A stretch of 64,000 nt of DNA. Origin: an uncultured Candidatus Saccharibacteria bacterium (GTDB taxonomy: Bacteria > Patescibacteriota > Minisyncoccia > Phycocordibacterales > SBAW01). The notes under the pieces were generated by a model, which did no database searches, was not told where the DNA came from, and saw nothing but the letters and a program-made list of their open reading frames with translations. The position numbers and the translations under genes were made by a program. This document shows, one piece after another, positions 1 to 64,000 of the stretch (positions are counted from its first letter, which is position 1; every line of letters begins with the position of its first letter). The stretch spans positions 240,746-304,745 of the forward strand of contig CAZTNI010000001.1 in NCBI GenBank assembly GCA_964615415.1, given 5' to 3'.

Positions 1-569
1 TGGTAGATATTGAATTGCCGTCTGCGGGTCTTGCGCTTGCTATTTACTACGTCATCATGCCGGCAGAGGTATCTACAAACTTGGCACGTTTTGATGGAGT
101 GCGCTACGGACTGTCTCGTACAGGAAGTACGCAGTGGGAAGACTATGCGAAGTCGCGTGGCGAAGGGTTTGGTCCCGAGGCACGTCGCCGCATTATGCTC
201 GGTACGTACGTGCTTTCTAGTGGGTACTATGATGCCTACTACGGCAAAGCAATCGCGGCGCGCGCCAAACTTACGGAAGAGGTGCAAGAGGTTCTCTCGC
301 GAGTAGACGTTATTGCGACACCGTCCGCACCTTCCCCTGCTACCAAGCTTGGCGAACACACTCACGACCCGCTTGCTATGTACCTGCTCGATATATTTAC
401 CGTAACTGCAAATCTTACTGGCAACCCAGCGCTGTCAGTGCCTATGGGTGTCGTTGGGCGCGAAGGAGCAAAGCTTCCTGTTGGAATTCAATTCACTGCT
501 GCACATAAAGGAGAAGCTACACTCTTTGCTATAGGAAAAGCAGTGGAGAAGAATTCTGTACTACAATAG
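1..569 (+). CDS. gatA: Glutamyl-tRNA(Gln) amidotransferase subunit A, C-terminal part; 5' end lies outside the window
   Basis: The translation (…GNPALSVPMGVVGREGAKLPVGIQFTAAHKGEATLFAIG…) matches the conserved C-terminus of amidase-family GatA. The ORF runs in from the window edge. Confidence 0.8.
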   Translation, partial: VDIELPSAGLALAIYYVIMPAEVSTNLARFDGVRYGLSRTGSTQWEDYAKSRGEGFGPEARRRIMLGTYVLSSGYYDAYYGKAIAARAKLTEEVQEVLSRVDVIATPSAPSPATKLGEHTHDPLAMYLLDIFTVTANLTGNPALSVPMGVVGREGAKLPVGIQFTAAHKGEATLFAIGKAVEKNSVLQ

Positions 570-575
570 AGGTGC

Positions 576-1169
576 ATGTACGATATAAATTTTCTTAACA
601 TCGGCTACATCTTTTTGAGCCTGCTTAATGCTGTACAGGGGCTGTATGTTGACCCGTCGACCGTGCCTGCATACGTGGCGTACCTTGCGGGGCAAGTGTT
701 GGTGCTTGGTAGCGCGGTCTCTGTACTTATTTTGGCGCTTACTGCGTACGTGCGGATTCGCCTTATCATGGTTGAGCATGAAGGTTTTCATGGTCATCAT
801 GATGAAAGTCATCCGGGTGGTGTGCATCAAGAAACCGAAATCATTGGCACTCAAAAAAACTCGCGCTGGGAACACGTGCTTGCACTTAGTACCTCAGCAA
901 ACGAAGGTGACTGGCGACGCGCTATTATCGAGGCTGATATTATGCTCGGCAATTTACTCACCGATAAAGGGTATCCCGGTGCAACTATAGGAGATCAATT
1001 GAAAACAGCTAATCCGCTCCAATTTACGACCCTTGATGTGGCATGGACGGCTCACAAAATGCGCAATGACATAGCTCATGCGGGCGAGTCATTTCGTCTA
1101 ACCGAGCGGGACGTACGTGCAACTATCGCGCAATACGCGCGAGTATTTGAAGAATTTGGAATTATATAG
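576..1169 (+). CDS. Hypothetical membrane protein with two N-terminal TM helices; C-terminal region is possibly DUF4145/HEPN-like
   Basis: 197-aa ORF with a hydrophobic N-terminus. The C-terminal motif MRNDIAHAG resembles DUF4145, but that assignment is weak. Confidence 0.45.
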   Translation: MYDINFLNIGYIFLSLLNAVQGLYVDPSTVPAYVAYLAGQVLVLGSAVSVLILALTAYVRIRLIMVEHEGFHGHHDESHPGGVHQETEIIGTQKNSRWEHVLALSTSANEGDWRRAIIEADIMLGNLLTDKGYPGATIGDQLKTANPLQFTTLDVAWTAHKMRNDIAHAGESFRLTERDVRATIAQYARVFEEFGII

Positions 1170-1184
1170 TATAATAAAGGTATA

Positions 1185-1257
1185 GCGGGGTGGAGCAGTG
1201 GTAGCTCGCCAGGCTCATAACCTGGAGGTCGCTGGTTCAAGTCCAGCCCCCGCAACA
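1185..1257 (+). tRNA. tRNA with anticodon CAT (Met, or Ile2-lysidine type); CCA not encoded
   Basis: A cloverleaf is readable: D-arm GAGCagtGGtAGCTC, anticodon stem-loop CCAGG-CTCATAA-CCTGG, T-arm GCTGGTTCAAGTCCAGC. The T-arm resembles Ile2(k2CAT)-type tRNAs. Confidence 0.75.
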
Positions 1258-1283
1258 AGTATTACAAAATAACGAACTATCTG

Positions 1284-1994
1284 ATGACTTTCTCTATAAA
1301 AGAGTCGTTAAGATCCGGGTGGCAGCAATTTAAGGCGCATAGCGGCATCGTACTTACCGTATTCCTGATCGTCTTTGCGGTAAATATTTTCGCATCCATG
1401 TTTGATAGCGCTCTAGAAGGAAATGGATTTGTACAGTTTATAAGTAGCGTGTTATTTGGAATTGTGGGTGTTGTGGTAGGTACTGGAGCTACGTACATAG
1501 TTCTTAAAATTGCAAAAGGAGAACGGGCTGTGCGACGTGACATTGTGCCACCGCTTTCTTTATTGTGGCGATACTTTGTAGTAAATATGCTTGTTACGGT
1601 AATCACCTTGGGCATCTGTGCTGCCTGCGCTCTTGTTGGCTTTTCGGTAGTGACGGGACTTCTTGCGCTCGAGTTGCCTTTACTTGCAACGCTTGCGGGG
1701 ATCGTTATCGCGACAACAGGTATAGCCTTTCTGATATACGTAGCACTTCGGTATTCAGTTGCCTCGTTCGCTATTCTTGAAGGTGCAAAGATTATGGAGA
1801 GTGTTCACCGAAGCGCGGTACTTACACGAGGAGTAAAGGGGAAACTCGTACTTTTTGTACTCGTTGCCGGACTCATTAACCTCCTCGGTCTTTTAGCGCT
1901 TGTGGTGGGGTTGCTTCTAACGATCCCGCTCACGGCCCTCGCGTTTGCAAACGTATATCTTGCGCTTAAAAAGCGTGTTGAAGTAACGGCGTAA
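1284..1994 (+). CDS. Hypothetical polytopic membrane protein
   Basis: 236-aa ORF with at least six hydrophobic segments. No recognisable catalytic motif. Confidence 0.55.
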   Translation: MTFSIKESLRSGWQQFKAHSGIVLTVFLIVFAVNIFASMFDSALEGNGFVQFISSVLFGIVGVVVGTGATYIVLKIAKGERAVRRDIVPPLSLLWRYFVVNMLVTVITLGICAACALVGFSVVTGLLALELPLLATLAGIVIATTGIAFLIYVALRYSVASFAILEGAKIMESVHRSAVLTRGVKGKLVLFVLVAGLINLLGLLALVVGLLLTIPLTALAFANVYLALKKRVEVTA

Positions 1995-2048
1995 AAATGC
2001 TACTTTGAGTCCACGTCGGATAAGCGAAGCTTTCCACGTATCTTATTT

Positions 2049-2122
2049 GTCGGCGTAGCTCAGGTAGTTAGAGCATGGGACTCATAAACCCAAGGTCGAA
2101 GGTGCAAGTCCTTCCGCCGACA
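2049..2122 (+). tRNA. tRNA with anticodon CAT (Met/initiator-like); CCA not encoded
   Basis: Acceptor GTCGGCG/CGCCGAC, D-arm TAGCTCAGGTAGTTAGAGC, anticodon loop CTCATAA flanked by a GGG/CCC run, T-arm GAAGGTGCAAGTCCTTC. Confidence 0.75.
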
Positions 2123-4478
2123 CTAGTGTAGGGGACGTTTCTTTGCTGCACATAGACTCCATTGGGTGCTTTGCAACCCAAGCTTTTACGTGTGTGAGGA
2201 GTCGATCAAAATCCGCGATGCTCGAGTTGTGGGAGAAGGAGATGCGGGCAATATCTTTAACTGGTTTGATATAGATCTGCTGCTTTTTTAGGTAGGCAGC
2301 GAGCGCTGCTGGGTCGGACACGCGCAGTGCAATAATATTGCCCTGGTCTTCGTCGTGGTCGATAAACGAAATATTTTCTTCAGTAAGACGTTTTTTGCAA
2401 GCCGCAAGGAATGCCTTGTTCTTTTTCTCTACTGTGCGAATACCAATCTGGTTTATGTGCTTTAAGGCCGCGTGGAGCGTTACGACACCCATCAAATTAA
2501 CCGTGCCACCTTCAAAACGGCTGGCTGTGTCTTTGAGGGTGTAACTTTCTGTATCGAAGTGTGCCATGCTGCGCATGCCTACTTGAGTCTCTTTAAGGAG
2601 TGGCATGAGGTTTTTGTTGACGTACATAAAGCCCATACCCACCATGCCCCCCATATATTTTTGTCCGCCACACAGAAGAAAATCGACAGGAGTTTTTTGC
2701 AGGTCAATGGCACGCACGCCTATCCCTTGTACACCGTCTACCACAAGGAAGATTCCTTTACTGCGACAAATGCGGGAAAGTTTTGCGAGGTCAGGAAGGT
2801 AGCCGTCGTAGTGCTGCGCCCATGAAATTGAGATTACTTTTGTCTTGGGAGTAATGTTTGCGATGAGTGCGTCAAATGTTTCTTTGCCGTTTGCGCCATC
2901 AATCAAGCGTACGGTAATACCCTCTTTCTGTTTCTTCTGCCAGACAAAAATATTTGCAGGATATTCTTTTGCACCGAGCAACACTTCGTCGCCTTTGCGC
3001 AAGGGGAGCGCTTCGCTTGCAATATTAAGCCCTTCCGTGGTGTTTTTGATGTAGGTAATTTCACTCGGATCGCAGTGTACTAATGTTGCGGCTTCTGCCG
3101 CGAGTTTTTCTATATAGGGTTCGTATTTAAGAAGTATGTCAGGAGGGCCAACTCGGAAATATTCTTCCAAAAAATTTGCAGCAGCCTTGTAGACATGCGC
3201 TCCCATAGGACCAACGGTGCCGTAGTTAAAGAACACTTTTTTCTTTGGCTCTTCCGCGTTCTGTGCCGCTGTTTTAGTTGTAGTGGTTGGCGCTTGTTCC
3301 CACTTAATAGTAGGCATGATGATAGAACGGTCGATGTTGTCTTTGTAGCGCTTGGTGAATTCTAAAAGGTTCGCTAGTTCTGTTTGGAGCCGTCGGTCTT
3401 TTTTGGTATGCGATTGTGCGACAACAGGGTGCACCTCAACCTCTTTTTTAAGTGAACCATTGTTTTCCTTGCGTGGATTTTCTATGTATTGCACCTCAGT
3501 TGCGCCCGCGAGGTTTGTTAGTGTTTCCGCCATTTCCTTAATCGAAAGGCGTTGTGTGTAGTTGTGTGCAACGTCGTGCGTGCCCGGAGTCATGTCTGTG
3601 TTCGCAAAGTCGAGGAAATGGTCGACGGTGTCGGTCAAACTGATGAGTCCGGTCGTTTGTGATCCGTCACCGTACACAGTGAGCGGGTGACCGATAGCAA
3701 GCTGACAGACAAAACGGTTGAGTACGGTGCTAAATACTGAGTCGTAATTAAAGCGAGTGGAAAGAGAATGATTTTCTACAGCGCGATTTTCATCAATCGT
3801 GGCTCCAAAGATGGTCGACTGTTGCACGGTCAGGATCTTTAACTTCCACACCGATGCGCAGAGGTCGTTAATAAGGAAGTCGCTGATCTTCGACTGGTGG
3901 TAAAAGTCGGTAGCCTGCATGGGGAACCATGCGTTGAGGATTTTCCGTGCCTGGCCCTCGTGTTCAAATGTGAAATCTTTTTTACCAAGCGGCAGGAAGT
4001 CAGTGTCGACGTCCATGTAGCAGCCTGCGGACCCGAGTTTTATGTAGTTAATGTTTTTGTTTACTGCCGCGATAGCCCATAAAACATTCAAGTGACCAAC
4101 AATGTTGTTCGAGAAGGTTGCGGCGGCGTTCTTTGCGTTCATCATTGAAAATGGTGCGGAAGGCTGCTGCGCAGCATTAATGATGACCGAGGGGTTGTGT
4201 TTTTTAAGGAGTTTGACGCAGGCGTCCTGGTCGAGGAGTTCTACCTTTTCAAATGAAATATTTTTCTTACCAAAAATTTTTTCGTATTCTGTAATACGCT
4301 TACGCGGACTGTGAAAGGGGACCAAGAGTTTTGCGTTTACCTCCTTTTCCCATTCGCGCTTAATGAGGTTGTCTGCAAGAACAACTTTTGCGTTAGTGCG
4401 ATTTGCAAATGCGAGACCGAGGCTCCAGCCCAAGTATCCATCGCCTCCTAATATGAGGATAGTGTCGTTTTTGGTCAT
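2082..4478 (-). CDS. Fusion protein: N-terminal NAD-dependent epimerase/dehydratase (SDR, GxxGxxG + YHQSK) and C-terminal class-V (NifS/SufS-like) PLP-dependent aminotransferase
   Basis: 798-aa ORF. The N-terminus reads ILILGGDGYLGWSLGLAF with a YHQSK catalytic dyad. The C-terminal half carries DGVQGIGVRAIDL…CGGQKYMGG, the PLP-lysine motif of class-V aminotransferases. The last ~13 codons overlap the tRNA at 2049-2122 on the opposite strand. Confidence 0.7.
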   Translation of the reverse strand: MTKNDTILILGGDGYLGWSLGLAFANRTNAKVVLADNLIKREWEKEVNAKLLVPFHSPRKRITEYEKIFGKKNISFEKVELLDQDACVKLLKKHNPSVIINAAQQPSAPFSMMNAKNAAATFSNNIVGHLNVLWAIAAVNKNINYIKLGSAGCYMDVDTDFLPLGKKDFTFEHEGQARKILNAWFPMQATDFYHQSKISDFLINDLCASVWKLKILTVQQSTIFGATIDENRAVENHSLSTRFNYDSVFSTVLNRFVCQLAIGHPLTVYGDGSQTTGLISLTDTVDHFLDFANTDMTPGTHDVAHNYTQRLSIKEMAETLTNLAGATEVQYIENPRKENNGSLKKEVEVHPVVAQSHTKKDRRLQTELANLLEFTKRYKDNIDRSIIMPTIKWEQAPTTTTKTAAQNAEEPKKKVFFNYGTVGPMGAHVYKAAANFLEEYFRVGPPDILLKYEPYIEKLAAEAATLVHCDPSEITYIKNTTEGLNIASEALPLRKGDEVLLGAKEYPANIFVWQKKQKEGITVRLIDGANGKETFDALIANITPKTKVISISWAQHYDGYLPDLAKLSRICRSKGIFLVVDGVQGIGVRAIDLQKTPVDFLLCGGQKYMGGMVGMGFMYVNKNLMPLLKETQVGMRSMAHFDTESYTLKDTASRFEGGTVNLMGVVTLHAALKHINQIGIRTVEKKNKAFLAACKKRLTEENISFIDHDEDQGNIIALRVSDPAALAAYLKKQQIYIKPVKDIARISFSHNSSIADFDRLLTHVKAWVAKHPMESMCSKETSPTLVSAEGLAPSTLGL

Positions 4479-4616
4479 GCGGCAAAACAGACGTGTCTGA
4501 AATCAGAAAACAAGTACCTTCCCAGGTGCTATATTTTTACCACTTGGCTTTAGAAAGGTACAAGGAATTTACACATCGCACATGCGAGTGGAAGGAATGT
4601 AAAGATGGGTAAGTAA

Positions 4617-5201
4617 TTAGAGGGAGGTTTGTAGGCGTCGCACGCTGTCGGCAGTGAGGGTTGGCTGCTCAAACGAGGTGTCGAGCTCTCCGGTAATGGT
4701 GACAAAATCGCCCACGTCTACATCGCTTGGAGCAATGCGTTCTCCTTCGTCGTTTATAAACTTAGTACCAAAGTAGCGTTTTTCATATTTTGTCGCGTTT
4801 GTTTGTACGGTCCAGGTAAAAACAACCGAGTGCCAGGTGGTGCGCACGGTAAGGACAGGACCGTCTATTGCGAGTACTTCAGCGCCACGAAGGAGGATGA
4901 GGCCTGTGCGAGCGATGTTGATTTCACTAGGAGGAGTTTCTGTTTCGATAATCGCTTCAAGAGGTGCAGCGACTGCTGCTGGAACTTGTGGCGGGGGAGT
5001 AGAAACCGACTGTAGGGAAACAACGAATGCTGAAAAGGTAACAATGAAAAAGAGAGCGCTGCCGCCTATAGCTATAGTTTTACTATTGAAGCGAGGGTCG
5101 CGCAGCACTTCCACGCCGCGCTCAGCAAGGCGCTCTAAAGATGGAGGAACGCGTACTTCCTCCCACCGTTTTTGTATGACTGAAGAATTTCCTGTGCGCA
5201 T
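4617..5201 (-). CDS. Hypothetical single-pass membrane/secreted protein
   Basis: The ORF has a TM segment (FFIVTFSAFVVSL) followed by a Pro/Ala-rich linker and a beta-rich domain. The start at MRTGN… was chosen over the longer track ORF; the start is uncertain. Confidence 0.45.
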   Translation of the reverse strand: MRTGNSSVIQKRWEEVRVPPSLERLAERGVEVLRDPRFNSKTIAIGGSALFFIVTFSAFVVSLQSVSTPPPQVPAAVAAPLEAIIETETPPSEINIARTGLILLRGAEVLAIDGPVLTVRTTWHSVVFTWTVQTNATKYEKRYFGTKFINDEGERIAPSDVDVGDFVTITGELDTSFEQPTLTADSVRRLQTSL

Positions 5202-5474
5202 AAGCTGAAGTATAGAAACAAAAAATGAAGGGCACATGATGCAAAACGCCGAACGGAAAATCACCGTACAACATGTCTTGCAGAGTTGCAAGTTTTGTTG
5301 GGAGAGAGCTTGGTTAAGAACATTTTTCTGCGGGACTTGGTCAGGCGTTCCAAAATTGCCGTCGCAATTTTGGCCGCACGACCCTGCCTCGCGGTTTCGC
5401 CTGCTGGCGAAACATCGCTCCGGCGTTCAAGTCCCTTCGCAAGCAAAATTGTTTGCTTGCGACTCTCGCTACGC

Positions 5475-5500
5475 AAAAACCGCCCGAAGGCGGTTTTTTG
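5475..5500. terminator. Bidirectional Rho-independent terminator hairpin downstream of tRNA-Asp
   Basis: AAAAACCGCCCGAAGGCGGTTTTTT: a perfect GC-rich stem flanked by an A-tract and a T-tract. Confidence 0.7.
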
Positions 5501-5503
5501 ATG

Positions 5504-5578
5504 CGCGAGAGACGGGACTTGAACCCGCAACCTCCGCCGTGACAGGGCGGCGCTCTAACCAAATTGAGCTACTCCCGC
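5504..5578 (-). tRNA. tRNA-Asp (anticodon GTC)
   Basis: The reverse complement reads GCGGGAGTAGCTCAATTTGGTTAGAGCGCCGCCCTGTCACGGCGGAGGTTGCGGGTTCAAGTCCCGTCTCTCGCG. The anticodon loop is CTGTCAC and the acceptor stem pairs with one G·U pair. Confidence 0.85.
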
Positions 5579-5744
5579 AAGTGAGGGACAAAATGAACAC
5601 TGGTTTCATTTTTTCCGAGCGCAGGGGGAGAAAGCTACGCTTACTCCCGCATAACGCTATTTACTTCCGGTAAACAAAGGCATTCTAGCCTAAAATTGAC
5701 GTTTTTCCAATAACCCTTCTCCTTTACTGTGATACGATTTATGT

Positions 5745-6656
5745 GTGCCAAGCCAGTCTATATTCAGTAAAATATTTGCTCCGGTGCCGCTTGCCATACT
5801 TGGTGTTCTTGGATTCGGTGCTCTGGTATATGCAAACGTGCAGGTTTATACGCTTTCTAACCGTCTTGCGGATTTGGCTTCAAGTACGGCAGCACTCGCC
5901 AGTTCTACGGCACAGGCTGACACGTCTCTTGAGCAAAAGGCGACCACCATCTCAGACTCTCTTTACGCATCTCAACAAAATATTGAGGCAATTCAAAATC
6001 GTTTAGGAGGTTTCGAGCAAACGGTCGGCACCATTTCAAGCTCTGTTGGTATTTTAGAGAAGCTTAGTAAAACTGACCCAGAACTTTTGCAAAAATATTC
6101 TAAAGTATTTTTCTTGAGCGAACATTATGCGCCGGAGCGTCTGGCGCAAATTGACCAGCAGTATGTGTACAGTGATACTCGTACAGAAAAAATAAACGCA
6201 CTGGTTGCACCATTTTTAAATAGTTTACTTGTTGCGGCAAAGTCGCAAGGCGTAGAGCTGTTTGTGAAGTCTGCCTACCGCTCATTTGAAGAACAGGCTG
6301 CGCTTAAGTCTTCGTACAAGGTTACCTATGGCGCAGGGACGGCAAACCAATTTTCTGCAGACCAGGGCTATTCGGAACACCAGCTTGGTACCACGGTCGA
6401 TTTTATCTCAACAGGCCAAGGGGGTGTGTTGGAAGGGTTTGATAAAACAGCTGCCTACCAGTGGCTCCTGAACAATGCGTACCGCTACGGATTTATCCTT
6501 TCATATCCGCGTCAGAATGGATACTATATTTTTGAACCGTGGCACTGGCGGTATGTGGGGGTAGCACTAGCGACTCGTTTACACAACGAAAATAAAAACT
6601 TTTACGACCTCGAGCAACGAGAAATAGACATCTACCTCGCAAACATTTTCGATTAA
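5745..6656 (+). CDS. D-alanyl-D-alanine carboxypeptidase, peptidase M15B (VanY-like), with N-terminal TM and coiled coil
   Basis: The motifs SEHQLGTTVDF and EPWHWRY belong to the M15 zinc carboxypeptidase family. Confidence 0.75.
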   Translation: MPSQSIFSKIFAPVPLAILGVLGFGALVYANVQVYTLSNRLADLASSTAALASSTAQADTSLEQKATTISDSLYASQQNIEAIQNRLGGFEQTVGTISSSVGILEKLSKTDPELLQKYSKVFFLSEHYAPERLAQIDQQYVYSDTRTEKINALVAPFLNSLLVAAKSQGVELFVKSAYRSFEEQAALKSSYKVTYGAGTANQFSADQGYSEHQLGTTVDFISTGQGGVLEGFDKTAAYQWLLNNAYRYGFILSYPRQNGYYIFEPWHWRYVGVALATRLHNENKNFYDLEQREIDIYLANIFD

Positions 6657-6863
6657 TAATTAGTGATATACTTCTTCCTATATGGACGGATTAAATAATT
6701 TCTTTCAAATGTTGCTCGGGTTTTTGCTCCAGCTCTTGGAGCTGTTTGTCGGGTTTTGGATCGCGGTATTAAACCTGGTATTAGACTTCGCGCGCTCGCT
6801 TGCCGGACTCGTATCCTAACCCTTCTTTTTTCTTGGCAAATATTGTAGGGTATACCTACATTT

Positions 6864-6939
6864 GCCGTTGTAGCTCAGTTGGTAGAGCAACGCCATGGTA
6901 AGGCGTAGGTCGGCAGTTCGATCCTGCCCAACGGCTCCA
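6864..6939 (+). tRNA. tRNA-Thr (anticodon GGT), CCA encoded
   Basis: GCCGTTGTAGCTCAGTTGGTAGAGCAACGCCATGGTAAGGCGTAGGTCGGCAGTTCGATCCTGCCCAACGGCTCCA, with anticodon loop ATGGTAA. Confidence 0.85.
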
Positions 6940-6960
6940 GCAGTCACGTATAATCTGTAT

Positions 6961-7575
6961 ATGGCTTCACCCACTATTACTAAGGAGCGTATTCTTATAC
7001 TCCTTGCAAACCTCGCGTACATTTTTGGTTTTACGGTCTGGTTTTTGATGCGCGGCAACGTAGAATTTTTGTGGTACGTAGTCGTAATGATCGGCCTCCT
7101 TATCTTTGTGGCTCACAGCCTGAGCTACTCACGACTCCCGAACTCGCTCCTTATATTGCTTTCGGTGTGGGGAGTAATGCATATGGCAGGCGGCGGTGTG
7201 CCCGTCGGAGACCATGTGCTGTATCGCCAAGTACTGTTTCCTATTTTTAATGGAGGCGATGATTTCCTGATTTTTAAATACGATCAGTTGGTTCATGTGT
7301 ACGGCTTCGGTGTCGCTGCTGCAATTGTGCATTGGCTTATCCGCAGTCGCGCGCCTTCGGTGCGACCTATCTGGCGCGGGCTGCTTGCGGCACTTACGGC
7401 AATGGGTCTCGGAGTGGTGAATGAGATAGTAGAATTTGCCGCATTCCTCTCGCTCGACAAAACGGGTATCGGCGGCTTCTATAATTTACAGCTCGACCTT
7501 GTCTTTAATACGCTCGGTGCAGTCGCTGCAGTTATTGGCCTTGAGATATATCTGCGATTGAAAAGAGGCCAATAA
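6961..7575 (+). CDS. Hypothetical polytopic membrane protein
   Basis: The ORF track starts at 6895 inside the tRNA-Thr. I trimmed the start to the ATG at 6961 (MASPTITKE…). The protein has multiple TM helices. Confidence 0.5.
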   Translation: MASPTITKERILILLANLAYIFGFTVWFLMRGNVEFLWYVVVMIGLLIFVAHSLSYSRLPNSLLILLSVWGVMHMAGGGVPVGDHVLYRQVLFPIFNGGDDFLIFKYDQLVHVYGFGVAAAIVHWLIRSRAPSVRPIWRGLLAALTAMGLGVVNEIVEFAAFLSLDKTGIGGFYNLQLDLVFNTLGAVAAVIGLEIYLRLKRGQ

Positions 7576-7605
7576 TATCGTACGATTTCGAAACGGTCTC
7601 AATAA

Positions 7606-7680
7606 GCCGAAGTAGCTCAGCTGGTAGAGCAGCGGTATCGTAAACCGCAGGTCGCCGGTTCAATCCCGGCCTTCGGCTCC
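7606..7680 (+). tRNA. tRNA-Thr (anticodon CGT)
   Basis: GCCGAAGTAGCTCAGCTGGTAGAGCAGCGGTATCGTAAACCGCAGGTCGCCGGTTCAATCCCGGCCTTCGGCTCC, with anticodon loop ATCGTAA. Confidence 0.85.
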
Positions 7681-7722
7681 CGTGTATAAGAAAAAGCCAC
7701 CCGCTCGGGGTGGCTTGTGTGT

Positions 7723-8154
7723 TTATCGGGGTCGTAAAATCCCGGCTTCTTTAAGGACTGTACGATGGTCCTCAAGAAAATCATTCATGAGAAGAATGCG
7801 ATCCAGTCCCATTGCAGTCACTTCGAAGTGTTCGTTTCCCCAGTGTTGTTCGTGGATTCTACGAGCATAAGGAGCGATCTCCGAATGTGGCAATCTTTTT
7901 TCGTACAAATATTGCTTGAAGGCGTGTGGGGAGCTGGGAACAGTTCTTGAGTGTAGGAATGAAAAAGGAGGGGGCAGAGACCATCCTGTTTCTTCTGCAA
8001 GCTCTCGCACTGCAGCTTCTTCAGGACCCTCTCCTAACTCAACGCGTCCTCCGGGAAGTTTCCATACTGGTTGCGGTCGGCGATATTCTCGCACGACCAG
8101 CAGGTGTGTGGGACTGTGTGCTGCAATAAGCACCTGTCCCAGGTTTGTGTTCAA
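7723..8154 (-). CDS. NUDIX hydrolase
   Basis: Nudix box GGRVELGEGPEEAAVRELAEETG (GX5EX7REUXEEXGU). Confidence 0.75.
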   Translation of the reverse strand: MNTNLGQVLIAAHSPTHLLVVREYRRPQPVWKLPGGRVELGEGPEEAAVRELAEETGWSLPPPFSFLHSRTVPSSPHAFKQYLYEKRLPHSEIAPYARRIHEQHWGNEHFEVTAMGLDRILLMNDFLEDHRTVLKEAGILRPR

Positions 8155-8215
8155 CGCAACCTCCGCTTTCTATATTCGTTCTTCTAAATTTCATTAGAGC
8201 ACATGTTTACGAAAG

Positions 8216-9118
8216 TTGCAAGTTCAGGTACACTATGCGGTATCTATGCAGTCAGCAGAGGAGCGCAAACAGCGGATAGAAGCTATTGAAGCTGCTATGG
8301 CTGCGCCTGACTTTTGGAGCGACGTGCAGTCTGCGCAAGCCCTTATTAAAGAATTACAGGAGTTGAAAGTGGAGGCAGAAGGTGGCGGGAAGTACGAAGC
8401 GGGTGGCGCCATCCTTTCGTTTGTTGCGGGCGCTGGTGGTGACGATGCTGAAGATTTTGCCCACATGCTCTACGAAATGTATCGCAAGTTTGCAGAAAAA
8501 AAAGGTTGGGGCCTGCGCGTGCTGCATCAAAACGAAAATGATCACGGCGGGTATCGAAACCTTTCTGTAGAAATTACAGGGAAAAAAGTGTACGGCACGC
8601 TTAAAAATGAATACGGCGTGCACCGCTTGGTGCGCATCTCGCCCTTTAATGCCGCACAAAAGCGCCAGACTTCTTTTGTGCTTGTGGAGGTGCTGCCTAT
8701 TTTGGAAAAAGTTTCCGAAGTAGAAATTCCTGAAAGTGATCTAGAAATTTCTTTCGCTCGTTCAGGCGGGCCGGGCGGGCAAAATGTGAACAAGCGCGAA
8801 ACTGCGGTACGTGTTGTGCACAAACCGACCGGTATTTCAGCACATATGGACGGCGAGCGTAACCAAAATGCTAATAAAGAAAAGGCGATTGCTGTAGTAC
8901 AAGCAAAACTCCTGCATCAGCTTGAAGTTGAGCGGAAGGAAACCATTGCCGACTTGTCGGTCGCGGCAGGTAAAATCGAGTGGGGGAGTCAAATCCGCTC
9001 CTATGTTCTCCATCCTTATAAGCTGGTTAAAGACCACCGTACTGACGTAGAGGTGCGGGATGCAGAGTCTGTATTAGACGGCAACATAGAGGCATTTCTA
9101 GACCAAGCCCAGCAGTAA
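8216..9118 (+). CDS. prfB: Peptide chain release factor 2 (N-terminally short form)
   Basis: SPF motif (RISPFNAAQ) and GGQ motif ([11 protein letters not shown]). The likely start is TTG 8216 or ATG 8246. An in-frame stop at 8186 prevents any longer N-terminus. Confidence 0.8.
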
Positions 9119-9172
9119 GGGGAGTTGTGGTTTTGCACATCTGTAATACTCAAGTATCATATAAGGGTTGTA

Positions 9173-9853
9173 ATGATATATTACGATCGCGTATCCAAAG
9201 TGTACGCAGACAACTCTGTTGCCCTTGAAGACATTTCCTTCTCCGTAGAGCCGGGTGAATTCATTTCCATCGTCGGACATTCAGGGGCTGGCAAAACAAC
9301 TCTCGTAAAACTTCTCCTTGCAGAAGAGCGTCCTTCGACTGGCTCTGTTTTTTTTGAATCTATTAACGTGCACGATATACCACTGCGCAAGATGAACGAC
9401 TTGCGTCGCAAAATAGGTACCGTCTTTCAAGACTTTCGCCTGTTGCCGCAAAAAACTGCATACGAAAACATTGCGTTTGCTATGGAAGCTGCTGGTCGCA
9501 GCGAGGAAGAGATTCATTCTGATGTGCCGCACGTGCTTGAGCTTGTGGACCTGGGCGACAAAATGAATAACTTCCCCGGTGAGCTTTCCGGTGGTGAGCA
9601 GCAACGTGTTGCTATAGCTCGCGCTATCGTGAATCAGCCTGACGTTATCGTTGCGGACGAGCCGACGGGCAACCTCGACCCCGTTAACACATTTGAAGTG
9701 GTGCAAATTTTAAAGAAGATTAACGACCTTGGCACAACTATTATTCTGACTACGCACAATAAAGGAGTGATAGATTCCTTGAAGCGACGCGTCATCACCA
9801 TGGATCGTGGCAAAATTATTCGCGATGACAGGGAAGGTAAATATATATTGTAA
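9173..9853 (+). CDS. ftsE: Cell division ATP-binding protein FtsE
   Basis: MIYYDRVSKVY…GHSGAGKTTL Walker A, the LSGGEQQRVAIARA signature, and the gene sits immediately upstream of an ftsX-like permease. Confidence 0.85.
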   Translation: MIYYDRVSKVYADNSVALEDISFSVEPGEFISIVGHSGAGKTTLVKLLLAEERPSTGSVFFESINVHDIPLRKMNDLRRKIGTVFQDFRLLPQKTAYENIAFAMEAAGRSEEEIHSDVPHVLELVDLGDKMNNFPGELSGGEQQRVAIARAIVNQPDVIVADEPTGNLDPVNTFEVVQILKKINDLGTTIILTTHNKGVIDSLKRRVITMDRGKIIRDDREGKYIL

Positions 9854-9855
9854 CT

Positions 9856-10791
9856 ATGTCGTGGATAACTATTAAACGTATTTTCCGTGCAGGTTTTTTG
9901 GACTTTTGGCGCAACGGCTTTGTTTCGTTTGCTTCGGTCCTTATGATGATCTTCACGCTATTTGTGATAGGTCTCGCTACCTTTACGGGGGTTATCCTTA
10001 ATACCACGCTTGAAGAGTTCCGCAGCAAGGCCGACCTTAACGTCTACTTTACTACCGACGCATCAGAAGACCGTATTGTTGCGCTTCAGCAGTCGCTGCG
10101 CGAGCTTCCGGAAGTTGAGTCGGTTGAATATCTCTCTCGAGAGGAAGCACTTGCACAGTTTCGTGAACGACACAAAAACGACCAGTTGACCCTTCAGGCT
10201 CTTGAGGAGCTTGGAGACAATCCACTAGGCGCTGTATTGAACGTTAAAGCAAAAGACATTACACAGTACGAACGCATTGCAACATTCGTGCGTGGCGAAG
10301 AAGAAGCAGTGGGTCCGGGCGAAGTGCCGATCATCGACAAAATTAACTATTACGACGAGCAGCATCGCGCTGCGCTTGAGCGACTGAGTTCTATTACCGA
10401 CTCGGCGCGGCTGATCGGGCTCGTTATCATCATAATTTTCGTCAGTCTTACGATCGCTATTTCGTTTAATACACTCCGTCTCGCTATCTACTCGTCTCGC
10501 GAAGAGATTTCAGTTATGCGCTTGGTGGGTGCGGGCACCGGATACATCCGCTTACCGTTTATGGTGGAAGGAGTTCTGTATGGTCTTATTGCAGGAGTCG
10601 TAACACTGGTATTGTTTTACCCACTTACGTGGTGGTTGGGGAGTTCTACAGCAGGCTTCTTCGGAGGGATTAATGTCTTCCAATACTACCTCAGTCACTT
10701 CTTGTATTTCTTCTTGTTGATCGTCGGCTCGGGGGTCGTTCTTGGAGCAGTTGCCAGCTTCCTTGCGGTACGGCGCTATCTCAAGATATAA
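9856..10791 (+). CDS. ftsX: Cell division permease FtsX
   Basis: 311-aa ORF with an N-terminal TM helix, a periplasmic domain and a C-terminal 3-TM FtsX-like permease domain. It is adjacent to ftsE. Confidence 0.8.
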   Translation: MSWITIKRIFRAGFLDFWRNGFVSFASVLMMIFTLFVIGLATFTGVILNTTLEEFRSKADLNVYFTTDASEDRIVALQQSLRELPEVESVEYLSREEALAQFRERHKNDQLTLQALEELGDNPLGAVLNVKAKDITQYERIATFVRGEEEAVGPGEVPIIDKINYYDEQHRAALERLSSITDSARLIGLVIIIIFVSLTIAISFNTLRLAIYSSREEISVMRLVGAGTGYIRLPFMVEGVLYGLIAGVVTLVLFYPLTWWLGSSTAGFFGGINVFQYYLSHFLYFFLLIVGSGVVLGAVASFLAVRRYLKI

Positions 10792-10807
10792 CTAGAGACG
10801 AACTATT

Positions 10808-12463
10808 ATGCTTTTTTCTAAGGACAAGGCGACGAAGACCCCTAAATACATCTTCGTCGTCGGCGGCGTTATGTCTGGTGTAGGCAAGGGTGTTGCAACC
10901 TCGGCTATTGGTCTCATTTTAAAATCGAAGGGGTTTGGTGTTACGGCAATTAAAATAGACCCGTACATCAACGTAGACGCGGGCACTATGAACCCAACCG
11001 AGCATGGCGAAGTATTCGTGCTCGATGACGGCGACGAGACCGACCAAGACATGGGCAACTACGAGCGCTTCCTCGACACAACGCTGACGCGTACCAACTA
11101 CATGACTACTGGTCGTGTGTACCAAGAGGTTATTCGCAAAGAGCGTAACTTGGAATATAAGGGCCGCAATGTGCAAGTGGTGCCGGATGTGCCTGCAGAA
11201 GTAATCCGTCGCATTAAGGAGGCACAGCAAAAGGCAGCAGCCGATATTACGATTATCGAAGTGGGTGGCACTGTGGGCGAGTATGAAAATATCCTCTTCC
11301 TTGAGGCTGCGCGCATGTTGAAGCAAGAGTGTCCGGACGACGTTGCGATTGTGATGGTCTCCTACTTGCCCGTGCCACACAACATTGGCGAGATGAAGAC
11401 TAAGCCAACGCAGCATGCGTCGCGCGAATTGAACAGTGCCGGGTTGCAGGCAGATATTATTCTTGCGCGCGCGGTGGTGCCGCTCGATGAAAAGCGCAAG
11501 GAAAAAATCGCCATCTTTTGTAACGTGCGCCCAGAGCGTGTCATCTCTGCGCCAGATGTCGAGAGTATTTACGATGTGCCGCTTAACTACGAAAAGGATG
11601 GGTTAGGAGATACCCTCTGCGATGTGCTCGGACTCGAACATCGCACCAGCGACCTCTCGAAGTGGGAGCAGTTTGTCGCAAAGTCTAAAAATGGCACCAA
11701 GGAAGTAAAAATCGCGATGGTGGGCAAGTATTTTAAGTCGGGAGAGTTTGTACTTTCCGACGTATACATTTCCGTACTCGAGGCGCTCAAGGCAGCTGGC
11801 TACCATCAAGATGTAAAAACAAAAATCACCTATTTTGATTCCGAAGAATTTGAAAAAGATCCTGTTAAGTTAGAAGAGCTTTCAAACTATGCTGGCATTA
11901 TCGTACCGGGTGGCTTTGGCAGCAGGGGTGTTGAAGGTATTGTGGCGGCTATTACATTTGCGCGTGAGCATAAAATTCCGTACCTCGGCCTTTGCTACGG
12001 CATGCAGTGGATGGTTATTGAATATGCACGCAATAAAGCTGGGCTCGCCGGAGCTAATACGAAAGAAGTGTCCGAAACGACCCCACACCCGGTTATCGAT
12101 GTGATGGCTGAGCAGGTAGATAAAATTTCAAGTAAAAACTACGGGGGTACCATGCGCCTCGGTGCGTACCCATGCGTACTGAAAGACGGCAGTGTTGCGC
12201 ATCAGGCATACGGTAAACAAGAAATCTCTGAACGCCATCGCCATCGCTACGAAGTAAATCCGCGCTATGTAGAGCAGCTTGAAGCCGCGGGGCTCGTGTT
12301 TAGTGGCCGTTCGCCCAATGGTACACTGATGGAGATAGCTGAACTGCCGAGCGACGTGCATCCATTTTTTGTTGCGTCGCAGTTTCATCCTGAACTCCTG
12401 TCTCGTCCACTGTCGCCGCACCCGCTTTTTGCTGCATTTATACGTGCAGCTCTAAAGAAGTAA
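10808..12463 (+). CDS. pyrG: CTP synthase
   Basis: N-terminal synthetase motif GGVMSGVGKG, and a C-terminal glutamine amidotransferase domain (LGLCYGMQ, HRHRYEVN). Confidence 0.9.
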   Translation: MLFSKDKATKTPKYIFVVGGVMSGVGKGVATSAIGLILKSKGFGVTAIKIDPYINVDAGTMNPTEHGEVFVLDDGDETDQDMGNYERFLDTTLTRTNYMTTGRVYQEVIRKERNLEYKGRNVQVVPDVPAEVIRRIKEAQQKAAADITIIEVGGTVGEYENILFLEAARMLKQECPDDVAIVMVSYLPVPHNIGEMKTKPTQHASRELNSAGLQADIILARAVVPLDEKRKEKIAIFCNVRPERVISAPDVESIYDVPLNYEKDGLGDTLCDVLGLEHRTSDLSKWEQFVAKSKNGTKEVKIAMVGKYFKSGEFVLSDVYISVLEALKAAGYHQDVKTKITYFDSEEFEKDPVKLEELSNYAGIIVPGGFGSRGVEGIVAAITFAREHKIPYLGLCYGMQWMVIEYARNKAGLAGANTKEVSETTPHPVIDVMAEQVDKISSKNYGGTMRLGAYPCVLKDGSVAHQAYGKQEISERHRHRYEVNPRYVEQLEAAGLVFSGRSPNGTLMEIAELPSDVHPFFVASQFHPELLSRPLSPHPLFAAFIRAALKK

Positions 12464-12472
12464 CGACTCACT

Positions 12473-13423
12473 ATGCAACCGTATATCGTGGCTGGTCTTG
12501 GAGTAGGCGCGCTGCTCGCGGCTTTTGTAGCATGGCAGCCGGTGGTGCCGGTAGCTCAATTGACGTGGGTGAGCGAACAAGAGGAGCAGATAGAGCAAAA
12601 AGCGACAATACTCTTTGGTGGTGATGCGTTTTTCGATCGTTCCGTGCGTACAACGATGGAAGAAAAAGGAGCGCAGTATGTATTTTCGTGCATAGCACCG
12701 CTCTTAAAAGCAGCAGACCTTACGGTATTAAACCTCGAAGGGCCTATTACTGACAACGCATCAGTGAGTGTGGGGAGTGAAGTGGGTTCGCCAAATAATT
12801 TTAGATTTACGTTCCATCCAGATGTAGCGCCGCTTTTGGTAGAGAACAATGTTCGTGTGGTAAACCTTGGTAACAATCACATATTAAATTTTGGATACGA
12901 CGGCGTAGGGCAAACTACCCGCTATCTTGATGCGGCAGGTGTTGCATACTTTGGCGAGCCGGATGCGTATACGGTTACAAAAATGGTGGTCAATGAGATC
13001 CCGCTTGCGTTTATTGGCTATAACGAATTTGGCGGCAGCGCACCGAAAACGCTCGAGCAGATCAAAGTAGCCGTAGAGGAAGGATACCTCCCGGTCGTAT
13101 ATGCACACTGGGGGATCGAGTATGAAACCATCTCGTCTCTTCCGGCGCAGCAGTTGGCGCGCATGTTTGTGGACGCGGGCGCGAAGTTGGTGATAGGCTC
13201 GCATCCGCATGTTATCCAGCAAAGCGAGCTCTACAACGGCGTCCATATTTACTACTCGCTCGGGAATTTCATATTCGACCAATACTGGAACGATGAGGTG
13301 CGCACGGGCTTATTGGTAGAAGCGACGTTCGACAAAAGTGGAGTGCTGTCAGTAGAAGAGGTGCGCACGTACCTTGAACGAGATCGTCGCACGTGTCCGC
13401 TCCCAGAGCCGTTAGTCAACTAA
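12473..13423 (+). CDS. CapA/PGA-biosynthesis family metallophosphatase, membrane-anchored
   Basis: ILFGGDAFFDRS, HWGIEYE and GSHPHVIQ are CapA (poly-gamma-glutamate synthesis) family signatures. There is an N-terminal TM helix. Confidence 0.7.
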   Translation: MQPYIVAGLGVGALLAAFVAWQPVVPVAQLTWVSEQEEQIEQKATILFGGDAFFDRSVRTTMEEKGAQYVFSCIAPLLKAADLTVLNLEGPITDNASVSVGSEVGSPNNFRFTFHPDVAPLLVENNVRVVNLGNNHILNFGYDGVGQTTRYLDAAGVAYFGEPDAYTVTKMVVNEIPLAFIGYNEFGGSAPKTLEQIKVAVEEGYLPVVYAHWGIEYETISSLPAQQLARMFVDAGAKLVIGSHPHVIQQSELYNGVHIYYSLGNFIFDQYWNDEVRTGLLVEATFDKSGVLSVEEVRTYLERDRRTCPLPEPLVN

Positions 13424-14026
13424 TACGGCGTAGACGATTAAGCGGTGTGTATACGTATTCAATTTTTTATCAAACTTCCCCGCACAGGTAATAAGGTTAA
13501 GGCGGGGTTTATCTGCGCGTTCAAATAAAAAGTAGGTTGAAACGTCCTTTAGGTTGGTTAGTTTTGCTTCCTCAACTTTAAAATGTAGCGTCTCTCCGTC
13601 GTTGTTGGTGACGTAGATGTCGTCGCCGGGTTGTACGCGACGTAAATTCCCAAACGCTGCATACACATGAGCGTCGAGCACCGCACTACCTACTTCGCCT
13701 GGAGTAACGCCGCCCGTGTACCAGCCAACGTTTTTACTCTTGCCGTTCGGTACGTCCATTTCACCCTCGGGAGTAATGCCGACTCCTACAATAGAAGCTT
13801 TCAGTTTAATAGAGGGGATGGAAAGGCGGGTCGGAGTAGCACGTGTGGGGAGCGAAGGAGGCGGTACGATTTGTGAGGGTGGTACGACGACTGTTTCGGG
13901 AACGCCTGCTTGCGGCGGAAGTGGAGAGGAGGCGGAGCTAAATGCAGAAAGTGTTTCTTCTTGCACGGCGACGCAAAAAAATATAACGGCACTGAACATG
14001 ACTGAAAAAAGCACTGTGTTTCGCAT
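13412..14026 (-). CDS. Sortase family transpeptidase
   Basis: Active-site TLxTC motif (RLNLITCAG) with the conserved His region, and an N-terminal TM anchor. Start taken at the ATG at 14026; an alternative TTG start lies at 14092. Confidence 0.7.
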   Translation of the reverse strand: MRNTVLFSVMFSAVIFFCVAVQEETLSAFSSASSPLPPQAGVPETVVVPPSQIVPPPSLPTRATPTRLSIPSIKLKASIVGVGITPEGEMDVPNGKSKNVGWYTGGVTPGEVGSAVLDAHVYAAFGNLRRVQPGDDIYVTNNDGETLHFKVEEAKLTNLKDVSTYFLFERADKPRLNLITCAGKFDKKLNTYTHRLIVYAVLVD

Positions 14027-14176
14027 GAAGTGCGATAATTGTAGACGACCAGTTTTGCCTCGTCCAATGAAAGGCTCACAAAATTCAGACAAAAATTCAT
14101 ACTGACTGAAGCGGTTGAGATTCGGGCCTTTTTCAGGTATCTTTGGACTGTATTGCCGGGATCGTTCTCGGTAGAT

Positions 14177-14247
14177 TGCCAGATCGTCTAATGGTAGGAC
14201 AACGGACTCTGAATCCGTTTATCTTGGTTCGAATCCAAGTCTGGCAG
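14177..14247 (+). tRNA. tRNA-Gln (anticodon CTG)
   Basis: TGCCAGATCGTCTAATGGTAGGACAACGGACTCTGAATCCGTTTATCTTGGTTCGAATCCAAGTCTGGCAG. The acceptor stems are perfectly complementary, the D-arm is the short Gln type, and the anticodon loop is CTCTGAA. Confidence 0.85.
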
Positions 14248-14287
14248 CAGAGGAACATCGTGACGAATCGCAGACTTGGATTCGAAC
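14229..14287. repeat. 17-bp perfect inverted repeat formed by the tRNA-Gln 3' end (GTTCGAATCCAAGTCTG) and an inverted copy 25 nt downstream
   Basis: GTTCGAATCCAAGTCTG at 14229-14245 and CAGACTTGGATTCGAAC at 14271-14287. Confidence 0.8.
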
Positions 14288-14370
14288 ACAGGATGGGGTC
14301 GGGAAGGGGTGCTAAGACCTTCCCGTGGAGGAAGGATTGGGAAAACCGAGGGTTTCCCAGCAAGTGAGTG

Positions 14371-14385
14371 ATCCAAGTCTGGCAG
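14371..14385. repeat. Direct partial copy of the tRNA-Gln 3' end (ATCCAAGTCTGGCAG); att-like remnant
   Basis: The sequence is identical to tRNA-Gln positions 14233-14247. It sits in a GAGTGAT…TTTCTGTGTCATAAT context. Confidence 0.7.
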
Positions 14386-14414
14386 CTCGACATTTCTGTG
14401 TCATAATTCGTTCC

Positions 14415-14921
14415 ATGAAAGTCATTCTGTACATGGCAAGCACCGTGAATGGGTTCATCGCAAAATCCACTGATGATACGAGTTGGATAAGTAGCGAAGA
14501 ATGGAATAGTTATAGCAAAGCAACGCGTAAAGCGGGTAATTTGATTGTTGGTCATCGGACCTATGACATTCTTACGAAACAGCGAGAGTTTTCTGAATTC
14601 AAGGATGTAAGAGTGGTAGTGGTAGCCACTACTCCTGTGGAGTTAGTAGCAAAAAATCATTTCGTCGCCTCCAATCCAACGGAAGCGCTGAAAGTGGTGA
14701 GTGATGCAGATGAGATTATTGTTGCAGGTGGAGGAGAACTCAATGCCTCATTCCTGGCTGGGAACTTAGTTGACGAAATCTATCTAGATATAGAACCTCG
14801 GTTCTTCGGTGGGGGAATCGGACTGGCTCATGGTAAGGATTTTGACCTCAAACTAGAACTCGTTGGCACTAAAGAAATTTCACCAAACGAGCTGCAATTA
14901 CATTATCGGGTAGTTAAATAA
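14415..14921 (+). CDS. Dihydrofolate reductase family protein (RibD C-terminal domain type)
   Basis: MKVILYMASTVNGFIAKSTDDTSWISSEEWNSY…VAGGGELNASFL matches the DHFR-like RibD_C/YwjB family. The start was trimmed from the track ORF (14325) to the ATG at 14415. Confidence 0.65.
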   Translation: MKVILYMASTVNGFIAKSTDDTSWISSEEWNSYSKATRKAGNLIVGHRTYDILTKQREFSEFKDVRVVVVATTPVELVAKNHFVASNPTEALKVVSDADEIIVAGGGELNASFLAGNLVDEIYLDIEPRFFGGGIGLAHGKDFDLKLELVGTKEISPNELQLHYRVVK

Positions 14922-15106
14922 GTTCGAATATCGTCCCAGACGGTCAGCAAAATAAAGCGCAGCGAATTTTGCTGCCAGAAGCAGGAGTGCGGGGCACTCC
15001 TGCGGCTTGGATTCGAAAAGCCGGAGCGGGGACCCGTTCAGCAGAACGGGTGGCGAGGCTCGGCTCGAGACCAGTGTGCCGCGACGGCGGCATGCTGAGT
15101 CGAGAG

Positions 15107-15123
15107 GAATCCAAGTCTAGCAG
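15107..15123. repeat. Third direct partial copy of the tRNA-Gln 3' end (GAATCCAAGTCTAGCAG, 1 mismatch)
   Basis: It matches tRNA-Gln 14231-14247 at 16 of 17 positions. Inverted fragments lie nearby at 15006-15017 (CTTGGATTCGAA) and 14971-14983 (TGCTGCCAGAAGC). A GAGTGAT-TTCTGCGACATAAT motif repeats at 15171-15191. Confidence 0.65.
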
Positions 15124-15196
15124 TCAGTTTGAGGTAGGTTCTCGGGCTTGGAACGTGTCGATATGCTCCGAGTGATTTCTGCGACATAATATAAAG

Positions 15197-15793
15197 ATGG
15201 GAATTAAAGAGGTGGTTAGATTTGTAGATTTTCTCAGTGTTTTTCCAAATATCAAAAGAGGAAACAAAATCAAAGGGAAAAATGATTTTGAAAATGATGC
15301 CGAGCATAGCTACCAACTTGCCGTTACGGTTTGGTATCTTGCAGATATTTTGAAGCTTCAAGTCAATCGGCAATTGATTCTAGAATATGCTCTTGCCCAT
15401 GATTTAGTTGAGATATATGCCGGAGATACTGATACTTTTCTTAATAACTCAGATGATCATGCAATTTCAAAACAGAAAAAAGAAGAAGAGGCATTTAATA
15501 AAATAAAACAAGATTTTCCTGAATTTGTGTCTTTGCATAAAAGTATTGAACGATATGAACACCTTTCCGATGCGGAATCAAAACTTGTATATATTGTTGA
15601 TAAAATATTGCCCGACATAAACATCTTTCTTAGTAATGACACTTACTACAAAGATAATGAAGTTACATATGATGGTTGGCAGAAATGGTTTAAATTAAAA
15701 GTACAGAAATCTGGTATTAGAGACGAAAAAATTATGGTCTTGATTGACGAGCTTGCTGAGTTTCAAAAAACCCAAAAAGTTTTTTCTGAATAG
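15197..15793 (+). CDS. HD-domain phosphohydrolase (YfbR-like 5'-deoxynucleotidase family)
   Basis: H…HD…D metal-binding pattern: AEHSYQLAVTVWYLADIL…LAHDLVEIYAGDT. Confidence 0.65.
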   Translation: MGIKEVVRFVDFLSVFPNIKRGNKIKGKNDFENDAEHSYQLAVTVWYLADILKLQVNRQLILEYALAHDLVEIYAGDTDTFLNNSDDHAISKQKKEEEAFNKIKQDFPEFVSLHKSIERYEHLSDAESKLVYIVDKILPDINIFLSNDTYYKDNEVTYDGWQKWFKLKVQKSGIRDEKIMVLIDELAEFQKTQKVFSE

Positions 15794-15858
15794 ACGTCCG
15801 AATAGCGTCGTTTAGAAGATTTTACATAAGCCACTATTTCCAATGAGCTCGACCTGCT

Positions 15859-16728
15859 ATGATGGATTCCATGGCTAAAGTAGTAGCTACCTATCATAAA
15901 GACTGCATCGACGGCACGACTGCCGCGGCGGTTTTGCTGCGTAAGTTTCCTGAGGCTAAGCTTTTCCCGCTTGCGCACGCGTATACTCCTGCGGATTTAG
16001 AAGTAGTATTGCAGGAGGTGGATGCAGGTACGATTTGTTACACGCTCGATTGCGGGCTCGGTGTGCAGGCGTTTTTAGATAAAGGTTGTCAGGTAACGAC
16101 GATCGACCACCACATTGGTGGCAAGGCAGAGTTTGAGGCACTGCAAGCAGCGAACAAAAACTATACCTACGTATTTAATAACGAGAAATCAGGCGCATCG
16201 CTCGCGTGGTCATACTTGTTCTCCGACGAGCCGCTTCCAGAATTAATTAAGCTGGTTGAAGACAGTGACCTCTGGCTCCAGAAGTTCGGAAAAGATACGA
16301 AAGACGTTAACAATTACCTTTCGATGTTTCGTAACGACCCGGCGGCAATATTACGCTGCATAGAAGGCGACCTGAAAGATATTAAAGAAAAGGGAAGCGT
16401 CATTACTATGTACGCAGATAAAGAAGTAGAGGAGCAAATTGCACTCCCTTCCGTGACAGTTACGATTGGTTCATATCAAGTTCCAGCGTTTAATATTACG
16501 TCGTATACATCCGCGAGCGGCAACTTTCTTGCAAAAAAATTAGGCAACGCAGTTGCGATGTTTATTGTTAAGGGAGACGAGGTGAAATTTAGTTTCCGTT
16601 CGCTCGAAGGATACTCGCCATCATCGCTCGAACTCGCAAAACTCCTGGGTGGCGGCGGACACCAAAACGCTGCGGGTGCAACAGTCTCACTTTCAACATT
16701 CCTCAAAATGCTCATCGTATCTAAGTAA
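15859..16728 (+). CDS. DHH/DHHA1 family phosphoesterase (NrnA-like nanoRNase/pAp phosphatase)
   Basis: DHH motif (TIDHHIGG), DHHA1 motif (GGGHQNAAGA) and N-terminal DxD. Confidence 0.75.
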   Translation: MMDSMAKVVATYHKDCIDGTTAAAVLLRKFPEAKLFPLAHAYTPADLEVVLQEVDAGTICYTLDCGLGVQAFLDKGCQVTTIDHHIGGKAEFEALQAANKNYTYVFNNEKSGASLAWSYLFSDEPLPELIKLVEDSDLWLQKFGKDTKDVNNYLSMFRNDPAAILRCIEGDLKDIKEKGSVITMYADKEVEEQIALPSVTVTIGSYQVPAFNITSYTSASGNFLAKKLGNAVAMFIVKGDEVKFSFRSLEGYSPSSLELAKLLGGGGHQNAAGATVSLSTFLKMLIVSK

Positions 16729-17171
16729 TGAAAATTCTTATCATCTCGCCAGGTAAAAAACACGACCATGCGGTCGAGAGTGGTGTTGCGGAGTACGCAA
16801 AGCGCTTGGAGAAAAAATTTCCCCTCGAGTGGGCGTTTCCATCAATTGGTACGAAAGAATCTGAAAGCGAAGCGATACTAAAACAGATCAAAGATACTGA
16901 CGCGGTTGTTCTCCTTGATGAACGAGGAAAAGACATAGACACACCAACCTTTGCAAAGCTGCTTGATAAGCACCTACAGTCGGGCACGAAGCGTCTTGTA
17001 TTTATTGTTGGCGGCGCATTTGGCGTGCACGACTCTGTAAAAGAGCGCGCCGACATGGTTATAAAACTGTCTTCACTCGTATTCCCGCATATGTTGGTGC
17101 GTCTTATTTTGGTAGAGCAGCTCTATCGAGCCTCGTCGATCCTCGAAGGAGGCAAATATCATCACGCGTAA
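16728..17171 (+). CDS. rlmH: 23S rRNA (pseudouridine1915-N3)-methyltransferase RlmH (SPOUT)
   Basis: 147-aa YbeA/RlmH-like sequence (MKILIISPGKK…LVFIVGGAFG…). Confidence 0.75.
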   Translation: MKILIISPGKKHDHAVESGVAEYAKRLEKKFPLEWAFPSIGTKESESEAILKQIKDTDAVVLLDERGKDIDTPTFAKLLDKHLQSGTKRLVFIVGGAFGVHDSVKERADMVIKLSSLVFPHMLVRLILVEQLYRASSILEGGKYHHA

Positions 17172-17173
17172 TT

Positions 17174-17413
17174 ATGTACTTTGTCTACATTCTTGAGTGC
17201 AAAGATGGGTCGCTCTATACCGGCATTACGACAGACGTGGAGCGACGATTTGTAGAACATCAAAAAGGAGTGGGGAGTAACTTTACTCGTGCGAAAAAAG
17301 CTAAGCGGATTGTATATAGCGAGCAACAGGCGAATCGAAGTACTGCCCTTAAACGCGAAGCAGAAATAAAGAAGTTAAAGCGGGAGCAGAAGCTTGCGCT
17401 GATTGAGGTGTAA
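17174..17413 (+). CDS. GIY-YIG nuclease family protein (UPF0213)
   Basis: MYFVYILECKDGSLYTGITTDVERRFVEHQKG is the GIY-YIG motif. Confidence 0.8.
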   Translation: MYFVYILECKDGSLYTGITTDVERRFVEHQKGVGSNFTRAKKAKRIVYSEQQANRSTALKREAEIKKLKREQKLALIEV

Positions 17414-17458
17414 ACAACACGCCTTTCTATTTTGTCCAGAATGCGGTAGGGTACTGAG

Positions 17459-18910
17459 ATGTCTAAGGGTGAAGTAATAGTCCGCTTCGAAGGCGTGTCG
17501 CACAACTTTGGCGTAAGGAAGCCTATTTTAGAGGCTGTGGATTTTTCCCTGCGCCGTGGGATGAAGATAACGCTCATGGGGCAAAACGGCGCGGGCAAAA
17601 GCACCCTCTTTTCGCTCATTACCGGTGCCCAAACTCCAGAGGACGGCATTATTCATATTCAACATGGTCTTACGATAGCGATCGGTCGCCAGGTTATCCC
17701 GCGCGACCAGCTCGACTTAACGGTGCGCGAATTTTTTCAAAAAGTATTTCCTGCAAAAGTCTACGACATTGACCCGAAGATAGATAAAATTTTAGAAGTC
17801 GTTAACCTTGTTGCGCCGTACGACAAGGTAATCCGCTCGTTTTCGGGTGGGCAGCAGGCACGCCTCCTCCTTGCTTCGGCCCTGATCCAAAACCCTGACC
17901 TTTTGTTGCTCGACGAGCCGACCAACAATCTCGACAAAGAGGGCATTGAACACCTAACGAAGTTTTTGATCGACTATAAAAAGACAGTGATGGTCATTTC
18001 TCACGATGCGGAATTTCTTAACTCGTTTACGCAAGGCGTCTTATACCTCGACGTGCATACACACAAGATAGAGCAGTACGTCGGTAACTACTTTGACGTG
18101 GTGGCGCAAATTTCTGCACGTATCGAAAAAGAAAATAGAAAAAATGCACTCTTGGCAAAAGAGATTCAGGAAAATAAAGACAAGGCGAACTTTTTTGCAA
18201 ACAAGGGAGGTCAGATGCGTATGGTGGCAAAGCGCATGCGCGAAAAGGCTGCAGAACTTGAGGAAGAAAAGGTAGATGTCCGCAAGGAAGACAAGGCGAT
18301 CCGTCCGTTCGTTATCCCGCACCAGCCTGACCTCATTGGTGACATCATTCAAATTAGTTCGTTCTTGATGATTAAAAATCACAAGCCAGTGCAGCGCAAA
18401 ACTAAACTCGCACTCCGTAAAAACCAACACCTGCAGTTGGTTGGTCCTAATGGTATTGGTAAGTCGACGCTGCTTGAGTCTATTGCAAGCGGCACGGCCG
18501 AAGGTTCGACCGTTATGCCGGGCGTGCGTGTTGGGTACTATCGCCAAGATTTTTCTAACCTCGATTTTGAAAAGACTGTGCATGACGAACTTGAGGCGGC
18601 TATGGATCGTCCGTACGAAGAGACGCTGCGCTCTGTTGCGGCTGGGTTTTTAATTAATGGCGAGCTGATTAATACAAAAATTGGTCACCTTTCGGAAGGA
18701 CAAAAAGGCTTGGTGGCGTTTGCGCGCTTGGTATTGATGAAGCCAGGTCTTCTTATTTTGGACGAACCGACGAACCATATTAACTTCCGCCACCTTCCGG
18801 TTATTGCAGAGGCGCTTAACAAATACGAAGGAGCGATGATCCTTGTCTCGCACGTGCCGGACTTTGTAAAACAGATCCGCATAGACGAAGTGCTCGACCT
18901 CGAAAAGTAG
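17459..18910 (+). CDS. ABC-F family ATPase (two tandem ABC domains, no TM domain)
   Basis: Two Walker A motifs (GQNGAGKST, GPNGIGKST) and two signature/Walker B regions (SGGQQARL…LLLDEPTNNLD; LSEGQKGL…LILDEPTNH). Confidence 0.8.
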   Translation: MSKGEVIVRFEGVSHNFGVRKPILEAVDFSLRRGMKITLMGQNGAGKSTLFSLITGAQTPEDGIIHIQHGLTIAIGRQVIPRDQLDLTVREFFQKVFPAKVYDIDPKIDKILEVVNLVAPYDKVIRSFSGGQQARLLLASALIQNPDLLLLDEPTNNLDKEGIEHLTKFLIDYKKTVMVISHDAEFLNSFTQGVLYLDVHTHKIEQYVGNYFDVVAQISARIEKENRKNALLAKEIQENKDKANFFANKGGQMRMVAKRMREKAAELEEEKVDVRKEDKAIRPFVIPHQPDLIGDIIQISSFLMIKNHKPVQRKTKLALRKNQHLQLVGPNGIGKSTLLESIASGTAEGSTVMPGVRVGYYRQDFSNLDFEKTVHDELEAAMDRPYEETLRSVAAGFLINGELINTKIGHLSEGQKGLVAFARLVLMKPGLLILDEPTNHINFRHLPVIAEALNKYEGAMILVSHVPDFVKQIRIDEVLDLEK

Positions 18911-18911
18911 T

Positions 18912-20147
18912 ATGTACGACTTACTAGTCATAGGTGGTGGTGCGTCTGGCATGATGGCAGCGGGTACTGCGGCTGCGCGTGGGAAAAAAGTGCTGCTACT
19001 CGAAAAAAACAGAACACTCGGTGAAAAACTGAAAATAACCGGCGGCGGCCGCTGCAACGTAACAAATGCGGAAGACGACGTGCACGAGCTGCTTAAGAAG
19101 TATGGCAAGGCGGAACAATTTCTTTACTCGGTGTTTGCACAGTTTGGTGTAAAGGATACCTTTTCCTTTTTTGAATCAAAAGGTTTGCCACTCGTGGTGC
19201 AGGCGCGCAAGCGTGCCTTCCCGCACACAGAAAAAGCTCGCGACGTGTTTGCCGTACTAGAGACGTACGTAAAAAAGAGCGGCGTCGTTGTTAAAAATGC
19301 CTCCCCGGTGACGCGCATAGAAACAGCGTCAGACGGAACTGTTGCTGCTGTCTATTGTGGCAAGGAACGGTATGAAGCAACTGCCTATGTACTTGCGACG
19401 GGAAGCATGTCACACCCAGAAACTGGCTCAACGGGAGATGGCTTTGAGTGGCTGCGTGACTTAGGCCACACGGTGCATGCGCCAACGCCCACCATTGTGC
19501 CGCTTGCAGTAAAAGAAGAGTGGGTAAAGCAACTTTCGGGAGCATCGCTCTCGTTTATGAAAATCACCTTCTTTTTGGAAGGGAAGAAAAAATTTTCTGA
19601 GACAGGGAAGATTCTTTTTACACACTTTGGCCTCTCGGGTCCGCTTATTTTAAACAGTGCACACAAAGTGCAAGACTTGCTCTATAGCGGGATCGTCACT
19701 GCAACGATAGATGCCTACCCACACACGGACCTCGGTGCCTTGGAAGATACGGTCATTAAAGTGTTTGATGCGCACAAAAACAAGACATTTAAAAACATTG
19801 TCCGCGAGTTCGTGCCCGAAGGTACACACAAGGGCATACTTACCTTGCTTGCAGAGCGTATGGATGTAACGAAGAAAGTGCACTCGATAACGCGCGAAGA
19901 GCGTAAGGTGGTGGTGCAACTCCTCAAAGCCCTGCCGCTTACCATTGAAGGGCTGATGGGCTTTGACCGGGCAGTTGTTGCCGACGGTGGCGTGCCGCTT
20001 GAGGAAGTAGACATGCGCACCATGCGCTCCAAAAAGGTCCCTAACCTCTATATCGTAGGAGACTTGCTCCACATTAACCGTCCCTCAGGAGGCTTTTCTC
20101 TGCAGCTCTGCTGGTCCACAGGCTTTGTTGCCGGGCAACATGTGTGA
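18912..20147 (+). CDS. FAD-dependent oxidoreductase, HI0933/BaiN-like flavoprotein family
   Basis: N-terminal dinucleotide-binding motif MYDLLVIGGGASGMMAAG and the overall ~410-aa architecture of the HI0933 family. Confidence 0.7.
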   Translation: MYDLLVIGGGASGMMAAGTAAARGKKVLLLEKNRTLGEKLKITGGGRCNVTNAEDDVHELLKKYGKAEQFLYSVFAQFGVKDTFSFFESKGLPLVVQARKRAFPHTEKARDVFAVLETYVKKSGVVVKNASPVTRIETASDGTVAAVYCGKERYEATAYVLATGSMSHPETGSTGDGFEWLRDLGHTVHAPTPTIVPLAVKEEWVKQLSGASLSFMKITFFLEGKKKFSETGKILFTHFGLSGPLILNSAHKVQDLLYSGIVTATIDAYPHTDLGALEDTVIKVFDAHKNKTFKNIVREFVPEGTHKGILTLLAERMDVTKKVHSITREERKVVVQLLKALPLTIEGLMGFDRAVVADGGVPLEEVDMRTMRSKKVPNLYIVGDLLHINRPSGGFSLQLCWSTGFVAGQHV

Positions 20148-20292
20148 GGTCTTCATGATCCGGTAGGGCTAGACAGATCCTTCTCGACAGGTATAGTGAA
20201 AAAGTTAGGCACATAGCACGATCTATAGGGGAATTCATATCTGAAAAGGTATGAATTTTTTATTTCGCGTGATTGTCTGACCATATCACTCT

Positions 20293-21621
20293 ATGTTGAT
20301 ATTATCGAACGGATTTCCGACAAACCTTCCTGACTCAGATATTGTCTCTCAAGGAGGGCCTGCAAATTTTGCACGCCTATTCATAAACTATATCCTCTCT
20401 TCTGGTGCAGAGCATAAGTGGGTGGGTGTTATGCTCGAGGGAAGTAACTCTCGAGGTATTTACATGGAAGAGGTGTTTGCGTCTACTTATAGACGCTACT
20501 ATCGCTTGCGTGCGCCAAAAGCGATCATCAATAAAGTAACCCAAGCAAAAAGTTCTCGCGTAAAGCCTGTCGTGGCGTGGAAAAAACCTATTGCAGCACT
20601 TGTTTCTCTTATAGAAGAGCAAAAACCCGACGTTGTGTTTCTAAACGGCTTCGGCGTTTTTAATTGGATGCTACTCCAGGCTGCTAAGGAAACAAATACG
20701 CCGGTCGTGATTCAACATGCGGGAATTTGGACCAAGGAATTAGGTATACATAAAGACCGCTATACGGAGCAGGGTAGAAAATTGCTCGAACGCATGGAGC
20801 AAGATTCTACAGAGCTCTCTTCAATAGAAATTTTTCTTAATACCTGGAGTCGCGAGTATTATGCGACCCATGTTGCTTCGGGCGACGCGCGCAAGACAGA
20901 GATTGTCCCCCTGCCGTTCGACTTCACTTCTTTTAAACAACTGCACAGCAGTGTAACCGCATCTAAATTTTCTTTTTCTACTAAGAAGTTCCATGTCGGC
21001 ATCATTGCTCGGTGGGATGAGATTAAAAATCATGCCGCCGTTCTTGCTCTTGCAAAAGCGGCTCGTGCACAAAAATTACCGTGGCAGTTTCATGCAATAG
21101 TGGACATTCCCGCGTCAGAAGATGCGGCAACGGTGCAGGAGTATAAAAAATATGTTGATGTTATTCCTCCAGTCGATCGCGCAGGCATTTCTGCGTTTTG
21201 TAGTGCGGTCGACCTGCTTTTACTACCATCGTTGTTTGACGTGTCTCCCACGGTGGTGCTGGAAGCGGTCGCGCTTAAAACTCCTATCGTTATCTCGGAA
21301 ACAGTAGGGTATGTGCGAGATTTTGCGTCTCATGGCGCAGCGGAGTGGGTTATAGATCCTTCTGATGTAGCGCAATCTTTAGAAAATCTAAAAAACATTA
21401 TGGGAAAGGAGATGCCAGCTGACTTTACTAATTACATAGTGCGTGCACACAACCATACGCAAGTATTTGCAACCTATCTCGAACTATTTGAGATAGCAAA
21501 ATTAAAATCTCTTCCTATGCCGCAAGTAGTACGAAAACTCTTCCGTAAAGAATTAGGAAAGTATCTGCCTTTTTTGACAGAAGCTTCACAAAAGAAAAAG
21601 GAAAAAGTTGTATCTGCATAA
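20293..21621 (+). CDS. Glycosyltransferase (GT-B fold, GT4-like C-terminal domain)
   Basis: The C-terminal half (…IIARWDEIKNHAAVLALAKAA…EAVALKTPIVISETVGY…) is GT1/GT4-like. The start is uncertain. Confidence 0.55.
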   Translation: MLILSNGFPTNLPDSDIVSQGGPANFARLFINYILSSGAEHKWVGVMLEGSNSRGIYMEEVFASTYRRYYRLRAPKAIINKVTQAKSSRVKPVVAWKKPIAALVSLIEEQKPDVVFLNGFGVFNWMLLQAAKETNTPVVIQHAGIWTKELGIHKDRYTEQGRKLLERMEQDSTELSSIEIFLNTWSREYYATHVASGDARKTEIVPLPFDFTSFKQLHSSVTASKFSFSTKKFHVGIIARWDEIKNHAAVLALAKAARAQKLPWQFHAIVDIPASEDAATVQEYKKYVDVIPPVDRAGISAFCSAVDLLLLPSLFDVSPTVVLEAVALKTPIVISETVGYVRDFASHGAAEWVIDPSDVAQSLENLKNIMGKEMPADFTNYIVRAHNHTQVFATYLELFEIAKLKSLPMPQVVRKLFRKELGKYLPFLTEASQKKKEKVVSA

Positions 21622-21636
21622 TGGTATACTACGCGT

Positions 21637-21876
21637 ATGGAACCAAAGCGACTTTTTAAGAGCGAAGAAAATCGGGTGTTTGCAGGAGTCTTCGGCGGTT
21701 TGGGCGAGTACTTTACCGTCGACCCAGTTATCTTGCGCGTGTTGTGGGTCGTAGTAGTTATCTTCACCGCATTCATTCCGGGCGTCATCGCGTACATTCT
21801 TGCTGCTATTATTATTCCAAGGCGGCCGGTACGTGTGCACCACCAAGAGACACATCACCACGAGTCGCACTCGTAA
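21637..21876 (+). CDS. PspC-domain protein
   Basis: RLFKSEENRVFAGVFGGLGEYFTVDPVILRV is the PspC domain motif, followed by a TM helix. Confidence 0.75.
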   Translation: MEPKRLFKSEENRVFAGVFGGLGEYFTVDPVILRVLWVVVVIFTAFIPGVIAYILAAIIIPRRPVRVHHQETHHHESHS

Positions 21877-22437
21877 ATGACTCATCGTAAACGCGCAGGA
21901 TTCGTGCAAGACTTGGGCATTATTGCGCTAAGTATTTTTGCTGCGATTGTTCTAGTAAAGACGGACGTTATTGTAAATATCCTTACCTCTTCAAAAGAGC
22001 TGGAATTTTTCGGTAGCTTTATTGCGGGCATGTTTTTTACCTCGGTGTTTACGACCGTGCCTGCAATAGTGACGCTTGGAGAAATTGCGCAAGAGTATTC
22101 GCTCGTTATGACCGCGCTCCTGGGTGGTGCGGGAGCGGTGCTTGGCGACCTGCTTATTTTCCGTTTTGTGCGCGACCGCTTTTCGCAACACTTGCTTGAA
22201 GTGATGGGATTGAAAGGTGGTCCACGCCGCTTTACACGCCTCTTTAGTAAAGGTCCGCTGCGCTGGGTAACCTTCCTGCTCGGTGGTCTTATCATTGCTT
22301 CGCCTTTGCCGGATGAGTTAGGCATTAGTCTATTAGGCTTTACGAAAATGAAACTTGCATGGTTTATTCCGCTTGCATTTACGTTTAATGCGATAGGAAT
22401 TTTCCTTATTGGCCTTGCCGCTCGAGCAGTTGGGTAA
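21877..22437 (+). CDS. Hypothetical polytopic membrane protein; start codon abuts the pspC stop
   Basis: 186 aa with 5-6 TM helices. It appears to be operonic with the PspC-domain gene. Confidence 0.5.
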   Translation: MTHRKRAGFVQDLGIIALSIFAAIVLVKTDVIVNILTSSKELEFFGSFIAGMFFTSVFTTVPAIVTLGEIAQEYSLVMTALLGGAGAVLGDLLIFRFVRDRFSQHLLEVMGLKGGPRRFTRLFSKGPLRWVTFLLGGLIIASPLPDELGISLLGFTKMKLAWFIPLAFTFNAIGIFLIGLAARAVG

Positions 22438-22449
22438 TATAGTCAATCT

Positions 22450-23325
22450 ATGAAATATCTTATATATATTCTTGTTGCTGCGGCGGTGCTTGTGGGCGGC
22501 TTTTTTGCCCTCAATACCTATATTTATAAAGAAAAGCAGGGGCCAACTGACTATAAAAACGCAACGTATGTAGTGGAGGGCGAGCCAGTCACTCTCTCGA
22601 ATGGTGTTTCAGCGGATGGAAGTACTCGATACTTTGGAAATGAAGTAACGGGCGATCTTAATGCGGACGGTCGTCCTGATCGCGCCTTCCTACTTACTTC
22701 AGATGGTGGTGGTAGTGGCATCTTTTATTACCTGGTAGGAGCGTTGCAAACCGAGGCAGGAACATACAACGGCACGCGCGCTGTGTTTGTCGGTGATCGT
22801 ATTGCGCCCCAAACTACAGAGTTTCAAAACGGTATCGTTGTTGTGAACTATGCGGATCGTGCCCCGGGTGAGCCTATGACTGCGCAGCCTTCAGTCGGTA
22901 AGACGTTGCGTTTGAAATACGACCCTGTTGGAGAAGATTTCGGCATCGTCGCAAATAATTTTGAAGGTGAGGCAGACCCGTCACGCATGACGCTCAGTAT
23001 GCAGACGTGGGTCTGGGACTCTGCGCTCTATAACGATGGTCGTGAAATAACTCCAAAGAAGACTGGGGCATTTACACTCACGTTTAAAACAGACGGTACA
23101 TTTACCGCTACGACTGACTGCAACCAAATGGGCGGGAGCTATACGACTGCTGCCAACAATCAAATTACATTTGGTGACATCTACATGACCAAAATGTTCT
23201 GTGAAGGTTCGCAAGAAATAGAGTTTTCACAAATGCTCTCAAACACGAGCGGCTATCACTTTACGTCGCGCGGGCAGCTCATACTCGACCTCAAGTTCGA
23301 CAGCGGCTCGGTTGTCTTCCACTAA
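22450..23325 (+). CDS. Secreted META/DUF306 (HslJ-like) domain protein
   Basis: N-terminal TM/signal. The C-terminal domain motifs CNQMGGSY…FGDIYMTKMFC are typical of META/HslJ domains. Confidence 0.55.
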   Translation: MKYLIYILVAAAVLVGGFFALNTYIYKEKQGPTDYKNATYVVEGEPVTLSNGVSADGSTRYFGNEVTGDLNADGRPDRAFLLTSDGGGSGIFYYLVGALQTEAGTYNGTRAVFVGDRIAPQTTEFQNGIVVVNYADRAPGEPMTAQPSVGKTLRLKYDPVGEDFGIVANNFEGEADPSRMTLSMQTWVWDSALYNDGREITPKKTGAFTLTFKTDGTFTATTDCNQMGGSYTTAANNQITFGDIYMTKMFCEGSQEIEFSQMLSNTSGYHFTSRGQLILDLKFDSGSVVFH

Positions 23326-23394
23326 TTATCCCCGGCGGGTCCGTGCGTGCGCAAAACTGATGCTACGATGAAGCCATATAGGTAATTTGTATAT

Positions 23395-23778
23395 ATGGAT
23401 ATCTTTTTTGCGAAGTTCCTTGGTCTTTACTTTGTGATCGTTGGTCTCATTGTGATGATTCGTAAGCAGTCGATCATGCCAACCATGAAGGAACTGCTTA
23501 AAAATCGCTCGCTTTTGTTCTTGCTCGGTATCGCACATCTTACAGCGGGTCTTGTTATTGTCATTACACACCCGATGCTTGCACTCAATGTGCCGGGTGT
23601 TATCTCGCTCATTGGTTGGATCATGACTATTGAAGGTATTTTGTACCTTGCGATGCCGTATCGCGCAGTTCAAAAATTTATTGGAAGCTTTAACCAGCAA
23701 GGATGGTACACCTCGGGCGGTATTGCAGCAGTGCTCCTTGGTATGTACTTGGTCTGGTACGGATTCGGCTTGATGTAA
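23395..23778 (+). CDS. Hypothetical small membrane protein (4 TM)
   Basis: 127-aa hydrophobic ORF. Confidence 0.45.
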   Translation: MDIFFAKFLGLYFVIVGLIVMIRKQSIMPTMKELLKNRSLLFLLGIAHLTAGLVIVITHPMLALNVPGVISLIGWIMTIEGILYLAMPYRAVQKFIGSFNQQGWYTSGGIAAVLLGMYLVWYGFGLM

Positions 23779-23804
23779 TTGGCAGTTTGGTATACTAGTT
23801 CTCT

Positions 23805-24767
23805 ATGCATTCTGAAAACGCGATAGAAATTCGCGGCTTGGTAAAGTCGTATAAAAAATTACAGGTGCTCAAAGGTTTGGATCTTTCGGTGCAAAAGGGC
23901 ACCATGTTGGCCTTGTTGGGACCAAACGGTGCAGGCAAAACGACCACAGTTAAAATCCTTAGTACACTTCTCAAGCCCGACCAAGGCGAGGTTCGAGTTA
24001 ATGGCCTCGATGTGGTTGCCGACGCTGACGGTGTGCGCCACTCAATTGGCTTAACAGGTCAATACGCGGCGGTTGATGAATATTTGACCGGGCGAGAGAA
24101 CCTGGTCATGATGGGGCGTCTGTATCATCTTTCAAAAGCGGCCGCACAAAAGCGCGCGCAGGAACTGCTTGAGCAGTTTGACCTTGTCGAAGCCGCAGAA
24201 CGTGCAGCAAAAACATACTCAGGCGGCATGCGCCGTCGTCTCGACCTTGCGGCAAGCCTAGTTGCTACTCCTCCTATTGTTTTCCTCGATGAGCCGACGA
24301 CCGGCCTCGACCCTCGCAGCCGCATTAACATGTGGGGCGTCATTAAAGGTCTTATGGCCTCTGGCGTTACTATTTTGCTCACTACGCAGTACTTGGAAGA
24401 GGCCGATAAATTGGCAGACCGTATCGCTGTGCTCGACCAAGGAAAGATTATTGCAGAGGGAACTGCCGACACGCTGAAGGCGGGGATTGGCAGCGAACGC
24501 ATTGAGGTAGTGATAGAAAAGCCTCAAGACTTTGAGAGTGCTTTAAAACTTCTTGCAGGAGCTGGCGTACAAGTAGACAAAGAAGAGCGCAGTATTAGCG
24601 TGCCTATTGATGGTAGCGTGGGTGCGGTAAAACGCGTACTCGACTTGCTGCACGACGCAAAAATTGAAATCGATACCATGTCAGTGCACAAACCAACACT
24701 CGACGACGTATTTTTGCACTTAACAGGTCGAGGCGTTGAAACAAAAGAAGAAAAAGTAACTGCATAA
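23805..24767 (+). CDS. ABC transporter ATP-binding protein (DrrA-like, ABC-2 exporter type)
   Basis: Walker A LLGPNGAGKTTT, signature YSGGMRRRL and Walker B IVFLDEPTTGLD. Confidence 0.8.
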   Translation: MHSENAIEIRGLVKSYKKLQVLKGLDLSVQKGTMLALLGPNGAGKTTTVKILSTLLKPDQGEVRVNGLDVVADADGVRHSIGLTGQYAAVDEYLTGRENLVMMGRLYHLSKAAAQKRAQELLEQFDLVEAAERAAKTYSGGMRRRLDLAASLVATPPIVFLDEPTTGLDPRSRINMWGVIKGLMASGVTILLTTQYLEEADKLADRIAVLDQGKIIAEGTADTLKAGIGSERIEVVIEKPQDFESALKLLAGAGVQVDKEERSISVPIDGSVGAVKRVLDLLHDAKIEIDTMSVHKPTLDDVFLHLTGRGVETKEEKVTA

Positions 24768-24771
24768 CCAT

Positions 24772-25554
24772 ATGAAGACTCACTCTGCATTATTTTGGGC
24801 CGTCAGCGACACGTGGGTGCTTATCGTGCGCAGCCTGAAACATATTTTTAAAAACATGGACCAGCTGCTGGGGCTTACCATCCAGCCGGTTATGTTCATG
24901 CTGCTCTTCGGCTATGTCTTTGGTGGTGCTATCACCACAACAGCAGGGAGTTACATTAACTTTCTTGTTGCAGGTATTTTGGTACAGATGGCAGCGTTTG
25001 GTGCAACGACGACTGCGCTCAGTGTTGCGACCGACCTTAAGCGCGGTATTATCGACCGCTTTAAGTCGCTCCCTATGGTGAGTTCTGCGGTGATGACGGG
25101 TCACGTTATCGGCGACCTGGTGCGCAACGGACTTTCGTCCATTATCCTTTTGATCGTTGCATTGTGTATGGGATTCCGTCCGGTCGCATCATTTACAGAC
25201 TGGCTGGTGATTATTGGTATTTTGCTTGTCTTTACGTTGGCGTTTTCGTGGATGGCGGCGATTATGGGTCTGCTTGCAAAGAGCGTTGAGGCAGTGCAGT
25301 GGATGTCGTTCTTTGTGGTGTTTCCGCTCACCTTTGCGAGTGCTGCGTTTGTACCGACCGCAAGTATGCCGGGCGTATTGCGTGCGTTCGCAGAAAATCA
25401 GCCAGTTACCCATGTCATTGAAGCAATTCGCGCTCTTATGATCGGAACTCCGATCGGTAACCATGGGTGGCTTGCACTAGCGTGGTGTGTTGCAATCATC
25501 GCCGTTGCGATGCCGATAGCGTCATACCTTTTCCGCACCCGCGCAGCACAGTAA
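24772..25554 (+). CDS. ABC-2 type transporter permease
   Basis: 260-aa protein with 6 TM helices, immediately downstream of the ATPase. Confidence 0.7.
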   Translation: MKTHSALFWAVSDTWVLIVRSLKHIFKNMDQLLGLTIQPVMFMLLFGYVFGGAITTTAGSYINFLVAGILVQMAAFGATTTALSVATDLKRGIIDRFKSLPMVSSAVMTGHVIGDLVRNGLSSIILLIVALCMGFRPVASFTDWLVIIGILLVFTLAFSWMAAIMGLLAKSVEAVQWMSFFVVFPLTFASAAFVPTASMPGVLRAFAENQPVTHVIEAIRALMIGTPIGNHGWLALAWCVAIIAVAMPIASYLFRTRAAQ

Positions 25555-25576
25555 AGCTGCGTGATATACTCACGGT

Positions 25577-25828
25577 ATGAATCTTTTTAACTTTGGAACC
25601 CTTGGGGTTGATGTGCCGATGCCAGAATGGTTCTACGCATTTATTAGCGTTATCGTGTTGTGGAGTTTGTTCTGGAAGGGTCTTGCTTTGTGGCACGCTG
25701 CTCGCCGTAAACAGCCGTGGTGGTTTGTAATCTTGCTTGTGGTAAACACTATGGGCATCCTCGAGATCATCTATCTCTTTGTAGTTGCAAAACTCAAACC
25801 GAAAGACCTCTTCGATACACATCACTAA
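25577..25828 (+). CDS. Small membrane protein (DUF5652-like)
   Basis: 83 aa with two TM helices and a WWFVILL motif. Confidence 0.45.
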   Translation: MNLFNFGTLGVDVPMPEWFYAFISVIVLWSLFWKGLALWHAARRKQPWWFVILLVVNTMGILEIIYLFVVAKLKPKDLFDTHH

Positions 25829-25837
25829 ATAAAGAAA

Positions 25838-25870
25838 CCCCGCGCAATATAGCGCGGGGTTTTGTTTAAC
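25838..25870. terminator. Bidirectional Rho-independent terminator
   Basis: AAACCCCGCGCAATATAGCGCGGGGTTTTGTTT. Confidence 0.7.
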
Positions 25871-26243
25871 AGTCTGCGCGGGCAATGGGGCCCGTCTGTG
25901 CGCGAATCTGGGTAAGCGTTTTTGCTCGCCGGGCGGGCTTCTGCTCGCTCACCTGGACCGTGCAGCAGTTGTAAAACGTGATCTGTTTTCCGTGGCAGAG
26001 ATGCTCTTCTGCAAGTGGGCGCATCACGTCCGATGCGCAGATACGAATGAGCTGCTTGCCGAGTTCGGATTTCGGATCTTCGGTCGCAAGTTCGCCTCGA
26101 CCGTGAGCAAGTCGGTGGAGATACGTGCAGGCAAGCGGCAAGTCAGCTTGCATGCCTGCAAGAATCAGAGCATCAAGTTCCTGCTCCGAAAGGCTGTCCA
26201 GGTTTTTGCCTGCAGTAGCAGCAATGAGGGACGGAAGAGACAT
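25866..26243 (-). CDS. Hypothetical Cys/His-rich protein, operonic with the upstream CooC/MinD-like ATPase
   Basis: The start (ATG at 26243) is preceded by GGAGG. The protein contains C-x-Y-x-H…C-H-G-K…C-C motifs. The start was trimmed from the longer track ORF. Confidence 0.45.
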   Translation of the reverse strand: MSLPSLIAATAGKNLDSLSEQELDALILAGMQADLPLACTYLHRLAHGRGELATEDPKSELGKQLIRICASDVMRPLAEEHLCHGKQITFYNCCTVQVSEQKPARRAKTLTQIRAQTGPIARADC

Positions 26244-26316
26244 TGATAACCTCCAAAGAACAACACTGGCGATCCTGCCAGCGTGCACCCCGCTATGCAT
26301 CACGGGGCGCACGCTG

Positions 26317-26994
26317 CTAGGATCTTGTAGCTCTAAAAATCTCTTCTATTGCTCGAGCGGTGTCTGTCTCCATCCCAGCCTCTTTATTGTGAACGATGCA
26401 GTGTGGAATAGCTGCCAATCCCAGCTCGTGTTTTATTTGTTCCGCGACACGACGGCTGTGTACCGTTGGTTCCTGAACAATCACTGCAAGGTCAACGCCT
26501 GCAAGAATGCCTGTGGCAACGGGGTCGGTGCCAGCTCGTTCGTCAATCACCACCGCCTCGTCGTCTGTAAGTTTTAACAGGGGGAGATATACCTTGAGCG
26601 GCGCTGCAAGAGAGTGGCTGCACGCCTCTTGGGACCGTACTCGGTCAGTGTGCGGACCAGCTGTTATAAGACGCAGACCTTCTGTAAGCTCACTAGAAAC
26701 ACTTGCGGTGTAGGGATCAGTGGGCGAGAGGGTAAATTCCACCCCGCGTTCTTTTGCGGTAGCGAGCGCATCAGCAAAACTTCCTGCAGGGTGTGACCCG
26801 ACGTAGGTTTTGATTCTGTCGGGCTCAGCCCCCAGAAATACGGTAGGGTCTGCTCCAAGGTTGTAGGAAAGATCCATATTATGGTCGGCGTCGATCGCGA
26901 GTACGGTGGTCCCTCGGGCACGTAAAAAGCGCACGAGCGCGGTCGCCATGGTCGACTTGCCTGATCCGCCTTTCCCCAGAAACGCGATTTTCAT
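26317..26994 (-). CDS. MinD/ParA-superfamily P-loop ATPase (CooC-like metallochaperone type)
   Basis: Deviant Walker A MKIAFLGKGGSGKST and the DADHNMDL motif. Confidence 0.65.
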   Translation of the reverse strand: MKIAFLGKGGSGKSTMATALVRFLRARGTTVLAIDADHNMDLSYNLGADPTVFLGAEPDRIKTYVGSHPAGSFADALATAKERGVEFTLSPTDPYTASVSSELTEGLRLITAGPHTDRVRSQEACSHSLAAPLKVYLPLLKLTDDEAVVIDERAGTDPVATGILAGVDLAVIVQEPTVHSRRVAEQIKHELGLAAIPHCIVHNKEAGMETDTARAIEEIFRATRS

Positions 26995-27037
26995 AAACGC
27001 AAATTACTTGCATTTAATACCATACCGAACAATCACA

Positions 27038-27062
27038 ATAAATGCAAATTTGTTGCATTTGA
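27038..27062. promoter_or_regulatory. Fur-family operator-like palindrome in the divergent fur / CooC-like intergenic region
   Basis: AAATGCAAATTTGTTGCATTT has perfectly inverted 8-bp arms (AAATGCAA / TTGCATTT). A related half-site, CTTGCATTTAAT, lies at 27014. Confidence 0.5.
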
Positions 27063-27066
27063 ATAT

Positions 27067-27519
27067 GTGTGGTATAGTGCGCCCATGCATACACACGCTC
27101 CTGACTTTAAGGCAGTGCTGCGCCAAAGCGGTTACAAAGCGACTCCGGGCCGCGTACTCCTTTTGCAGACTCTGTTTGGTGAAGAGAAGCCCGTGACTGT
27201 TACGTATTTAGAGAAAAAACTAAAAAAAGCGATCGACAAGGTAACGCTCTATCGTGCGCTTGAGTCCATGATCCTTTCTGGAGTGGTTCGTGAGGTGGAT
27301 TTTCGCCATGGACATGCCCACTTCGAGCTTGCGGTATTGCGCCCCCATCATCACCACATTGTCTGTACCAGCTGTGGCTTGGTAGAAGATGTTGCTTGCA
27401 ACACCGAACCGTTTGTAAAAAAAGTAGAGAAAAGCGCAAAGAAATTTAGTGCGATTGATGACCACTCGATGGAGTTTTTTGGTGTGTGCGATGGTTGCGC
27501 AAAAGGTACGTCGCGATAA
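27067..27519 (+). CDS. Fur family transcriptional regulator (Fur/Zur/PerR)
   Basis: Winged-helix N-terminus (VTLYRALE…), an H-rich metal site (HHHHIVC), and C-x2-C pairs (CTSCG…CDGC). Confidence 0.8.
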   Translation: MWYSAPMHTHAPDFKAVLRQSGYKATPGRVLLLQTLFGEEKPVTVTYLEKKLKKAIDKVTLYRALESMILSGVVREVDFRHGHAHFELAVLRPHHHHIVCTSCGLVEDVACNTEPFVKKVEKSAKKFSAIDDHSMEFFGVCDGCAKGTSR

Positions 27520-28573
27520 GAGTGGTGAGCGGCACCGTCAGGATAACCCCGATGCCGCCAATCAATATGCGTACAAGCTCTGTAGCAAACATTTCATTAT
27601 TGAGTAGGGAGGTGACAGACACTGATGCTTGATGCATAAGCAGTAAAAGGGGGAGCGACACGCCGACGTATGCAATCGCGAGCGTGTTTACTAGCGCGCC
27701 AATGTGTTCGCGTCCAATGCGGATTGCTTTTGTATATACTTCCGCAGATGTAAGGTGCTTACCTGCACTATATAGTTCTTCAACTGCAACCGCTTGGCCG
27801 ATTGCCATGTCGTAGAGGATACCCAGGAGGCCGATTATAATCGCGCCAAACAATAATCCAACCATGTTGATGCCCCCGTCGGTGTTGAAGTTGAGGTACA
27901 CGTTTTCTTCCGAGGTGTAGCCGCTTAGCTGTGCAGCGTCGAGCGTAAAGAGCGTGGCGATGCCGGTCAGCACGAGCGTGCCTATCATGCCCAGTACGGC
28001 AGCGGTGGTGGTTTTAGTAAAACCGTGCGTGATGTATGAGCCAAGTATGATGATGAGCGACGAAACGCCGATACTTACAACTATAGGAGAGTATCCTGCA
28101 AGAATGCCTGGAATAAGCAGATACACAATAAGCACCATACTGCCGAGTAGTGTTGCGAGTCCTCGTACACCCTGCATCCCGCCAAATATAAAAATTAAAG
28201 CGACAAATACCGCTCCTAAGAGTGCGAGCGTGTCGAGCCGGTAAGGGTCTGCAACCGTATAAAATTCCGTGCCGTCGAGTTCGTGCACGATGTGGCGCAG
28301 GTAAAATACATCCCCGATATCTAACTGTATGTAGTCGTTTTCAAAGGTAACAACGCTCCCTTTGTCTTCGCCTTCAAGAATTTCAGCCGAGAGGGTCTGT
28401 ACTTTGCTTGGTGTGTTGGTGCCGGGGAGTACTAATTCGTGCTCGTTGGTAACTGTTAGTACCTCTGCTTTTAGGATGGTTACGCTGTCCGTTACGACCT
28501 CATTTTGGGCAAACGAAGTACCCGGAACAAGGAGAAACGAGACGAGTAAGAAAGCTCTACATATAAACGTCAT
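27446..28573 (-). CDS. YibE/F family membrane protein
   Basis: N-terminal extracytoplasmic domain plus a C-terminal polytopic YibE/F-like region (…GMQGVRGLATLLGSMVLIVYLLIPGIL…). The start was trimmed to the ATG at 28573. The 3' end overlaps the fur 3' end by 74 nt on the opposite strand. Confidence 0.6.
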   Translation of the reverse strand: MTFICRAFLLVSFLLVPGTSFAQNEVVTDSVTILKAEVLTVTNEHELVLPGTNTPSKVQTLSAEILEGEDKGSVVTFENDYIQLDIGDVFYLRHIVHELDGTEFYTVADPYRLDTLALLGAVFVALIFIFGGMQGVRGLATLLGSMVLIVYLLIPGILAGYSPIVVSIGVSSLIIILGSYITHGFTKTTTAAVLGMIGTLVLTGIATLFTLDAAQLSGYTSEENVYLNFNTDGGINMVGLLFGAIIIGLLGILYDMAIGQAVAVEELYSAGKHLTSAEVYTKAIRIGREHIGALVNTLAIAYVGVSLPLLLLMHQASVSVTSLLNNEMFATELVRILIGGIGVILTVPLTTLIATYLLRNHRTHQKTPSSGHQSH

Positions 28574-28598
28574 ATATGGTATAACAATTTTATAGTAT

Positions 28599-29477
28599 AT
28601 GAATTTACGAACTATAACCATTCTGTTAACTGTTATTGCTGTTTTGGCAGTGGGAGCGTTTGCGTGGGCGTCGTTTGGGGGCATGTCTGTGCCGAACCCT
28701 GACAATGGCGGAAATGCCACGACTACTCCAGGTACACAGGACAACATGATCCGTGTGACCGCTCCTGTTGCGTATGCAACGGTGGGGAGTCCGCTTCAGA
28801 TACGCGGCCAGGCGCGTGGCGGGTGGTACTTCGAAGCATCGTTCCCAGTACGTCTTGAAGACGCAAACGGTACCGTACTTGCTCAAGCTCCTGCACAAGC
28901 GCAAGGCGATTGGATGACGACAGAATTTGTCCCATTTGAAGCAACGCTTACATTCACTGCTCCAACAACGGAAACCGGTACGCTTATTCTCGAAAAAGAC
29001 AATCCATCGGGCCTGCCAGAAAACGCAGACGAACGTCGCATCCCGGTACGCTTTTCAACGACTCAAAGCGCTTCTTCAACTCAAGTCGTACAGCTCTACT
29101 ACTACAATCCAAATAACGACAAAGACGCGCAAGGAAATATTCTTTGCTCGGCAAAAGGTTTAGTTGCAGTAAACCGCACGATTCCAAAAACCACGACACC
29201 GCTCGCAGACTCTATTAAGCTACTCCTCAAGGGTGCGTTGACCGCACAGGAAAAAGCACAGGGTATTACGACAGAATTTCCTCTGGCAGGCGTGTCGCTT
29301 ACCTCAGCTACCATCACAGGTGGTGTCGCAACGCTTACCTTTGCAGACCCGCAGAACAAAACCGTGGGCGGTTCATGCCGCGTTGGGGTGCTCTGGAGAC
29401 AAATCGAAGCAACGGCAAAGCAGTTTGCAAGTGTAACGAGCGTACAGTTTAAACCGCAAGACCTATTTCAGCCTTAA
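28599..29477 (+). CDS. Secreted protein with Gmad2 Ig-like and GerMN domains
   Basis: N-terminal signal/TM. The C-terminal region (VQLYYYNPNNDKDAQGNILCSAKGLVAVNRT…ADSIKLLLKG) is GerMN-like. Confidence 0.55.
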   Translation: MNLRTITILLTVIAVLAVGAFAWASFGGMSVPNPDNGGNATTTPGTQDNMIRVTAPVAYATVGSPLQIRGQARGGWYFEASFPVRLEDANGTVLAQAPAQAQGDWMTTEFVPFEATLTFTAPTTETGTLILEKDNPSGLPENADERRIPVRFSTTQSASSTQVVQLYYYNPNNDKDAQGNILCSAKGLVAVNRTIPKTTTPLADSIKLLLKGALTAQEKAQGITTEFPLAGVSLTSATITGGVATLTFADPQNKTVGGSCRVGVLWRQIEATAKQFASVTSVQFKPQDLFQP

Positions 29478-29515
29478 TCCTCAACCTTTTGTAAGGCCGT
29501 CCCTACCCAAAAACT

Positions 29516-29551
29516 CTTGACAAAAGAGGCTTTTGGGTATATTATGAAGTA
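29516..29551 (+). promoter_or_regulatory. Consensus sigma70-type promoter upstream of the DEAD-box helicase gene
   Basis: TTGACA, then a 17-nt spacer (aaagaggcttttgggta), then TATTAT. About 130 nt of hairpin-containing 5' UTR follows. Confidence 0.6.
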
Positions 29552-29681
29552 GTAACAATCTCATTAGTTTTGCCCTGCTTTAGTGTAGGGAACTGGAAGC
29601 CACTCCTGGCTTTGTCTAAAAAACTCGCGAGAACCAGTCGACTTTTTATTATAAAGACTGTTGGTTACGAGTAGACAAAGT

Positions 29682-30974
29682 ATGTATTCAAATAATCGTT
29701 CAAGTTCTGGCCGCGGAAATTCTTTTTCTCGTGGTAATTCATTTAATAAAGGTGGAAGTACTCGCCGTTTTGGTGGTGGCTTTAACCGTGGTGGTTCACG
29801 CGGCGGTTCTCGCGGTGGATTTAACCGTGGCGGCAAGGGTCGCACAGGTCAATACATTGATCCATCTAAATTTATCAACAAAGCAGTTATAACCGAAGAG
29901 GCTCCACATTTTGTTCCGGAGCACCGCTTCGAAGACTTTGCCATTGTCGAGCAGCTCAAGAAAGCAATTATTGCAAAGGGCTATACGACACCGACTCCTA
30001 TTCAAGACCGTGCTATTCCGCATGTGCTTAAAGGCTCAGACGTCGTAGGTATTGCAAATACTGGTACCGGTAAGACCGCTGCGTTTTTGATCCCGCTTAT
30101 CGACAAAGTGCTTCGCAATCCGCAAGAGGAAGTGCTTATTATTGTGCCAACACGCGAACTCGCTATTCAAATTGATGAAGAGCTGAAAGGCTTTACGAAG
30201 GGAATGAAACTCTTCTCTACGGTATGTGTGGGCGGTGTTAACATCGGTCCACAAATTTCGCAGCTTCGCTACAAGAATCACTTTGTGATCGGTACACCAG
30301 GTCGTCTTAAGGATCTTATCGAGCGTAAGAAAATCCGCCGCGAAACGTTTAATACTATTGTGTTAGACGAAGCTGACCGCATGCTCGACATGGGTTTCAT
30401 TAATGATATGCGCTATGTCATGGAAGGCATGCCGCAGAATCGTCATACCCTCTTCTTCTCTGCAACGCTTTCTCCTGAAATCGAGAAGCTTATTTCAGAG
30501 TTCCTTCGCGAGCCAGTGCGCATTAAAGTATCAAACGGTACGACGACTTCTGCGCAAATTGACCAAGATGTCGTACGTGTCTCTCCAGGTCAGCAAAAAC
30601 TCGATGTGTTGCAGGAACTCCTTGCACAAAAAGAGTTCAATAAAGTAATTATTTTCGGCCGCACAAAGCATGGTGTCGAGCGTCTTTCGAAGATGCTGGA
30701 GCAGCGTGGCTTTAAGGCTGAGTCTATTCATGGCAACAAGAGCCACTCGCAACGTCAGCGTGCCTTGGATAGTTTTAAGAAGAATCAGGCTCAGGTTCTT
30801 GTTGCAACAGACGTTGCTGCACGTGGGCTCGATATCGCCGACGTCTCACACGTCATCAACTACGAACTTCCTATGACCTACGAGGACTATGTGCACCGCA
30901 TTGGCCGTACCGGCCGTGGTAATAAGCGTGGCAAGGCGCTTACCTTCTTAGAACATAATGAAACCCGCAACTAA
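29682..30974 (+). CDS. DEAD-box ATP-dependent RNA helicase with N-terminal RGG/GS-rich low-complexity region
   Basis: Q-motif/Walker A (ANTGTGKT), DEAD (VLDEADRML), SAT, HRIGRTGR. Residues 1-60 are rich in RGG/GGS repeats. An alternative TTG start lies at 29661. Confidence 0.85.
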   Translation: MYSNNRSSSGRGNSFSRGNSFNKGGSTRRFGGGFNRGGSRGGSRGGFNRGGKGRTGQYIDPSKFINKAVITEEAPHFVPEHRFEDFAIVEQLKKAIIAKGYTTPTPIQDRAIPHVLKGSDVVGIANTGTGKTAAFLIPLIDKVLRNPQEEVLIIVPTRELAIQIDEELKGFTKGMKLFSTVCVGGVNIGPQISQLRYKNHFVIGTPGRLKDLIERKKIRRETFNTIVLDEADRMLDMGFINDMRYVMEGMPQNRHTLFFSATLSPEIEKLISEFLREPVRIKVSNGTTTSAQIDQDVVRVSPGQQKLDVLQELLAQKEFNKVIIFGRTKHGVERLSKMLEQRGFKAESIHGNKSHSQRQRALDSFKKNQAQVLVATDVAARGLDIADVSHVINYELPMTYEDYVHRIGRTGRGNKRGKALTFLEHNETRN

Positions 30975-31125
30975 GACATTTCAAAAAGGAGGCAAGTGGA
31001 TCGAAAAAAAGTCTAAGACTGAGATTCTTGTCTGTGCTTGCGGTAATAAATATATCCGCACCCGTAAAAATCAGGCGAAGTGCTTACAGTGTGTGGTGCG
31101 CGACCTTGCGCTAGCTCAGAAATAA
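30958..31125 (+). CDS. Putative 55-aa zinc-ribbon protein (C-x-C…C-x2-C); overlaps the helicase 3' end by 17 nt
   Basis: ATG 30958 to TAA 31123-31125 encodes MKPATKTFQKGGKWIEKKSKTEILVCACGNKYIRTRKNQAKCLQCVVRDLALAQK. It is too short for the ORF track. No clean SD-start pairing is present. Confidence 0.3.
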   Translation: MKPATKTFQKGGKWIEKKSKTEILVCACGNKYIRTRKNQAKCLQCVVRDLALAQK

Positions 31126-31164
31126 GTTTGACCGCTGCGAGCGGATCGCCTAGACTACTAGTCT

Positions 31165-31458
31165 ATGCATGTAGTAATTAAACACTCGTTTACTAAAGAC
31201 GAAGCGGTGCGTCGTGTAAAAATGGCGCTCGACCAAGCGCGTTCGCAAGCAGGACAGCACGTGGAAGGTTTGCAAGAAAATTGGGACAACGACACGCTTA
31301 ACTTCGCTTTTGATCTCCAAGGGAAAAATATCACCGGTACGCTCGATGTGCGTGACAATGAATTTGAGCTCAATGCGAAGCTTCCGCTCCTGTGGCGCAT
31401 GTTTGAAGGGAAAATAGAAAAGATGATCGAAGCGCAGGCCTCTCAGTTCATCAAGTAG
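31165..31458 (+). CDS. Polyhydroxyalkanoic-acid-system family protein (PHA_gran_rgn-like)
   Basis: 97-aa sequence MHVVIKHSFTKDEAVRRVKMALDQ…NEFELNAKLPLLWRMFEGKIEKMIE resembles the PHA_gran_rgn family. Confidence 0.5.
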   Translation: MHVVIKHSFTKDEAVRRVKMALDQARSQAGQHVEGLQENWDNDTLNFAFDLQGKNITGTLDVRDNEFELNAKLPLLWRMFEGKIEKMIEAQASQFIK

Positions 31459-31466
31459 GCTTCTTC

Positions 31467-31688
31467 ATGATCTCTACAGGGCCCAGCTTTCATACTGGTA
31501 AGGCTGGGCTTATTGGTATAACAAACACACTAACTATGTTAATGACCATTGCGATCGTGCTGATTCTTTTGTGGATCCTCGGGTTGGTATCGTCCTATAC
31601 CATCGGCGGGCTTATCCATATTTTGCTCGTGATAGCAGTCGTACTTTTTTTGGTACGCGTTATCCAGGGACGCAATCCACTGGGGTAG
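31467..31688 (+). CDS. Small membrane protein (Lmo0937-like)
   Basis: 73 aa with two TM helices. Confidence 0.4.
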   Translation: MISTGPSFHTGKAGLIGITNTLTMLMTIAIVLILLWILGLVSSYTIGGLIHILLVIAVVLFLVRVIQGRNPLG

Positions 31689-31724
31689 TGCGAAGCGATC
31701 CGTACTCCCGGGTATACTGAGCAC

Positions 31725-32867
31725 ATGCTTGTACGTGCATGTGCTCTTTGTATTGCGGTACTTATGCCGTTTGCTGCTCTCTATGCAGCGCCGCTGAACA
31801 CGCCCTCATTTGAAGTGGGAGGATGGCTACCGTATTGGCGAGAAGATGAAGGGACTGCTGTTGTAAAAAAACACTTAGATGCGCTTACGACGATCCATCC
31901 CTTTGGCTACACGGTAGACAAAAATGGTGCGCTCCATGACGAGATGGGTGTACGGAAAGAACCGTGGCGGAGTTTTAACGCGGCAGTGCAAGAAACAGCA
32001 GTGCGGCTAATCCCGACTGTTATCTGGCACGACGGCGCTGCTATCCACGATGTGTTAAGCGACCCTATACAACGCAAAGCGCACGTTACAGACATTGTGC
32101 GCACGGTAGAGCGCGAAGGGTTTGATGGCATCGACATCGACTACGAAGCAAAGCGTGCGGAAACGAACCCGTTTTTTACGCTCTTTTTAAAAGAGCTCTA
32201 CGCGGCAATAGGGAGTAAGTTTGTATACTGCACTATCGAGCCGCGTACGCCGCCAGAATCTGCATTTTCTGTCGTGCCAAAAAATCTTCAGTACGCAAAC
32301 GACTACACCGCGCTGCGCGCGTATTGTGACCGTGTCGTTATTATGGCGTACGACCAAGGGACGATTGACCTCACTCTTAATAAAGCGGCAAGGGGTGCGC
32401 CGTATATTCCTGTTGCAGATGTGGCATGGGTAGAAAAAGTGGTGGAGTTGGCGCTGCAGACTCTTCCCAAAGATAAAGTAATTATCGGCATTCCAACGTA
32501 CGGGTACGAGTACACGATAACGCCACTCCAGAAAGGGTATCGCTATGACCGGTTAGGAGCGTTTAATCCGGGCTACGCGCTTGCTATTGCTGAGCGTCTC
32601 GGTATCACACCAACTCGCACGCTTTCTGGCGAACTTGCCGTCACGTATATTGCATCCTCTTCGCCGCTGTATACCGGGGCAAGTATCGCTGCTGGACCAA
32701 GTTTTTCTAAAAACGCTACTGTGTATAGCCTCCTGTGGTGGAGTGATGCTGTGGCTATTAAGGAAAAGATAGACCTCGCTAAAAAATTAGGAGTGCAAGG
32801 GGTGTCTATTTTTAAACTCGATGGGAGTCACGACCCTAAATTGTGGGATATACTTTTGGGATACTAA
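31725..32867 (+). CDS. Glycoside hydrolase family 18 (chitinase-like) protein, secreted
   Basis: GH18 catalytic motif GFDGIDIDYE, with an N-terminal signal/TM. Confidence 0.75.
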   Translation: MLVRACALCIAVLMPFAALYAAPLNTPSFEVGGWLPYWREDEGTAVVKKHLDALTTIHPFGYTVDKNGALHDEMGVRKEPWRSFNAAVQETAVRLIPTVIWHDGAAIHDVLSDPIQRKAHVTDIVRTVEREGFDGIDIDYEAKRAETNPFFTLFLKELYAAIGSKFVYCTIEPRTPPESAFSVVPKNLQYANDYTALRAYCDRVVIMAYDQGTIDLTLNKAARGAPYIPVADVAWVEKVVELALQTLPKDKVIIGIPTYGYEYTITPLQKGYRYDRLGAFNPGYALAIAERLGITPTRTLSGELAVTYIASSSPLYTGASIAAGPSFSKNATVYSLLWWSDAVAIKEKIDLAKKLGVQGVSIFKLDGSHDPKLWDILLGY

Positions 32868-32879
32868 TAACGGAAGCAT

Positions 32880-34118
32880 ATGGACCACACGAACCCATGG
32901 GAGAGTGCTAAAAAGCAATTAGCAAAAGCAACCGCACATATCTCGCTTGATCCGCTCTTACGTGCAACGCTAGAACATCCTGACCGTATTGTAGAAGTGT
33001 CGGTGCCAGTCACTATGGACGATGGGTCTATCCGTGTGTTCGACGGTTTTCGGGTACAGCACAATAATGCGCGTGGTCCGTATAAAGGAGGACTGCGCTA
33101 TCACGAGGAAGTGGACATGGATGAAGTCCGGGCACTCTCGTTTTGGATGACGATGAAAAACGCAGTCATCGACGTGCCGTTTGGTGGAGGGAAAGGCGGC
33201 GTGCGCGTGAACGCCAAAGAACTTTCAGAAGGTGAACTTGAGCGTCTTACTCGAGAATTTGCACGTAAAATCGCTCCTGTGATAGGCCCGGACATAGACG
33301 TGCCAGCACCTGATGTAAATACAAACGGTAAAATAATGCTTTGGATCGTCGATGAGTATGCAAAAGTAACGGGAGCTCCTGCACCTGCGGTCGTAACCGG
33401 TAAGCCGGTCGGCCAAGGTGGTTCAGAAGGTCGCACTGAAGCAACAGGGCTCGGCGGGTCGTACGCACTTGCTGCACTTGCGCCGCGTTTAGGAAAAAAA
33501 CTTTCAGACCTGCGCGTTGCGGTGCAAGGGTTTGGCAATGTGGGGAGCTACGCAGCACAATTTTTACAAGAAGCAGGCTGCACTGTGGTTGCTATTTCCG
33601 ACTCGCAAACCGGTATGTACAACCCTAACGGAATTAAAAACCTACAAGCAGTACGCGAATATAAAGAAAAGACAGGGAAGCTTGAAGGTTGTCCAGAGCT
33701 AGTAGAGGCAGAGCGTGTGCCGCATGACGAAGTGTTAAAGCTTGCGGTAGATGTCATAGTCCCTTCCGCACTCGAAAATGCCTTGACGATAGATAATGCG
33801 CCGCACGTGCAAGCCTCAATTGTGCTTGAAATGGCCAACGGACCAACCACTGCCGAGGCGGACGAATTTTTAACCAATAAAGGTGTTGTTATTATTCCCG
33901 ATATTTTGGCAAACGCCGGGGGTGTTGCGGTCAGTTACTGCGAATGGGAGCAAAATAAAAAGAACGAGCGTTGGAATAAGGAAGACGTCTTTGGGTTTCT
34001 GCAAAAGAAAATGAGTAGTGCTGCAGAACGAGTATGGGACACTGCGCAAACATACAAAGTGTCCTTGCGCGAAGCTGCGTATGTGGCCGCACTTAAGAAA
34101 ATATCAGAAAAATATTGA
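32880..34118 (+). CDS. gdhA: Glutamate dehydrogenase
   Basis: GGGKGG catalytic lysine motif, and an NAD(P)-binding domain with GFGNVGSYAAQ. Confidence 0.9.
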   Translation: MDHTNPWESAKKQLAKATAHISLDPLLRATLEHPDRIVEVSVPVTMDDGSIRVFDGFRVQHNNARGPYKGGLRYHEEVDMDEVRALSFWMTMKNAVIDVPFGGGKGGVRVNAKELSEGELERLTREFARKIAPVIGPDIDVPAPDVNTNGKIMLWIVDEYAKVTGAPAPAVVTGKPVGQGGSEGRTEATGLGGSYALAALAPRLGKKLSDLRVAVQGFGNVGSYAAQFLQEAGCTVVAISDSQTGMYNPNGIKNLQAVREYKEKTGKLEGCPELVEAERVPHDEVLKLAVDVIVPSALENALTIDNAPHVQASIVLEMANGPTTAEADEFLTNKGVVIIPDILANAGGVAVSYCEWEQNKKNERWNKEDVFGFLQKKMSSAAERVWDTAQTYKVSLREAAYVAALKKISEKY

Positions 34119-34159
34119 TGTGTAGTATACTGCCAGTATTACTTATCTAGGCGTACGCT

Positions 34160-34672
34160 ATGAAACAATCAACAATCATTGTGCTTCTTGCTGTTTTGGT
34201 AGTCGTGGGAGGGGGAGTGTATTGGTATAGCAGTATGCAAGGCGGGTCAGTACAGCCGGCAGAGCAGTCTACAAACACAGCAACCACCACGACAGAAAAT
34301 CCTACAGGGCAAGCCTCTACCACAGTAGGTGTTGGCGTAACTGTTGGCTCCTCAGCAGTGCCTATGAGCGCAACAGTCACCTACAGTGCAGATGGTTTTT
34401 CTCCGCAAGCTGTCACTATTAAAAAAGGGGGTACCGTAACCTGGGTGAACGAGGGTGATGGCAACATGTGGGTCGGCGCGGCGTCGCACCCATCGCACAC
34501 AAGCTACAGCGGCACAACACTTGCAGAACACTGTGGCGGCACTGCGCCCGAATCGTTCGATCAGTGCGAGAATGGCGATCAGTACTCATTTACGTTCGAC
34601 AAGGTGGGTAAGTGGAATTATCACAACCACTCTCGCGCGTCGCACTTTGGGTCAGTTACAGTAGTTGAATAA
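34160..34672 (+). CDS. Secreted cupredoxin-like domain protein
   Basis: N-terminal TM, Thr-rich linker, then a beta-sandwich region with His/Cys/Met residues (GGTVTWVNEGDGNMW…HNH). Confidence 0.4.
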   Translation: MKQSTIIVLLAVLVVVGGGVYWYSSMQGGSVQPAEQSTNTATTTTENPTGQASTTVGVGVTVGSSAVPMSATVTYSADGFSPQAVTIKKGGTVTWVNEGDGNMWVGAASHPSHTSYSGTTLAEHCGGTAPESFDQCENGDQYSFTFDKVGKWNYHNHSRASHFGSVTVVE

Positions 34673-35036
34673 TTGTATGATTGCGCGCGTACCAGACCTC
34701 CTGCTTCGTCTTGCGGTTGCGTTTGCGTTTCTCTACCCACCCATCAATGCGTGGGGCGACCCGAACGCGTGGATCGGCTATTTCCCGCAGTTTATGTCGG
34801 GTATTCTCCCAGACGAAACCTTGCTTCATGTGTTTGGAGGTATAGAAATACTACTTGCGCTTTGGATTTTAAGTGGCTGGAAGATAGTCTGGCCTTGTGT
34901 CGGAGCTGCAGTCATGTTGCTTGCTATCGTAGGGTTCAATATGTCCGAGTTCCAAGTGCTGTTCCGCGACGTGTCGATAGCACTCGCTGCGCTCGCGCTT
35001 GCCTACCTGCACAAACCTCAGACACAACACGTGTAA
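34665..35036 (+). CDS. Hypothetical membrane protein (DoxX-like?)
   Basis: 123 aa with 3-4 TM helices. Confidence 0.4.
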   Translation: MNNCMIARVPDLLLRLAVAFAFLYPPINAWGDPNAWIGYFPQFMSGILPDETLLHVFGGIEILLALWILSGWKIVWPCVGAAVMLLAIVGFNMSEFQVLFRDVSIALAALALAYLHKPQTQHV

Positions 35037-35045
35037 TATATCTGT

Positions 35046-35915
35046 ATGCACGACGGTAAACGATTTCAGCCTCTGGTCTACCTGCTTGTAGTTGTGTTCA
35101 TTGTGCTTGTTGGATGGCTCTTGTGGATAGACAAAGGAGTGGGAGGACCAGGATTCATACAGGCTGTTCAGTATACGTGTGCGCAGGAAAAGATAATCCA
35201 GGCTTCGTTTTATGAAGAAGAGGTGCGCCTTGTGCTGAATGACGGTCGTCGCATGACTTTGCCGCAAACTATTTCTGCGTCGGGTATTCGCTATGCGAAC
35301 GCAGACGAGTCGTTTGTATTCTGGAGCAAAGGTAACACTGCCTTTATTACTGAAGGTACGTCTGGGAAAGAAACGTATAGCAACTGTGTGACGGCCGGTG
35401 CCGCCCCGGGAGCACAGGAAGAGGAGTGGGAGACGTTTAGCAAACCATTTTCAAACTACGCTATCCAATATCCCTCTACCTATGCAGTGAATCAAAACTA
35501 TCTCTACACTGCGCTCGGTCCGGGTAAAGAAATTCGCGGCGTAAAGTTTACTATCCCACAGTCTCTTTCAATAGGAACAAATCTTTCTTCCGACACGGGT
35601 CTGAGTGTTGAGGAAATTGCTAACCCGGCGTCCTGCAGTCCAACACGCTTTGTCTACGATGCGCAGGATATCCGCACCGTGTACGAGCACGGTATTGAGT
35701 ACTCCGTGGCAGACAGTGGAGGTGCGGCAGCAGGGAACCTGTACGAGGAACATGTCTACGCTATTCCCGGCACGTCGCCCTGCATAGCTATCCGCTATTT
35801 CATCCACTCAACAAATATTGGTAACTACGAACCAGGCGCAGTCCGCGAGTTCGACAAAGAAGCGCTTATAGCAGAGTTCGACCGGATCCGCAGTACGCTG
35901 AACGTCTCGCGCTAG
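35046..35915 (+). CDS. MliC-domain (membrane-bound lysozyme inhibitor of C-type lysozyme) protein with additional C-terminal domain
   Basis: MliC hallmark …YTCAQEKIIQASFYEE…LPQTISASGIRYANADESFVFWSKGNTAF (the SxSGxRY motif). Confidence 0.65.
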   Translation: MHDGKRFQPLVYLLVVVFIVLVGWLLWIDKGVGGPGFIQAVQYTCAQEKIIQASFYEEEVRLVLNDGRRMTLPQTISASGIRYANADESFVFWSKGNTAFITEGTSGKETYSNCVTAGAAPGAQEEEWETFSKPFSNYAIQYPSTYAVNQNYLYTALGPGKEIRGVKFTIPQSLSIGTNLSSDTGLSVEEIANPASCSPTRFVYDAQDIRTVYEHGIEYSVADSGGAAAGNLYEEHVYAIPGTSPCIAIRYFIHSTNIGNYEPGAVREFDKEALIAEFDRIRSTLNVSR

Positions 35916-35973
35916 AGGTTGACTTTTTGTAAAAATAGGTTACTCTTTCTTCTTAGAAGAACGTCGTAACCGA

Positions 35974-36852
35974 TTGGAGGGGTGCATGGACGCCAGAGTA
36001 ACTGAACGGAGGCCGAAGGTCGAGACGCTTGTCTCGAAGCTTGACCCAAACGAAGTAATCCGGTTCGCCGATATGCAGTACGTGCTCGAGCGCTACGGAC
36101 CGGACGTGGAGCCGCATAAGTCCCGAGAAGCAGAGGCGAACCTGCAGTTCCTTTCCTCGCTTAATGGGGCGCCTGGCTCTAAGGAGGAAATTTATCTTAT
36201 GCGCGTGCGCAACATTCTGTTTGCGTATGCGCGTGACAGAGTCGAGCGGGCCATCAAGTACGACAAGGCAAAAAAGAAGGTGGCGGACCGTTATCGCTAC
36301 ATTCAGGAAAGCCTGCGTCGAGGATGGTGGCAGCGCTTGCTCTACGCGCTGCTCTCGAAAGTTGGGGCCATTACTGTTTTTGCTACATTCGGCTACGGAT
36401 TAGCACAAACACTTGCCCCGATTATTCCCGAAGTGCTGAGCCAGTTTACGGGCGAGACAGGAGGTTCGTTTCTTGTAACGCTGGTGAGTGGCTTCATCGG
36501 CCTTGTGGTGCAGAACGCGCTCGTGGATTATCGCAAGGCAAAAGTAGATCGCGAGCGAGAGTTCCTCTTCCAGTCGGCCAAGCAGGCATACCGGGAAGCG
36601 AAGGAATTTCTCTATAACCAGTACTGGAAAGAGTGCGTCGATGCGTGGGAGGAGTACACCGAAGTTCCGTACGCGCGCATCTCGTTCCATCACGAGATCG
36701 TTCGACAAGAGCTCCGTGAAGAGCGCGAACACGAGCGCGAACTTCGCTTCCTCCGCCTGACCGAACTCCAGCGGGCATGGCGCTACGCGCACGGCCTTTG
36801 GAAGCGCAGCGTGGCTCGGATCAAAGCGCGGCGGAAGTCGGTCAAGACGTAA
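35974..36852 (+). CDS. Hypothetical protein with central TM hairpin and charged coiled-coil regions
   Basis: 292-aa ORF with no recognisable domain. Confidence 0.45.
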   Translation: MEGCMDARVTERRPKVETLVSKLDPNEVIRFADMQYVLERYGPDVEPHKSREAEANLQFLSSLNGAPGSKEEIYLMRVRNILFAYARDRVERAIKYDKAKKKVADRYRYIQESLRRGWWQRLLYALLSKVGAITVFATFGYGLAQTLAPIIPEVLSQFTGETGGSFLVTLVSGFIGLVVQNALVDYRKAKVDREREFLFQSAKQAYREAKEFLYNQYWKECVDAWEEYTEVPYARISFHHEIVRQELREEREHERELRFLRLTELQRAWRYAHGLWKRSVARIKARRKSVKT

Positions 36853-36892
36853 GTGTGGGCGCCCTAGCAATAGGGCGCCCTTTTTCTTTTCC

Positions 36893-36956
36893 GGATTATC
36901 CACACATATGTGTATCTTGTGTATTGCGCTCAAAATGTGTGTGCTACTATACACAT
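36893..36956. promoter_or_regulatory. Candidate LexA operator palindromes upstream of lexA
   Basis: A perfect 12-bp palindrome ACACATATGTGT at 36896-36909 and a second dyad ATGTGT-N10-ACACAT at 36935-36956, directly 5' of the lexA start. Confidence 0.5.
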
Positions 36957-37619
36957 ATGCAGCAGCTACTCACTTTTAAACAACAGCGGGTGCTCTCCGA
37001 GCTTCGCTCACATATTGCAGAGCATAACGAGCCACCAACGCTCGAAGAGCTTCGCAAAACCCTTGGGTTCGAGTCTCTCCGTACGGTGACGCAATACTTA
37101 GACATTCTCGAGCGTAAGGGCTACATCGTCCGCCATAAAGGTTTGAAGAAAAATATCGAACTACGTAATGCAGACGGTGGGTGGGGTACAGTATCTATCC
37201 CTGTTATCGCCAATGTCGGCTGCGACGACCTCTCCGTCTATGCACAAGAACAAGCGGACGAATTTATTGAAGTCGACAAAAAAATTGTCGATGAAGCGGG
37301 GGAAATTGTTGCAGTGCGTGCCGTCGGCGAGTCTATGTTAGACGCAGGTATTAAAAGCGGGGACTATATTCTGGTGCAATTTACAAACAATGTGCAAACC
37401 GGCGACCGTGTTGCAGCAATAGTGGGCGACATGGTCACCGTAAAGCGGCTCGAGAAAAAAGACGGCGTCACTATCCTCTGGCCAGAGTCGAAAGATCCTA
37501 AATACAAACCGATTATTCTCCACGAAGATTTTAAAATCACCGGCAAAGTACTCTGTGTTATTTCTCAGCCAGATGTCGAGATTACGGAAGTGGTTCCTCT
37601 CAAAGAAGACGAATACTAA
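36957..37619 (+). CDS. lexA: LexA repressor (S24 peptidase family)
   Basis: N-terminal wHTH (…LEELRKTLGFESLRTVTQYLDILERKGYI…) and a C-terminal S24 domain with VGESMLDAGI (Ser) and VKRL (Lys). The start was trimmed to the ATG at 36957. Confidence 0.8.
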   Translation: MQQLLTFKQQRVLSELRSHIAEHNEPPTLEELRKTLGFESLRTVTQYLDILERKGYIVRHKGLKKNIELRNADGGWGTVSIPVIANVGCDDLSVYAQEQADEFIEVDKKIVDEAGEIVAVRAVGESMLDAGIKSGDYILVQFTNNVQTGDRVAAIVGDMVTVKRLEKKDGVTILWPESKDPKYKPIILHEDFKITGKVLCVISQPDVEITEVVPLKEDEY

Positions 37620-37749
37620 GAGGTTTCTAAAAATTGCGAGCTACTGTGTTGCAGCCTGTGCTACTCCTTCACAATAAGAAACTATTGCTCAGTCCGTTGC
37701 TCGGGTGCGCCTTGTATCTCATCAATTTTTAGAAACCTCTATAAAAACT

Positions 37750-37890
37750 ATGATCAAAAAGATTGGTAAAAAATACGTGGTACTTTCGGAAGATAGTACC
37801 CGGCGTCTTGGGACGTATACAACTCTTGCTGAAGCGAAGGAGCGTCTGCAACAAATAGAGATTTTTAAACGCCGCAAGGTAAAGAAATAA
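37750..37890 (+). CDS. Small basic hypothetical protein (46 aa)
   Basis: MIKKIGKKYVVLSEDSTRRLGTYTTLAEAKERLQQIEIFKRRKVKK. Weak call. Confidence 0.3.
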   Translation: MIKKIGKKYVVLSEDSTRRLGTYTTLAEAKERLQQIEIFKRRKVKK

Positions 37891-37894
37891 AGAA

Positions 37895-37918
37895 GCCCCG
37901 CGCATGGTGCGCGGGGCT
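37895..37918. terminator. Rho-independent terminator hairpin (U-tract on the minus-strand side)
   Basis: GCCCCGCGCATGGTGCGCGGGGC. On the minus strand it is followed by UUCUUUAUUUCUUU. Confidence 0.65.
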
Positions 37919-38220
37919 GGCTACTAGGGTGCTCCTGGGGTGGAGGCTCGAGCACTCTAGCAGCGTTGCGTGTCCTAGCCGGGGACGCCGGCAAGAATAG
38001 GGTTCTGTCCATGAAGCTGGACAGGGGCGTTCCATGATGCTGAGATCCGTGGCTCCGGTGTGCGGATGCCAGTCTGCTGGAGCTTCTGGATGTGTGCCGG
38101 TATCGTGTCCGGCTTGTTACGCTGCGGTTGCAACGGTATTCCTCCCTTAGTGAATCTGCATGTACTGGCCCCATAACAAACTACACGAGTCCACTGAAGT
38201 GTCAATGAGGCTCGATGAAG
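37919..38220 (-). ncRNA. Candidate structured RNA or structured 3' region of unknown family; GC-rich, hairpin-dense
   Basis: A 300-nt non-coding stretch between convergent genes. GC is clearly above the neighbouring sequence. It contains long imperfect helices (e.g. 37921-37968, a 15-bp stem with one mismatch) and ends on the minus strand with the terminator at 37895-37918. Confidence 0.35.
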
Positions 38221-38745
38221 CTAGCAGATCCGCTCCGCAAAGTAGCGCCGCACCATCTGCTCGTGGAGCGGGAAGGCGAAGTCGCGAGGTATGCTCTGGG
38301 GCGTTATGCAAAAGCGCTCCGTGACCTCGCGTGATGGGGTAAAGCCATGCTCGATCGGCACCACACCCCTGCGTACGATACCGAAGATGATCAGGTGTGT
38401 TTTTGCCGAGTTACTCGTTGGTGCAAAGCTGAGGATATTGTGCTCCGGATCAGGAATCTCAACTTGAATTTCCTCGGCTGTTTCGCGAGCAGCAGCTTCT
38501 TCCCACGACTCACCCTTTTTCATATAGCCGCCGGGCAGGCACACAAGGCCAATGGGCTCGATGCCGCGCCGGCTCATATACAAACCCTGCGGGGTTGGAA
38601 CAAGGAGCGCAACAGCGGCTGCAGGATTCTCGGGGTACGTTGTCCTACCGCACGCCGTGCACAGCATCTCTTCTTTTCCAAGAGATGATTGGTCGTACGG
38701 TGTGCCGCAGTAGTGGCAGTGCGAGTAGGGAACAGGTTTCTTCAC
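38221..38745 (-). CDS. NUDIX hydrolase with N-terminal zinc ribbon (NudC-like NADH pyrophosphatase architecture)
   Basis: C-x2-C…C-x2-C ribbon (CHYCGTPY…CTACG), then Nudix box GGYMKKGESWEEAAARETAEEIQVE. Confidence 0.7.
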   Translation of the reverse strand: MKKPVPYSHCHYCGTPYDQSSLGKEEMLCTACGRTTYPENPAAAVALLVPTPQGLYMSRRGIEPIGLVCLPGGYMKKGESWEEAAARETAEEIQVEIPDPEHNILSFAPTSNSAKTHLIIFGIVRRGVVPIEHGFTPSREVTERFCITPQSIPRDFAFPLHEQMVRRYFAERIC

Positions 38746-38872
38746 GTGGTCCTCCGTGTGTAAGAACAGTTGCGTAGTCTCTTTGTAAAGTACTACAGAA
38801 AAATCGATACGTCAAAACCAGTCGATGAGGTAATTTGAGATCGGATTAGTTTCTCTAACACAAGGGGTACCC

Positions 38873-39157
38873 ATGGAGGGTGTAGTTGGAATACTCGGTA
38901 TTGTTGTTTTTATCGCGTCGGCATGGGCTGCAGGATCCTATCTGACCTGGATTCCAATCCTCGTCATTTCTCTGTTGCTTGTGATGCTCTTGGTGTTTCT
39001 CTATAGAAAGGGGAATTTCCAAGGGTTGGAAGGGATCGCTACGACAATGCTTTTTGTCCTCGGGGTGATCTGGATGCTTGTTGCGTGGATCACGTACTAC
39101 ATGGCAACCGACCAGCGCTGGGTTCAAGACTTCTTCAATACATACATATTCCGTTAA
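38873..39157 (+). CDS. Small membrane protein (3 TM)
   Basis: 94-aa hydrophobic ORF. Confidence 0.4.
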   Translation: MEGVVGILGIVVFIASAWAAGSYLTWIPILVISLLLVMLLVFLYRKGNFQGLEGIATTMLFVLGVIWMLVAWITYYMATDQRWVQDFFNTYIFR

Positions 39158-39171
39158 AGGAGGACAGAGGT

Positions 39172-39570
39172 ATGAGGAAAGTACTCGTCGTGGATGACGA
39201 AGAGATGTGGCGAGATGCGCTGAAGCGAATTTTCGATGACTTGGGGTGCGAGGTAGACTTCGCTACCGACTTTCACGAAGGTAAGGCACGGATCGAGGTG
39301 ACCAAGTACGACCTTATCGTGCTCGACAACGCTCTGGACTACTTCTGGACCGACGCAGGGATTGAACTGCTCCACGTGGTGCGGAAGTATATTATTACGC
39401 CGAACGTGGAAACGCCGATCGTGCTCCATACCGGCGACGACCGCGACTCGACCAAAGAGCGGGTCAAACAGTTGGGCGGTCTCTATCGCTTCAAGGGCGA
39501 CTCGGATACCTTGTATGATTTCCTACAAGCTCTGCTTGCGGGTAGACCAATTCCCGCAACTTCTCAGTAA
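39172..39570 (+). CDS. Stand-alone response-regulator receiver (CheY-like) domain protein
   Basis: AAAGGAGG SD 7 nt upstream of the ATG. Receiver motifs: VLVVDDEE acidic pocket, the LIVLDN phospho-acceptor Asp, and a conserved Lys region. Confidence 0.65.
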   Translation: MRKVLVVDDEEMWRDALKRIFDDLGCEVDFATDFHEGKARIEVTKYDLIVLDNALDYFWTDAGIELLHVVRKYIITPNVETPIVLHTGDDRDSTKERVKQLGGLYRFKGDSDTLYDFLQALLAGRPIPATSQ

Positions 39571-39576
39571 GGGAGG

Positions 39577-40092
39577 ATGGTAATGCATAATCTTGCGAAT
39601 CGTGTTTCAAAATGGACGCGCAATGCACAACACGGTCCCTTCTATATGGAGAGTGGTTTCTATGCCGGTCGGGCGCCCTCGACCAGGGACGTCAATTCAC
39701 AAATTCTTGAGGCTATCCGCATAGGCCTCAGAGATGAAGTGAGTCAGGAAGCTGCGGTTAACTTTGTGCGGATGGTCAACCAGTTGGACGATCTTTCTGC
39801 ATCATCGTTTGTGGTGGCGCTCGAGCGCTTCTTTGCGAGCGATTGCAAAGAAGTGCTGAGCGCACAACGCAAGGAAGACCGTACGCGGATTGATGCGCAC
39901 GGCGATGATCGTGCACGGAAGCAGTCACTCGGTCTTGTGTTGCAGGTAGCGAGCGGGCCCACGATCTCCGAAGAGGATATCGCAGCTCGGTCGGAGGATA
40001 TCAAAGCAGATTTCATCCGCTGGCACGAGCATGACATCCCCAAGGAGGAAAAGTTTTCTCGCGCTCCTTCTCCTCGCTTACGTAAATGGTGA
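39577..40092 (+). CDS. Hypothetical protein, co-transcribed with the receiver gene
   Basis: 171-aa ORF starting 6 nt after the receiver stop. No recognisable motif. Confidence 0.45.
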   Translation: MVMHNLANRVSKWTRNAQHGPFYMESGFYAGRAPSTRDVNSQILEAIRIGLRDEVSQEAAVNFVRMVNQLDDLSASSFVVALERFFASDCKEVLSAQRKEDRTRIDAHGDDRARKQSLGLVLQVASGPTISEEDIAARSEDIKADFIRWHEHDIPKEEKFSRAPSPRLRKW

Positions 40093-40097
40093 CAAAT

Positions 40098-40130
40098 AAG
40101 CCGCTCTTAAGGGAGCGGCTTTTCTTTTTA
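40098..40130 (+). terminator. Rho-independent terminator, member of the repeated GCCGCTCC…GGAGCGGCTTTTCTTTT family
   Basis: AAGCCGCTCTTAAGGGAGCGGCTTTTCTTTTT. Confidence 0.75.
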
Positions 40131-40189
40131 TATATTTACGACTATAGTCTGCTACGGACTGAAGTAACCTAAACGGAAAGGGTAGATTA

Positions 40190-40615
40190 ATGAAAGTATT
40201 TAAGCCGAACTTCAAGCGGACTATCGGCGAGTTTCCAAATCTTGCTATAGCCGTCGTGCAGCATGCACACACGGGCGAGATCCTCATGGTCGCCTTCACA
40301 GACGAGGCCGGCTGGCTGCAAACGCTGCAGACCGGCAATGTCAGTCTCTTCTCGACTTCCCGCGGAAAGAGCTGGGTCAAGGGCGAGGAGAGCGGCAACT
40401 TTATGAAAGTGCTCTCCATTATGGTCGACTGCGATGGAGACGCAATCATCTACTCCGTCGAGCCGCAAGGACCCGGCGTCGCCTGTCACACCGGCGCGGT
40501 GTCGTGCTTCTACCGCGAGGCGTTTACTCCCGAGTATGACCACCCGCCGAAGGAAGGCGAGCATGAGCACCTGGAGATGATCGACGTCGAGGTGCACGAG
40601 AGGTTCCAAACATAA
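40190..40615 (+). CDS. Phosphoribosyl-AMP cyclohydrolase (HisI-like) domain protein, stand-alone
   Basis: LAIAVVQHAHTGEILMVAFTDEAGWLQTLQTGNVSLFSTSRGKSWVKGEESGNFMKVLSIMVDCDGDAIIYSVEPQGPGVACHTGAVSCFY aligns with the HisI PRA-CH core. Confidence 0.65.
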   Translation: MKVFKPNFKRTIGEFPNLAIAVVQHAHTGEILMVAFTDEAGWLQTLQTGNVSLFSTSRGKSWVKGEESGNFMKVLSIMVDCDGDAIIYSVEPQGPGVACHTGAVSCFYREAFTPEYDHPPKEGEHEHLEMIDVEVHERFQT

Positions 40616-40619
40616 CAAA

Positions 40620-40652
40620 AGCCGCTCCCTTGGGAGCGGCTTTTTCTTTTGG
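40620..40652 (+). terminator. Rho-independent terminator, same repeated family
   Basis: AAAAGCCGCTCCCTTGGGAGCGGCTTTTTCTTTT. Confidence 0.75.
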
Positions 40653-41018
40653 AAAGGTATTGTAACGTGTTTATTTTTGTTTTGTACTGTCTGCAAGGTT
40701 TCCCAGTGTTTTTTGAGAGAATCTTTTTTGATTTTGTGATTGATTTAATACTTTAAAAAACTACTGGTAGGGATTTCCTACATGGGCGATCCGAGAAAGA
40801 ATTAGGTAGCAGGAAGTAATTGCCGTGATATCGGGATGCCGAGATATGTCCATTGTCAGGCATTTATTGACACTCAGCTATAAAATAATTGTAAAAATTT
40901 TACCAGTATAAAAAACATATATAAAAACTTTTTTGAATCCTGAGTTTCCCACAGAAAAACCCTTTGTGTGGGCCGTTTTCGTGAAATATTGAAGCTATTG
41001 ATTAGCTAATTTTTATAT

Positions 41019-44000
41019 ATGAATTTCTTCCCACTTCTTATCGCGGGCCCAGGCAAAATAGCACTTCGATTGATGGGAATGATTCTTGTCGTCTCATTTT
41101 TTCTTTCTCCTCTTGCCCCTGTGTTTGCGCAAGAAGCAGATCCTGGAGCTGGTAGCGAAACTCCTGTTGCTGAAGAGTTGCTAACTGAAGAACCCTCTGA
41201 AGCAGATACTTCTACAGAAACTTCTGAAGAACCTGTGGTTGAAGAATCTGATCCAACGCCAACTGACCCAACAGAAGAAACTTCTTCTGAAGAAGTTTCA
41301 GAGTCGGAAATTTCCGAACTCACTGAAGAATCGGAAGAAGACTCACTACTAGAAGAAGAACTTGAACCAGAAGAAGACTCGCTGATGTCATCATCAGGAG
41401 GAGATCAGGGTACTGGAGAAGCTGTCGATTATGCAGCAGCTGGTGCACAAGCGAAGGTGGATGCATTCGGAGCTCTTGTGCAGAAAATTCAAATTGAAGT
41501 TCCTCCTGGTCGCAACGGTCTTCAGCCAGATTTATCTCTGCTTTACAACAGTCTGCAGTATGAAGATGGAAGTCTGGTGGGTTTTGGATGGGGGTTAACG
41601 ATACCGTATATTGAACGACTCAATCGCACTGGTGTTGATCGTTTGTATACCGATAATTATTTTTCGTCCTCTATGTATGGAGAATTAGCCTCCACGAGTG
41701 TCCCAGGTGAATATCGTCCAAGAACTGAAAACGGAGATTTTGTTAAATTTGTTTTTCAAAATAATATCTGGACTGCGTACGATAAACAGGGAACACAATA
41801 CAAATACGGTTCGACTACAGGATCTCAGGTGTACGACACTGCAAGCTCAACACAGGTTGGTGTATGGATGCTGCAGGAAGTTCGCGATACAAACAACAAC
41901 TACATAAAATATAACTATCAAAAAAGTGATAATCAGATTTATCCTTCGACGATTATCTATACAGGCAACGAATCTACCGACGGCATCTTCTCTGTAAGCT
42001 TTTCAAGACAAACACGACCAGATCCTATCTTTAGCTACAAGTATGGTTTTTTGGTAGAGACAAAAGATAGAATAAACCAAATTACAGTAGCGGTGAGTAG
42101 CTCGACTGTCCGCTCATACGCGCTTGCGTATACCTCCGGAAATAACGGGTATCGTTCTATGCTTTCTTCTGTAACTGAAACGTATGTTAATCCTGATGGT
42201 ACTAGTGTTGCGTATGCGCCGTGGCAGTTTGCTTATACTAACCAAACGCTTTCCTTTACTGATCAGGTTGAGAAAGAGGAAGGGGGATATAGGTCGCCAG
42301 CTTTCGTGCGTACCGACTTAAATGGCAACGGTCTTCTCGATATTGTCGCTTCATTTGTTGACTGGTCTCCTGCAGTGCAGAAAAATCTCCGTGTCATAAA
42401 CAATGGAAACTTTTCATTTACTAGCTCGGGTACGTTCTCTCCGGGATCAACAGACGTTCAAGTTACTTGGGCAAATGCTAATCCTTCTCCTAGTTGGCTT
42501 GTTTCCAGCGATCCTGGTGTGCGCCTCATGGACATAAATGGTGATGCGCTGCCAGATGTCGTGCAAAGTTATGTGTGCCAAGTAACATGCTCGACCTCAA
42601 TACAACAATATTTCTTGAATCTTGGTAACGGTCAGTGGCAGTCTACTGCAGCTACTACAACAGGATGGAATTATATTGTACGTGACCAACCAGGCACTTC
42701 TATTCCGCACGCCACAATCGCTATCATTGGAAACGTAAACGGCGACACTGTAGATGATATTTTTCCATACGAAGTAAATTATTTCGCAAGTACAGGTGGA
42801 GGTTCTCCACGTTGGACAAGCAACCAAGGTCAGCTGGTAGATCTTAACCATGACGGATTGGATGATGCATTTGCTCGTTTCGGTACAACTGCTTCTACAA
42901 GTATTAATAGAGGGGGGACAATAGGAATTACCACTGCATCAACCTCATTCAGCTACACAGCGACCTTTAATGGGCCGAGCGCCTATGAAGACAACGTAGA
43001 CAAAGGAATTCGCATCATGGATATAAATAATGATGGTCTTCCGGACCTCGTACGCTCATATCTTTTCTCGGGCGGTTACTCTTCTCATGGTGATGGCCAG
43101 TATGTGCCGCAAGATACAAGTTCTTCGACGCAAATTTATATAAACACAGGTGTTGGGTGGACCAGAATGCAAAACCCTCCAGCTATTCCCGTTATCTCAA
43201 ATCCTTCAAGTCAAAGTGGTTTTTGGACAGGTGCTCAACTTATTGAAGCGGTGTGGGACCAGGATGGTGATGGAGATGCAGAGATTGGTACCTATACCAA
43301 TAACATGAGTCGACAAGATTTGTTGAAGCAAATTACTTTGCCGACGGGAGGGTATGTGTATGCAACAAGTACTCCTACAACACAGCAATTCACCGGTTCT
43401 CAGGCTCACCACCCGAATTCTGTAGTACCTGTGTGGACTGTGTCGGAAATTACACACGATGATGGAAATGGTACACGAGAGACCAGTCGCTATTCTTACA
43501 AAGACGGAACACTCTGGTATGGTGGCATTAATAATCGAAAATATGCAGGCTTCGCAAGCACTACAGAGTCATACTATGGTCTTACTACCAAGTATTACCA
43601 TCAGGGAGATGAGACAGATTCTTCTCGTGGGGAATACCAAGATTCATTTGCAAAGATTGGCAAAATGTATCGTGTAGAGAGAACTAATAACGATGGAGTG
43701 GTGTATGCAAAGACTATCTACAAATGGGATCAGGCTACCACTACGTACGGAAATGTGTTCGCAAAATTAGTGCAGAAAGTAGACATGGAGTACAACGGCG
43801 ACGGTACTCACAAGGATCGTGCAGAGACATATACCTACGACAATGCCTCGGGCAATCTTACTGAAAAGAAGGAGTGGGGAGAGGTGACAGCATCAGACGA
43901 TGGAAGTTTCTCTGACACTGGGAGCGACATATTTGTCACAACGTACACCTATGCAACAGTAAACGCTTCTTCTACTGTTAGTCTTTTAGCGTCACAGTTA

Positions 44001-47000
44001 AAAACAGATCAAGGCGCTAATACTGTTAATGAGTCGAAGTTCTATTACGATTCGCAGTCATTTGGCTCCGCAACAGTAGGTAACCTTACAAAAGCAGAAA
44101 AGAGAATTAACCCAACTACTTTTGCAAGTACTACTAAGACATACAACAGCTACGGTTTACCGACCCAACAAAAGGATGAGAATAATAACGCTACTACGTA
44201 TGTATACGATGCGTTTAATCTCTACCCTGCAACCTCTACCAATGCCCTAAGTCAAAGTACAAAATATCAGTACAACTATGCGCTGGGCAAACTTGCTACA
44301 ACTACTGACTCAAATAATCAGACCTGGGTTAAAAAGTATGACGGCCATGGCCGTTTGCTTGAAGTGCAAGTGCCTGACCCTGCAACCTCAACTGCGCGTG
44401 TAATAAAGACTACCTACACGTATACCGATACTCCGCTTGCTGTGTCGGTAAAAAAGAGTTCGTACCTCGACGCTACTAACATAGTAGATTCTTACACGTA
44501 CTACGATGGTTTGGGGCATGCGATTCAAACCAAACAAGAAGCAGAAGGGGGAGAGTGGATTACTAAAGATGTAAGTTACAACGTGCGTGGTCGAGTATTC
44601 ACAGAAACACTTCCGTATCCAACAACAAATTACGTAAAGAGTTCTCCTACTGCTACTACAACCCTGTATACCAACTACATGTATGATCCGCTTAACCGAG
44701 TAACAGAATCACACACGGTCGTTGGCACTACAACAAATACGTATGATGACTGGAAGAAGACAGTTACGAACCCGCTTGGCATTGCGAAGTCATTCTATAA
44801 CGATGCGTACGATAATCTAGTTCGTGTAGATGAGACTAATAGCGGCTCTACTTATACAACGTTATATACGTGGGATGGAAATGGAGCGCTAACGGGTATA
44901 ACGGATGCTCTCAGTAACATACGCTCGTTTACGTACGACATGTTGGGTCGTCGCACTCAGGCAACAGACCTGCGTGCTTCTGGAGACGGCACATACGGTA
45001 CGTATACATATACCTACGATCCGGCGGGGAACATGAAGTCTAAGGTAACTCCGGTTGGGTCAACCATTAACTACACCTACGATGCGCTTAATCGCCTCAA
45101 GACAGAAGATTATACAGGTCAGGCAGGCACAGAAACCACCTATACCTATGACGCATGTACGCTCGGTGCAGGGAAGTTGTGCGTGGCAAGCAGTACTGCT
45201 TCAGTCGTGGGGTATGCATATACCCCAGCGGGTCTTGTTAAGACTGCAACCACAACTGTGCTAGGCACGCCAACCGTATTTACTACATCGAGTACATATG
45301 ATCGGCAGGGAAATCAGACAACTCTTACATACCCTGACGGTATGGAAGTGAAATACACCTATAATGCGGGTGGCTACATAGAAACCGTTCAGAAGAAAGA
45401 GGCGAGCGAAGGATCATTCTCAAACATAGTGTCTAACTTTAATTACTCACCCGTTGGTCAAGTAAGTCGAACCGAGTATGCAAATGGAGCGGTAACTACC
45501 AATACGTATGATCCTGCCACTCTCTACAGACTCAGCAATAAACAAACTATTCTCGGTGGTTCGCAGCAGGCACAAAACATCAGCTACAGCTACGACGCTT
45601 TGGGAAATATTTTGCAAGTTACCGATGCGTCAAATACGGCAGCTGCAAAAACGGTTAACTACTCGTACGACGACTTGTCTCGCCTTGTTACTGCATCTAC
45701 CACCAACGCAACAAGTAGTCCGAACTATAGATACACATATGCATACAATGCTCTGGGTAATATCACGAACGGTCCACTCGGGGTCTACACATACGCAGGT
45801 ACGAACTATGCAAACCCGCATGCAGCAACTGCTATAGCGACAACTTCAGGAGGTGGAGGAGGCGTTGCGACAACCACGACTCATACAGTATTTGCCGACG
45901 CCCTTACCCCAGGATGGAACGATTGGTCATACAATGCGGTACTCGACCTTAACGCAACTACCACGTACGCAGGAAGCAAAGCTATCAAGGTTACCTACTC
46001 AGTCGCTTGGGGTGGTTCATATTTGCAAAAGACTGCTGGAATCCAAGTTGGTACCTCTACTGCGCTTCAACTCGCCTTGCGTTCAACAAGTTCATCGCCT
46101 GACGTTACCATCGATATATATGGTACCAACGACGCGTATCTTGGATACGCTGACCCTACTGACTATATCGGCGGTCCTATTGCTGCTAACACGTGGTATC
46201 TACTTACTATCCCGTTTTCAGATTTTGGCGCCACTTCAACTATCAGTGGCATCGTAGTTGCACGCGACACTCCAGGTGTTCTCTATATCGATGAATTAAA
46301 GACTGTTGCCACATCTACAGGCGGAGGAGGTTCTGTGGCAACTACCACGCTTGCATACGATGCGAACGGCAACCTTACCTCAGACGGTACATTTACCTAT
46401 ACATGGGATTATCTCAACCGCATGACTCAGTCTGGTAACGGTACTGCCACATCAACCTATGCATACGATCAAGATGGTAATCGCGTAAAAATAGTTGAAG
46501 CAGGCGTCACCACAATCTTCCCAAACAAGTTCTACAACGCAATGCTTGGTGGTGCTGGCACTACTACAAAGCACATATATGCGGGAGACATGCTCCTTTC
46601 TACGATAGAGAATACAAATACTGCCGCTGCGACAACCACTACACACACGGTGTTTACCGACGCACTTGCTGCGGGCTGGAACGACTGGTCGTATAACGCT
46701 ACGCTCAACGTTAACGAAACTGCAGTTGTCTACAGCGGTGCTAAGTCAGCAAAGATCACATACAGCGCACCATGGGGCGGAGCATACATACAAAAAACGG
46801 GTGTAAATGTATCAACCTCTACGGCACTGCAGTTCGCAATCCGCCAACCTGTCACAACTGTTGATGTCGACCTCGATATCTATGGCGCAAACGATCAATA
46901 CCTTGGATACGTTAATATTGAGAATTTTGTGCCCGGAGGTGTGCTCCTTTCCAATACATGGCAGGTGGCAACGATACCGCTGTCAGCTATGGGCGCAACT

Positions 47001-48059
47001 TCTACGATCACGGGTATTGTGTTTGCGCGAGATGCAACAGGTACTCTGTATTTGGATGATATAAAATTCATCGCAACCTCTACCTCAGGAAGCCCTGCAA
47101 CATCAACGGTCCGCTACATCCATACAGATCATCTTGGTGGTACCAACGTTGTCACAAATGCGAGTGGTGCGGTGGTAGAAACAATTGACTACTATCCATA
47201 TGGAGAGACTCGTCTTGATGCGAAGGTTGGGACTTATGGAGGAGAAAAGAATAAATATGCGGGTACTGAGTATGACGCAGGTAGTGGTTTGAACTACATG
47301 CAGGCACGTTATCAAAGCCCAACTCGCGGAAACTTCATATCGCAGGATCCGGTGTTCTGGGAGATTGATATTACTAATGATGGTAAAGCAGTTCTCTCAA
47401 ACCCTCAACTTCAAAATTCATACAGTTATGCTGGCAATAATCCAATCGTAAGTAAAGATCCATCTGGAAGATTCCTAGACACCATTCTCGATTTAGGATT
47501 TATAGCTTACGATGTATACAAAGTTGGCCAGGCGGCCTTCACTGGCGGAAATGTTGGTGAGCAGTTAGGATACTTAGGGCTTGATGTAGCTGGGGCAGCC
47601 GTACCATTTGTCACAGGTGCGGGAGTAGCTGCTAGAGGAGTTAAAGCTGCTAATGCGGTAGCAGATGCAGCCGGCGGCGCCAACAAAGCAGGTAATGCTG
47701 CTCAGGCGGCTAATACCGCAGTAAAATCACTACCGGACTCGACGTTGGTCTGCAGAGGAGGAGGTTGCTCGGTGGAAAGTTTTATTAAGGGCAGTAATGA
47801 AGGAAGGGCGGGTCTTAATCCAAGTCCAACAACTCCTCTTACTGGGGTATCAGTAAATATGGGGGGTTCAAAAAATGCACTTATTAGCAATTTGCCTGGT
47901 GACTACCCTAAAGCAGGTTTTACATTCACCAATCAAATACAAAAACTTGGTGGCAATGCAGTATCTAGCCCTTCTCTTAATAATCCTTTCCACGGTCTAA
48001 TCAACGGCCTCAGTGCCCAGCAATTGAATAATATTTTTAAAGTAGAAAAGATAAAATAA
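41019..48059 (+). CDS. Giant secreted Tc-toxin/RHS-type polymorphic toxin: SpvB/TcB-like N-terminal domain, FG-GAP-like region, YD/RHS repeats, RHS repeat-associated core, unassigned C-terminal toxin domain
   Basis: 2346-aa ORF with a signal peptide and an acidic linker. The SpvB motif (…GLQPDLSLLYNSLQYEDGSLVGFGWGLTIPYIERLNRTGVDRLY…) is followed by many YD repeats (YTYDALNRL, YSYDALGNI, YAYDANGNL, YAYDQDGNR). The RHS core reads RYIHTDHLGGTNVVTNASGAVVETIDYYPYGE…ARYQSPTRGNFISQDPVFW. Confidence 0.85.
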   Translation: MNFFPLLIAGPGKIALRLMGMILVVSFFLSPLAPVFAQEADPGAGSETPVAEELLTEEPSEADTSTETSEEPVVEESDPTPTDPTEETSSEEVSESEISELTEESEEDSLLEEELEPEEDSLMSSSGGDQGTGEAVDYAAAGAQAKVDAFGALVQKIQIEVPPGRNGLQPDLSLLYNSLQYEDGSLVGFGWGLTIPYIERLNRTGVDRLYTDNYFSSSMYGELASTSVPGEYRPRTENGDFVKFVFQNNIWTAYDKQGTQYKYGSTTGSQVYDTASSTQVGVWMLQEVRDTNNNYIKYNYQKSDNQIYPSTIIYTGNESTDGIFSVSFSRQTRPDPIFSYKYGFLVETKDRINQITVAVSSSTVRSYALAYTSGNNGYRSMLSSVTETYVNPDGTSVAYAPWQFAYTNQTLSFTDQVEKEEGGYRSPAFVRTDLNGNGLLDIVASFVDWSPAVQKNLRVINNGNFSFTSSGTFSPGSTDVQVTWANANPSPSWLVSSDPGVRLMDINGDALPDVVQSYVCQVTCSTSIQQYFLNLGNGQWQSTAATTTGWNYIVRDQPGTSIPHATIAIIGNVNGDTVDDIFPYEVNYFASTGGGSPRWTSNQGQLVDLNHDGLDDAFARFGTTASTSINRGGTIGITTASTSFSYTATFNGPSAYEDNVDKGIRIMDINNDGLPDLVRSYLFSGGYSSHGDGQYVPQDTSSSTQIYINTGVGWTRMQNPPAIPVISNPSSQSGFWTGAQLIEAVWDQDGDGDAEIGTYTNNMSRQDLLKQITLPTGGYVYATSTPTTQQFTGSQAHHPNSVVPVWTVSEITHDDGNGTRETSRYSYKDGTLWYGGINNRKYAGFASTTESYYGLTTKYYHQGDETDSSRGEYQDSFAKIGKMYRVERTNNDGVVYAKTIYKWDQATTTYGNVFAKLVQKVDMEYNGDGTHKDRAETYTYDNASGNLTEKKEWGEVTASDDGSFSDTGSDIFVTTYTYATVNASSTVSLLASQLKTDQGANTVNESKFYYDSQSFGSATVGNLTKAEKRINPTTFASTTKTYNSYGLPTQQKDENNNATTYVYDAFNLYPATSTNALSQSTKYQYNYALGKLATTTDSNNQTWVKKYDGHGRLLEVQVPDPATSTARVIKTTYTYTDTPLAVSVKKSSYLDATNIVDSYTYYDGLGHAIQTKQEAEGGEWITKDVSYNVRGRVFTETLPYPTTNYVKSSPTATTTLYTNYMYDPLNRVTESHTVVGTTTNTYDDWKKTVTNPLGIAKSFYNDAYDNLVRVDETNSGSTYTTLYTWDGNGALTGITDALSNIRSFTYDMLGRRTQATDLRASGDGTYGTYTYTYDPAGNMKSKVTPVGSTINYTYDALNRLKTEDYTGQAGTETTYTYDACTLGAGKLCVASSTASVVGYAYTPAGLVKTATTTVLGTPTVFTTSSTYDRQGNQTTLTYPDGMEVKYTYNAGGYIETVQKKEASEGSFSNIVSNFNYSPVGQVSRTEYANGAVTTNTYDPATLYRLSNKQTILGGSQQAQNISYSYDALGNILQVTDASNTAAAKTVNYSYDDLSRLVTASTTNATSSPNYRYTYAYNALGNITNGPLGVYTYAGTNYANPHAATAIATTSGGGGGVATTTTHTVFADALTPGWNDWSYNAVLDLNATTTYAGSKAIKVTYSVAWGGSYLQKTAGIQVGTSTALQLALRSTSSSPDVTIDIYGTNDAYLGYADPTDYIGGPIAANTWYLLTIPFSDFGATSTISGIVVARDTPGVLYIDELKTVATSTGGGGSVATTTLAYDANGNLTSDGTFTYTWDYLNRMTQSGNGTATSTYAYDQDGNRVKIVEAGVTTIFPNKFYNAMLGGAGTTTKHIYAGDMLLSTIENTNTAAATTTTHTVFTDALAAGWNDWSYNATLNVNETAVVYSGAKSAKITYSAPWGGAYIQKTGVNVSTSTALQFAIRQPVTTVDVDLDIYGANDQYLGYVNIENFVPGGVLLSNTWQVATIPLSAMGATSTITGIVFARDATGTLYLDDIKFIATSTSGSPATSTVRYIHTDHLGGTNVVTNASGAVVETIDYYPYGETRLDAKVGTYGGEKNKYAGTEYDAGSGLNYMQARYQSPTRGNFISQDPVFWEIDITNDGKAVLSNPQLQNSYSYAGNNPIVSKDPSGRFLDTILDLGFIAYDVYKVGQAAFTGGNVGEQLGYLGLDVAGAAVPFVTGAGVAARGVKAANAVADAAGGANKAGNAAQAANTAVKSLPDSTLVCRGGGCSVESFIKGSNEGRAGLNPSPTTPLTGVSVNMGGSKNALISNLPGDYPKAGFTFTNQIQKLGGNAVSSPSLNNPFHGLINGLSAQQLNNIFKVEKIK

Positions 48060-48060
48060 T

Positions 48061-48513
48061 ATGAAAATAAAAAATGAATCAGATTTTGTAAATGCAGATA
48101 GTAAATTGAATCTGCGGAAAATCTCTTCTAATGAAATAGAGATAACCGACGTCTATGACATCTGGGATGGGCCTTTAAGTGGTAGCTGTCTCTGGGAAAA
48201 TAAAGATTATTATTTTTTCTCTTTTGATCAACTTGAGGATGATAAATCTGGTGATCGCTGGCCAAGAAAATACATTTTAGTTAGCTTAGATTCTGAGCAA
48301 AAGCAAACTGAAGAAGAATTAAAAAACCTTTATTCGGCTTTGAAAAAAGGTGAATTTACCGCCGAAGAATATAGCAACAAATTAGAAAGAATTCCAAAGT
48401 TACAAATAGAAAATAAGCAAATTGTTGGATGGTTTGATTCTGAAGATGTTGAAAAAAATGGAACTCCAACAAGATTCATGCAATCCTATTTTTCGTGGAA
48501 AGAAAAGAATTAA
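48061..48513 (+). CDS. Candidate cognate immunity protein of the RHS C-terminal toxin
   Basis: 150-aa ORF starting 2 nt after the RHS stop. It is markedly AT-rich relative to the RHS gene. That is the typical position and composition for an RhsI-type immunity gene. Confidence 0.55.
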   Translation: MKIKNESDFVNADSKLNLRKISSNEIEITDVYDIWDGPLSGSCLWENKDYYFFSFDQLEDDKSGDRWPRKYILVSLDSEQKQTEEELKNLYSALKKGEFTAEEYSNKLERIPKLQIENKQIVGWFDSEDVEKNGTPTRFMQSYFSWKEKN

Positions 48514-48608
48514 TTCTCTATTTTTGCTTCCATAAAACGCCCATACTGTTACAAACTTTATGGGGTCTGACCCCAATTCCAAATCTAAAGAATAATAAAA
48601 AATAAATT

Positions 48609-48797
48609 ATGCATATTAAAATTGATAAGGATGTAGGTACGGCTTATATTTACATAGCGGACAACCCAGAAGATCTAAAAGGCTCTGTCCGTTCCGAGCC
48701 AGTCAACTCAGATCTGATTATTGACTACACTCCAGACGGAAAATTATTTGGAATTGAAATTCTTAACCTGAAACTTCTCGATCTTGGTGAGAAATGA
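48609..48797 (+). CDS. DUF2283-like small protein (toxin-antitoxin associated family)
   Basis: MHIKIDKDVGTAYIYIADNPEDLKGSVRSEPVNSDLIIDYTPDGKLFGIEILNLKLL resembles DUF2283 (antitoxin partner of DUF4258). Confidence 0.5.
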   Translation: MHIKIDKDVGTAYIYIADNPEDLKGSVRSEPVNSDLIIDYTPDGKLFGIEILNLKLLDLGEK

Positions 48798-48818
48798 AAG
48801 CTAATTGAGAGGCTAAGT

Positions 48819-49144
48819 ATGATTAATAATTCACGGGATAAATATATTAATCTTGCAGTTCAGTATGGTGAGTATAAAAAGAATGGAGAAGCTGAACTTG
48901 CCAACAAGGTACATCAGCAACTCTCTGAAACATCCGACGCAATAAAAAAATTGATCCAGAGGGTTTTGATTTCATTGCTAGTCCTATGAATCACCCTGAA
49001 CCATTTGTAAGACTGTGGGCCGCAACTGATTCAAAAGATTATAAACCAAAGGAGGCGAGAGCAACTTTACGGGAACTCAAATACAACAAAGACGTAGCGG
49101 GGCTAGATGCTTGGGCGTTGTTAAGCATGTGGGGAGAGGAATAA
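48819..49144 (+). pseudogene. Frameshifted (or phase-variable) ~105-aa gene split at an A7 homopolymer
   Basis: Frame 1 (ATG 48819) reads MINNSRDKYINLAVQYGEYKKNGEAELANKVHQQLSETSDAIKK and terminates after the A7 run at 48943-48949. The -1/+1 frame continues as …IDPEGFDFIASPMNHPEPFVRLWAATDSKDYKPKEARATLRELKYNKDVAGLDAWALLSMWGEE* (stop at 49142-49144). Confidence 0.5.
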
Positions 49145-49253
49145 AAAACTTCTGAAATACAGGTTGTAGAGTTGGGGTCAGGGTCCCTTCAATGACAAAA
49201 TCTATATTGCCAGGCTCTTGCGACTGATGGTGCGGTAAAAGTGTAAAAGAAAT

Positions 49254-49288
49254 CGCCCCGACACTTCATGTGTCGGGGCTGTTTTTTA
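49254..49288 (-). terminator. Rho-independent terminator immediately downstream of the minus-strand gene 49286-49837
   Basis: CGCCCCGACAC-TTCA-TGTGTCGGGGC hairpin with flanking T/A tracts. Confidence 0.7.
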
Positions 49289-49837
49289 TCCTGCTTTTTC
49301 GACTGCGGCGCGGGCAGTTTCTTCCATCGTCTTGTAGATAGGGAAATCGTACCCCAGAAGGAGCGTAGTGTTACGCTCTACCATGTCGAGTCCGGAAAAT
49401 CCTTCCTCGCCGCCTATAACGACACGAGTCTCTTTTCGGTAGAACATGTGCGCTCGCCACTCGCCAAGTTCGCCGTAGGAGTCGCGGCCGTAGGGGCCGG
49501 CTTCCGGTGCACGGGGCTCGCGTTGCTCTTCTGCCCAAAAGAGGATGCAGCCTCGCGGGGTGTGCCACGCGGCCCGTGCAAGGTAGTGCCGCTCCCAGTC
49601 GAGCTGTCGATCAAAGATGTCCGCACCCTCTTGCAGGAAGTAGCCAGCAAGTGGGTGTGTGTTATTCCACCTTGCGGGGCAGGCTATGACGCAGTTGCCA
49701 TCCGTCGCTTGGCGCAGGTGCACGACCATTTCGTGTTGCCAGTCGCCGCCACCGCGGATAGGCCCGCCAAGGAAGAAGAAGGGAAGGTCTTCGAATTCCC
49801 GAAGGTCGGGACAATATTTCGGAACAATAATGCGCAT
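49286..49837 (-). CDS. Nucleoside 2-deoxyribosyltransferase-like (Rossmann/SLOG-type) protein, GC-rich
   Basis: N-terminal FFFLGGPIRGGGDW motif typical of the nucleoside 2-deoxyribosyltransferase/LOG-like fold. GC content is much higher than the flanking AT-rich genes. The family assignment is tentative. Confidence 0.45.
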   Translation of the reverse strand: MRIIVPKYCPDLREFEDLPFFFLGGPIRGGGDWQHEMVVHLRQATDGNCVIACPARWNNTHPLAGYFLQEGADIFDRQLDWERHYLARAAWHTPRGCILFWAEEQREPRAPEAGPYGRDSYGELGEWRAHMFYRKETRVVIGGEEGFSGLDMVERNTTLLLGYDFPIYKTMEETARAAVEKAG

Positions 49838-49917
49838 GTGTTCTCCTTTTGTATGTACCTAGCGGCACTATACCGAAAGAGAAGTGTATTTGCCAGGCGT
49901 ATACTTACACTCAATAT

Positions 49918-50139
49918 ATGAGGACGATAAGCGTGCGCGTAACGGCGGGAGCAAAGAAAGAAAAGGTGGAGGAACTTGCAAACGGCCGGCTTGCTATCGC
50001 TGTTAAAGAAAAGCCCGAGCAAGGCAAAGCAAACGAACGGGTGTTGGAGTTGGTTGCAGCACACCTTAAAGTGCCGCGTAAAAAAGTAAGCATTACCCGC
50101 GGCAGCAAAAGCCCGTCTAAAATAATTACCGTCCGATGA
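49918..50139 (+). CDS. DUF167/YggU family protein
   Basis: MRTISVRVTAGAKKEKVEEL…LAIAVKEKPEQGKANERVLELVAAHLKVPRKKVSITRGSKSPSKIITV matches UPF0235/YggU. The start was trimmed to the ATG at 49918. Confidence 0.6.
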   Translation: MRTISVRVTAGAKKEKVEELANGRLAIAVKEKPEQGKANERVLELVAAHLKVPRKKVSITRGSKSPSKIITVR

Positions 50140-50201
50140 ACTTTGCGGGACCTGACCCAATTCCCAGTCTCAACAAATAGGTCTACAATAAAGAAACTTT
50201 C

Positions 50202-50450
50202 ATGGAATTAGTATTACAAATAGGCATTCTTGTGATAGGAGGCTGGTTTGCTTATATAGGAGGTCGGACTTTGTTCTCAAAAAAATACTACGTATCAAAG
50301 ATTGAAAATATAAAAGGTAAAACGGTTGATAATGCATATAAAAATCTGCCACGCTGGAGAATATGGTTTACTCGGTACGATTATTCGACACAATGGCTGA
50401 TTCTTGGTGTCGGGCTACTCACTCTTTTTGTCTTTAGTTTATTTAAGTAA
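50202..50450 (+). CDS. Small 2-TM membrane protein (orphan immunity-like)
   Basis: 82 aa, AT-rich. First of three tandem small TM genes. Confidence 0.4.
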   Translation: MELVLQIGILVIGGWFAYIGGRTLFSKKYYVSKIENIKGKTVDNAYKNLPRWRIWFTRYDYSTQWLILGVGLLTLFVFSLFK

Positions 50451-50456
50451 ATTCTT

Positions 50457-50723
50457 ATGGATGTTCAACAACTTATACTCACTATCCTTGGAACTGGTTT
50501 AGTCATATTTTGCTACTTTAACTGGGTTAAAGCCAAAGATAAGGAATTTCTATTCTTAGGAGTATCTGCTCTGATAGGTTTGTTATTTGCGGGTGCAAAA
50601 TATCTTCCTGTTTCTTCTGAATTTAATCAAGCAAGGGCCGGCATAGGAGTTATCGTTCTTTCAATTCTGTTCCTTTTAGTTTTACGAATGGGATATAAGT
50701 TGTGGTTCAAAAAAAGAAAATGA
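50457..50723 (+). CDS. Small 2-TM membrane protein (orphan immunity-like)
   Basis: 88 aa, AT-rich. Confidence 0.4.
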   Translation: MDVQQLILTILGTGLVIFCYFNWVKAKDKEFLFLGVSALIGLLFAGAKYLPVSSEFNQARAGIGVIVLSILFLLVLRMGYKLWFKKRK

Positions 50724-50750
50724 TCCATATTTAAGTTATTAACATATCTT

Positions 50751-51002
50751 ATGTTGGATTCTTTTTTAATCGTATTGGTCCAGGCTGGAATCTCAGTGAT
50801 TGTAGGAGTAATGGCAATTTTTTACAGGAAACGCCTGACTCGTGAATTTACAGCAAAATTTATCCAGGTATATGGAAATTTTTTCAATTCTAAAAAAGTT
50901 TTTACTTCAAAGTTCTTCAATGATTATTTAGAAGTGGGTTTTGTAGTATTTGGAATTTGCGCCTTGATATTTGCTTTTTTCAATATTGTTAGGTCGATAT
51001 AA
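50751..51002 (+). CDS. Small 2-TM membrane protein (orphan immunity-like)
   Basis: 83 aa, AT-rich. Confidence 0.4.
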   Translation: MLDSFLIVLVQAGISVIVGVMAIFYRKRLTREFTAKFIQVYGNFFNSKKVFTSKFFNDYLEVGFVVFGICALIFAFFNIVRSI

Positions 51003-51015
51003 AATATTTAAGTCG

Positions 51016-51339
51016 ATGAGCAAGACTTTTAGCGAAAAGGTGGTGGAACTCGCACTTTCTGTACCGCCTGGGCGGGTGACTACTTATGGCCGGATTGCTA
51101 TTGCGGCAGGGGGAGGAAGCATGGCCTCGCAAAGCATTTCTAATATTCTTTGGCGCGCGCAGCAGGAAAGAGGAATAAAAAATATACCCTGGCACCGGAT
51201 AGTCTATGCCGATGGAAAAGTGTGGCTCGACGAAGAGCATAAAAAGAAGAGACTGGCGTTGTATAAGAAGGAGAAAATTGTCTTAGATAAAAATAATAGG
51301 ATAGAAAATTTCGTAGATAAACTTTGGGAGTTTAAATAA
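51016..51339 (+). CDS. Alkyltransferase-like protein (ATL; Ogt C-terminal DNA-binding domain with Trp replacing the active-site Cys)
   Basis: VTTYGRIA…PWHRIV: the Ogt PCHRV motif carries W instead of C, which is diagnostic of ATL DNA-damage sensors. Confidence 0.7.
   Translation: MSKTFSEKVVELALSVPPGRVTTYGRIAIAAGGGSMASQSISNILWRAQQERGIKNIPWHRIVYADGKVWLDEEHKKKRLALYKKEKIVLDKNNRIENFVDKLWEFK
51301..51339. repeat. Left copy of a 39-bp imperfect direct repeat flanking the DUF2726 gene (right copy 51901-51939)
   Basis: ATAGAAAATTTCGTAGATAAACTTTGGGAGTTTAAATAA aligns with CCAGAAAACTTCGTAGACAAACTTTGGAAGTTTAAGTAG at about 32 of 39 positions. Both copies span the stop codon of the preceding gene. Confidence 0.75.
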
Positions 51340-51364
51340 AGAAATATGCTAGGCTAGGAGCTAT

Positions 51365-51916
51365 ATGGATGAGCTACAGATTATATCCTCAATTTCGCCA
51401 CAAACTCTCGGCATTTTAATTTTTGGAATAGTGATATTTGTTGCCGCTGTGTTGTTGGGATTGTCTGTAAAGGAAAAAGTAAACACACCGGTTACCAAAA
51501 TACCAAGCTTTTATAAGAAGAAAGAATATCTTTTTGACTCCATCTCAGAATTTAATTTACATAAAACTCTTGTAGAACTTTTTAGCGATCGTTTTTATAT
51601 TTTCTCTCAAATTCAATACAGTCACCTGGTCGAACCTAAACCAGATCTTTGGTGGGAAATGCGAAGACATAGAAGCAGAATTGATAGAAAATCCGCAGAT
51701 TTTGTCTTGTGTGACAAAGAACGTGTTGTACCACAGCTCGTGATCGAATTAGACGGCAGTAGTCATGAGCTAGAAAGGAAGCAAGAAAGAGATCAATTTA
51801 TAAACGAGACTATGGAAGCAGTGGGTCTTCCTATCCTGCATCTATATACGAATCGATTGAATAAGGACTACGTAAAAGAGGAGGTGGAAAGAATATTGTC
51901 CCAGAAAACTTCGTAG
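51365..51916 (+). CDS. DUF2726-type (PD-(D/E)xK/Vsr-like) nuclease domain protein with N-terminal TM
   Basis: ADFVLCDKERVVPQLVIELDGSSHE…RDQFINETMEAVGLPILHL. Confidence 0.6.
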   Translation: MDELQIISSISPQTLGILIFGIVIFVAAVLLGLSVKEKVNTPVTKIPSFYKKKEYLFDSISEFNLHKTLVELFSDRFYIFSQIQYSHLVEPKPDLWWEMRRHRSRIDRKSADFVLCDKERVVPQLVIELDGSSHELERKQERDQFINETMEAVGLPILHLYTNRLNKDYVKEEVERILSQKTS

Positions 51917-52007
51917 ACAAACTTTGGAAGTTTAAGTAGTAAACCCTATCTTCCTCGGCGTGACACAAGGCTCTGTAGGGGAGCGGAGGATGGAACGTTC
52001 GTAGCAC

Positions 52008-52856
52008 TCACTGCACTTGCTTCAATGTTTCAATTCTTTTTTTCCAAACAGACACGTACTCTTTTTTTGTGTTCTCGCAAGAGGATAACCAGTCTCTAAA
52101 ATCTCTCTTTTGTCCTTTGTCCAAAATATATCTATCAATGTATTCAATTAAAAAAGCCGAGGTCCTTAGACACATGCTTATGATCCAAAACCGTTCATTG
52201 TAAGATTCTTCTTTATAGTAGTAAGGATTTCCGTGAAGTATCTCAGAAATGCTTGAATATATTTCATATGTTCTTTCAATTCCAAAAACTTTTATAGAGT
52301 ATGAAGAGAATCGATTCATATTCGCAGGAGTCAAAAGAATTTCTTTTTGTGCAGCAAAAAGTTTATTATCTCTCATCCAATTTTTTGATAATAATTCAGG
52401 ATTTTGTGGAAAATCTGGTTTTGCTCTTGCGATGAAATCTTTATAGAGCTTAAAAGTCTCATCGTAATAAGGATATTTTCCATTACTATTTTTCAACGTC
52501 TTTGCAATCAATAGAGAATGTGCGATGCAGAAAATTGCTTTGTCGTCGTTACTCGGGCAGTTAATTTCTAGATGTACAAAGTTGGCGTAAATGTCCAACA
52601 GAGTGCGTACATTTGGTAACAAATAAATATATTTCTTTTCATCTTCACTTTGCGCTTCAACACCAAGAAAATCTAAAATTTCTTTGTATCGTTTCAGTGC
52701 TCGTATCTGATATATCCGAATAGCAGAGTCGGCAGCTGAAATAGTAAAAGCCTCCTCTTGAAGAGGAGTGAATACCTTAATCCTTTCATCAAAAAGAATA
52801 GAGGCTTGTTTGATAAGGTCTAGTTGGCTATCAATTACTTCCTTGTCTGACTTCAT
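52008..52856 (-). CDS. Hypothetical protein, AT-rich orphan (282 aa)
   Basis: Long ORF on the minus strand with strongly AT-biased composition. No recognisable motif. Confidence 0.5.
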   Translation of the reverse strand: MKSDKEVIDSQLDLIKQASILFDERIKVFTPLQEEAFTISAADSAIRIYQIRALKRYKEILDFLGVEAQSEDEKKYIYLLPNVRTLLDIYANFVHLEINCPSNDDKAIFCIAHSLLIAKTLKNSNGKYPYYDETFKLYKDFIARAKPDFPQNPELLSKNWMRDNKLFAAQKEILLTPANMNRFSSYSIKVFGIERTYEIYSSISEILHGNPYYYKEESYNERFWIISMCLRTSAFLIEYIDRYILDKGQKRDFRDWLSSCENTKKEYVSVWKKRIETLKQVQ

Positions 52857-53016
52857 ATCGGCGCTTTAGGAGACCGTCCCATAATACATTAATTCTGTTC
52901 TGATCTCGTTCCACGCGGCGCAGTATGTTAATTTTGCTATACTTCACTCATGCAAAAGATACACCTTTCCACTTTTATAAATGCTTTGCGGAAAGGGTAG
53001 TAGATTAAAAAATAAA

Positions 53017-53047
53017 GGACCGCGCTGGGCGGTCCTTTTTCTTTGGT
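53017..53047. terminator. Bidirectional Rho-independent terminator
   Basis: AAAGGACCGCGCTGGGCGGTCCTTTTTCTTT. Confidence 0.7.
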
Positions 53048-53052
53048 TGCTG

Positions 53053-53406
53053 CTAGCTCGCAACCTGAAATGGAGAAGGGGTTTGCAGGCGCTCTAGTTC
53101 TTCAGGTTTAATAAGCCCCATCAACAATTTGCCCTGCAGTATCATGACGCTGTGGCCATGACTAAAGTAGGTTTCTTCCTTTCTTGTGCCGCCCGGGTTC
53201 CACTGCTTCTGGAAGAATGTTACTTCTATATGCGCACGTGTTTTATCTAATCGGACAAAGTGAATGGTCCCATGCTTCCTAAAGTGCAGCTTCTCTCCGG
53301 GCTGCAGTTTCCAGACGGAGCTGGTGGGCCCTATCCAGAGATAGAAGACTCCATTGATGTACGCCAGTGTAGGGAAGTGCGTGTACCTGCGCTTCTTGTT
53401 TGCCAA
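53053..53406 (-). CDS. Hypothetical protein (117 aa, beta-rich; possible PUA-like fold)
   Basis: TTG start at 53406, preceded by an AAGGAGGG SD. Confidence 0.5.
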   Translation of the reverse strand: MANKKRRYTHFPTLAYINGVFYLWIGPTSSVWKLQPGEKLHFRKHGTIHFVRLDKTRAHIEVTFFQKQWNPGGTRKEETYFSHGHSVMILQGKLLMGLIKPEELERLQTPSPFQVAS

Positions 53407-53475
53407 TTGACCCTCCTTGGGTCGCCTAGGGTTGGAACGGAATCCGTGCGTACTATGCCATAGGTAGCATATGCT

Positions 53476-53515
53476 GACAAATAGAAAATATGTGGTAGTG
53501 TAGCGGCAGATTCAA
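53476..53515 (+). promoter_or_regulatory. Promoter/5'-UTR module TGACAAA-N-TGTGGTAGTGTAGCGGCAGA, duplicated at 54068-54108
   Basis: TGACAAATAGAAAATATGTGGTAGTGTAGCGGCAGATTC aligns with TGACAAACATAAAAATTGTGGTAGTGTAGCGGCAGACTTC at about 35 of 40 positions. Confidence 0.6.
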
Positions 53516-53537
53516 AACAAGTCCTTTGGAGGTACCC

Positions 53538-54029
53538 ATGATCGACATTCGTTCTGACTCGGCCGACCCGCGTGCGGCAAGGTTGAGCAACTTTACCGAG
53601 CGGCACTTCATCCTTGATGGTGTGCTGTGCAACTCGCTCGAAGGCTTCTTGCAGGGGCTTAAGGCAGAAGCTCTTGAAGTGCAGTGTGCTATTTGCAAGC
53701 TGGTGGGTATCGATGCAAAACAGGCTGGTAATGTGCTTGTAGTCAGAGATCCCCATTTTCTGTATTGGGAAGATGATGCTGTTGCTCGCGATGAAGTTGG
53801 CTACTTTGAACTGCTGACAAGAGCCTACGATGCGGCGTACGACCAGGACCCGACTTTTCGGGAAGACTTGCTTGCAACGGGGCACGAAGAGTTGCGCTAC
53901 ACGGTGGGCAGGTATGATCCTCTTGCAACGGTTCTTACCGAAACAGAATTTCTCTACCAGCTGTACCGTCTGCGTGCCCGAGCACATCGCGAACCAGTGG
54001 CCCAGCAGGAGCTGCCCGGCATTCGTTAA
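53538..54029 (+). CDS. NADAR (YbiA/DUF1768) family protein
   Basis: LSNFTERHFILDGVLCNSLEGFLQGLK matches the NADAR signature. GGAGG SD 5 nt upstream of the ATG. Confidence 0.6.
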   Translation: MIDIRSDSADPRAARLSNFTERHFILDGVLCNSLEGFLQGLKAEALEVQCAICKLVGIDAKQAGNVLVVRDPHFLYWEDDAVARDEVGYFELLTRAYDAAYDQDPTFREDLLATGHEELRYTVGRYDPLATVLTETEFLYQLYRLRARAHREPVAQQELPGIR

Positions 54030-54042
54030 ATGTGGTAGGTAT

Positions 54043-54072
54043 AAAGGCCGCTCCTCCCAGGGCGGCCTTTTT
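54043..54072 (+). terminator. Rho-independent terminator (variant of the repeated family)
   Basis: AAAGGCCGCTCCTCCCAGGGCGGCCTTTTT. Confidence 0.65.
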
Positions 54073-54133
54073 GCTGACAAACATAAAAATTGTGGTAGTG
54101 TAGCGGCAGACTTCTTTACCACGGAGAAACGCC

Positions 54134-54505
54134 ATGTTTGCTAAGTTTGGTGAATTGCTGCTGTATCTCGTGTTCGGGCCTCAGTACTTCTTTTTCCGGA
54201 TCGTGCGGCTGTTGGTGCGTATGGTTGTACCGAAATGGAGTCGTCGCGTTTCGGAGTTTGAACAGACAGAGATGTACGAGCTGCTAGAAGAGCGTGCAAT
54301 ATGGAGCATTTTTCTTTTGTGGTTCATCGTGGCTTTGGTGCTTGCAGTGATGCTCGGGGCACATGCATCGATACCTCTGGTCCCTGTGGTCATGTTCCAC
54401 ATGGTAACTGGGTTGGGGGTTTACATCTTTGCTCGGCACAAGCGAGTAGAGCTTATTCGCAGGGGAGTACGGAATGACCCGGTACGCACTCGCTCTGTTT
54501 CCTGA
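54134..54505 (+). CDS. Hypothetical membrane protein (123 aa)
   Basis: Preceded by the duplicated promoter module. Three TM helices. Confidence 0.45.
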   Translation: MFAKFGELLLYLVFGPQYFFFRIVRLLVRMVVPKWSRRVSEFEQTEMYELLEERAIWSIFLLWFIVALVLAVMLGAHASIPLVPVVMFHMVTGLGVYIFARHKRVELIRRGVRNDPVRTRSVS

Positions 54506-54680
54506 CGAACCGCGGTGCTTGGTGGAAGGGATTGGATCCAACGTAATTAAATTCGACATCAATGGGTGGAAAATATTTGACTCCCTTGAAGAGATCGAGG
54601 AATTTAAAAGGACGCACAAGAACCATTTCTTCGACCTCAACAAACTCACTATCATTGAAGTCCCAAAGGGTAAAACCTGA
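54474..54680 (+). CDS. Small hypothetical protein (68 aa), overlapping the previous gene by 32 nt
   Basis: MTRYALALFPDEPRCLVEGIGSNVIKFDINGWKIFDSLEEIEEFKRTHKNHFFDLNKLTIIEVPKGKT. Confidence 0.35.
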   Translation: MTRYALALFPDEPRCLVEGIGSNVIKFDINGWKIFDSLEEIEEFKRTHKNHFFDLNKLTIIEVPKGKT

Positions 54681-54759
54681 GGGACTTTTTCTTTACGTGA
54701 CAAAGGTTAATAGACGTGGTATTATACAGATAGACGAATCCCACCAAAGGAGACTACCC

Positions 54760-55068
54760 ATGCTCGCATACATCTTCGACGCCGTGCCGCTTCGCGTGCG
54801 GCAGGGCATCACTCTGGCCTTCTACGCACTCGCTGCCCTGGCGTTCGGCTCCGCGTTCTTTGCGGAGTCGGCGATCGGAGTTGCGTCGATGCTGTGGGCG
54901 GCGATCGCGCTTGTGAGCAGTGCCATGTTCCTCCACATCAACATCCGGACCGGCGTCTTTGCGGAGTCGGTGGCGCCGCGCGCCAGCGCGCTCTGTATGC
55001 TGGTCTTCGCGGTGGCGGTTCTCGGCCTGGTCATCACGAGTGCCCGCTTCGACGGCATGTCCCTCTAA
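54760..55068 (+). CDS. Hypothetical membrane protein (102 aa)
   Basis: AAAGGAG SD 8 nt upstream of the ATG at 54760. A promoter GTGACA-N17-TATTAT lies at 54700-54730. The start was trimmed from the track ORF. Confidence 0.5.
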   Translation: MLAYIFDAVPLRVRQGITLAFYALAALAFGSAFFAESAIGVASMLWAAIALVSSAMFLHINIRTGVFAESVAPRASALCMLVFAVAVLGLVITSARFDGMSL

Positions 55069-55072
55069 CCCC

Positions 55073-55108
55073 AGCCGCTCCCTCACAAGGGAGCGGCTTT
55101 TCTTTTTT
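55073..55108 (+). terminator. Rho-independent terminator, repeated family
   Basis: AGCCGCTCCCTCACAAGGGAGCGGCTTTTCTTTTTT, followed by a GTGACAAA-N17-TATAGT promoter. Confidence 0.75.
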
Positions 55109-55169
55109 GGTGACAAAATATACTTTTCGTTGTATAGTCTGAGCGGAAATTGTTCTCAAGGAGGCTTTA

Positions 55170-55814
55170 GTGATTCCTGCTCAGCTTGCCGAAGCGGCAT
55201 CCCACTCGACACGTGCGTACTACGACGAATGTGCTGCGCGTATTAACCGAGACGAAATCCCGCTGCAACCTACGGTGCACTTGGAAGCATTTATCTCTCG
55301 CTTGCGGCCGATGTCAGTCGTGCTCGACATAGGCTGTGGTACCGGACGAGCTATTCCCTCTATCCGCGGTCGTGTACGGCAGCTCAAGGTGATCGGCATC
55401 GATAACTCTAAAAGTATGCTGCACTACGCGAAGGATCGCTACCCGGACATCGACTTCCGGCTCGGCGATGCGCGTGACGTGCGGGCGCTCGTGTCGGAAG
55501 TGTGCGACGGCTTCTTGTGTATAGACACGCTGTCGCATATTCCTCGGGCGCAGCTCGTCTCGACGCTGCAGAATATCCGCGCTGTTCTGAGGCGTGGTGC
55601 AGTGGGGTACATGACGGTACCGCTTGGCACCAAGACTCAGATCTCTCATCGCGCGAGCGCGCACCCGCCGCCGCACTCCCCGAACTACCAGATCCTGATC
55701 GAGGAGTGGACCTCCGAGCGCCTCTCGCCGTGTCTTGCGCAAGCGGGGTTGCAGCCCATTCTTCCTATTTCGAAGAAAGACAGTACGTTACGGCTTAACG
55801 TGGAAGCAGTCTAG
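55170..55814 (+). CDS. Class I SAM-dependent methyltransferase
   Basis: Motif I VLDIGCGTGR. GTG start with an AAGGAGG SD. Confidence 0.65.
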   Translation: MIPAQLAEAASHSTRAYYDECAARINRDEIPLQPTVHLEAFISRLRPMSVVLDIGCGTGRAIPSIRGRVRQLKVIGIDNSKSMLHYAKDRYPDIDFRLGDARDVRALVSEVCDGFLCIDTLSHIPRAQLVSTLQNIRAVLRRGAVGYMTVPLGTKTQISHRASAHPPPHSPNYQILIEEWTSERLSPCLAQAGLQPILPISKKDSTLRLNVEAV

Positions 55815-55836
55815 TTCCTCGTTCCCGCGATACTAC

Positions 55837-55866
55837 GCCGCTCCGTAAGGAGCGGCTTTTTCTTTT
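55837..55866 (+). terminator. Rho-independent terminator, repeated family
   Basis: GCCGCTCCGTAAGGAGCGGCTTTTTCTTTT, followed by a GTGACAAA-N17-CATACT promoter. Confidence 0.75.
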
Positions 55867-55941
55867 CGTGACAAAGTTACATAATTGTGGCATACTACCG
55901 CCTAGTCTGTTCCTCTGTGGTCACGCGCTAAAAGGGAGAAA

Positions 55942-56283
55942 GTGCGCATGTCGCCTTATGCTAAAAGCATTCTGTTTCATATGGGCTTCTGGTTCCCGAA
56001 AATACTCTTTTTATTTCAAGACGAGTTTTTAGCGGTCAACATGAAGAGTCATCCTGAGCGGATCGACAAGATCGGACTCGATATCATCATAGTCCTGGTC
56101 TGCACATTCCTCTTTTTCTTGGTGCTACAGTTGCTGTTCGGACTGGCAGCGGGGTGGCACGGATGGGCCATCGTTGTTGCCATCTACGTGGTCGCTGGTG
56201 TGTGCTTCGACCTGGTGTATCACCGGGTAAAGTTCCAACACATGCTGGGCTACACTAGCAAAACCGCGCAACGTGCGCGGTAG
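55942..56283 (+). CDS. Hypothetical membrane protein (113 aa)
   Basis: AAAGGGAG SD. Start at GTG 55942 or ATG 55948. Two or three TM helices. Confidence 0.45.
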   Translation: MRMSPYAKSILFHMGFWFPKILFLFQDEFLAVNMKSHPERIDKIGLDIIIVLVCTFLFFLVLQLLFGLAAGWHGWAIVVAIYVVAGVCFDLVYHRVKFQHMLGYTSKTAQRAR

Positions 56284-56288
56284 CAAAG

Positions 56289-56322
56289 CGCCGCTCCCTA
56301 AAGGGGAGCGGCTTTTCTTTTT
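56289..56322 (+). terminator. Rho-independent terminator, repeated family
   Basis: GCGCCGCTCCCTAAAGGGGAGCGGCTTTTCTTTTT. Confidence 0.75.
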
Positions 56323-56345
56323 ATAAGCTGGTATACTCTTTCTGT

Positions 56346-57041
56346 ATGAAAGCAGTATTTATTATTCTTGCAGCAATTATTGGAGTGGTAGGAGCTATTT
56401 GGTATTTCTCTCCGAGCGGCCCTGGCGGAGCGCAGTCACAAAACTCGCAAACCGACCTTTTTGGGTATAGCACCACAACAAATAACGGTTCAGATGTCGC
56501 CGGAGCACAAACACAAACGGGCGCTGTGCAGCAAGGTTCGCAAACTACTACTAACAATAAAGTCATGCAAGCAACACTCAAAACAACTAAGGGCGACATC
56601 GTTATCGAATTTTTTGGCACCGATGCGCCAAACACCGTCGCGAATTTTGCAAAACTCGCGCAAGAAGGATTTTACAACGGCACCAAGTTCCATCGCGTTA
56701 TCGCGGGCTTCATGATCCAAGGCGGCGACCCACTTACGAAAGATGACTCTCAAATGGCACGCTGGGGTACCGGCGGTCCGGGCTATCAGTTTGCAGACGA
56801 AATCCACGCAAACAACCGCAACGTCGTTGGTACTATCTCTATGGCGAATGCAGGTCCGAATACGAACGGCAGCCAGTTCTTTATCAACACTGCTAACAAT
56901 AACTTTCTCGACACAAAGCACACGGTTTTTGGCAAGGTGGTAAAGGGTATGGAGGTTGTGGCCGCTATTGAAGCAACTGCTACAGGCCAGGCTGACCGCC
57001 CGGTTGAGCCTATGGTCATCACGAGCGTTACGGTACAGTAG
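56346..57041 (+). CDS. Peptidyl-prolyl cis-trans isomerase, cyclophilin type, membrane-anchored/secreted
   Basis: FHRVIAGFMIQGGDP and SMANAGPNTNGSQFFI are cyclophilin signatures. N-terminal TM plus a Q/T-rich linker. Confidence 0.85.
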   Translation: MKAVFIILAAIIGVVGAIWYFSPSGPGGAQSQNSQTDLFGYSTTTNNGSDVAGAQTQTGAVQQGSQTTTNNKVMQATLKTTKGDIVIEFFGTDAPNTVANFAKLAQEGFYNGTKFHRVIAGFMIQGGDPLTKDDSQMARWGTGGPGYQFADEIHANNRNVVGTISMANAGPNTNGSQFFINTANNNFLDTKHTVFGKVVKGMEVVAAIEATATGQADRPVEPMVITSVTVQ

Positions 57042-57045
57042 AGTA

Positions 57046-57390
57046 ATGCGAGTAGGGAGGCGAGCACACTACTTAACTCATAAAGAAACAGCGCGCACAC
57101 TCGTGCATGCACGCATTGCACACTTAAACCAGTACTACCAAGTACCGATCCGCAAGGTATTTATTAAAAACCACCGCAGTCGGTGGGGTAGCTGCTCGTC
57201 TAAAGGTAATTTAAATTTTAATTACCGCGTGGCACTCTTGCCGCAAGAGCTGGTTGACTATGTTGTGGCGCACGAGTTGTGTCATTTAAAAGAGTTTAAT
57301 CACTCACAAAAATTTTGGGAGCTGGTTGCGCAGACGGTACCGGCACATAAAGAGTTGCGTCGGCAATTGTTGCGCATCCCGCTGCGTTAA
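57046..57390 (+). CDS. YgjP/DUF45-like M48-family metal-dependent hydrolase (short form)
   Basis: HEXXH motif in VAHELCHLKEFNHSQKFW. The start was trimmed to the ATG at 57046. Confidence 0.6.
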   Translation: MRVGRRAHYLTHKETARTLVHARIAHLNQYYQVPIRKVFIKNHRSRWGSCSSKGNLNFNYRVALLPQELVDYVVAHELCHLKEFNHSQKFWELVAQTVPAHKELRRQLLRIPLR

Positions 57391-57408
57391 AGTTGTATAC
57401 TTTTATAT

Positions 57409-57819
57409 ATGGAACAACCTATGCCAAAAACCGAAGACGAGTGGAAGCAAAAGTTAACTCCCGAGCAGTACGCGGTACTGCGCGAAAAGGGAGCCGAAGC
57501 CCCGTTTAGTGGCAAACTCCTCCATGCCGACGCTACCGGCACGTTTAACTGTGCGGCGTGTAGCAACCCGCTTTTTGCGTCGACTGCAAAATTTGACTCT
57601 GGTACGGGTTGGCCCTCGTTCGACGAAGCGCTGCCGGGCGCAGTTACGCTGAGTGAAGACACTTCGCACGGTATGCGCCGCACGGAAGTAACCTGCGCAC
57701 GCTGCGGCTCGCATCTAGGCCACCTCTTTGACGATGGTCCTACCAAAACGGGCAAAAGATACTGCATGAACTCCGTGTGTTTGGATTTAGAGGAACAAAC
57801 AAAGGGTATTGCTAAATAA
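57409..57819 (+). CDS. msrB: Peptide methionine sulfoxide reductase MsrB
   Basis: Two C-x2-C zinc motifs (CAACSNPLF…, CARCGSHLGHLFDDGP) and GWPSF. Confidence 0.85.
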   Translation: MEQPMPKTEDEWKQKLTPEQYAVLREKGAEAPFSGKLLHADATGTFNCAACSNPLFASTAKFDSGTGWPSFDEALPGAVTLSEDTSHGMRRTEVTCARCGSHLGHLFDDGPTKTGKRYCMNSVCLDLEEQTKGIAK

Positions 57820-57879
57820 GTATTTTGTGGTATAAAAGGTCCGGACGTTTCTCTCATCATTCCAATCAGGAGGTGTGTA

Positions 57880-58596
57880 ATGGCGAGTGTGTTGGTGATC
57901 GGTGCCCACCCGGACGACGAGGTTCTGGGTGTGGGAGGGATCTTGCGGAAACTTCACTTCCAAGACGACGTGCATATTGTCACCTGTTCAGACGGGGCGC
58001 ACAGCCACTCTATCGTGCTCAACGTATTCGAACACCCGACTCCACAAGAAGTTGCGGCAGTGCGGGAGGGAGAACTTGCCCGGGCCTGCAGCATTATTGG
58101 GGAGGGAATGTGCCTCACCCACGAGCAGTGGGCATACTCAGACGGGAAGCTCCAGAAGACTGCTGGGTTACTCGAGGTCGACATACTCGACTTGCTCGGA
58201 AGGTTCTATCCCGACGTCATCTATGTGCACGCCCTGGATGCACACCCAGACCACCGCGCTGTCCATGATGCGGCATTAGCCGCCCTCAGAAGGGCGGGCT
58301 TCGCTGGCGAGATCTACGAGTACTTCATCTGGACACGCGAGTTTGCCCTTGGTCGCCAGGAACTCCTCACCCAAGCGCAGCTCGACCAGATCCAGGAGTT
58401 TACCCCCGACACTATCCATGTGGATGTGTCGGAACAGAACTCCACGAAGCGCAGGGCGCTAGAGGCCTTCGAGAGCCAAGTATCTTCTGCTCCAGCGTAT
58501 CCGGGATGGTTGCCGCAGAAGAAGCCGATCTTGAAGCCGTCCTTCGTTGAATACCATCTGCGCGGTGAGGAGATCATCACTCCCGTTCGGCTCTAG
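57880..58596 (+). CDS. PIG-L/LmbE family N-acetylglucosaminyl deacetylase
   Basis: VLVIGAHPDDEVLGVGG motif. Confidence 0.75.
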   Translation: MASVLVIGAHPDDEVLGVGGILRKLHFQDDVHIVTCSDGAHSHSIVLNVFEHPTPQEVAAVREGELARACSIIGEGMCLTHEQWAYSDGKLQKTAGLLEVDILDLLGRFYPDVIYVHALDAHPDHRAVHDAALAALRRAGFAGEIYEYFIWTREFALGRQELLTQAQLDQIQEFTPDTIHVDVSEQNSTKRRALEAFESQVSSAPAYPGWLPQKKPILKPSFVEYHLRGEEIITPVRL

Positions 58597-58605
58597 TTTG
58601 GGAAT

Positions 58606-58645
58606 CTAACCCGCTCTACCAAGAGCGGGTTTTTTCTTTATTTTG
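58606..58645 (+). terminator. Rho-independent terminator
   Basis: AACCCGCTCTACCAAGAGCGGGTTTTTTCTTTATTTT. Confidence 0.7.
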
Positions 58646-58702
58646 CTTAGTATTTTTGCCTGTGCTAGGCGTCTGTTGGTGATCGAGCTATACTTTAGGA
58701 GT

Positions 58703-59017
58703 ATGTCTACAACAGTAAAATCGATTCTTGTATTACTCGTTATTATCGGTGCAGGTGCAGCTTTGTGGTGGAGCGGTTGGCTTAATAATATCGGTATTCC
58801 TATGCCGTCTACACAAAACAATGCAACCACAACCCCAGAACAAACACAGCAACAGCAGCAAGCAGTAAACGACCTTCCGACTGCAGCTAACGATGCTTCA
58901 GACCAGGCTATCCAGCGCGACATCGCAGCACTTGATGTACAGATCCAAGCAGCTGCAAGTGACGAAACGCAAATTGACCAGGGTATGAACGACAAACCCG
59001 TCGCTCAGGAATATTAA
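58703..59017 (+). CDS. Small secreted Q/A-rich hypothetical protein
   Basis: Signal/TM helix (ILVLLVIIGAGAALWW), then a low-complexity region. The start was trimmed to the ATG at 58703. Confidence 0.45.
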   Translation: MSTTVKSILVLLVIIGAGAALWWSGWLNNIGIPMPSTQNNATTTPEQTQQQQQAVNDLPTAANDASDQAIQRDIAALDVQIQAAASDETQIDQGMNDKPVAQEY

Positions 59018-59039
59018 TTGATCGTTAGCACACACTATC

Positions 59040-59828
59040 ATGCACTCATTCTCTAAAAAAATTATCGCAGCCCTTATCGGCACCTCGCTCCTTGTCCCAG
59101 CGTTTGTGTTTGCACAGACGGGTGCAGGAGTTAATGCGACCGTGCAGGCACAAGTATCGCTTGATGCAAAAGCAACGCGCGGAAAAGACAAAGCTACACA
59201 GGAGATCGATCGTCGTATTGCAGCACTGCAGTCACTATCTGTGCGTATTAACGCAATGACTAAGATCACTCCAGAGTTAAAGACAAATATTACTACCGTC
59301 ATTCAAAACCAGGTTCAGGCATTTTCACAACTAAAAACGCAAATCGCTGCTGCTACCTCTACCGCAAGTGTACGTACATCAGTAGGATTGGTGAATCAGT
59401 CGTATCGTGTGTATGTACTCATCATCCCTCAGGCGCACATCATTGCGTCCTCTGACCGCATTGTCACCATGAGCAACATGCTTAACGGTATTGGATTGAA
59501 GCTGAAAGCACGTATCGAGGCTGCTCAAGCTGCAGGTGCAGACGTAACCTCGCTCGCACAAATGTTGGTTACGCTTGGTACAAAAATCGATAGCGCTAAT
59601 GCCCATGCACAGGCAGCGGTAAACGGTACCATTACACTCCTGCCAGACGAAGGCGACCAGGCAAAGATGAAAGCGAATCAGGATGCACTAAAAGCAGGTC
59701 GTGCAGAAATTGTAGCGGCACATAAAGACATTGCTGACGCACGTAAAGAAATCGCTTCAATCGTTTCCGGTCTTGCCACGCTCCAAGTAAATGCAAACAC
59801 GGGTGCGAGTGCAGGTACTGCTCAGTAA
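59040..59828 (+). CDS. Secreted coiled-coil hypothetical protein
   Basis: N-terminal signal peptide and Ala/Gln-rich heptad-like repeats. Confidence 0.45.
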   Translation: MHSFSKKIIAALIGTSLLVPAFVFAQTGAGVNATVQAQVSLDAKATRGKDKATQEIDRRIAALQSLSVRINAMTKITPELKTNITTVIQNQVQAFSQLKTQIAAATSTASVRTSVGLVNQSYRVYVLIIPQAHIIASSDRIVTMSNMLNGIGLKLKARIEAAQAAGADVTSLAQMLVTLGTKIDSANAHAQAAVNGTITLLPDEGDQAKMKANQDALKAGRAEIVAAHKDIADARKEIASIVSGLATLQVNANTGASAGTAQ

Positions 59829-59834
59829 TCATCA

Positions 59835-60656
59835 ATGACTACGCTGCTTCTCGCATCGCTTCTGGTCATGGCCGCGTCACTCGCGGGAGTAGTGGCGGTC
59901 TGGAAGCGGGCAGGAAGGATACTAGAGCGCAACGCCGACTTCTTGGTTAGCTTTTCTGCAGGTGTCTTCCTTGTCGTTGCATACCGCCTTGCAACTGAGG
60001 CGGTAGAGCATGCAGACTCTTTTGGCGACGGCGTATTGTGGGTTTTCTTAGGAGCACTCTTTACATGGGTGCTCTTTAAGTTGGTACCGATGCTTCACTC
60101 GCATCATGATGATGCAGATGAGCATGAGCATGCTCATGAAGGCCTAGACCAACACGACCATTCTTCGCTCGACATACGACGCATGTTGCTAGGAGACGGT
60201 CTGCATAATATTGGTGACGGTCTGCTGCTTGCTGCGTCGTTTGCGGTAAGCCCAGCGCTCGGTATTGCTGCTGCAGCGAGTGTTTTTGTGCACGAGCTTA
60301 TTCAGGGAATATCAGAGTTCTTTGTATTGCGCAGCGCTGGATACTCGGCCCGTCAGGCGCTCACCCTTAACCTCATCATCAACAGTACGATTCTTATTGG
60401 TGCCCTGGGCGGGTACTTCCTCCTCGATGCTCTTGAGGTGCTCGAGGTACCGCTGTTGGGCCTTGCTGCGGGTACGTTCTTGGTGGTGGTGCTTCACGAC
60501 CTGATCCCTCATTCAGTAAAAAGTTCTACAGAAAAACTGCACTATACAAAGCACATGGTGTGGTTCCTTGTAGGGTTAGCTATCATGTTTGGCGCGTCAG
60601 CATTTATTTCTCATGAAGAGTCTGCAGACGGCGCTCCAGTCCAGCAAACTCAGTAA
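59835..60656 (+). CDS. ZIP family metal cation transporter (ZupT-like)
   Basis: HELIQGISEF and HDLIPHS TM motifs, and a His-rich loop HSHHDDADEHEHAHEGLDQHDH. Confidence 0.8.
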   Translation: MTTLLLASLLVMAASLAGVVAVWKRAGRILERNADFLVSFSAGVFLVVAYRLATEAVEHADSFGDGVLWVFLGALFTWVLFKLVPMLHSHHDDADEHEHAHEGLDQHDHSSLDIRRMLLGDGLHNIGDGLLLAASFAVSPALGIAAAASVFVHELIQGISEFFVLRSAGYSARQALTLNLIINSTILIGALGGYFLLDALEVLEVPLLGLAAGTFLVVVLHDLIPHSVKSSTEKLHYTKHMVWFLVGLAIMFGASAFISHEESADGAPVQQTQ

Positions 60657-60718
60657 GAAAAGAGAGGTTGCAGATGTCTAAAAGTAGAGTACAGTGGAAG
60701 CCTGTCTAACCCAGGTTT

Positions 60719-61297
60719 GTGCGTCTTACTCATTACTTTACATTTCCTATGTATACCCGCCTTCTAACACTTATAGTCGCTGCTTTTTCTTTTGTGGTTG
60801 TACTCGTGCCGGGAACTGCGGCTGCTCAGTACTATCCATCGTATATGTACTATCCGCCGACTGTTCAGGCTCCTCTTGCGTGCTCGGTATCGGTCGCAGA
60901 GGTTCGTGCTGGCGACTCTGTTAGTTTTGTAGCGACAGGCGGGTATGGTGGGGCCTTTAACTGGGCTACTCCTGAACGTACGTATCTTAATATAGGCCCG
61001 ACGCTCACGGTCGCCTTGTATGTCCCTGGAGTTCAAACGGTTACCGTTTCAAGCGGAGTTCAGACTGCGTCATGTACAGTGCGCGTGCTTCCGTCGTTTG
61101 GGTCCGGAGCGTCGGTACAGCAGGTGCCAAGCTACCCGGTTACCTACTTTGCAGCGCAGTACATCCCAAGTCTTCCTAACACGGGCTTTGCGCCCCTCAC
61201 TGCTGCTTCGTTTGGGTTTGCTGCAGTGTTGCTGATCGCTGCAGGTTTGTTTGTTTCACCCTATGTCAAAAGAACCATTGTTGCTACCTTCCGCTAA
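60719..61297 (+). CDS. Cell-wall-anchored LPXTG protein (sortase substrate)
   Basis: C-terminal sorting signal LPNTG, then a hydrophobic segment, then a KRT positively charged tail. N-terminal signal peptide. Confidence 0.65.
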   Translation: MRLTHYFTFPMYTRLLTLIVAAFSFVVVLVPGTAAAQYYPSYMYYPPTVQAPLACSVSVAEVRAGDSVSFVATGGYGGAFNWATPERTYLNIGPTLTVALYVPGVQTVTVSSGVQTASCTVRVLPSFGSGASVQQVPSYPVTYFAAQYIPSLPNTGFAPLTAASFGFAAVLLIAAGLFVSPYVKRTIVATFR

Positions 61298-61985
61298 GAG
61301 CGGTGTTCTGGTACGACGGCCTACTGCATCGCCGCTGTGGCGTATTGCAGCTATTGTAGTTGGGTTGGGTGTCGTGTGTGTGGGTGCAGTCGACGTGTTT
61401 GGCCGGCTTGAAGAGAAGGTTGCTGCATTCGACCTAGGATCGATAGGATTTTTAGCATTTGCGCCGGTGGCTGTTGCAAATGATCCGTCTTTGGTAACCA
61501 GGGTGACGGGAGAGCCAGCTCCTGTTGTTGCGGAGCCACTCGTGCCGCTCTATGTGCGTATCCCTGCTATTGGTGTTGATGCGCTCGTAGAAGCCGTAGG
61601 GAAGAAACCGAACGGCGCCATGGACACGCCGAAGAAGTTTGATGAAGTCGCGTGGTACTCCTTAGGTAGTAAGCCAGGGGCAGCGGGTAATGCTGTATTT
61701 GCTGGGCATGTTAACAATGCGCTAAACCTCGACGGGGTGTTTGCGCACCTGCAGGATGTAGAGGTAGGCACCACCATAGAGGTAGAAGGAACGCATGGCG
61801 AGGTGCTTACGTACGAGGTTGTGGATATACAGACCTATAAGGTAGATGAGGCCCCTTTAGAGGAGATTTTTCGCATTACAGGGCCCTCCCAGATCGTTTT
61901 GATTACCTGTGAGGGGGAGTGGAATTCGGCCGTACGCTCCTACGACGAGCGGCTCGTGGTGGTTGCTAAGCTCCTTCCGTTATGA
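61263..61985 (+). CDS. Sortase family transpeptidase
   Basis: TLxTC active site (QIVLITCEGEW), a conserved His (FAGHVNN) and a C-terminal Arg. The gene overlaps the end of the LPXTG substrate gene. Confidence 0.75.
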   Translation: MSKEPLLLPSAKSGVLVRRPTASPLWRIAAIVVGLGVVCVGAVDVFGRLEEKVAAFDLGSIGFLAFAPVAVANDPSLVTRVTGEPAPVVAEPLVPLYVRIPAIGVDALVEAVGKKPNGAMDTPKKFDEVAWYSLGSKPGAAGNAVFAGHVNNALNLDGVFAHLQDVEVGTTIEVEGTHGEVLTYEVVDIQTYKVDEAPLEEIFRITGPSQIVLITCEGEWNSAVRSYDERLVVVAKLLPL

Positions 61986-62093
61986 TAGTTTGAGGGCGTT
62001 CAGTAGTAAGTTCTCCAACCGGGCACTTTGTGCAATTGGGCGGGAGGGTCGCCTTACGAAAGAACATAAGTAATCCAATTGTTTTCGCGTAAT

Positions 62094-62345
62094 ATGGCAC
62101 GCAAACTGTTCGTAGGTGGTCTTCCTTACCGCACTACTGGAGATGAGTTGAAAGACGCATTTTCAAAGGCTGGTGAGGTAGCATCTGCGTCTATTGTGAC
62201 CGATCGCGAGACTGGTCGCTCACGTGGCTTCGGCTTCGTAGAGATGGCAAACGATGGTGATGCTGACGGCGCAATTGCTATGTGGAATGGCAAGGAGCTC
62301 GGCGGTCGCACTCTCACAGTCTCCGACGCTCGCCCAAAGGCGTAA
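62094..62345 (+). CDS. RNA-binding protein with single RRM domain
   Basis: RNP-2 LFVGGL and RNP-1 RGFGFVEM. Confidence 0.85.
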   Translation: MARKLFVGGLPYRTTGDELKDAFSKAGEVASASIVTDRETGRSRGFGFVEMANDGDADGAIAMWNGKELGGRTLTVSDARPKA

Positions 62346-62461
62346 TCAGCTCTGCTGACTACACCTAAGGTATAGATCAAAACGCCGCATGAGCTTCTGC
62401 TCTGCGGCGTTTTGCATTACCATAAACAAGCTTCGACAAAACTTGTTTTGTTAAAGCCTGT

Positions 62462-63358
62462 ATGCCAAAACTTCTGACTGATTTAAAATCTTTTTATAAA
62501 ACACAGGGGAGGCATACGTTGCCGTGGCGCACAACGCACGACCCATACAAAATTTTAGTGTCGGAAATAATGCTGCAGCAAACCCAGGTTGCACGCGTGT
62601 TGCCGAAGTACGAGGAATTTATAACAGTTTTTCCTACAGCAAAAGCTCTAGCACAAGCACCACTTTCCAAAGTGCTCGGCCTCTGGAGCGGTTTAGGCTA
62701 CAACCGCCGCGCAAAATTTTTACAAGCGGCAGCAAAACAGTTAGCTCTCACAGAATCTCTTCCAGAAAAAGTCCTCGGTTCTCCCGTATCGGGCTCGAAG
62801 CCCTCTCGGGCCAGACTATTTTCTGGAAGAGATTCTGCTGCGCACCTGACGACGGAATTCTTAGAAAGTCTGCCGGGTGTGGGGCCGTACACGGCTCGGG
62901 CAGTTGCTGCTTTTGCGCACAATCGCAAGGAAGTCTTTGTCGAGACAAATATCCGCACCGTCTTCATTCACTACTGTTTTAAAAACCGGCGCAAACTCGA
63001 CTCCCTTATTTCCGACAAAGAGATTTTGCCCTTAGTGGAAGAGGCACTCAAGAAATCTCGGATGCAGCCGCGCGATTTTTATGCAGCGTTAATGGACTAT
63101 GGCTCGTACTTGAAGCAAAAAGGCATCAAGCTAAATATGCGCAGCAAGCACTACGCGAAGCAAAGTAAATTTAAGGGGTCGAATCGCGAACTGCGCGGCG
63201 CTATTTTAAAAGAGCTTCTTAAAAAACCCGCGTCAGTCGACGAGTTGGTCGAAGCGACTATGAGAGTAAAGTCTGAGGTAGTGCGCACACTGGCAGCACT
63301 TTCAAGCGAAGGGATTATTACACTCAAGAAAAATAAGTTTGCTATACTAGATTCATGA
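62462..63358 (+). CDS. HhH-GPD superfamily base-excision DNA glycosylase (MutY/Nth-like), apparently without the 4Fe-4S cysteine cluster
   Basis: N-terminal MutY-like WRTTHDPYKILVSEIMLQQT, HhH LPGVGPYTARAV, and a GPD region. No C-x6-C-x2-C-x5-C motif is present. Confidence 0.6.
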   Translation: MPKLLTDLKSFYKTQGRHTLPWRTTHDPYKILVSEIMLQQTQVARVLPKYEEFITVFPTAKALAQAPLSKVLGLWSGLGYNRRAKFLQAAAKQLALTESLPEKVLGSPVSGSKPSRARLFSGRDSAAHLTTEFLESLPGVGPYTARAVAAFAHNRKEVFVETNIRTVFIHYCFKNRRKLDSLISDKEILPLVEEALKKSRMQPRDFYAALMDYGSYLKQKGIKLNMRSKHYAKQSKFKGSNRELRGAILKELLKKPASVDELVEATMRVKSEVVRTLAALSSEGIITLKKNKFAILDS

Positions 63359-63648
63359 ACAGAAGTTTTAGGATTTTCCTCGCAGCCCTGTATGGTATTT
63401 TATTTGTTCCCGCTACGTACTTTGCGATGATTGTATATGGTCTTTCTGCTATGGATGCTGGGCCGCAGCTAACCCCCATCGTACTGAGCTTTATTGCGTT
63501 ACCAATCACGCTGCTTATTTCCTGCATTGGAGAAATCTGGGCAGCTTCGCGCGACAAGCACCATATGCGCTCATCCGCAGCAACATTTTTTGCAGTGTTG
63601 CCGTGGCTGGTCGTCGCTCTCATGGTCATGTTCCGCTTCGCACAATAA
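63355..63648 (+). CDS. Hypothetical membrane protein (97 aa, 3 TM)
   Basis: Hydrophobic ORF that overlaps the stop of the preceding gene. Confidence 0.45.
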   Translation: MNRSFRIFLAALYGILFVPATYFAMIVYGLSAMDAGPQLTPIVLSFIALPITLLISCIGEIWAASRDKHHMRSSAATFFAVLPWLVVALMVMFRFAQ

Positions 63649-63653
63649 AAATA

Positions 63654-63687
63654 AAAGACCGCCCCATATGTCTTGAGGCGGTCTTGT
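63654..63687. terminator. Bidirectional Rho-independent terminator
   Basis: AAAGACCGCCCCATATGTCTTGAGGCGGTCTT. Confidence 0.65.
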
Positions 63688-63696
63688 GAGGAGGGT

Positions 63697-63894
63697 TTAG
63701 AGCTTTTGAGCAAACATCGCCTCCGCTTCAGGAGTAATGGCGCGGACGACAACATGATGTTGCGTTGCAAGCAGGATGTTCGTTCTAAGCGTATCGGTAA
63801 TGTATCCTGCGCTCACAGTCGCTTCGTCGACCCCGACAAAAGCTTCGTCAGAGAGTAAGGGGGTATCGGGTTCGAGATGCAGCATGCGTGGCAT
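63697..63894 (-). CDS. Small hypothetical protein (65 aa)
   Basis: The ATG at 63894 is preceded by an AAAGGAGG SD. Confidence 0.45.
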   Translation of the reverse strand: MPRMLHLEPDTPLLSDEAFVGVDEATVSAGYITDTLRTNILLATQHHVVVRAITPEAEAMFAQKL

Positions 63895-64000
63895 GGTAGC
63901 CTCCTTTCCGTAAGAGCTGCTGGTTCCACTATACACAGTATGTATAAAAGAAAAAGGGCGCGCAGTTTTCACTGCGCGCCCTCGCCGGCCCCCGCCGACA

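What the first reader, a model, noticed from the sequence alone, without database searches (positions are those of the whole stretch)
48514..53470. Low-GC mosaic accessory island downstream of the RHS gene (orphan immunity-like and defence-like small genes)
Between the RHS locus and the 53.5-kb cluster the composition switches repeatedly. AT-rich small genes alternate with one GC-rich gene (49286-49837). The island contains:
- a DUF2283-like gene;
- a frameshifted gene;
- a nucleoside-2-deoxyribosyltransferase/SLOG-like gene;
- a YggU homologue;
- three tandem 82-88-aa two-TM proteins (50202-51002);
- an ATL gene;
- a DUF2726 nuclease gene;
- a 282-aa AT-rich orphan on the minus strand.
Arrays of small TM or immunity-like genes and nuclease/TA fragments downstream of rhs genes are typical of orphan immunity islands. 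The three tandem TM genes are good candidates for orphan immunity proteins. Whether the whole island forms a defence system is not established.
Basis: partly seen in the sequence, partly recalled or inferred. Interest (0 to 1): 0.65.

Follow-up and report, generated by a model that had tools for sequence, protein, structure and literature searches.

The report
RHS-linked patchwork of accessory genes
Downstream of a giant RHS toxin gene in a Patescibacteria (CPR) genome, foreign low-GC genes are interleaved with resident genes; one small membrane gene is a stranded "orphan" antidote to another strain's RHS toxin, and nothing indicates a phage-defence system.

Summary
GC and GC3 switch repeatedly between 47.85 and 53 kb, and most listed genes were verified: DUF2283, a frameshifted gene, YggU, ATL and DUF2726. 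The nucleoside-deoxyribosyltransferase-like call is supported only indirectly.

- It is not one island. YggU has native composition and lies beside the PPIase gene in 10 relatives. The GC-rich NDT-like gene sits in the same neighbourhood in a relative that has no RHS or low-GC block there.
- Low-GC DNA forms at least two blocks. The first starts inside the RHS toxin tip, not at 48,514.
- TM82 (50202-50450) is a real orphan-immunity candidate. Its 73%-identical homologue lies 12 nt downstream of a related RHS gene with a different toxin tip. TM88 and TM83 could not be tested.
- The "282-aa orphan" belongs to a family of about 90 clusters distantly related to DUF5677. The frameshifted gene is DUF2019-like.
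- No orphan RHS fragments, recombinase, PADLOC hits (except a generic methyltransferase match outside the finding) or phage signal were found.

Unexplained extras are a 36-nt duplication of the atl 3' end around the DUF2726 gene, and a three-copy motif found only at the module junctions.

Verdict: a new member of a known kind, of moderate-to-low interest.

The parts
41019..48059 (+). RHS polymorphic toxin gene, 2346 aa. It has an N-terminal signal-like segment and SpvB, FG-GAP and RHS repeats. The core ends at DPSGRF (nt 47457-47474). A PT-TG-like linker follows, then a low-GC toxin tip from about 47850.
   Evidence: (RHS_repeat E=3.6e-26, SpvB E=9e-14). The GC drop at 47.8-48.1 kb is.
48061..48513 (+). 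150-aa gene that starts 1 nt after the RHS stop codon. By position it is the cognate immunity gene. No family match.
   Evidence: GC3 0.26.
48552..48590 (+). Junction repeat copy (i), core GGGGTCTGACCCCAA, about 39 nt. It aligns at 77% with copy (iii).
   Evidence: (D16).
48609..48797 (+). DUF2283-family small gene, 62 aa.
   Evidence: E=1.6e-10.
48819..49144 (+). DUF2019-like gene split into ORFs of 56 and 52 aa at an A7 run (48944-48950). The run sits in A_AAA_AAA register. A -1 slip, or restoring one A, gives a 108-aa protein.
   Evidence: (DUF2019 E=0.0015 across the junction). The same sequence is present in independent contigs.
49169..49187 (-). Junction repeat copy (ii), inverted and partial.
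49255..49279 (.). Bidirectional intrinsic terminator between the converging DUF2019-like and NDT-like genes.
   Evidence: (I14).
49286..49837 (-). GC-rich 183-aa gene, a distant relative of PF15891 (nucleoside 2-deoxyribosyltransferase-like). Probably a resident gene, not island cargo.
   Evidence: (70 homologues).
49918..50139 (+). YggU/DUF167 gene, 73 aa. Native composition; a core gene.
50139..50176 (+). Junction repeat copy (iii). It begins at the YggU stop codon and lies upstream of TM82.
50202..50450 (+). TM82, a two-TM protein and orphan immunity candidate. Its homologue lies immediately 3' of a different RHS toxin tip in L173.
50457..50723 (+). TM88, a three-TM protein of unknown family. 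Immunity is inferred only from position.
50751..51002 (+). TM83, a two-TM protein of unknown family. Immunity is inferred only from position.
51016..51339 (+). ATL (alkyltransferase-like, PWHR motif), 107 aa. Near-native composition.
51303..51338 (+). Direct repeat copy 1, the last 11 codons plus stop of atl (ENFVDKLWEFK*).
   Evidence: (D8).
51365..51916 (+). DUF2726 (Vsr/DUF559-type PD-(D/E)XK nuclease fold) gene with one N-terminal TM helix, 183 aa.
51903..51938 (+). Direct repeat copy 2, 32 of 36 nt identical to copy 1. In the atl frame it encodes ENFVDKLWKFK*, a relic atl 3' end.
52008..52856 (-). 282-aa all-helical protein, a distant relative of DUF5677. A stand-alone accessory gene.
53014..53038 (.). 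Bidirectional terminator downstream of the 117-aa ORF.
   Evidence: (I23).
53053..53406 (-). 117-aa ORF with native-like GC and no family match. Coding status is uncertain; a public gene call prefers a 63-aa ORF on the plus strand.

Best explanation
The stretch is a variable hotspot, not a single island. At least two blocks of foreign low-GC DNA sit on either side of two resident genes, the NDT-like gene and YggU.

**Block 1, about 47.85-49.2 kb.** This is the business end of an RHS polymorphic-toxin locus.
- It carries the exchangeable toxin tip and its cognate immunity gene (150 aa, coupled 1 nt after the RHS stop).
- Two small trailing genes follow: DUF2283, and a DUF2019-like gene that needs a -1 shift to be read through.

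**Block 2, about 50.2-52.9 kb.** It opens with three small membrane-protein genes.
- The first, TM82, is an orphan immunity gene. In another genome its homologue is the gene directly behind a related RHS toxin with a different tip.
- Here TM82 would protect the cell, at the membrane, against that toxin when neighbours deliver it. No matching toxin is encoded in this genome region.
- TM88 and TM83 are inferred to be further immunity genes, only from their position, tight spacing and shared composition.

**The rest of block 2** is unrelated accessory cargo, with no demonstrated link to RHS or to phage defence.
- ATL, a damage-sensing alkyltransferase-like protein.
- A membrane-anchored DUF2726 nuclease gene, inserted into the atl 3' end.
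- A DUF5677-like helical protein.

**Shown:** the composition, the gene identities, the TM82-RHS adjacency in L173, the synteny of YggU, and the absence of defence and mobility genes.
**Inferred:** the immunity function, the direction and number of transfer events, and the roles of TM88 and TM83.
For: **Composition.** GC3 is 0.26-0.35 in the low-GC genes, against 0.49 +/- 0.046 in background genes. YggU is 0.51, ATL 0.46 and the NDT-like gene 0.64.

**YggU is resident.** It lies 0.4-0.6 kb upstream of PPIase in 10 related loci, with only an HPF gene between them. In the window the two are 6.2 kb apart.

**NDT-like gene.** In relative L163 its homologue (51% identical) lies within a few kb of MliC, YgjP, PPIase and LexA, and no RHS or low-GC block is there.

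**RHS architecture.**
- The core ends at DPSGRF.
- Its similarity to the RHS in L173 continues through the core end and a PT-TG-like linker, then stops.

**TM82.**
- It has two homologues, 73-74% identical.
- In L173 the homologue starts 12 nt after the RHS stop and is followed by an RHS-core-like fragment, SWDYRNRL.
- DNA homology is confined to the gene itself, which has three different sets of flanks.

**Accessory status.** All low-GC proteins are singletons at 90% identity. Apart from one 29%-identical DUF2726 homologue in L100, they are absent from the related loci.

**No defence or phage signal.**
- PADLOC gave nothing, except a generic methyltransferase hit outside the finding.
- PHROGs matched only DUF2726, to an unknown-function family.
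- None of the three proteins tested (TM82, the 282-aa protein, DUF2726) has a relative in viral contigs.

**Insertion scar.** A 36-nt repeat brackets the DUF2726 gene.
Against: - Only one informative context exists for TM82. The second homologue's contig has no upstream sequence.
Their immunity roles are untested.
- No orphan RHS-CT fragments occur downstream, unlike classical Rhs orphan arrays.
- TM82 is separated from the RHS gene by two resident genes. Simple displacement of an older toxin tip does not explain its position.
- The closest PPIase relatives (72-77% identical) lack YggU upstream. Synteny in this group is generally poor, so 'inserted between adjacent core genes' rests on more distant relatives.
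- The NDT-like gene has atypically high GC and varied contexts elsewhere. It may itself be horizontally acquired.
- No genome closer than about 77% PPIase identity was available, so strain-level presence or absence could not be tested.
Confidence: 0.6

Rival explanations
1. One horizontally acquired genomic island or integrative element covers the whole of 48.5-53.5 kb. It was inserted in a single event downstream of the RHS gene.
For: - Composition is atypical over most of the range.
- Direct repeats (i) and (iii), 77% identical over about 39 nt, lie 1.6 kb apart. A 36-nt direct repeat brackets DUF2726.
Against: - YggU has native composition and conserved linkage to PPIase.
- The NDT-like gene is in the same neighbourhood in L163.
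- Composition switches among low, high and native GC at least six times.
- No integrase, transposase or tRNA target was found.
- The repeats bracket the resident genes, not the low-GC DNA.
Confidence: 0.08
2. The genes form, or belong to, an anti-phage defence island. Candidate parts are the DUF2726 nuclease, the DUF5677-like protein, the NDT/SLOG-like protein and TA fragments.
For: - One homologue of the 282-aa protein sits beside two N6/N4 DNA methyltransferases.
- DUF5677 was reported enriched near serine recombinases in defence-rich contigs of Bacillota (preprint 10.1101/2025.10.07.681051).
- DUF2726 has a nuclease fold.
Against: - No PADLOC hit for any protein inside the finding, nor for 53 of 54 members of the 282-aa family.
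- The DUF5677 ORF tested in that preprint was not among the ORFs that reduced plaquing.
- The genes lie on different strands, have different composition, and do not recur together in any retrieved context.
Confidence: 0.07
3. The low-GC genes are native, fast-evolving, lineage-specific small genes typical of CPR genomes. Their AT-richness reflects weak selection rather than foreign origin.
For: - CPR genomes carry many small membrane ORFans; other small TM genes lie nearby at 38.9, 54.1, 54.8 and 55.9 kb.
- All low-GC genes are singletons at 90% identity.
Against: - GC3 is 3-5 SD below native genes. Neighbouring small TM genes have GC3 of 0.58-0.85, so small size or membrane composition does not explain the low values.
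- TM82 and the 282-aa gene have 63-74% identical homologues in other contigs with unrelated flanks. This indicates movement as gene-sized units.
- An insertion scar flanks DUF2726.
Confidence: 0.15
4. The region is a degraded prophage or phage-derived cargo.
For: - DUF2726 matches phrog_14167 and hypothetical genes of small Vibrio phages.
- A Phage_30_3 family gene lies just downstream, at 53538-54029.
Against: - No PHROG hit for 9 of 10 proteins.
- No structural, replication or integrase genes were found.
- No relatives in viral contigs for TM82, the 282-aa gene or DUF2726.
- No viral fold match for the 282-aa model.
Confidence: 0.03

Closest known systems
Rhs / CDI loci with orphan toxin-immunity modules (E. 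coli, Salmonella, Dickeya; Poole et al. 2011, PMC3150448; Koskiniemi et al. 2014, PMC3967940)
   Same: - A full-length rhs gene with a conserved core, a DPxG boundary and a variable toxin tip.
- An immunity gene immediately downstream, and lower GC in the tip and immunity module.
- A downstream gene (TM82) whose homologue is the immunity-position gene of a different RHS tip.
- The related locus L173 shows the classical pattern: RHS, then immunity gene, then an rhs-core fragment.
   Different: - The window has no orphan rhs-CT fragment or rhs-core homology downstream.
- The orphan immunity candidate is separated from the rhs gene by two resident genes.
- The host is a Patescibacteria (CPR) bacterium, and no secretion system is apparent in the window.
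- The RHS protein has an N-terminal signal-like segment, not a PAAR or VgrG link.
Orphan immunity / acquired interbacterial defence (AID) gene clusters of Bacteroidales (see PMC12247911, PMC10470768; the original AID description is recalled from memory, Ross et al. 2019)
   Same: Immunity genes are kept without the cognate toxin. They are arranged in tandem, have foreign composition, and are shuffled as gene-sized cassettes with different flanks.
   Different: - The array is very small, one supported gene plus two inferred.
- There is no associated recombinase or mobile element.
- The toxin system is RHS with unknown delivery, not T6SS.
Integration hotspots or 'plasticity regions' between conserved flanking genes in small genomes
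   Same: A conserved scaffold (MliC, LexA, NDT-like, YggU, PPIase, YgjP) carries highly variable fill of mixed composition.
   Different: No integrase or tRNA anchor was found. Insertions appear gene-sized, and some carry short flanking repeats.

Membership tests
Rhs orphan toxin/immunity array | A full-length rhs gene with a conserved core that ends in a PxxxxDPxGL-type motif, followed by a variable C-terminal toxin | tested here: met
   RHS_repeat E=3.6e-26 and SpvB. DPSGRF lies at residue 2147, nt 47457. Similarity to the L173 RHS ends after the PT-TG-like linker.
Rhs orphan toxin/immunity array | Cognate immunity gene immediately downstream of the toxin tip | tested here: inconclusive
   The position fits: the 150-aa gene starts 1 nt after the stop and shares the low GC. 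It has no family match, and its function cannot be tested here.
Rhs orphan toxin/immunity array | Downstream orphan rhs-CT fragments that keep rhs-core homology | tested here: not met
   tblastn and blastn of the RHS gene against 48060-64000 gave nothing. The only DPxG[LRFW] regex match (DPEGF, 48954-48968) lies within the frameshifted gene and is not an RHS core end.
Rhs orphan toxin/immunity array | Downstream genes homologous to immunity-position genes of other rhs toxin tips | tested here: met
   Met for TM82 only. P0176 (73% identical) lies 12 nt after the RHS stop in L173.
AID-type orphan immunity island | Array of immunity genes associated with a recombinase or mobile element | tested here: not met
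   No recombinase, integrase or transposase domain was found in any ORF scanned between 35 and 56 kb.
Known anti-phage defence systems (PADLOC-DB 2.0) | At least one protein matching a defence-system model, with the system's partner genes nearby | tested here: not met
   No hits for the proteins inside the finding. The only hit nearby is a generic SAM-methyltransferase match to mad2, at 55170-55814, outside the finding.
Integrative genomic island | Integrase gene, insertion at a tRNA or gene 3' end with flanking direct repeats, and uniform atypical composition | tested here: not met
   No integrase was found, and there is no tRNA gene beyond 14.2 kb. Composition is not uniform. Short repeats exist but bracket resident genes or a single gene.
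PF15891 Nuc_deoxyri_tr2 (nucleoside 2-deoxyribosyltransferase-like) | Score above the Pfam gathering threshold, and a flavodoxin-like NDT fold | tested here: inconclusive
   The window protein has no Pfam hit. 20 of 50 homologues hit weakly, best E=8.3e-7. The family profile matches PDB 4mcj at E=0.29. The AF2 fold is flavodoxin-like, and the Foldseek PDB search gave no hit at E<=0.001, with an NDT structure only at rank 25.
ATL (alkyltransferase-like) | An O6-alkylguanine-DNA-alkyltransferase DNA-binding domain with the catalytic Cys of PCHR replaced | tested here: met
   DNA_binding_1 E=2.6e-12. The sequence reads IPWHRIV.
PF10881 DUF2726 | Score above the gathering threshold | tested here: met
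   76.4 bits against a cut-off of 24.7.
PF02594 DUF167 / YggU | Score above the gathering threshold | tested here: met
   68.3 bits against a cut-off of 30.9; TIGR00251 72.8 bits against 35.
PF10049 DUF2283 | Score above the gathering threshold | tested here: met
   41.4 bits against a cut-off of 23.
PF09450 DUF2019 | Score above the gathering threshold | tested here: inconclusive
   The joined protein scores 18.9 bits against a cut-off of 23.3. The match spans the frameshift junction, profile positions 7-87 of 105.
PF18928 DUF5677 | Score above the gathering threshold | tested here: inconclusive
   The window protein has no hit. 14 of 54 relatives hit, best E=9e-9.

The most novel reading that the evidence does not exclude
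The region is an immunity- and cargo-capture locus that works without a linked recombinase. Gene-sized cassettes would be inserted at a short junction element. That element is the three-copy GGG(N)CTGACCC(C)AA motif, found only at the module boundaries.

A second selfish element would operate in the same locus. The membrane-anchored DUF2726 (Vsr/EDxHD-type) nuclease gene would behave like a free-standing homing gene. It targets the 3' end of atl and carries a replacement atl tail, which leaves the 36-nt duplication.
Probability: 0.1. Interest if true: 0.6.

Novelty: new member of a known kind. Interest (0 to 1): 0.35.

Why it matters
Patescibacteria live attached to, or among, other cells, and little is known about how they fight or resist neighbours.

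This locus gives a concrete, testable toxin and immunity pair across two genomes: the L173-type RHS tip and TM82. It also shows that polymorphic-toxin logic operates in this group, including retention of orphan immunity genes.

Beyond that, the region is an ordinary variable hotspot. It does not reveal a new defence system.

Tried and rejected
**Strain-level presence/absence test.** The genome contigs and metagenome-contig scans with the flanking PPIase returned nothing closer than 77% identity. Only family-level synteny could be used.

**Exact look-up of a gene upstream of the RHS** found nothing on record.

**Fold identification of the 183-aa protein.** Only weak flavodoxin-like matches were found.

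**Sequence searches against PDB** found nothing for the RHS toxin tip, the 150-aa gene or the DUF2019-like protein.

**Paralogy of the three TM genes** is rejected. The best pairwise BLASTP E-value is 0.02.

**Orphan rhs fragments** were not found.

**ncRNA in the intergenic gaps.** Rfam gave only sub-threshold chance hits.

**Phage origin.** PHROGs and viral contigs were negative, apart from DUF2726 matching an unknown-function PHROG. A profile search of viral contigs with the 282-aa family could not run because no conserved stretch was available.

**Integron-like reading of the repeats at 53.5-56.3 kb** is rejected. The repeats are ordinary units of a terminator hairpin plus a promoter ((G/C)TGACAAA, 17 nt, extended -10) in front of each gene.

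**DUF2283 and DUF2019 as immunity families.** The literature searches retrieved no such description.

Full report
**Source and background.**
- The window comes from a Patescibacteria (CPR, Paceibacteria-type) genome. The nearest species representative by the PPIase gene at 56346-57041 is a Candidatus Kaiserbacteria MAG, at 76% identity.
- The same DNA occurs on public contigs from several sequencing runs. L001 is identical over 41365-61916. L002, from another run, spans 47404-52856 with one SNP. The junctions described below are therefore not assembly chimeras.
- 24 long genes outside the region have GC 0.486 +/- 0.020 and GC3 0.49 +/- 0.046.

**Checking the observation.**
- The composition switches as described.
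  - Low-GC genes (GC3 0.26-0.35): the 150-aa gene behind the RHS gene, DUF2283, the first half of the frameshifted gene, the three TM genes, DUF2726 and the 282-aa gene.
  - The minus-strand gene at 49286-49837 is GC-rich (GC3 0.64).
  - YggU (0.51) and ATL (0.46) look native.
- Pfam and NCBIfam confirm DUF2283, DUF167/YggU, the ATL DNA-binding domain (with PWHR instead of PCHR) and DUF2726.
- The frameshifted gene is real.
  - ORFs 48819-48989 and 48986-49144 join at an A7 run (48944-48950).
  - The run sits in the register A_AAA_AAA.
  - A -1 slip, or one extra A, yields a 108-aa protein that matches DUF2019 across the junction, E=0.0015, below the Pfam cut-off.
- The GC-rich gene is coding on the minus strand.
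  - It has 70 homologues of 172-220 aa.
  - Its AF2 model has pLDDT 96.6.
  - 20 of 50 relatives weakly match PF15891, nucleoside 2-deoxyribosyltransferase-like.
  - The fold is flavodoxin-like, but Foldseek gives no strong PDB match.
- Four corrections are needed.
  1. The low-GC DNA begins inside the RHS toxin tip, at about 47.85 kb.
  2. TM88 has three TM segments, and the three TM proteins are not paralogues.
  3. The 282-aa protein is not an orphan.
  4. A 117-aa minus-strand ORF and two bidirectional terminators were not listed.

**It is not one island.**
- YggU lies 0.4-0.6 kb upstream of the PPIase gene in ten related loci (L010, L011, L012, L015, L087, L090, L093, L098, L099, L100).
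  - In every case only a ribosome-hibernation-factor (HPF) gene lies between them.
  - In the window the two genes are 6.2 kb apart, and HPF is absent from all 64 kb.
- In relative L163 (60% GC) the NDT-like homologue (51% identical) lies about 1 kb from MliC. It is within a few kb of YgjP, PPIase and LexA, all of which flank the region in the window. That neighbourhood holds no RHS gene and no low-GC block.
- So the NDT-like gene and YggU are best read as resident genes that separate two low-GC blocks.
- Caveats:
  - The closest PPIase relatives lack YggU upstream.
  - The NDT-like gene has other contexts elsewhere.
  - Its GC is unusually high, so it may itself have been transferred from a high-GC relative.

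**Block 1 belongs to the RHS locus.**
- The RHS protein (2346 aa; SpvB, FG-GAP and RHS repeats) ends its core at DPSGRF (nt 47457).
- The 150-aa gene starts one nucleotide after the RHS stop codon and shares the low GC of the toxin tip. This is the usual signature of an exchangeable toxin and immunity module.
- Neither the toxin tip nor the 150-aa protein matches any family or solved structure.

**Testing the orphan-immunity idea.**
- TM82 has two homologues, 73-74% identical.
- In L173 the homologue starts 12 nt after the stop codon of an RHS gene.
- That RHS gene aligns with the window's RHS through the core end (NSYSYA.NNP...DPxG) and a PT-TG-like linker. Its terminal roughly 75 residues are unrelated.
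- An RHS-core-like fragment (YSWDYRNRL) begins about 30 nt after the TM82 homologue. L173 therefore shows the classical arrangement of main gene, immunity gene and orphan fragment.
- DNA homology among the three TM82 loci is confined to the gene itself, with different flanks each time.
- This is direct contextual evidence that TM82 is an immunity gene for a toxin tip this genome does not encode at this locus. Because TM82 is an integral membrane protein, that toxin probably acts at the membrane; this is an inference.
Their assignment rests on position only: gaps of 6 and 27 nt, the same strand and the same composition.
- The window has no orphan rhs fragments.

**The remaining genes.**
- TM83, ATL and DUF2726 follow with gaps of 13 and 25 nt, and no predicted terminator lies between them.
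- A 36-nt direct repeat brackets the DUF2726 gene.
  - Copy 1 (51303-51338) is the end of atl, encoding ENFVDKLWEFK*.
  - Copy 2 (51903-51938) overlaps the DUF2726 stop codon and, in the atl frame, reads ENFVDKLWKFK*.
  - The copies are 32/36 identical. Adding the stop-codon change just outside the repeat, four of the five differences are synonymous or stop-to-stop, and the flanks are unrelated.
  - The simplest reading is that the DUF2726 gene entered the atl 3' end together with a replacement tail.
- DUF2726 belongs to the Vsr/DUF559 group of PD-(D/E)XK nucleases. That group includes a homing endonuclease (PMC3424549).
- Two facts argue against a simple homing model. The protein has an N-terminal TM helix. 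A similar TM-anchored homologue lies near YggU in L100.
- The 282-aa protein belongs to a family of 91 representative clusters. 14 of 54 relatives match DUF5677.
  - Its AF2 model is all-helical, with pLDDT 95.7.
  - It has no PDB or viral fold match.
  - Its homologues are stand-alone genes in unrelated accessory contexts: once beside two DNA methyltransferases, and once among small genes that include a NADAR gene.

**Defence, phage and mobile-element readings.**
- PADLOC gives no hit for any protein inside the finding. Only one of 54 members of the 282-aa family gives a weak hit.
- In a 2025 preprint a DUF5677 ORF was selected for testing but was not among the ORFs that reduced plaquing.
- PHROGs matches only DUF2726, to a family of unknown function.
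- The viral-contig collection holds no relatives of TM82, the 282-aa protein or DUF2726.
- No integrase, transposase or recombinase was found in the ORFs scanned between 35 and 56 kb. No tRNA gene lies nearby.

**Unexplained features.**
- The motif GGG(N1-3)CTGACCC(C)AA occurs three times: 48562-48576 (+), 49172-49187 (-) and 50147-50160 (+).
  - It occurs nowhere else in the window, nor in 2.1 Mb of fetched loci.
  - The two direct copies align over about 39 nt.
  - All three lie at composition junctions: after the 150-aa gene, after the frameshifted gene, and at the YggU stop codon.
  - They overlap weak promoter-like matches, so they may be shared promoters of captured cassettes or recombination sites.
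- The atl repeat pair and a 39-nt duplicated promoter around the Phage_30_3 gene (53472-53510 and 54072-54110) both have a spacing of exactly 600 nt.
- A stereotyped terminator, GCCGCTCC-loop-GGAGCGGCTTTT, occurs only at 40.10, 40.62, 55.07, 55.84 and 56.29 kb. These positions lie on both sides of the RHS gene plus the low-GC stretch.

**Verdict.**
- It is wrong to treat the stretch as a single island, and there is no support for a defence system.
- This is a new member of a known kind: an RHS locus with retained orphan immunity, embedded in a variable hotspot, in an under-studied phylum.

Noticed in passing
window 51303-51338 and 51903-51938: A 36-nt direct repeat brackets the DUF2726 gene. 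Copy 2 is a relic atl 3' end (ENFVDKLWKFK*) that differs from the live copy almost only at synonymous positions. This suggests the nuclease gene inserted into the atl 3' end and brought a replacement tail with it.
   Followed up: partly
window 48552-48590 (+), 49169-49187 (-), 50139-50176 (+): A three-copy local motif, GGG(N1-3)CTGACCC(C)AA, lies exactly at the GC-switch junctions. It is absent from the rest of the window and from 2.1 Mb of related loci. Its role (promoter or recombination site) is unknown.
   Followed up: partly
window 48944-48950: The frameshift site is an A7 run in canonical -1 slippery register (A_AAA_AAA). The DUF2019-like gene could therefore be expressed by programmed or transcriptional slippage rather than being a pseudogene. 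The sequence is identical in independent contigs.
   Followed up: partly
window 53472-53510 and 54072-54110: A 39-nt duplicated promoter-like sequence (90% identical, with the last 20 nt exact) precedes both the Phage_30_3-family gene and the next gene. The spacing is exactly 600 nt, the same as for the atl repeat pair. This coincidence is unexplained.
   Followed up: partly
window 40095-40129, 40620-40650, 55073-55107, 55837-55866, 56290-56322: A stereotyped terminator, GCCGCTCC-loop-GGAGCGGCTTTT(T)CTTTT, occurs five times in the window. All copies sit in the GC-rich small-gene cassettes on either side of the RHS gene plus the low-GC stretch.
   Followed up: partly
L173 2-1509: A related contig carries an RHS C-terminus with a different toxin tip, then the TM82 homologue 12 nt downstream, then an RHS-core-like fragment (YSWDYRNRL). 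This is a classical orphan-module arrangement in a CPR-like genome.
   Followed up: yes
L010, L011, L012, L015, L087, L090, L093, L098, L099, L100 (between YggU and PPIase): A ribosome hibernation factor (HPF/RaiA-like) gene sits between YggU and PPIase in all ten syntenic relatives. It is missing from the entire 64-kb window.
   Followed up: partly
window 45876-46330 and 46638-47090 (RHS residues about 1620-1770 and 1874-2024): The RHS protein contains two copies of a roughly 150-aa domain (TTHTVF[AT]DAL...WNDWSYNA...) inserted near the end of the repeat shell. A duplicated stretch of RHS repeats separates the two copies.
   Followed up: no
window 40190-40615: A lone PRA-CH (HisI-type phosphoribosyl-AMP cyclohydrolase) domain gene, GC3 0.75, sits in a GC-rich cassette just upstream of the RHS promoter region.
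   Followed up: no
window 53538-54029: A Phage_30_3 family gene (E=6.9e-36), with native-to-high GC, sits in a string of single-gene cassettes. Each cassette has its own terminator and a (G/C)TGACAAA-type promoter.
   Followed up: no
window 38200-40650 and 54700-55850: Several genes flanking the region have unusually high GC3: NUDIX 0.65, response regulator 0.67, PRA-CH 0.75, a 102-aa TM protein 0.85 and a methyltransferase 0.67. The whole 38-56 kb neighbourhood is therefore a patchwork of high-GC and low-GC genes, not only the flagged stretch.
   Followed up: partly

Follow-up and report, generated by a model that had tools for sequence, protein, structure and literature searches.

Polymorphic toxin-immunity systems carry a recognizable signature, in which the same C-terminal tip is found on varied carrier proteins and one kind of small gene follows it in each case; polyimmunity loci, immunity proteins of the HEAT type and adjoining recombinases have also been described (PMC3482391). 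In programmed -1 frameshifting, the heptamers A_AAA_AAA and A_AAA_AAG have been proven slippery in bacterial IS elements and in dnaX (PMC4066793; PMC5009743). The DUF2019 family (PF09450) has a solved structure, that of RPA1889 (PDB 2i9c), and is without a published function. Antitoxins of the DUF2283 family pair with DUF4258 toxins. In this study, a split gene located next to a DUF2283 gene and an RHS toxin gene was analysed together with its window, namely the whole 64-kb stretch of DNA. The analysis suggested that a recent and real A8-to-A7 deletion probably inactivated an orphan immunity gene of the DUF2019 type beside the RHS toxin, which would thus be a young pseudogene and at most leaky.

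The locus contains an RHS/SpvB-type polymorphic toxin gene on the + strand (41019-48059), which encodes a protein of 2346 aa that matched Rhs_assc_core (TIGR03696, E 2e-15) and had precomputed SpvB and RHS_repeat matches. Starting 2 nt past the RHS stop, an ORF of 150 aa (48061-48513, + strand; GC 0.318) is presumed from its position to be the cognate immunity gene of this toxin. The 150-aa ORF had no family match, including none to DUF4258, and a PDB sequence search with it was empty. The C-terminal tip of the RHS protein lies within 47400-48513 and contains the segments ...LVCRGGGCSVESFIKG...GVSVN...PFHGLINGL...; sequence searches with it gave no family or PDB match, and a single-sequence AF2 model of the tip had a pLDDT of 30.6. 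The tip and the 150-aa ORF are a candidate for a new toxin-immunity pair. Moreover, the RHS gene contains at 45500-47100 two similar segments of approximately 200 aa (HTVFADALTPGWNDWSYNAVLDLN... and HTVFTDALAAGWNDWSYNATLNVN...). A short RHS-like stretch comes after each of them, and the arrangement represents a duplication within the protein, towards the C-terminal end of its shell.

The 150-aa ORF is followed, after a spacer of 95 nt, by an intact gene of 62 aa on the + strand (48609-48797). The original prediction that this gene is DUF2283-like was borne out by a match to PF10049 (E 1.6e-10), whose score of 41.4 bits exceeds the cut-off of 23. The DUF2283 protein had no close homologue besides itself in 5.8 bn protein clusters, and the PDB search was empty. 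The split gene starts 21 nt after the DUF2283 gene. Its distance from the end of the RHS gene, which lies on the same strand, is 760 nt, and this interval contains no terminator-like site. The unit probably ends at a bidirectional terminator, a GC-rich hairpin with T runs on both strands (49255-49279). The GC content of the three small genes is 0.32-0.40, compared with 0.48 for the window. Furthermore, the closest RHS relative, found in a Ca. Saccharibacteria MAG, has a core that is 60% identical, differs in its tip and in the gene that follows, and lacks both the DUF2283 and the DUF2019 genes. The cassette forms the variable end of a locus for a polymorphic toxin.

These features resemble the orphan immunity and polyimmunity loci of Rhs and CDI systems (Zhang et al. 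2012, PMC3482391), in which small genes likewise follow a toxin-immunity pair on the same strand. As in polyimmunity loci, the region of the cassette is strain-variable and compositionally odd, and DUF2019-like homologues elsewhere are found after toxin tips or in arrays of small ORFs by a tyrosine recombinase (L007). However, the window differs from described polyimmunity loci in having two extra genes only, one of which is frameshifted, and neither of which belongs to a named Imm family. A short pattern, GGGGTC(W)G..CCC, is present at 48561-48575 and 49174-49187 with AAATCTA 12-17 nt later and brackets the pair formed by the DUF2283 gene and the split gene. The copies, one upstream of the DUF2283 gene and one downstream of the split gene, may be cassette boundaries or chance, and the pattern was designed from these two copies, which makes its statistics circular.

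Other parts of the window had features of their own. At 49268-49921, long antisense ORFs of 183 aa (- strand) and 217 aa (+ strand) overlap in a GC-rich segment (0.585) between AT-rich neighbours; neither ORF had a family match, and gene callers picked different strands in the L001 and L002 assemblies. A 798-aa ORF on the - strand (2082-4478) resembles UDP-sulfoquinovose synthase in its N-terminal half (E 2.6e-75) and SufS/cysteine desulfurase in its C-terminal half (E 4.6e-37), and a predicted tRNA-Met on the + strand (2049-2123) overlaps its 3' end.

The split gene is interrupted at a homopolymer of seven A residues on the + strand, as originally predicted; the tract lies at 48944-48950, one base to the right of the 48943-48949 given in that prediction. 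The first reading frame, ORF1 (48819-48989, + strand), is preceded by a Shine-Dalgarno-like GAGAGG and encodes 56 aa, comprising 44 native DUF2019-like N-terminal residues (helices 1-2) and 12 out-of-frame residues. In the frame of ORF1, the sequence across the tract is GAC GCA ATA AAA AAA TTG ATC; the homopolymer is thus read as A_AAA_AAA, and the stop codon (TGA, 48987-48989) lies 12 codons past the run. The run separates ORF1 from its continuation in the -1 frame, which is open from 48929 to a TAA at 49142-49144 and of which the stretch 48951-49144 on the + strand encodes the remainder of the DUF2019-like protein (residues 45-108; helices 3-6). The addition of one A, or a backward slip of one base on the run, gives a product of 108 aa. 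This product is identical in sequence to the fused protein proposed before, for which a length of about 105 aa had been given. An internal ATG at 48986 overlaps the stop codon of ORF1 (ATGA), and in the annotated record the halves are listed as ORFs of their own, of 56 and 52 aa.

The proposal that the two halves are one split gene was upheld by comparison with homologues. A phmmer search, run exhaustively over 1.84 billion cluster representatives, recovered about 95 single-ORF homologues that align through the junction, from residue ~2-9 to residue 102-107, together with the two window halves themselves (P0001 and P0002). The homologues were nearly all 107-135 aa in length (best E 1.9e-13), and their multiple alignment was collinear over the junction. 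A family profile was built from 34 homologues with the query left out. With this query-free profile, the ORF1 frame scored 41 bits over positions 4 to ~46 and the -1 frame 66 bits over positions 46-110; the change of frame falls exactly at the A run, in its two lysine codons (KK). The two matches abut, and each half was significant alone.

The simplest history is that the ancestral tract was A8, reading ATA AAA AAA ATT (I-K-K-I), and that one A was lost. In the intact homologue P0104, the peptide AIKKI is likewise present and is encoded with an in-frame A7 where the window gene has its tract. Scanning genomes and metagenomes for the fused protein found no relative, a word-index homologue search with it gave nothing, and the protein collections searched with the fused product contained no near-identical full-length protein. 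Moreover, neither the fused protein nor the DUF2283 protein had a tblastn match among plasmids or phages. Since close relatives were absent from the scans with the fused protein, the ancestral tract is not directly visible. The 64 codons downstream of the tract are without a second lesion, and all family-conserved residues (VRLWAA and others) are kept; the event would therefore be recent, or the frame is still selected.

The identity of the split-gene product was examined through its family. The fused product matched PF09450 with 18.9 bits (E 0.0015) over residues 9-89, which span the junction, a score below the gathering cut-off of 23.3 bits. PF09450 was matched by 28 of the 35 family members and HEAT_2 by 13, and in Pfam none of the 35 matched DUF4258 or another toxin family. 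Furthermore, the family profile matched PDB 2i9c (RPA1889) over its full length (positions 3-113, E 3.7e-11). An AF2 model of the fused product, computed with the alignment, had six helices with a pLDDT of 96 and a pTM of 0.89, and Foldseek aligned this model to 2i9c at a TM-score of 0.90 (rmsd 1.7 over 108 columns), with nothing besides 2i9c at E < 0.1. On account of the PF09450 matches of the homologues and the match to the 2i9c fold, the split gene is predicted to encode an all-helical DUF2019/HEAT-like protein and not a DUF4258-type toxin. The fused product shares with DUF2019 members such as RPA1889 a full-length collinearity and the same six-helix fold; it differs from them in falling under the Pfam cut-off and in being interrupted by a frameshift. 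In the model, the frameshift occurs after residue 44, in the loop behind helix 2, so ORF1 alone would give a two-helix stub with 12 unrelated residues. Two of the phmmer homologues, P0032 and P0070, have a DUF2019-like domain fused to a DMP19-like domain (PF14300, a DNA-mimic family) and resemble a two-domain polyimmunity protein; no literature link was found between DMP19 and immunity proteins.

The neighbourhoods of the homologues revealed what the DUF2019-like genes usually accompany. At six independent loci (L017, L023, L025, L009/L030, L027 and L020/L021), a DUF2019-like gene lies directly behind one conserved C-terminal domain of approximately 100 aa, on the same strand, with a spacing that ranges from an overlap to a gap of 109 nt. 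This domain, named here WHHIVEQ, has the pattern G.G..WHHIVEQ...N(V/I)...H..I..(F/Y)Y...T(V/L)R(D/Q)W...S(F/Y)..Q..(Y/F)G..L. In L017, the domain (2000-2333) is the tip of an RHS-repeat protein, the one locus in which this was found; the carrier is of 776 aa or more, with RHS repeats (RHS_repeat, E 2e-27), an RHS-core end and a pre-toxin linker, and a gap of 12 nt separates it from the DUF2019-like gene. The carriers in L023 (domain at 1-531; a 176-aa fragment cut by the contig end) and L025 (domain at 3600-3933; 402 aa) each overlap the DUF2019-like gene by 4 nt. In L009/L030, the domain (L009:5700-6026 and L030:1950-2263) is carried by proteins of 275-284 aa with an overlap of 26 nt. The carrier in L027 (domain at 1711-1959) is a fragment that overlaps the next gene, and that in L020/L021 (domain at L020:1-363) is a 120-aa fragment followed by a gap of 109 nt. 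Because the WHHIVEQ tip on varied carriers has a DUF2019-like gene behind it in every case, the latter stands in the immunity position, and DUF2019 may accordingly be regarded as a putative immunity family of this toxin-like domain.

The WHHIVEQ domain had no significant match in Pfam, NCBIfam or the PDB, and its sole trace was to HNH_2 (E 0.046). It is probably a candidate HNH-like (HNH/EndoVII-type) polymorphic toxin domain that is undescribed or poorly covered, and this nuclease label derives solely from the WHH...N...H motif and the one weak HNH_2 match. A described parallel is Imm-HEAT, the partner of Ntox34 and Tox-REase-7 (PMC3482391), which resembles the DUF2019-like proteins in its all-alpha HEAT-like repeat and its association with RHS-borne toxins. 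In contrast to Imm-HEAT, the partner of the DUF2019-like genes is a different and unclassified domain, that with the WHHIVEQ motif. In six frames of the 64-kb window, the WHHIVEQ profile had no match (best E 0.98); with respect to its usual partner, the split gene is therefore an orphan within this stretch.

Other homologues (L007 and L012) are found in arrays of small ORFs without a known family, and L007 lies beside a tyrosine integrase/recombinase. A second, tandem DUF2019-like copy is present at L020:866-1220, and also in L021, downstream of the intact P0036 gene. The copy has decayed: codon 14 is a TGA, and around profile positions 60-67 the frame changes or sequence is deleted. Decay is usual in DUF2019-like genes, and the tandem copy in L020/L021 is broken at positions other than that of the window gene. 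L028 has at 335-562 the C-terminal half of DUF2019 only (profile positions 51-114), in an ATGA overlap with an unrelated upstream ORF of 109 aa, and no N-terminal half was detected there in any frame. In L010, a DUF2019-like gene (3874-4227) interrupts an F-type ATP synthase operon, where it separates the gene for the alpha subunit from that for the gamma subunit.

The A7 tract was identical in the NCBI contig and in the assemblies made separately from SRR14271366, SRR14271370, SRR14271374 and SRR14271376, and one of the A7 assemblies differs by a SNP at 51086. The site is the same in L001-L004, and further assemblies that share one of these contigs have A7 as well. Of the three options in the original prediction, namely a recent inactivating frameshift, a sequencing error and a phase-variable switch, the first is the best supported. 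According to the preferred reading, the split gene would be an orphan immunity-type DUF2019 gene for a six-helix, HEAT-like protein binder. Together with the DUF2283 gene, it would occupy an AT-rich variable stretch after the RHS toxin and its presumed immunity gene. The loss of one base in the ancestral A8 tract would have left A7 and shifted the frame after residue 44, so that normal translation of the A7 allele would yield a 56-aa fragment. Spontaneous -1 slippage on A_AAA_AAA, or polymerase stutter, would give a trace of full-length protein at most. Within this reading, the role in immunity, the change from A8 to A7 and the loss of function are inferred.

The other explanations attribute the A7 tract to regulation, to error or to a different kind of gene pair. 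That the tract is a working switch or throttle, through which few cells or few translation events make the full DUF2019 protein, was given a small chance. If this were true, the tract would provide a bet-hedged immunity to the WHHIVEQ-type, nuclease-like toxins of neighbours in a probable Saccharibacteria/CPR bacterium.

Phase variation is an improbable form of such control. Slipped-strand exchange between A7 (OFF) and A8 (ON) would allow a subpopulation to express the putative immunity protein, and the site would suit this, with a lesion in a coding homopolymer, a single base that restores the whole protein and a downstream half that is otherwise undamaged. Conflict genes are, moreover, typical contingency loci. 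However, all assemblies found carry A7, these being consensus sequences, and no 108-aa protein derived from an A8 allele was present in the collections searched. An A7 tract is also short for a high-rate switch. In addition, the tract is not special in the window, where 19 other A/T runs of at least 7 bases occur, mostly in ordinary intact genes.

Programmed recoding, in which the ribosome slips by -1 on A_AAA_AAA or the polymerase adds an A to set a low level of the full protein, was judged to be quite improbable. The window has a slippery heptamer of the X_XXY_YYZ type in the correct phase, identical to those of programmed -1 sites (dnaX and the IS3/IS911 family; A_AAA_AAG and A_AAA_AAA), and a -1 shift on it gives exactly the homologous frame. 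This agreement in phase is nevertheless yielded automatically by a deletion inside ATA AAA AAA ATT. Unlike the programmed sites, that of the window is without a downstream hairpin or pseudoknot and without an upstream SD-like element: the 80 nt downstream folded no better than shuffled sequence (z +1.36), and the preceding 30 nt contained no purine-rich SD-like motif. Frameshifting in E. coli at heptamers that lack a stimulator is only 2-10 times the background of ~0.055% (PMC4066793), which argues against a set level of product here. The site is also not conserved, as the split occurs in none of the ~95 homologues, all of which are single ORFs; the other disrupted copy, that of L020, has its break elsewhere, and the window gene is neither a mobile-element gene nor dnaX.

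A sequencing or assembly error, in which the true genome has A8 and the gene is intact, is very unlikely. Homopolymers are the classic site of indel errors, and the gene is otherwise perfect. However, A7 recurs in at least four separate run assemblies, although these runs all belong to one project and may share a platform bias. The window has 19 other A/T runs of at least 7 bases, and a comparison of their positions with the ORF list placed about 16 of them, one A8 and one T8 included, inside intact ORFs such as the genes for glutamate dehydrogenase (A7 at 33494-33500) and LexA, which they leave uninterrupted. Because A7 is present in every independent assembly and the other A7 and A8 runs leave genes intact, the error suggested as an option in the original prediction was set aside as unlikely.

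The original prediction further proposed that the two small genes may be a toxin-antitoxin module caught in an OFF state. A type II module, with DUF2283 as the antitoxin and the split gene as its toxin switched off, is extremely unlikely. The identity of the DUF2283 gene was confirmed, and a spacer of 21 nt separates the two genes, which lie on one strand and are arranged antitoxin-then-toxin, as listed for DUF4258 modules (PMC11980606). The window thus resembles DUF2283-DUF4258 pairs in having the DUF2283 gene first and a second small gene close behind, and it differs from them in that the second gene is not DUF4258. This partner was matched by no DUF4258 profile and is predicted to be all-alpha and DUF2019/HEAT-like with the 2i9c fold, not a BECR RNase; its homologues stand in the immunity position behind toxin domains. 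DUF4258 had no match among the ORFs scanned around the locus. Moreover, no DUF2283-like ORF was found in the homologue loci L007-L030 with precomputed Pfam matches and phmmer, and PADLOC gave no hits. A reported link between DUF2283 and frameshifting (FseA/QseM, PMC4755241) was judged to be irrelevant, as it concerns a +1 shift in an ICE activator and the DUF number may be a slip. DUF4258-type tips occur on CdiA toxins (PMC11630599), and the DUF2283 gene might conceivably be a second orphan antidote, for example to tips of this type.

A functional split protein, in which ORF1 and a reinitiated 52-aa ORF2 (ATGA 48986-48989) are made and reassembled, is likewise hardly credible: an ATG does overlap the ORF1 stop and a copy with the C-terminal half only exists in L028, but the Met at this position is ancestral (many homologues have L-M-x-H), which makes the overlap a by-product, and reinitiation at 48986 would start without a preceding SD sequence and drop residues 45-56, most of helix 3.

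In conclusion, a recent deletion in an orphan immunity-type gene is the explanation that we favour for this locus, and the 56- and 52-aa ORFs of the annotated record should be joined as one pseudogene. The frameshift alone is of little weight, since the gain and loss of spare immunity genes by Rhs toxins is to be expected. What the locus adds is a record, from a probable Saccharibacteria genome, of accessory immunity-type genes accompanying an RHS toxin. Furthermore, the DUF2019 family gains a testable assignment, as the putative immunity partner of the unclassified WHHIVEQ toxin-like domain on RHS and other scaffolds.

What the first reader, a model, noticed from the sequence alone, without database searches (positions are those of the whole stretch)
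51016..51939. Alkyltransferase-like (PWHRIV) gene followed by a DUF2726 nuclease gene inserted between 39-bp direct repeats
The ATL gene carries Trp in place of the Ogt active-site Cys (PWHRIV), making it a DNA-damage sensor rather than a repair enzyme. Its last 39 nt including the stop (51301-51339) are repeated with about 82% identity after the DUF2726 gene (51901-51939, ENFVDKLWEFK*/…DKLWKFK*). So the DUF2726 gene (PD-(D/E)xK/Vsr-like, with an N-terminal TM) looks like a cassette inserted with target duplication, or recombined in at the 3' end of ATL. ATL plus a membrane-tethered nuclease is an unusual pairing.
Basis: seen in the sequence. Interest (0 to 1): 0.55.

Follow-up and report, generated by a model that had tools for sequence, protein, structure and literature searches.

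The report
Nuclease gene inserted behind ATL gene
In a tiny-celled groundwater-type bacterium (Paceibacteria), a small membrane-anchored nuclease-family gene was recombined in directly behind a DNA-damage-sensor (ATL) gene and left a dead 39-base copy of that gene's end as a scar; this is an ordinary footprint of gene gain, not a new two-gene system.

Summary
The ATL gene (51016-51339, PWHRIV) is followed 25 nt later by a TM+DUF2726 gene (51365-51916). The last 39 nt of ATL recur 600 bp downstream at 32/39 identity; none is expected by chance, and an independent assembly carries the same repeat.

The second copy is a real relic of an ATL 3' end. It reads ENFVDKLWKFK* in the ATL frame, carries the rare NFVD variant of this lineage, has Lys at an invariant Glu, and has no ORF upstream.

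DUF2726 is a lineage-specific addition. None of about 90 other ATL loci has it, and ATL's downstream neighbours are heterogeneous. DUF2726 homologues (at most 62% identical) sit in variable contexts without such repeats. No recombinase lies within 10 kb.

ATL itself is mosaic: against its closest relative the 5' 168 nt are 68% identical and the 3' 150 nt are 90% identical, with the break at about 51187.

Best reading: a recombinational insertion with displacement or duplication of the ATL end (homology-anchored illegitimate, or single-crossover), not a transposon-type target duplication and not a conserved ATL-nuclease module. No empty site was found.

Two weak hints remain. A related ATL is followed by a DUF559 gene, and a distant Cys-type MGMT gene precedes a DUF2726 gene. 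Interest is low to moderate.

The parts
50977..51005 (+). Promoter-like site (TTTTCA-17-TAAAAT) just upstream of ATL. It is the likely start of an ATL-DUF2726 transcript.
   Evidence: Consensus scan only, so weak. No terminator-like site was found between 51000 and 52000.
51016..51339 (+). ATL (alkyltransferase-like) gene, 107 aa, with PWHRIV in place of PCHRV.
   Evidence: PF01035 E=1.7e-12. Best PDB matches are Atl1 and the Vibrio ATL. 1685 homologues, mostly 105-aa Paceibacteria proteins.
51187..51339 (+). 3' segment of ATL that shares recent ancestry with the ATL genes of L084 and L086; the mosaic breakpoint lies at the PWHR codons.
   Evidence: Window vs L084: left 168 nt 68% identical, right 150 nt 90% identical, best-split Fisher p=2.3e-6. 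Third-codon-position identity is 0.40 vs 0.82. Other relatives show no such excess.
51301..51339 (+). Repeat copy 1: the functional last 12 codons plus stop of ATL (IENFVDKLWEFK*).
   Evidence: The tail motif is conserved in more than 100 family members, with F99, L103 and E105 invariant.
51340..51364 (+). 25-nt leader of the inserted gene, with ribosome-binding site AGGAG at 51356-51360, 4 nt before the ATG.
   Evidence: Read from the sequence.
51365..51916 (+). Inserted gene: single-pass membrane anchor plus DUF2726 PD-(D/E)xK-fold domain, 183 aa. The family-conserved core ends at L178 (51896-51898). The last codons and the stop are supplied by repeat copy 2.
   Evidence: Pfam. All 30 invariant columns of a 35-member family alignment are retained, including D112, E128, D130 and H134. 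AF2 pLDDT 86.5. Foldseek hits BstEII, TnsA and I-Bth0305I. GC is 37% against about 49% for the genome.
51398..51466 (+). Codons for the transmembrane helix (residues 12-34). Charges are -2 before it and +4 after it, so the nuclease domain is predicted to be cytoplasmic.
   Evidence: AF2 helix 12-34. Charge count. The topology is inferred from the positive-inside rule.
51901..51939 (+). Repeat copy 2: a non-coding relic of an ATL 3' end (..PENFVDKLWKFK*), overlapping the DUF2726 stop.
   Evidence: 32/39 identical to copy 1. 4 of the 5 differences within the 11 shared codons are silent, and the fifth turns the invariant Glu into Lys. Many stop codons lie upstream in that frame. The relic groups with the NFVD tails of L084 and L086 (31-33 of 36 identical).
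51940..52007 (.). GC-rich (56%) spacer between the relic and the convergent next gene; possibly original flanking DNA.
   Evidence: GC by feature. No tRNA or Rfam match. No match in any fetched locus.
52008..52856 (-). Context only: the convergent 282-aa gene of a small DUF5677-related family. It is not a recombinase.
   Evidence: 91 relatives at E<=0.001. 7 of 38 aligned members hit PF18928 (best E=5e-8); the LAGLIDADG hit (E=0.009, below cutoff) is isolated to one member.

Best explanation
The 39-nt repeat is the scar of one recombination event. That event placed a horizontally acquired, AT-rich TM-DUF2726 gene (its ribosome-binding site plus the ORF, about 560 nt) immediately behind the ATL gene of this Paceibacteria genome.

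Shown:
- Copy 1 completes the working ATL reading frame.
- Copy 2 is a dead, displaced or duplicated ATL 3' end.
- The DUF2726 gene is an addition peculiar to this lineage.
- The ATL gene is a mosaic whose last ~150 nt share recent ancestry with two other genomes.

Inferred mechanism:
- Incoming DNA was anchored by homology in the conserved 3' part of ATL. It was joined at its other end by illegitimate or very short-homology recombination just upstream of a resident ATL tail (homology-facilitated illegitimate recombination). Alternatively, a small circle carrying an ATL-tail fragment integrated by a single crossover.
- Either route leaves one intact ATL, then the cargo, then a truncated tail.
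- The event may have happened in this lineage, or in a donor from which the whole block was later transferred.

Present state, also inferred: ATL and DUF2726 are co-transcribed from the ATL promoter. The DUF2726 ORF borrows its stop codon from the relic. The relic has no function, and the two proteins need not work together.
For: Relic identity:
- The ATL-frame reading is ENFVDKLWKFK*.
- The tail motif is conserved across the family, and the NFVD variant occurs only in this gene's closest relatives.
- Lys replaces the invariant Glu105, and stop codons lie upstream in that frame.

Insertion:
- tblastn and a family HMM find no DUF2726 in the 83 ATL loci first fetched (L004-L086).
- Close relatives at 71-85% identity (L084, L172, L175-177, L178, L179, L180) carry unrelated downstream genes.
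- 67 downstream neighbours fall into 49 Pfam families.
- DUF2726 is 37% GC against about 49% for the genome. Its nearest homologue is only 62% identical.
- DUF2726-family genes have no conserved neighbours.

Recombination rather than transposition:
- ATL has a mosaic breakpoint at about 51187 (68% vs 90% identity, p=2.3e-6; third positions 0.40 vs 0.82). It is specific to the window, L084 and L086 group.
- No recombinase Pfam family is present in the genes within 10 kb on either side.
- No inverted repeats lie at the insert ends.
- L040 shows the mirror outcome: a 162-nt 5' ATL relic, then one inserted gene, then an intact ATL. This is what insertion-duplication predicts for a 5' fragment.

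Precedent:
- HFIR and single-crossover integration of small DNAs have been shown experimentally (PMC3240628).
Against: - No empty-site allele or donor arrangement was found, so neither the direction nor the mechanism is observed directly.
- The relic belongs to the same NFVD 3' clade as copy 1. A simple model of 'foreign 3' segment plus native tail' therefore does not fit cleanly: either the mosaic predates the insertion, or the whole block including the relic arrived together.
- Homology of about 39 nt is short for RecA-dependent crossover.
- The copy 1 vs copy 2 differences (1 change specific to copy 1 and 3-4 specific to copy 2) fit an in-situ duplication followed by neutral decay as well as they fit two diverged alleles. 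The synonymous excess has p about 0.05 and is not decisive.
- The right-hand junction falls within 5 nt of the end of the conserved DUF2726 core, which every model has to ascribe to selection or chance.
- A related ATL (L174) is also followed directly by a Vsr-clan gene. This hints at something more specific than random insertion.
Confidence: 0.6

Rival explanations
1. Remnant of a second ATL copy. The ancestor carried ATL - DUF2726 - ATL, through a tandem paralogue or a duplicated block. A later deletion removed all of the second ATL except its last ~39 nt, stopping at the end of the DUF2726 coding core.
For: The relic has the lineage's own NFVD tail. Some genomes carry two ATL or MGMT genes: L044 and L045 come from one MAG, and L009 and L019 have a distant second copy. 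The tight junction at the DUF2726 C-terminus is what selection would allow for a deletion.
Against: No tandem ATL pair flanking a gene was seen in about 90 loci. The model needs two events plus a deletion endpoint inside a window of at most 5-30 nt. It does not explain the ATL mosaic or the L040 mirror case, where the sequence upstream of the relic is not a copy of the inserted gene.
Confidence: 0.12
2. True mobile cassette with target-site duplication. A transposase, integrase or Cas1-like enzyme acting in trans made staggered cuts about 39 nt apart in the ATL tail and inserted a roughly 561-nt cassette. Equivalently, the repeats are the attL and attR sites of a site-specific element that targets the 3' end of ATL.
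For: Direct repeats that contain the 3' end and stop codon of the target gene are typical of integrase-type elements (established knowledge). A second gene 2 kb away is flanked by a ~41-nt repeat at exactly the same 600-bp period.
Against: No recombinase lies within 10 kb, and there are no terminal inverted repeats. About 55 DUF2726-family loci show no comparable flanking repeat of an upstream gene end. The family is almost absent from viral contigs. The second repeat looks like a duplicated promoter; such repeats are common in Patescibacteria, with spacings clustered at 560-710 nt. The L040 duplication is 162 nt, not 39.
Confidence: 0.08
3. Functional two-gene module. An MGMT-fold lesion sensor (ATL) works with a Vsr-clan endonuclease that incises next to the bound lesion, or the pair acts in defence. 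On this view the adjacency is selected and the relic is incidental.
For: Three adjacencies of an MGMT-fold gene followed by a Vsr-clan gene were seen: the window; L174 (ATL 81% identical, DUF559 gene 13 nt after the stop); and L088 (Cys-type MGMT, TM-DUF2726 gene 22 nt after the stop). The window pair is probably co-transcribed.
Against: None of the 83 ATL loci first fetched has a DUF2726 hit, and only 1 of 90 loci in a later motif scan (L174) has a Vsr-like E-x-D-G motif within 2 kb. Only 1 of 82 DUF2726 loci has an MGMT-fold gene. The three nuclease partners differ (with or without a TM anchor, no BLAST similarity). The DUF2726 family is conserved in many other contexts. PADLOC finds nothing.
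Confidence: 0.1
4. Homing-type selfish nuclease. Vsr-clan genes (I-Bth0305I is a homing endonuclease of this clan) target the conserved DNA of the ATL 3' end and spread by double-strand-break repair, co-converting the adjacent ATL 3' segment.
For: The ATL 3' 150 nt are homogenised among the window, L084 and L086, and partly L174, while the 5' parts are saturated. This resembles a co-conversion tract. Two different Vsr-clan genes sit at the same spot behind related ATLs. Fold similarity to the I-Bth0305I catalytic domain has probability 0.98 and target-normalised TM-score 0.72. A review places DUF2726 with Vsr, DUF559 and that homing enzyme, and notes mobile-element neighbourhoods (PMC3424549).
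Against: Homing does not create target duplications. The presumed target is present twice and intact. L084 has the shared 3' segment but no nuclease gene. The TM-DUF2726 family is well conserved (50-60% identity across hundreds of proteins) and membrane-anchored, unlike typical fast-evolving homing genes. Its genomic contexts are otherwise unrelated to ATL.
Confidence: 0.07
5. Assembly artefact: a chimeric join of two strains at a shared k-mer.
For: The source is a metagenome-assembled genome.
Against: The same structure appears in an NCBI contig, in a Logan contig seen in 4 samples, and in an independent Logan assembly of another run that differs by one SNP. The two copies differ at 7 of 39 positions, so they share no long k-mer.
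Confidence: 0.02

Closest known systems
Alkyltransferase-like (ATL) proteins: S. pombe Atl1, T. thermophilus TTHA1564, E. coli YbaZ (eAtl), Vibrio vpAtl
   Same: A stand-alone MGMT C-terminal DNA-binding domain of about 105 aa. Trp replaces the acceptor Cys in the P-C-H-R motif. The T-Y-G tyrosine is conserved. Atl1 and vpAtl are the best solved matches.
   Different: Only about 30% identical to the solved ATLs. The 'arginine finger' position (Atl1 Arg39; A-R-Q/H/A-V-G) reads A-S-Q-S-I in this whole Paceibacteria family, so no Arg is there. The family has its own conserved C-terminal tail, I-x-N-F-R/V-D-x-L-W/F-E-F. Lesion binding and hand-over to nucleotide excision repair are untested.
DUF2726 / DUF559 / Vsr clan of PD-(D/E)xK nucleases, including the homing endonuclease I-Bth0305I
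   Same: The Pfam DUF2726 match is well above threshold, with a DUF559 co-hit. The predicted fold matches restriction-endonuclease-fold proteins (BstEII, TnsA, I-Bth0305I). The acidic and His residues are invariant in the family. The grouping is described in PMC3424549.
   Different: It has an N-terminal membrane anchor, shared by a large Patescibacteria subfamily of about 170 aa. No profile match to any solved structure by sequence. No defence-system model matches. Substrate and role are unknown.
Homology-facilitated illegitimate recombination, and 'C-terminal displacement' at Rhs, CDI and T6SS effector loci
   Same: New DNA is anchored in a conserved gene segment, and the previous 3' end is pushed downstream and kept as a relic. 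The recipient gene becomes a mosaic.
   Different: Here the displaced piece is only ~39 nt and duplicates the new tail rather than differing from it. The cargo is an unrelated gene, not a toxin tip with its immunity gene. ATL is not a polymorphic toxin, although an Rhs/YD toxin gene lies 3 kb upstream (41019-48059).
Campbell-type insertion-duplication (single crossover of a circular DNA carrying a gene fragment)
   Same: The geometry is exactly as predicted. A 3' fragment gives intact gene, cargo, 3' relic (the window). A 5' fragment gives 5' relic, cargo, intact gene (L040). Single crossovers of small DNAs are documented (PMC3240628).
   Different: The homologous segment would be very short (about 39 nt). 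No circle or plasmid source is known.
attL/attR repeats of integrase-driven islands and prophages inserted in the 3' end of a gene
   Same: Imperfect direct repeats of tens of nt that include the target gene's last codons and stop, with the target gene kept intact.
   Different: The element is one 560-nt gene with no integrase in it or within 10 kb.

Membership tests
ATL (alkyltransferase-like) proteins | MGMT C-terminal DNA-binding domain (PF01035) | tested here: met
   E=1.7e-12, 47.4 bits against a cutoff of 27. phmmer hits Atl1 3gva and vpAtl 2kif.
ATL (alkyltransferase-like) proteins | Acceptor Cys of P-C-H-R replaced (Trp or Ala), so no alkyl transfer | tested here: met
   IPWHRIV at residues 57-63. 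P58, H60 and R61 are invariant; the residue between them is W in most of the 32 aligned family members and F or Y in the rest, never Cys.
ATL (alkyltransferase-like) proteins | Stand-alone domain without the Ogt/Ada N-terminal domain | tested here: met
   107 aa; the domain spans residues 5-87.
ATL (alkyltransferase-like) proteins | Arginine finger that fills the gap left by the flipped base (Atl1 Arg39, AGT Arg128) | tested here: not met
   The aligned position is Gln39 (or Ser38): 'MASQSIS' against 'YA-RQVG', 'YA-RHVG' and 'AS-RAVG'. The same holds across the whole family.
ATL (alkyltransferase-like) proteins | Binds O6-alkylguanine and recruits nucleotide excision repair | not testable with these tools
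   Needs biochemistry.
DUF2726 / Vsr-clan PD-(D/E)xK nucleases | Pfam DUF2726 match above the gathering score | tested here: met
   76.4 bits against 24.7; DUF559 24.6 bits against 20.6.
DUF2726 / Vsr-clan PD-(D/E)xK nucleases | Restriction-endonuclease fold | tested here: met
   AF2 pLDDT 86.5. Foldseek top hits are BstEII (E=1.1e-3), TnsA, 3ijm, and I-Bth0305I (probability 0.98, target-normalised TM-score 0.72). The E-values are weak.
DUF2726 / Vsr-clan PD-(D/E)xK nucleases | Catalytic acidic and His residues retained | tested here: met
   D112, E128, D130 and H134 are invariant in 35 sequences and present here. Assigning them as catalytic is an inference.
DUF2726 / Vsr-clan PD-(D/E)xK nucleases | Nuclease activity | not testable with these tools
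   Needs an enzyme assay.
Transposon / IS with target-site duplication | Transposase gene in the element or nearby, and terminal inverted repeats | tested here: not met
   No such Pfam family within 10 kb on either side. No inverted repeat pairs the ends 51340 and 51900.
Integrase-driven island (attL/attR) | Direct repeats that include the 3' end of the target gene | tested here: met
Integrase-driven island (attL/attR) | Tyrosine or serine recombinase gene | tested here: not met
   None among the Pfam families on record for the genes called within 10 kb. The 282-aa neighbour is DUF5677-like.
Diversity-generating retroelement (template repeat / variable repeat) | Repeat mismatches fall at adenines of the template copy; a reverse transcriptase lies nearby | tested here: not met
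   The mismatches are A/C, T/C, T/C, T/C, G/A, A/G, A/G. No reverse transcriptase is in the neighbourhood.
Free-standing homing endonuclease gene | Sits next to a conserved target whose flanks are co-converted | tested here: inconclusive
   The ATL 3' segment is homogenised among three genomes, but L084 lacks a nuclease gene.
Free-standing homing endonuclease gene | Insertion disrupts the recognition site, with no target duplication | tested here: not met
   The tail sequence is present twice and complete.
Conserved ATL-nuclease gene pair | Adjacency recurs across genomes beyond chance | tested here: not met
   0 of 83 ATL loci have a DUF2726 hit, and 1 of 90 (L174) has a Vsr-like motif. 1 of 82 DUF2726 loci has an MGMT-fold gene. 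ATL's downstream neighbours are heterogeneous.

The most novel reading that the evidence does not exclude
Small Vsr-clan nuclease genes (DUF2726, DUF559) in Paceibacteria preferentially land immediately behind MGMT-fold (ATL/Ogt-like) genes. This could be because they are homing-type selfish genes that use the unusually conserved ATL 3' DNA as target and anchor, which would explain the locally homogenised ATL 3' segment. It could instead be because a lesion sensor and a nicking nuclease form a previously unrecognised repair or defence pair. A more remote variant: the exact 600-bp period shared with the second flanked gene at 53470-54112 reflects a ruler-like cassette-insertion process.
Probability: 0.1. 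Interest if true: 0.6.

Novelty: new member of a known kind. Interest (0 to 1): 0.3.

Why it matters
As it stands, this is a clean and datable example of how ultra-small Patescibacteria genomes gain single accessory genes. A conserved gene end serves as the recombination anchor, the recipient gene is kept intact, and a short relic is left behind. That helps in annotating such genomes: the relic and the borrowed stop codon are easy to misread. It also adds to the picture of recombination-driven gene flux in organisms thought to depend on DNA uptake.

It would matter more if the weak recurrence of MGMT-fold gene followed by Vsr-clan nuclease gene proved real. That would point either to site-targeted selfish nucleases in CPR bacteria or to a new lesion-sensor and nuclease repair route.

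Separately, this large ATL subfamily lacks the canonical arginine finger, which is a testable oddity for DNA-repair specialists.

Tried and rejected
1. Empty site. Exact-protein look-ups of ATL, DUF2726 and the 282-aa neighbour returned only contigs with the same arrangement. The 80 species-representative ATL loci and 9 closer relatives share neither flank.

2. DUF2726 as a repeat-flanked mobile cassette. A scan of 80 metagenome loci found no flanking copy of an upstream gene end. The few flanking repeats (L113, L144, L152) are hairpins or multi-copy intergenic elements.

3. Phage origin. Only 2 distant hits in viral contigs. The PHROG hits have no known function.

4. Defence system. No PADLOC hit.

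5. DGR template and variable repeats. The mismatch pattern is wrong and there is no reverse transcriptase.

6. tRNA or small-RNA attachment site at the GC-rich spacer. There is no tRNA in 48-56 kb and no meaningful Rfam hit.

7. The 282-aa neighbour as a LAGLIDADG or mobility gene. The hit is spurious; the family is DUF5677-like, and there is no similarity to the genuine LAGLIDADG gene next to DUF2726 in L152.

8. Copy 1 as a promoter for DUF2726. There is no sigma-70-like match.

9. Extension of the repeat upstream (51288-51300). Only 7 of 13 positions match, which is not above AT-rich background (by eye).

10. Deciding which copy is native from tail phylogeny. 36 nt are too few: all pairwise distances are 2-5 differences.

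11. The shared 600-bp spacing. This is most probably coincidence. The other repeat is promoter-like, promoter-sized (~40 nt) and spans one small gene, which is the modal geometry (560-710 nt) in 908 kb of related loci. An exact match is still unlikely (roughly 0.2-0.5%) and remains unexplained.
Full report
**What is there.** The + strand carries a 107-aa gene at 51016-51339 and a 183-aa gene at 51365-51916, separated by 25 nt that contain AGGAG four bases before the ATG.
- The first protein matches the MGMT DNA-binding domain (PF01035, E=1.7e-12) and reads IPWHRIV where true transferases have PCHRV. Its best solved relatives are the ATL proteins Atl1 and vpAtl.
- The second protein matches DUF2726 (E=2.2e-21) with a DUF559 co-hit.
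- The last 39 nt of the first gene recur exactly 600 nt downstream with 32/39 identity. A degenerate 32-mer of the repeat has 0.00 chance matches in 100 shuffles.
- An independent assembly of a different sequencing run is identical over 5.4 kb apart from one SNP and has both copies.
The one correction is that copy 2 overlaps the last codons and the stop of the DUF2726 ORF.

**Organism and background.** Homologues of both proteins are overwhelmingly from Paceibacteria/Patescibacteria (CPR) metagenome bins. The window averages about 49% GC, but 48-53 kb is a patchwork of 31-38% GC genes. This stretch lies downstream of a 2346-aa Rhs/YD-repeat protein gene (41019-48059).

**Copy 2 is a relic of an ATL end.**
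- More than 100 ATL homologues end in the same motif (I-x-N-F-R/V-D-x-L-W/F-E-F-K/E/R). F99, L103 and E105 are invariant in a 32-sequence alignment.
- In the ATL frame copy 2 reads P-ENFVDKLWKFK-stop. It carries the rare Val variant, found among the top 60 listed homologues only in this gene, its two closest relatives and one more distant one (P0001-P0003, P0015).
- It differs from copy 1 by four silent changes, including TAA to TAG, and by one replacement that puts Lys at the invariant Glu.
- That frame is closed by stop codons upstream.
- It is therefore a non-functional fragment of an ATL gene from this same narrow clade. It is not a chance repeat or a regulatory motif.

**The DUF2726 gene is a lineage-specific addition.**
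- tblastn and a family HMM find no DUF2726 within 4 kb of ATL in the 83 ATL loci first fetched, 80 of them species-representative genomes.
- Nine closer relatives (71-85% identical ATL) have unrelated neighbours on both sides.
- The immediate same-strand downstream genes of 67 ATLs fall into 49 Pfam families: ferric reductase-like proteins, hydrolases, and occasionally the alkylation-repair genes Tag and AlkD.
- Conversely, the TM+DUF2726 protein belongs to a well-conserved Patescibacteria family of about 170 aa (245 hits). No member is more than 62% identical to this one. The family's neighbours are not conserved, and it is almost absent from viral contigs.
- The window protein keeps all 30 invariant columns, including D112, E128-x-D130 and H134.
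- AlphaFold2 (pLDDT 86.5) gives an N-terminal helix (12-34) and an alpha/beta core whose best structural matches are restriction-endonuclease-fold proteins: BstEII, TnsA and the I-Bth0305I catalytic domain. This agrees with the published grouping of DUF2726 with Vsr and DUF559 (PMC3424549).
- Charge distribution (-2 before the helix, +4 after) predicts a cytoplasmic nuclease domain (inference).
- The family-conserved sequence ends at L178 (51898), and the relic begins by 51903. The insert is therefore almost exactly 'ribosome-binding site plus ORF', and the ORF takes its stop codon from the relic.

**How it got there.**
- No transposase, integrase or reverse transcriptase family is recorded for any gene within 10 kb. 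No inverted repeats mark the insert ends.
- The 282-aa convergent neighbour belongs to a DUF5677-related family, and its sub-threshold LAGLIDADG hit is spurious.
- About 55 loci with close DUF2726 homologues show no comparable duplication of an upstream gene end.
- A codon-wise comparison shows that ATL is a mosaic. Against L084, the closest relative, the first 168 nt are 68% identical (third positions 0.40, essentially saturated). The last 150 nt are 90% identical (third positions 0.82). The best split is at about 51187, the PWHR codons (p=2.3e-6). The same holds against L086 and between L084 and L086.
- More distant relatives show no 3' excess, so this is not general constraint. Recombination has therefore exchanged the ATL 3' segment among lineages.
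- A second genome, L040, shows the mirror image: a 162-nt relic of the ATL 5' end, then one inserted membrane-protein gene, then an intact ATL.
- 'Intact gene, cargo, 3' relic' and '5' relic, cargo, intact gene' are the two textbook outcomes of insertion-duplication by recombination through a gene-end fragment. The different lengths (39 vs 162 nt) argue against a fixed staggered-cut duplication.
- The closest described precedents are homology-facilitated illegitimate recombination and the 'displacement' of effector or Rhs 3' ends (PMC5361080; PMC3240628).
- I therefore favour a homology-anchored recombinational insertion. My confidence that this is a recombination scar is about 0.85, and about 0.45 for this specific mechanism.

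**What stays unresolved.**
- Whether the event was in situ or happened in a donor.
- Which copy is 'native': the tail distances are only 2-5 differences in 36 nt.
- Whether the copies started identical. One change specific to copy 1 against three or four specific to copy 2 fits neutral decay of the relic as well as it fits two diverged alleles.

**Is ATL plus nuclease a functional pair?** Mostly no, as shown above, but two observations keep a small door open.
- L174, whose ATL is 81% identical, has a DUF559 (Vsr-like, no membrane anchor) gene starting 13 nt after the ATL stop. The contig ends inside that gene, so a relic cannot be checked.
- L088 has an 85-aa Cys-type MGMT-domain gene 22 nt upstream of a TM-DUF2726 homologue, with no repeats.
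- Against these stand the 83 first-fetched ATL loci with no DUF2726 hit, 90 ATL loci in which only L174 has a Vsr-like motif, and 82 DUF2726 loci with one MGMT-fold neighbour.
- These could be chance, or a weak sign of site preference (homing-like behaviour with co-conversion of the ATL 3' segment) or of functional coupling.
- Homing is disfavoured because it should not duplicate the target, because L084 shares the 3' segment without a nuclease gene, and because the family is conserved and membrane-anchored.

**An unexpected coincidence.**
- Scanning every spacing from 40 to 4000 nt, the window holds only two direct repeats of 29/34 or better, and both have a spacing of exactly 600.
- The second (53470-53512 vs 54070-54112, about 90%) flanks a Phage_30_3-family gene (53538-54029) and its terminator.
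- Each copy sits 23-27 nt upstream of a start codon and contains a TGACAA ... TGTGGTAGTGT arrangement, so it looks like a duplicated promoter.
- In 908 kb of other Patescibacteria loci such promoter or terminator repeats flanking single genes are common. They are about 40 nt long, and their spacings cluster at 560-710 nt.
- The similar length and approximate spacing are therefore expected. The exact equality is probably chance, but I could not explain it.

**Verdict.** This is a real feature, correctly described, and best read as an ordinary scar of recombinational gene gain next to a mosaic ATL gene. It is a new member of known kinds (an ATL family member, a DUF2726 family member, an insertion-duplication or displacement scar). 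Interest is low to moderate.

Noticed in passing
window 53470-53512 and 54070-54112: A second imperfect direct repeat (~41 nt, ~90%) with exactly the same 600-bp spacing flanks a Phage_30_3-family gene (53538-54029) plus its terminator. The copies look like duplicated promoters, each 23-27 nt upstream of a start codon. These and the finding's repeat are the only two repeats of 29/34 or better at spacings of 40-4000 nt in the window.
   Followed up: partly
L040 (CAYGEA010000026.1) 2479-2640, 2832-3389, 3515-3832: A mirror-image case in another Paceibacteria bin: a 162-nt relic of the ATL 5' end (~88% identical to the intact gene), then a single inserted 185-aa multi-pass membrane protein gene with no Pfam match, then an intact ATL.
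   Followed up: partly
L174 (logan SRR22868761_1126850) 1636-1974 and 1987-2250: An ATL 81% identical to the window's is followed 13 nt later by a DUF559 (Vsr-like) gene without a membrane anchor. The contig ends inside that gene, so a tail relic could not be looked for.
   Followed up: partly
L088 (Ga0182027_10546892) 78-335 and 358-864: An 85-aa Cys-type MGMT-domain protein (IPCHRV, PF01035 E=1.4e-31) lies 22 nt upstream of a TM-DUF2726 homologue, with no flanking repeats. It is the only MGMT-fold neighbour among 82 DUF2726 loci.
   Followed up: partly
window 51016-51339, residues 36-40; alignments A1 and A7: The whole Paceibacteria ATL family has M-A-S-Q-S where Atl1, vpAtl and Ogt-type proteins have the 'arginine finger' (A-R-x-V-G). 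No Arg or Lys is present at or next to that position.
   Followed up: partly
window 56346-57390 vs L175-L177 and the JGI 3300056388 contig: In relatives with an 81%-identical ATL, the gene sits with a Mu Gam-like gene and an 81-aa ORF between a peptidyl-prolyl isomerase gene and a YgjP-like gene. In the window those two genes are directly adjacent, 5 kb downstream of ATL. ATL's own genomic position is therefore not conserved.
   Followed up: no
window 41019-48059 and 48061-49144: A 2346-aa SpvB/Rhs/YD-repeat protein gene is followed by small low-GC ORFs (150 aa, a DUF2283 protein, and others). This is the usual layout of a polymorphic toxin with immunity or orphan genes. The finding lies in the variable, low-GC stretch downstream of it.
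   Followed up: no
window 52008-52856 (-): The 282-aa neighbour belongs to a small family (91 clusters in 1.8 billion representatives) related to DUF5677. R84, S204, H208 and W224 are invariant. Its function is unknown.
   Followed up: partly
window 49268-49921: A 58% GC island holds long overlapping ORFs on both strands (217 aa on + and 183 aa on -). Gene callers chose different strands in two assemblies (L001 vs L003). No Pfam hit for the minus-strand ORF.
   Followed up: no
L152 (Ga0172381_10016343) 2850-2913, 2947-3492, 3643-3706, 3762-4451: A distant DUF2726 gene without a TM anchor is flanked by a 64-nt direct repeat (~86%) and sits next to a genuine LAGLIDADG endonuclease gene and a pyrimidine-dimer-glycosylase-like gene. 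This may be a small cluster of selfish or repair nucleases.
   Followed up: no
window 40098-40129, 40619-40650, 55076-55107, 55835-55866, 56291-56322, 58608-58639: A family of similar GC-rich hairpins followed by T-runs (GCCGCTCCC...GGGAGCGGC TTTT). They are probably a shared intrinsic-terminator type.
   Followed up: no
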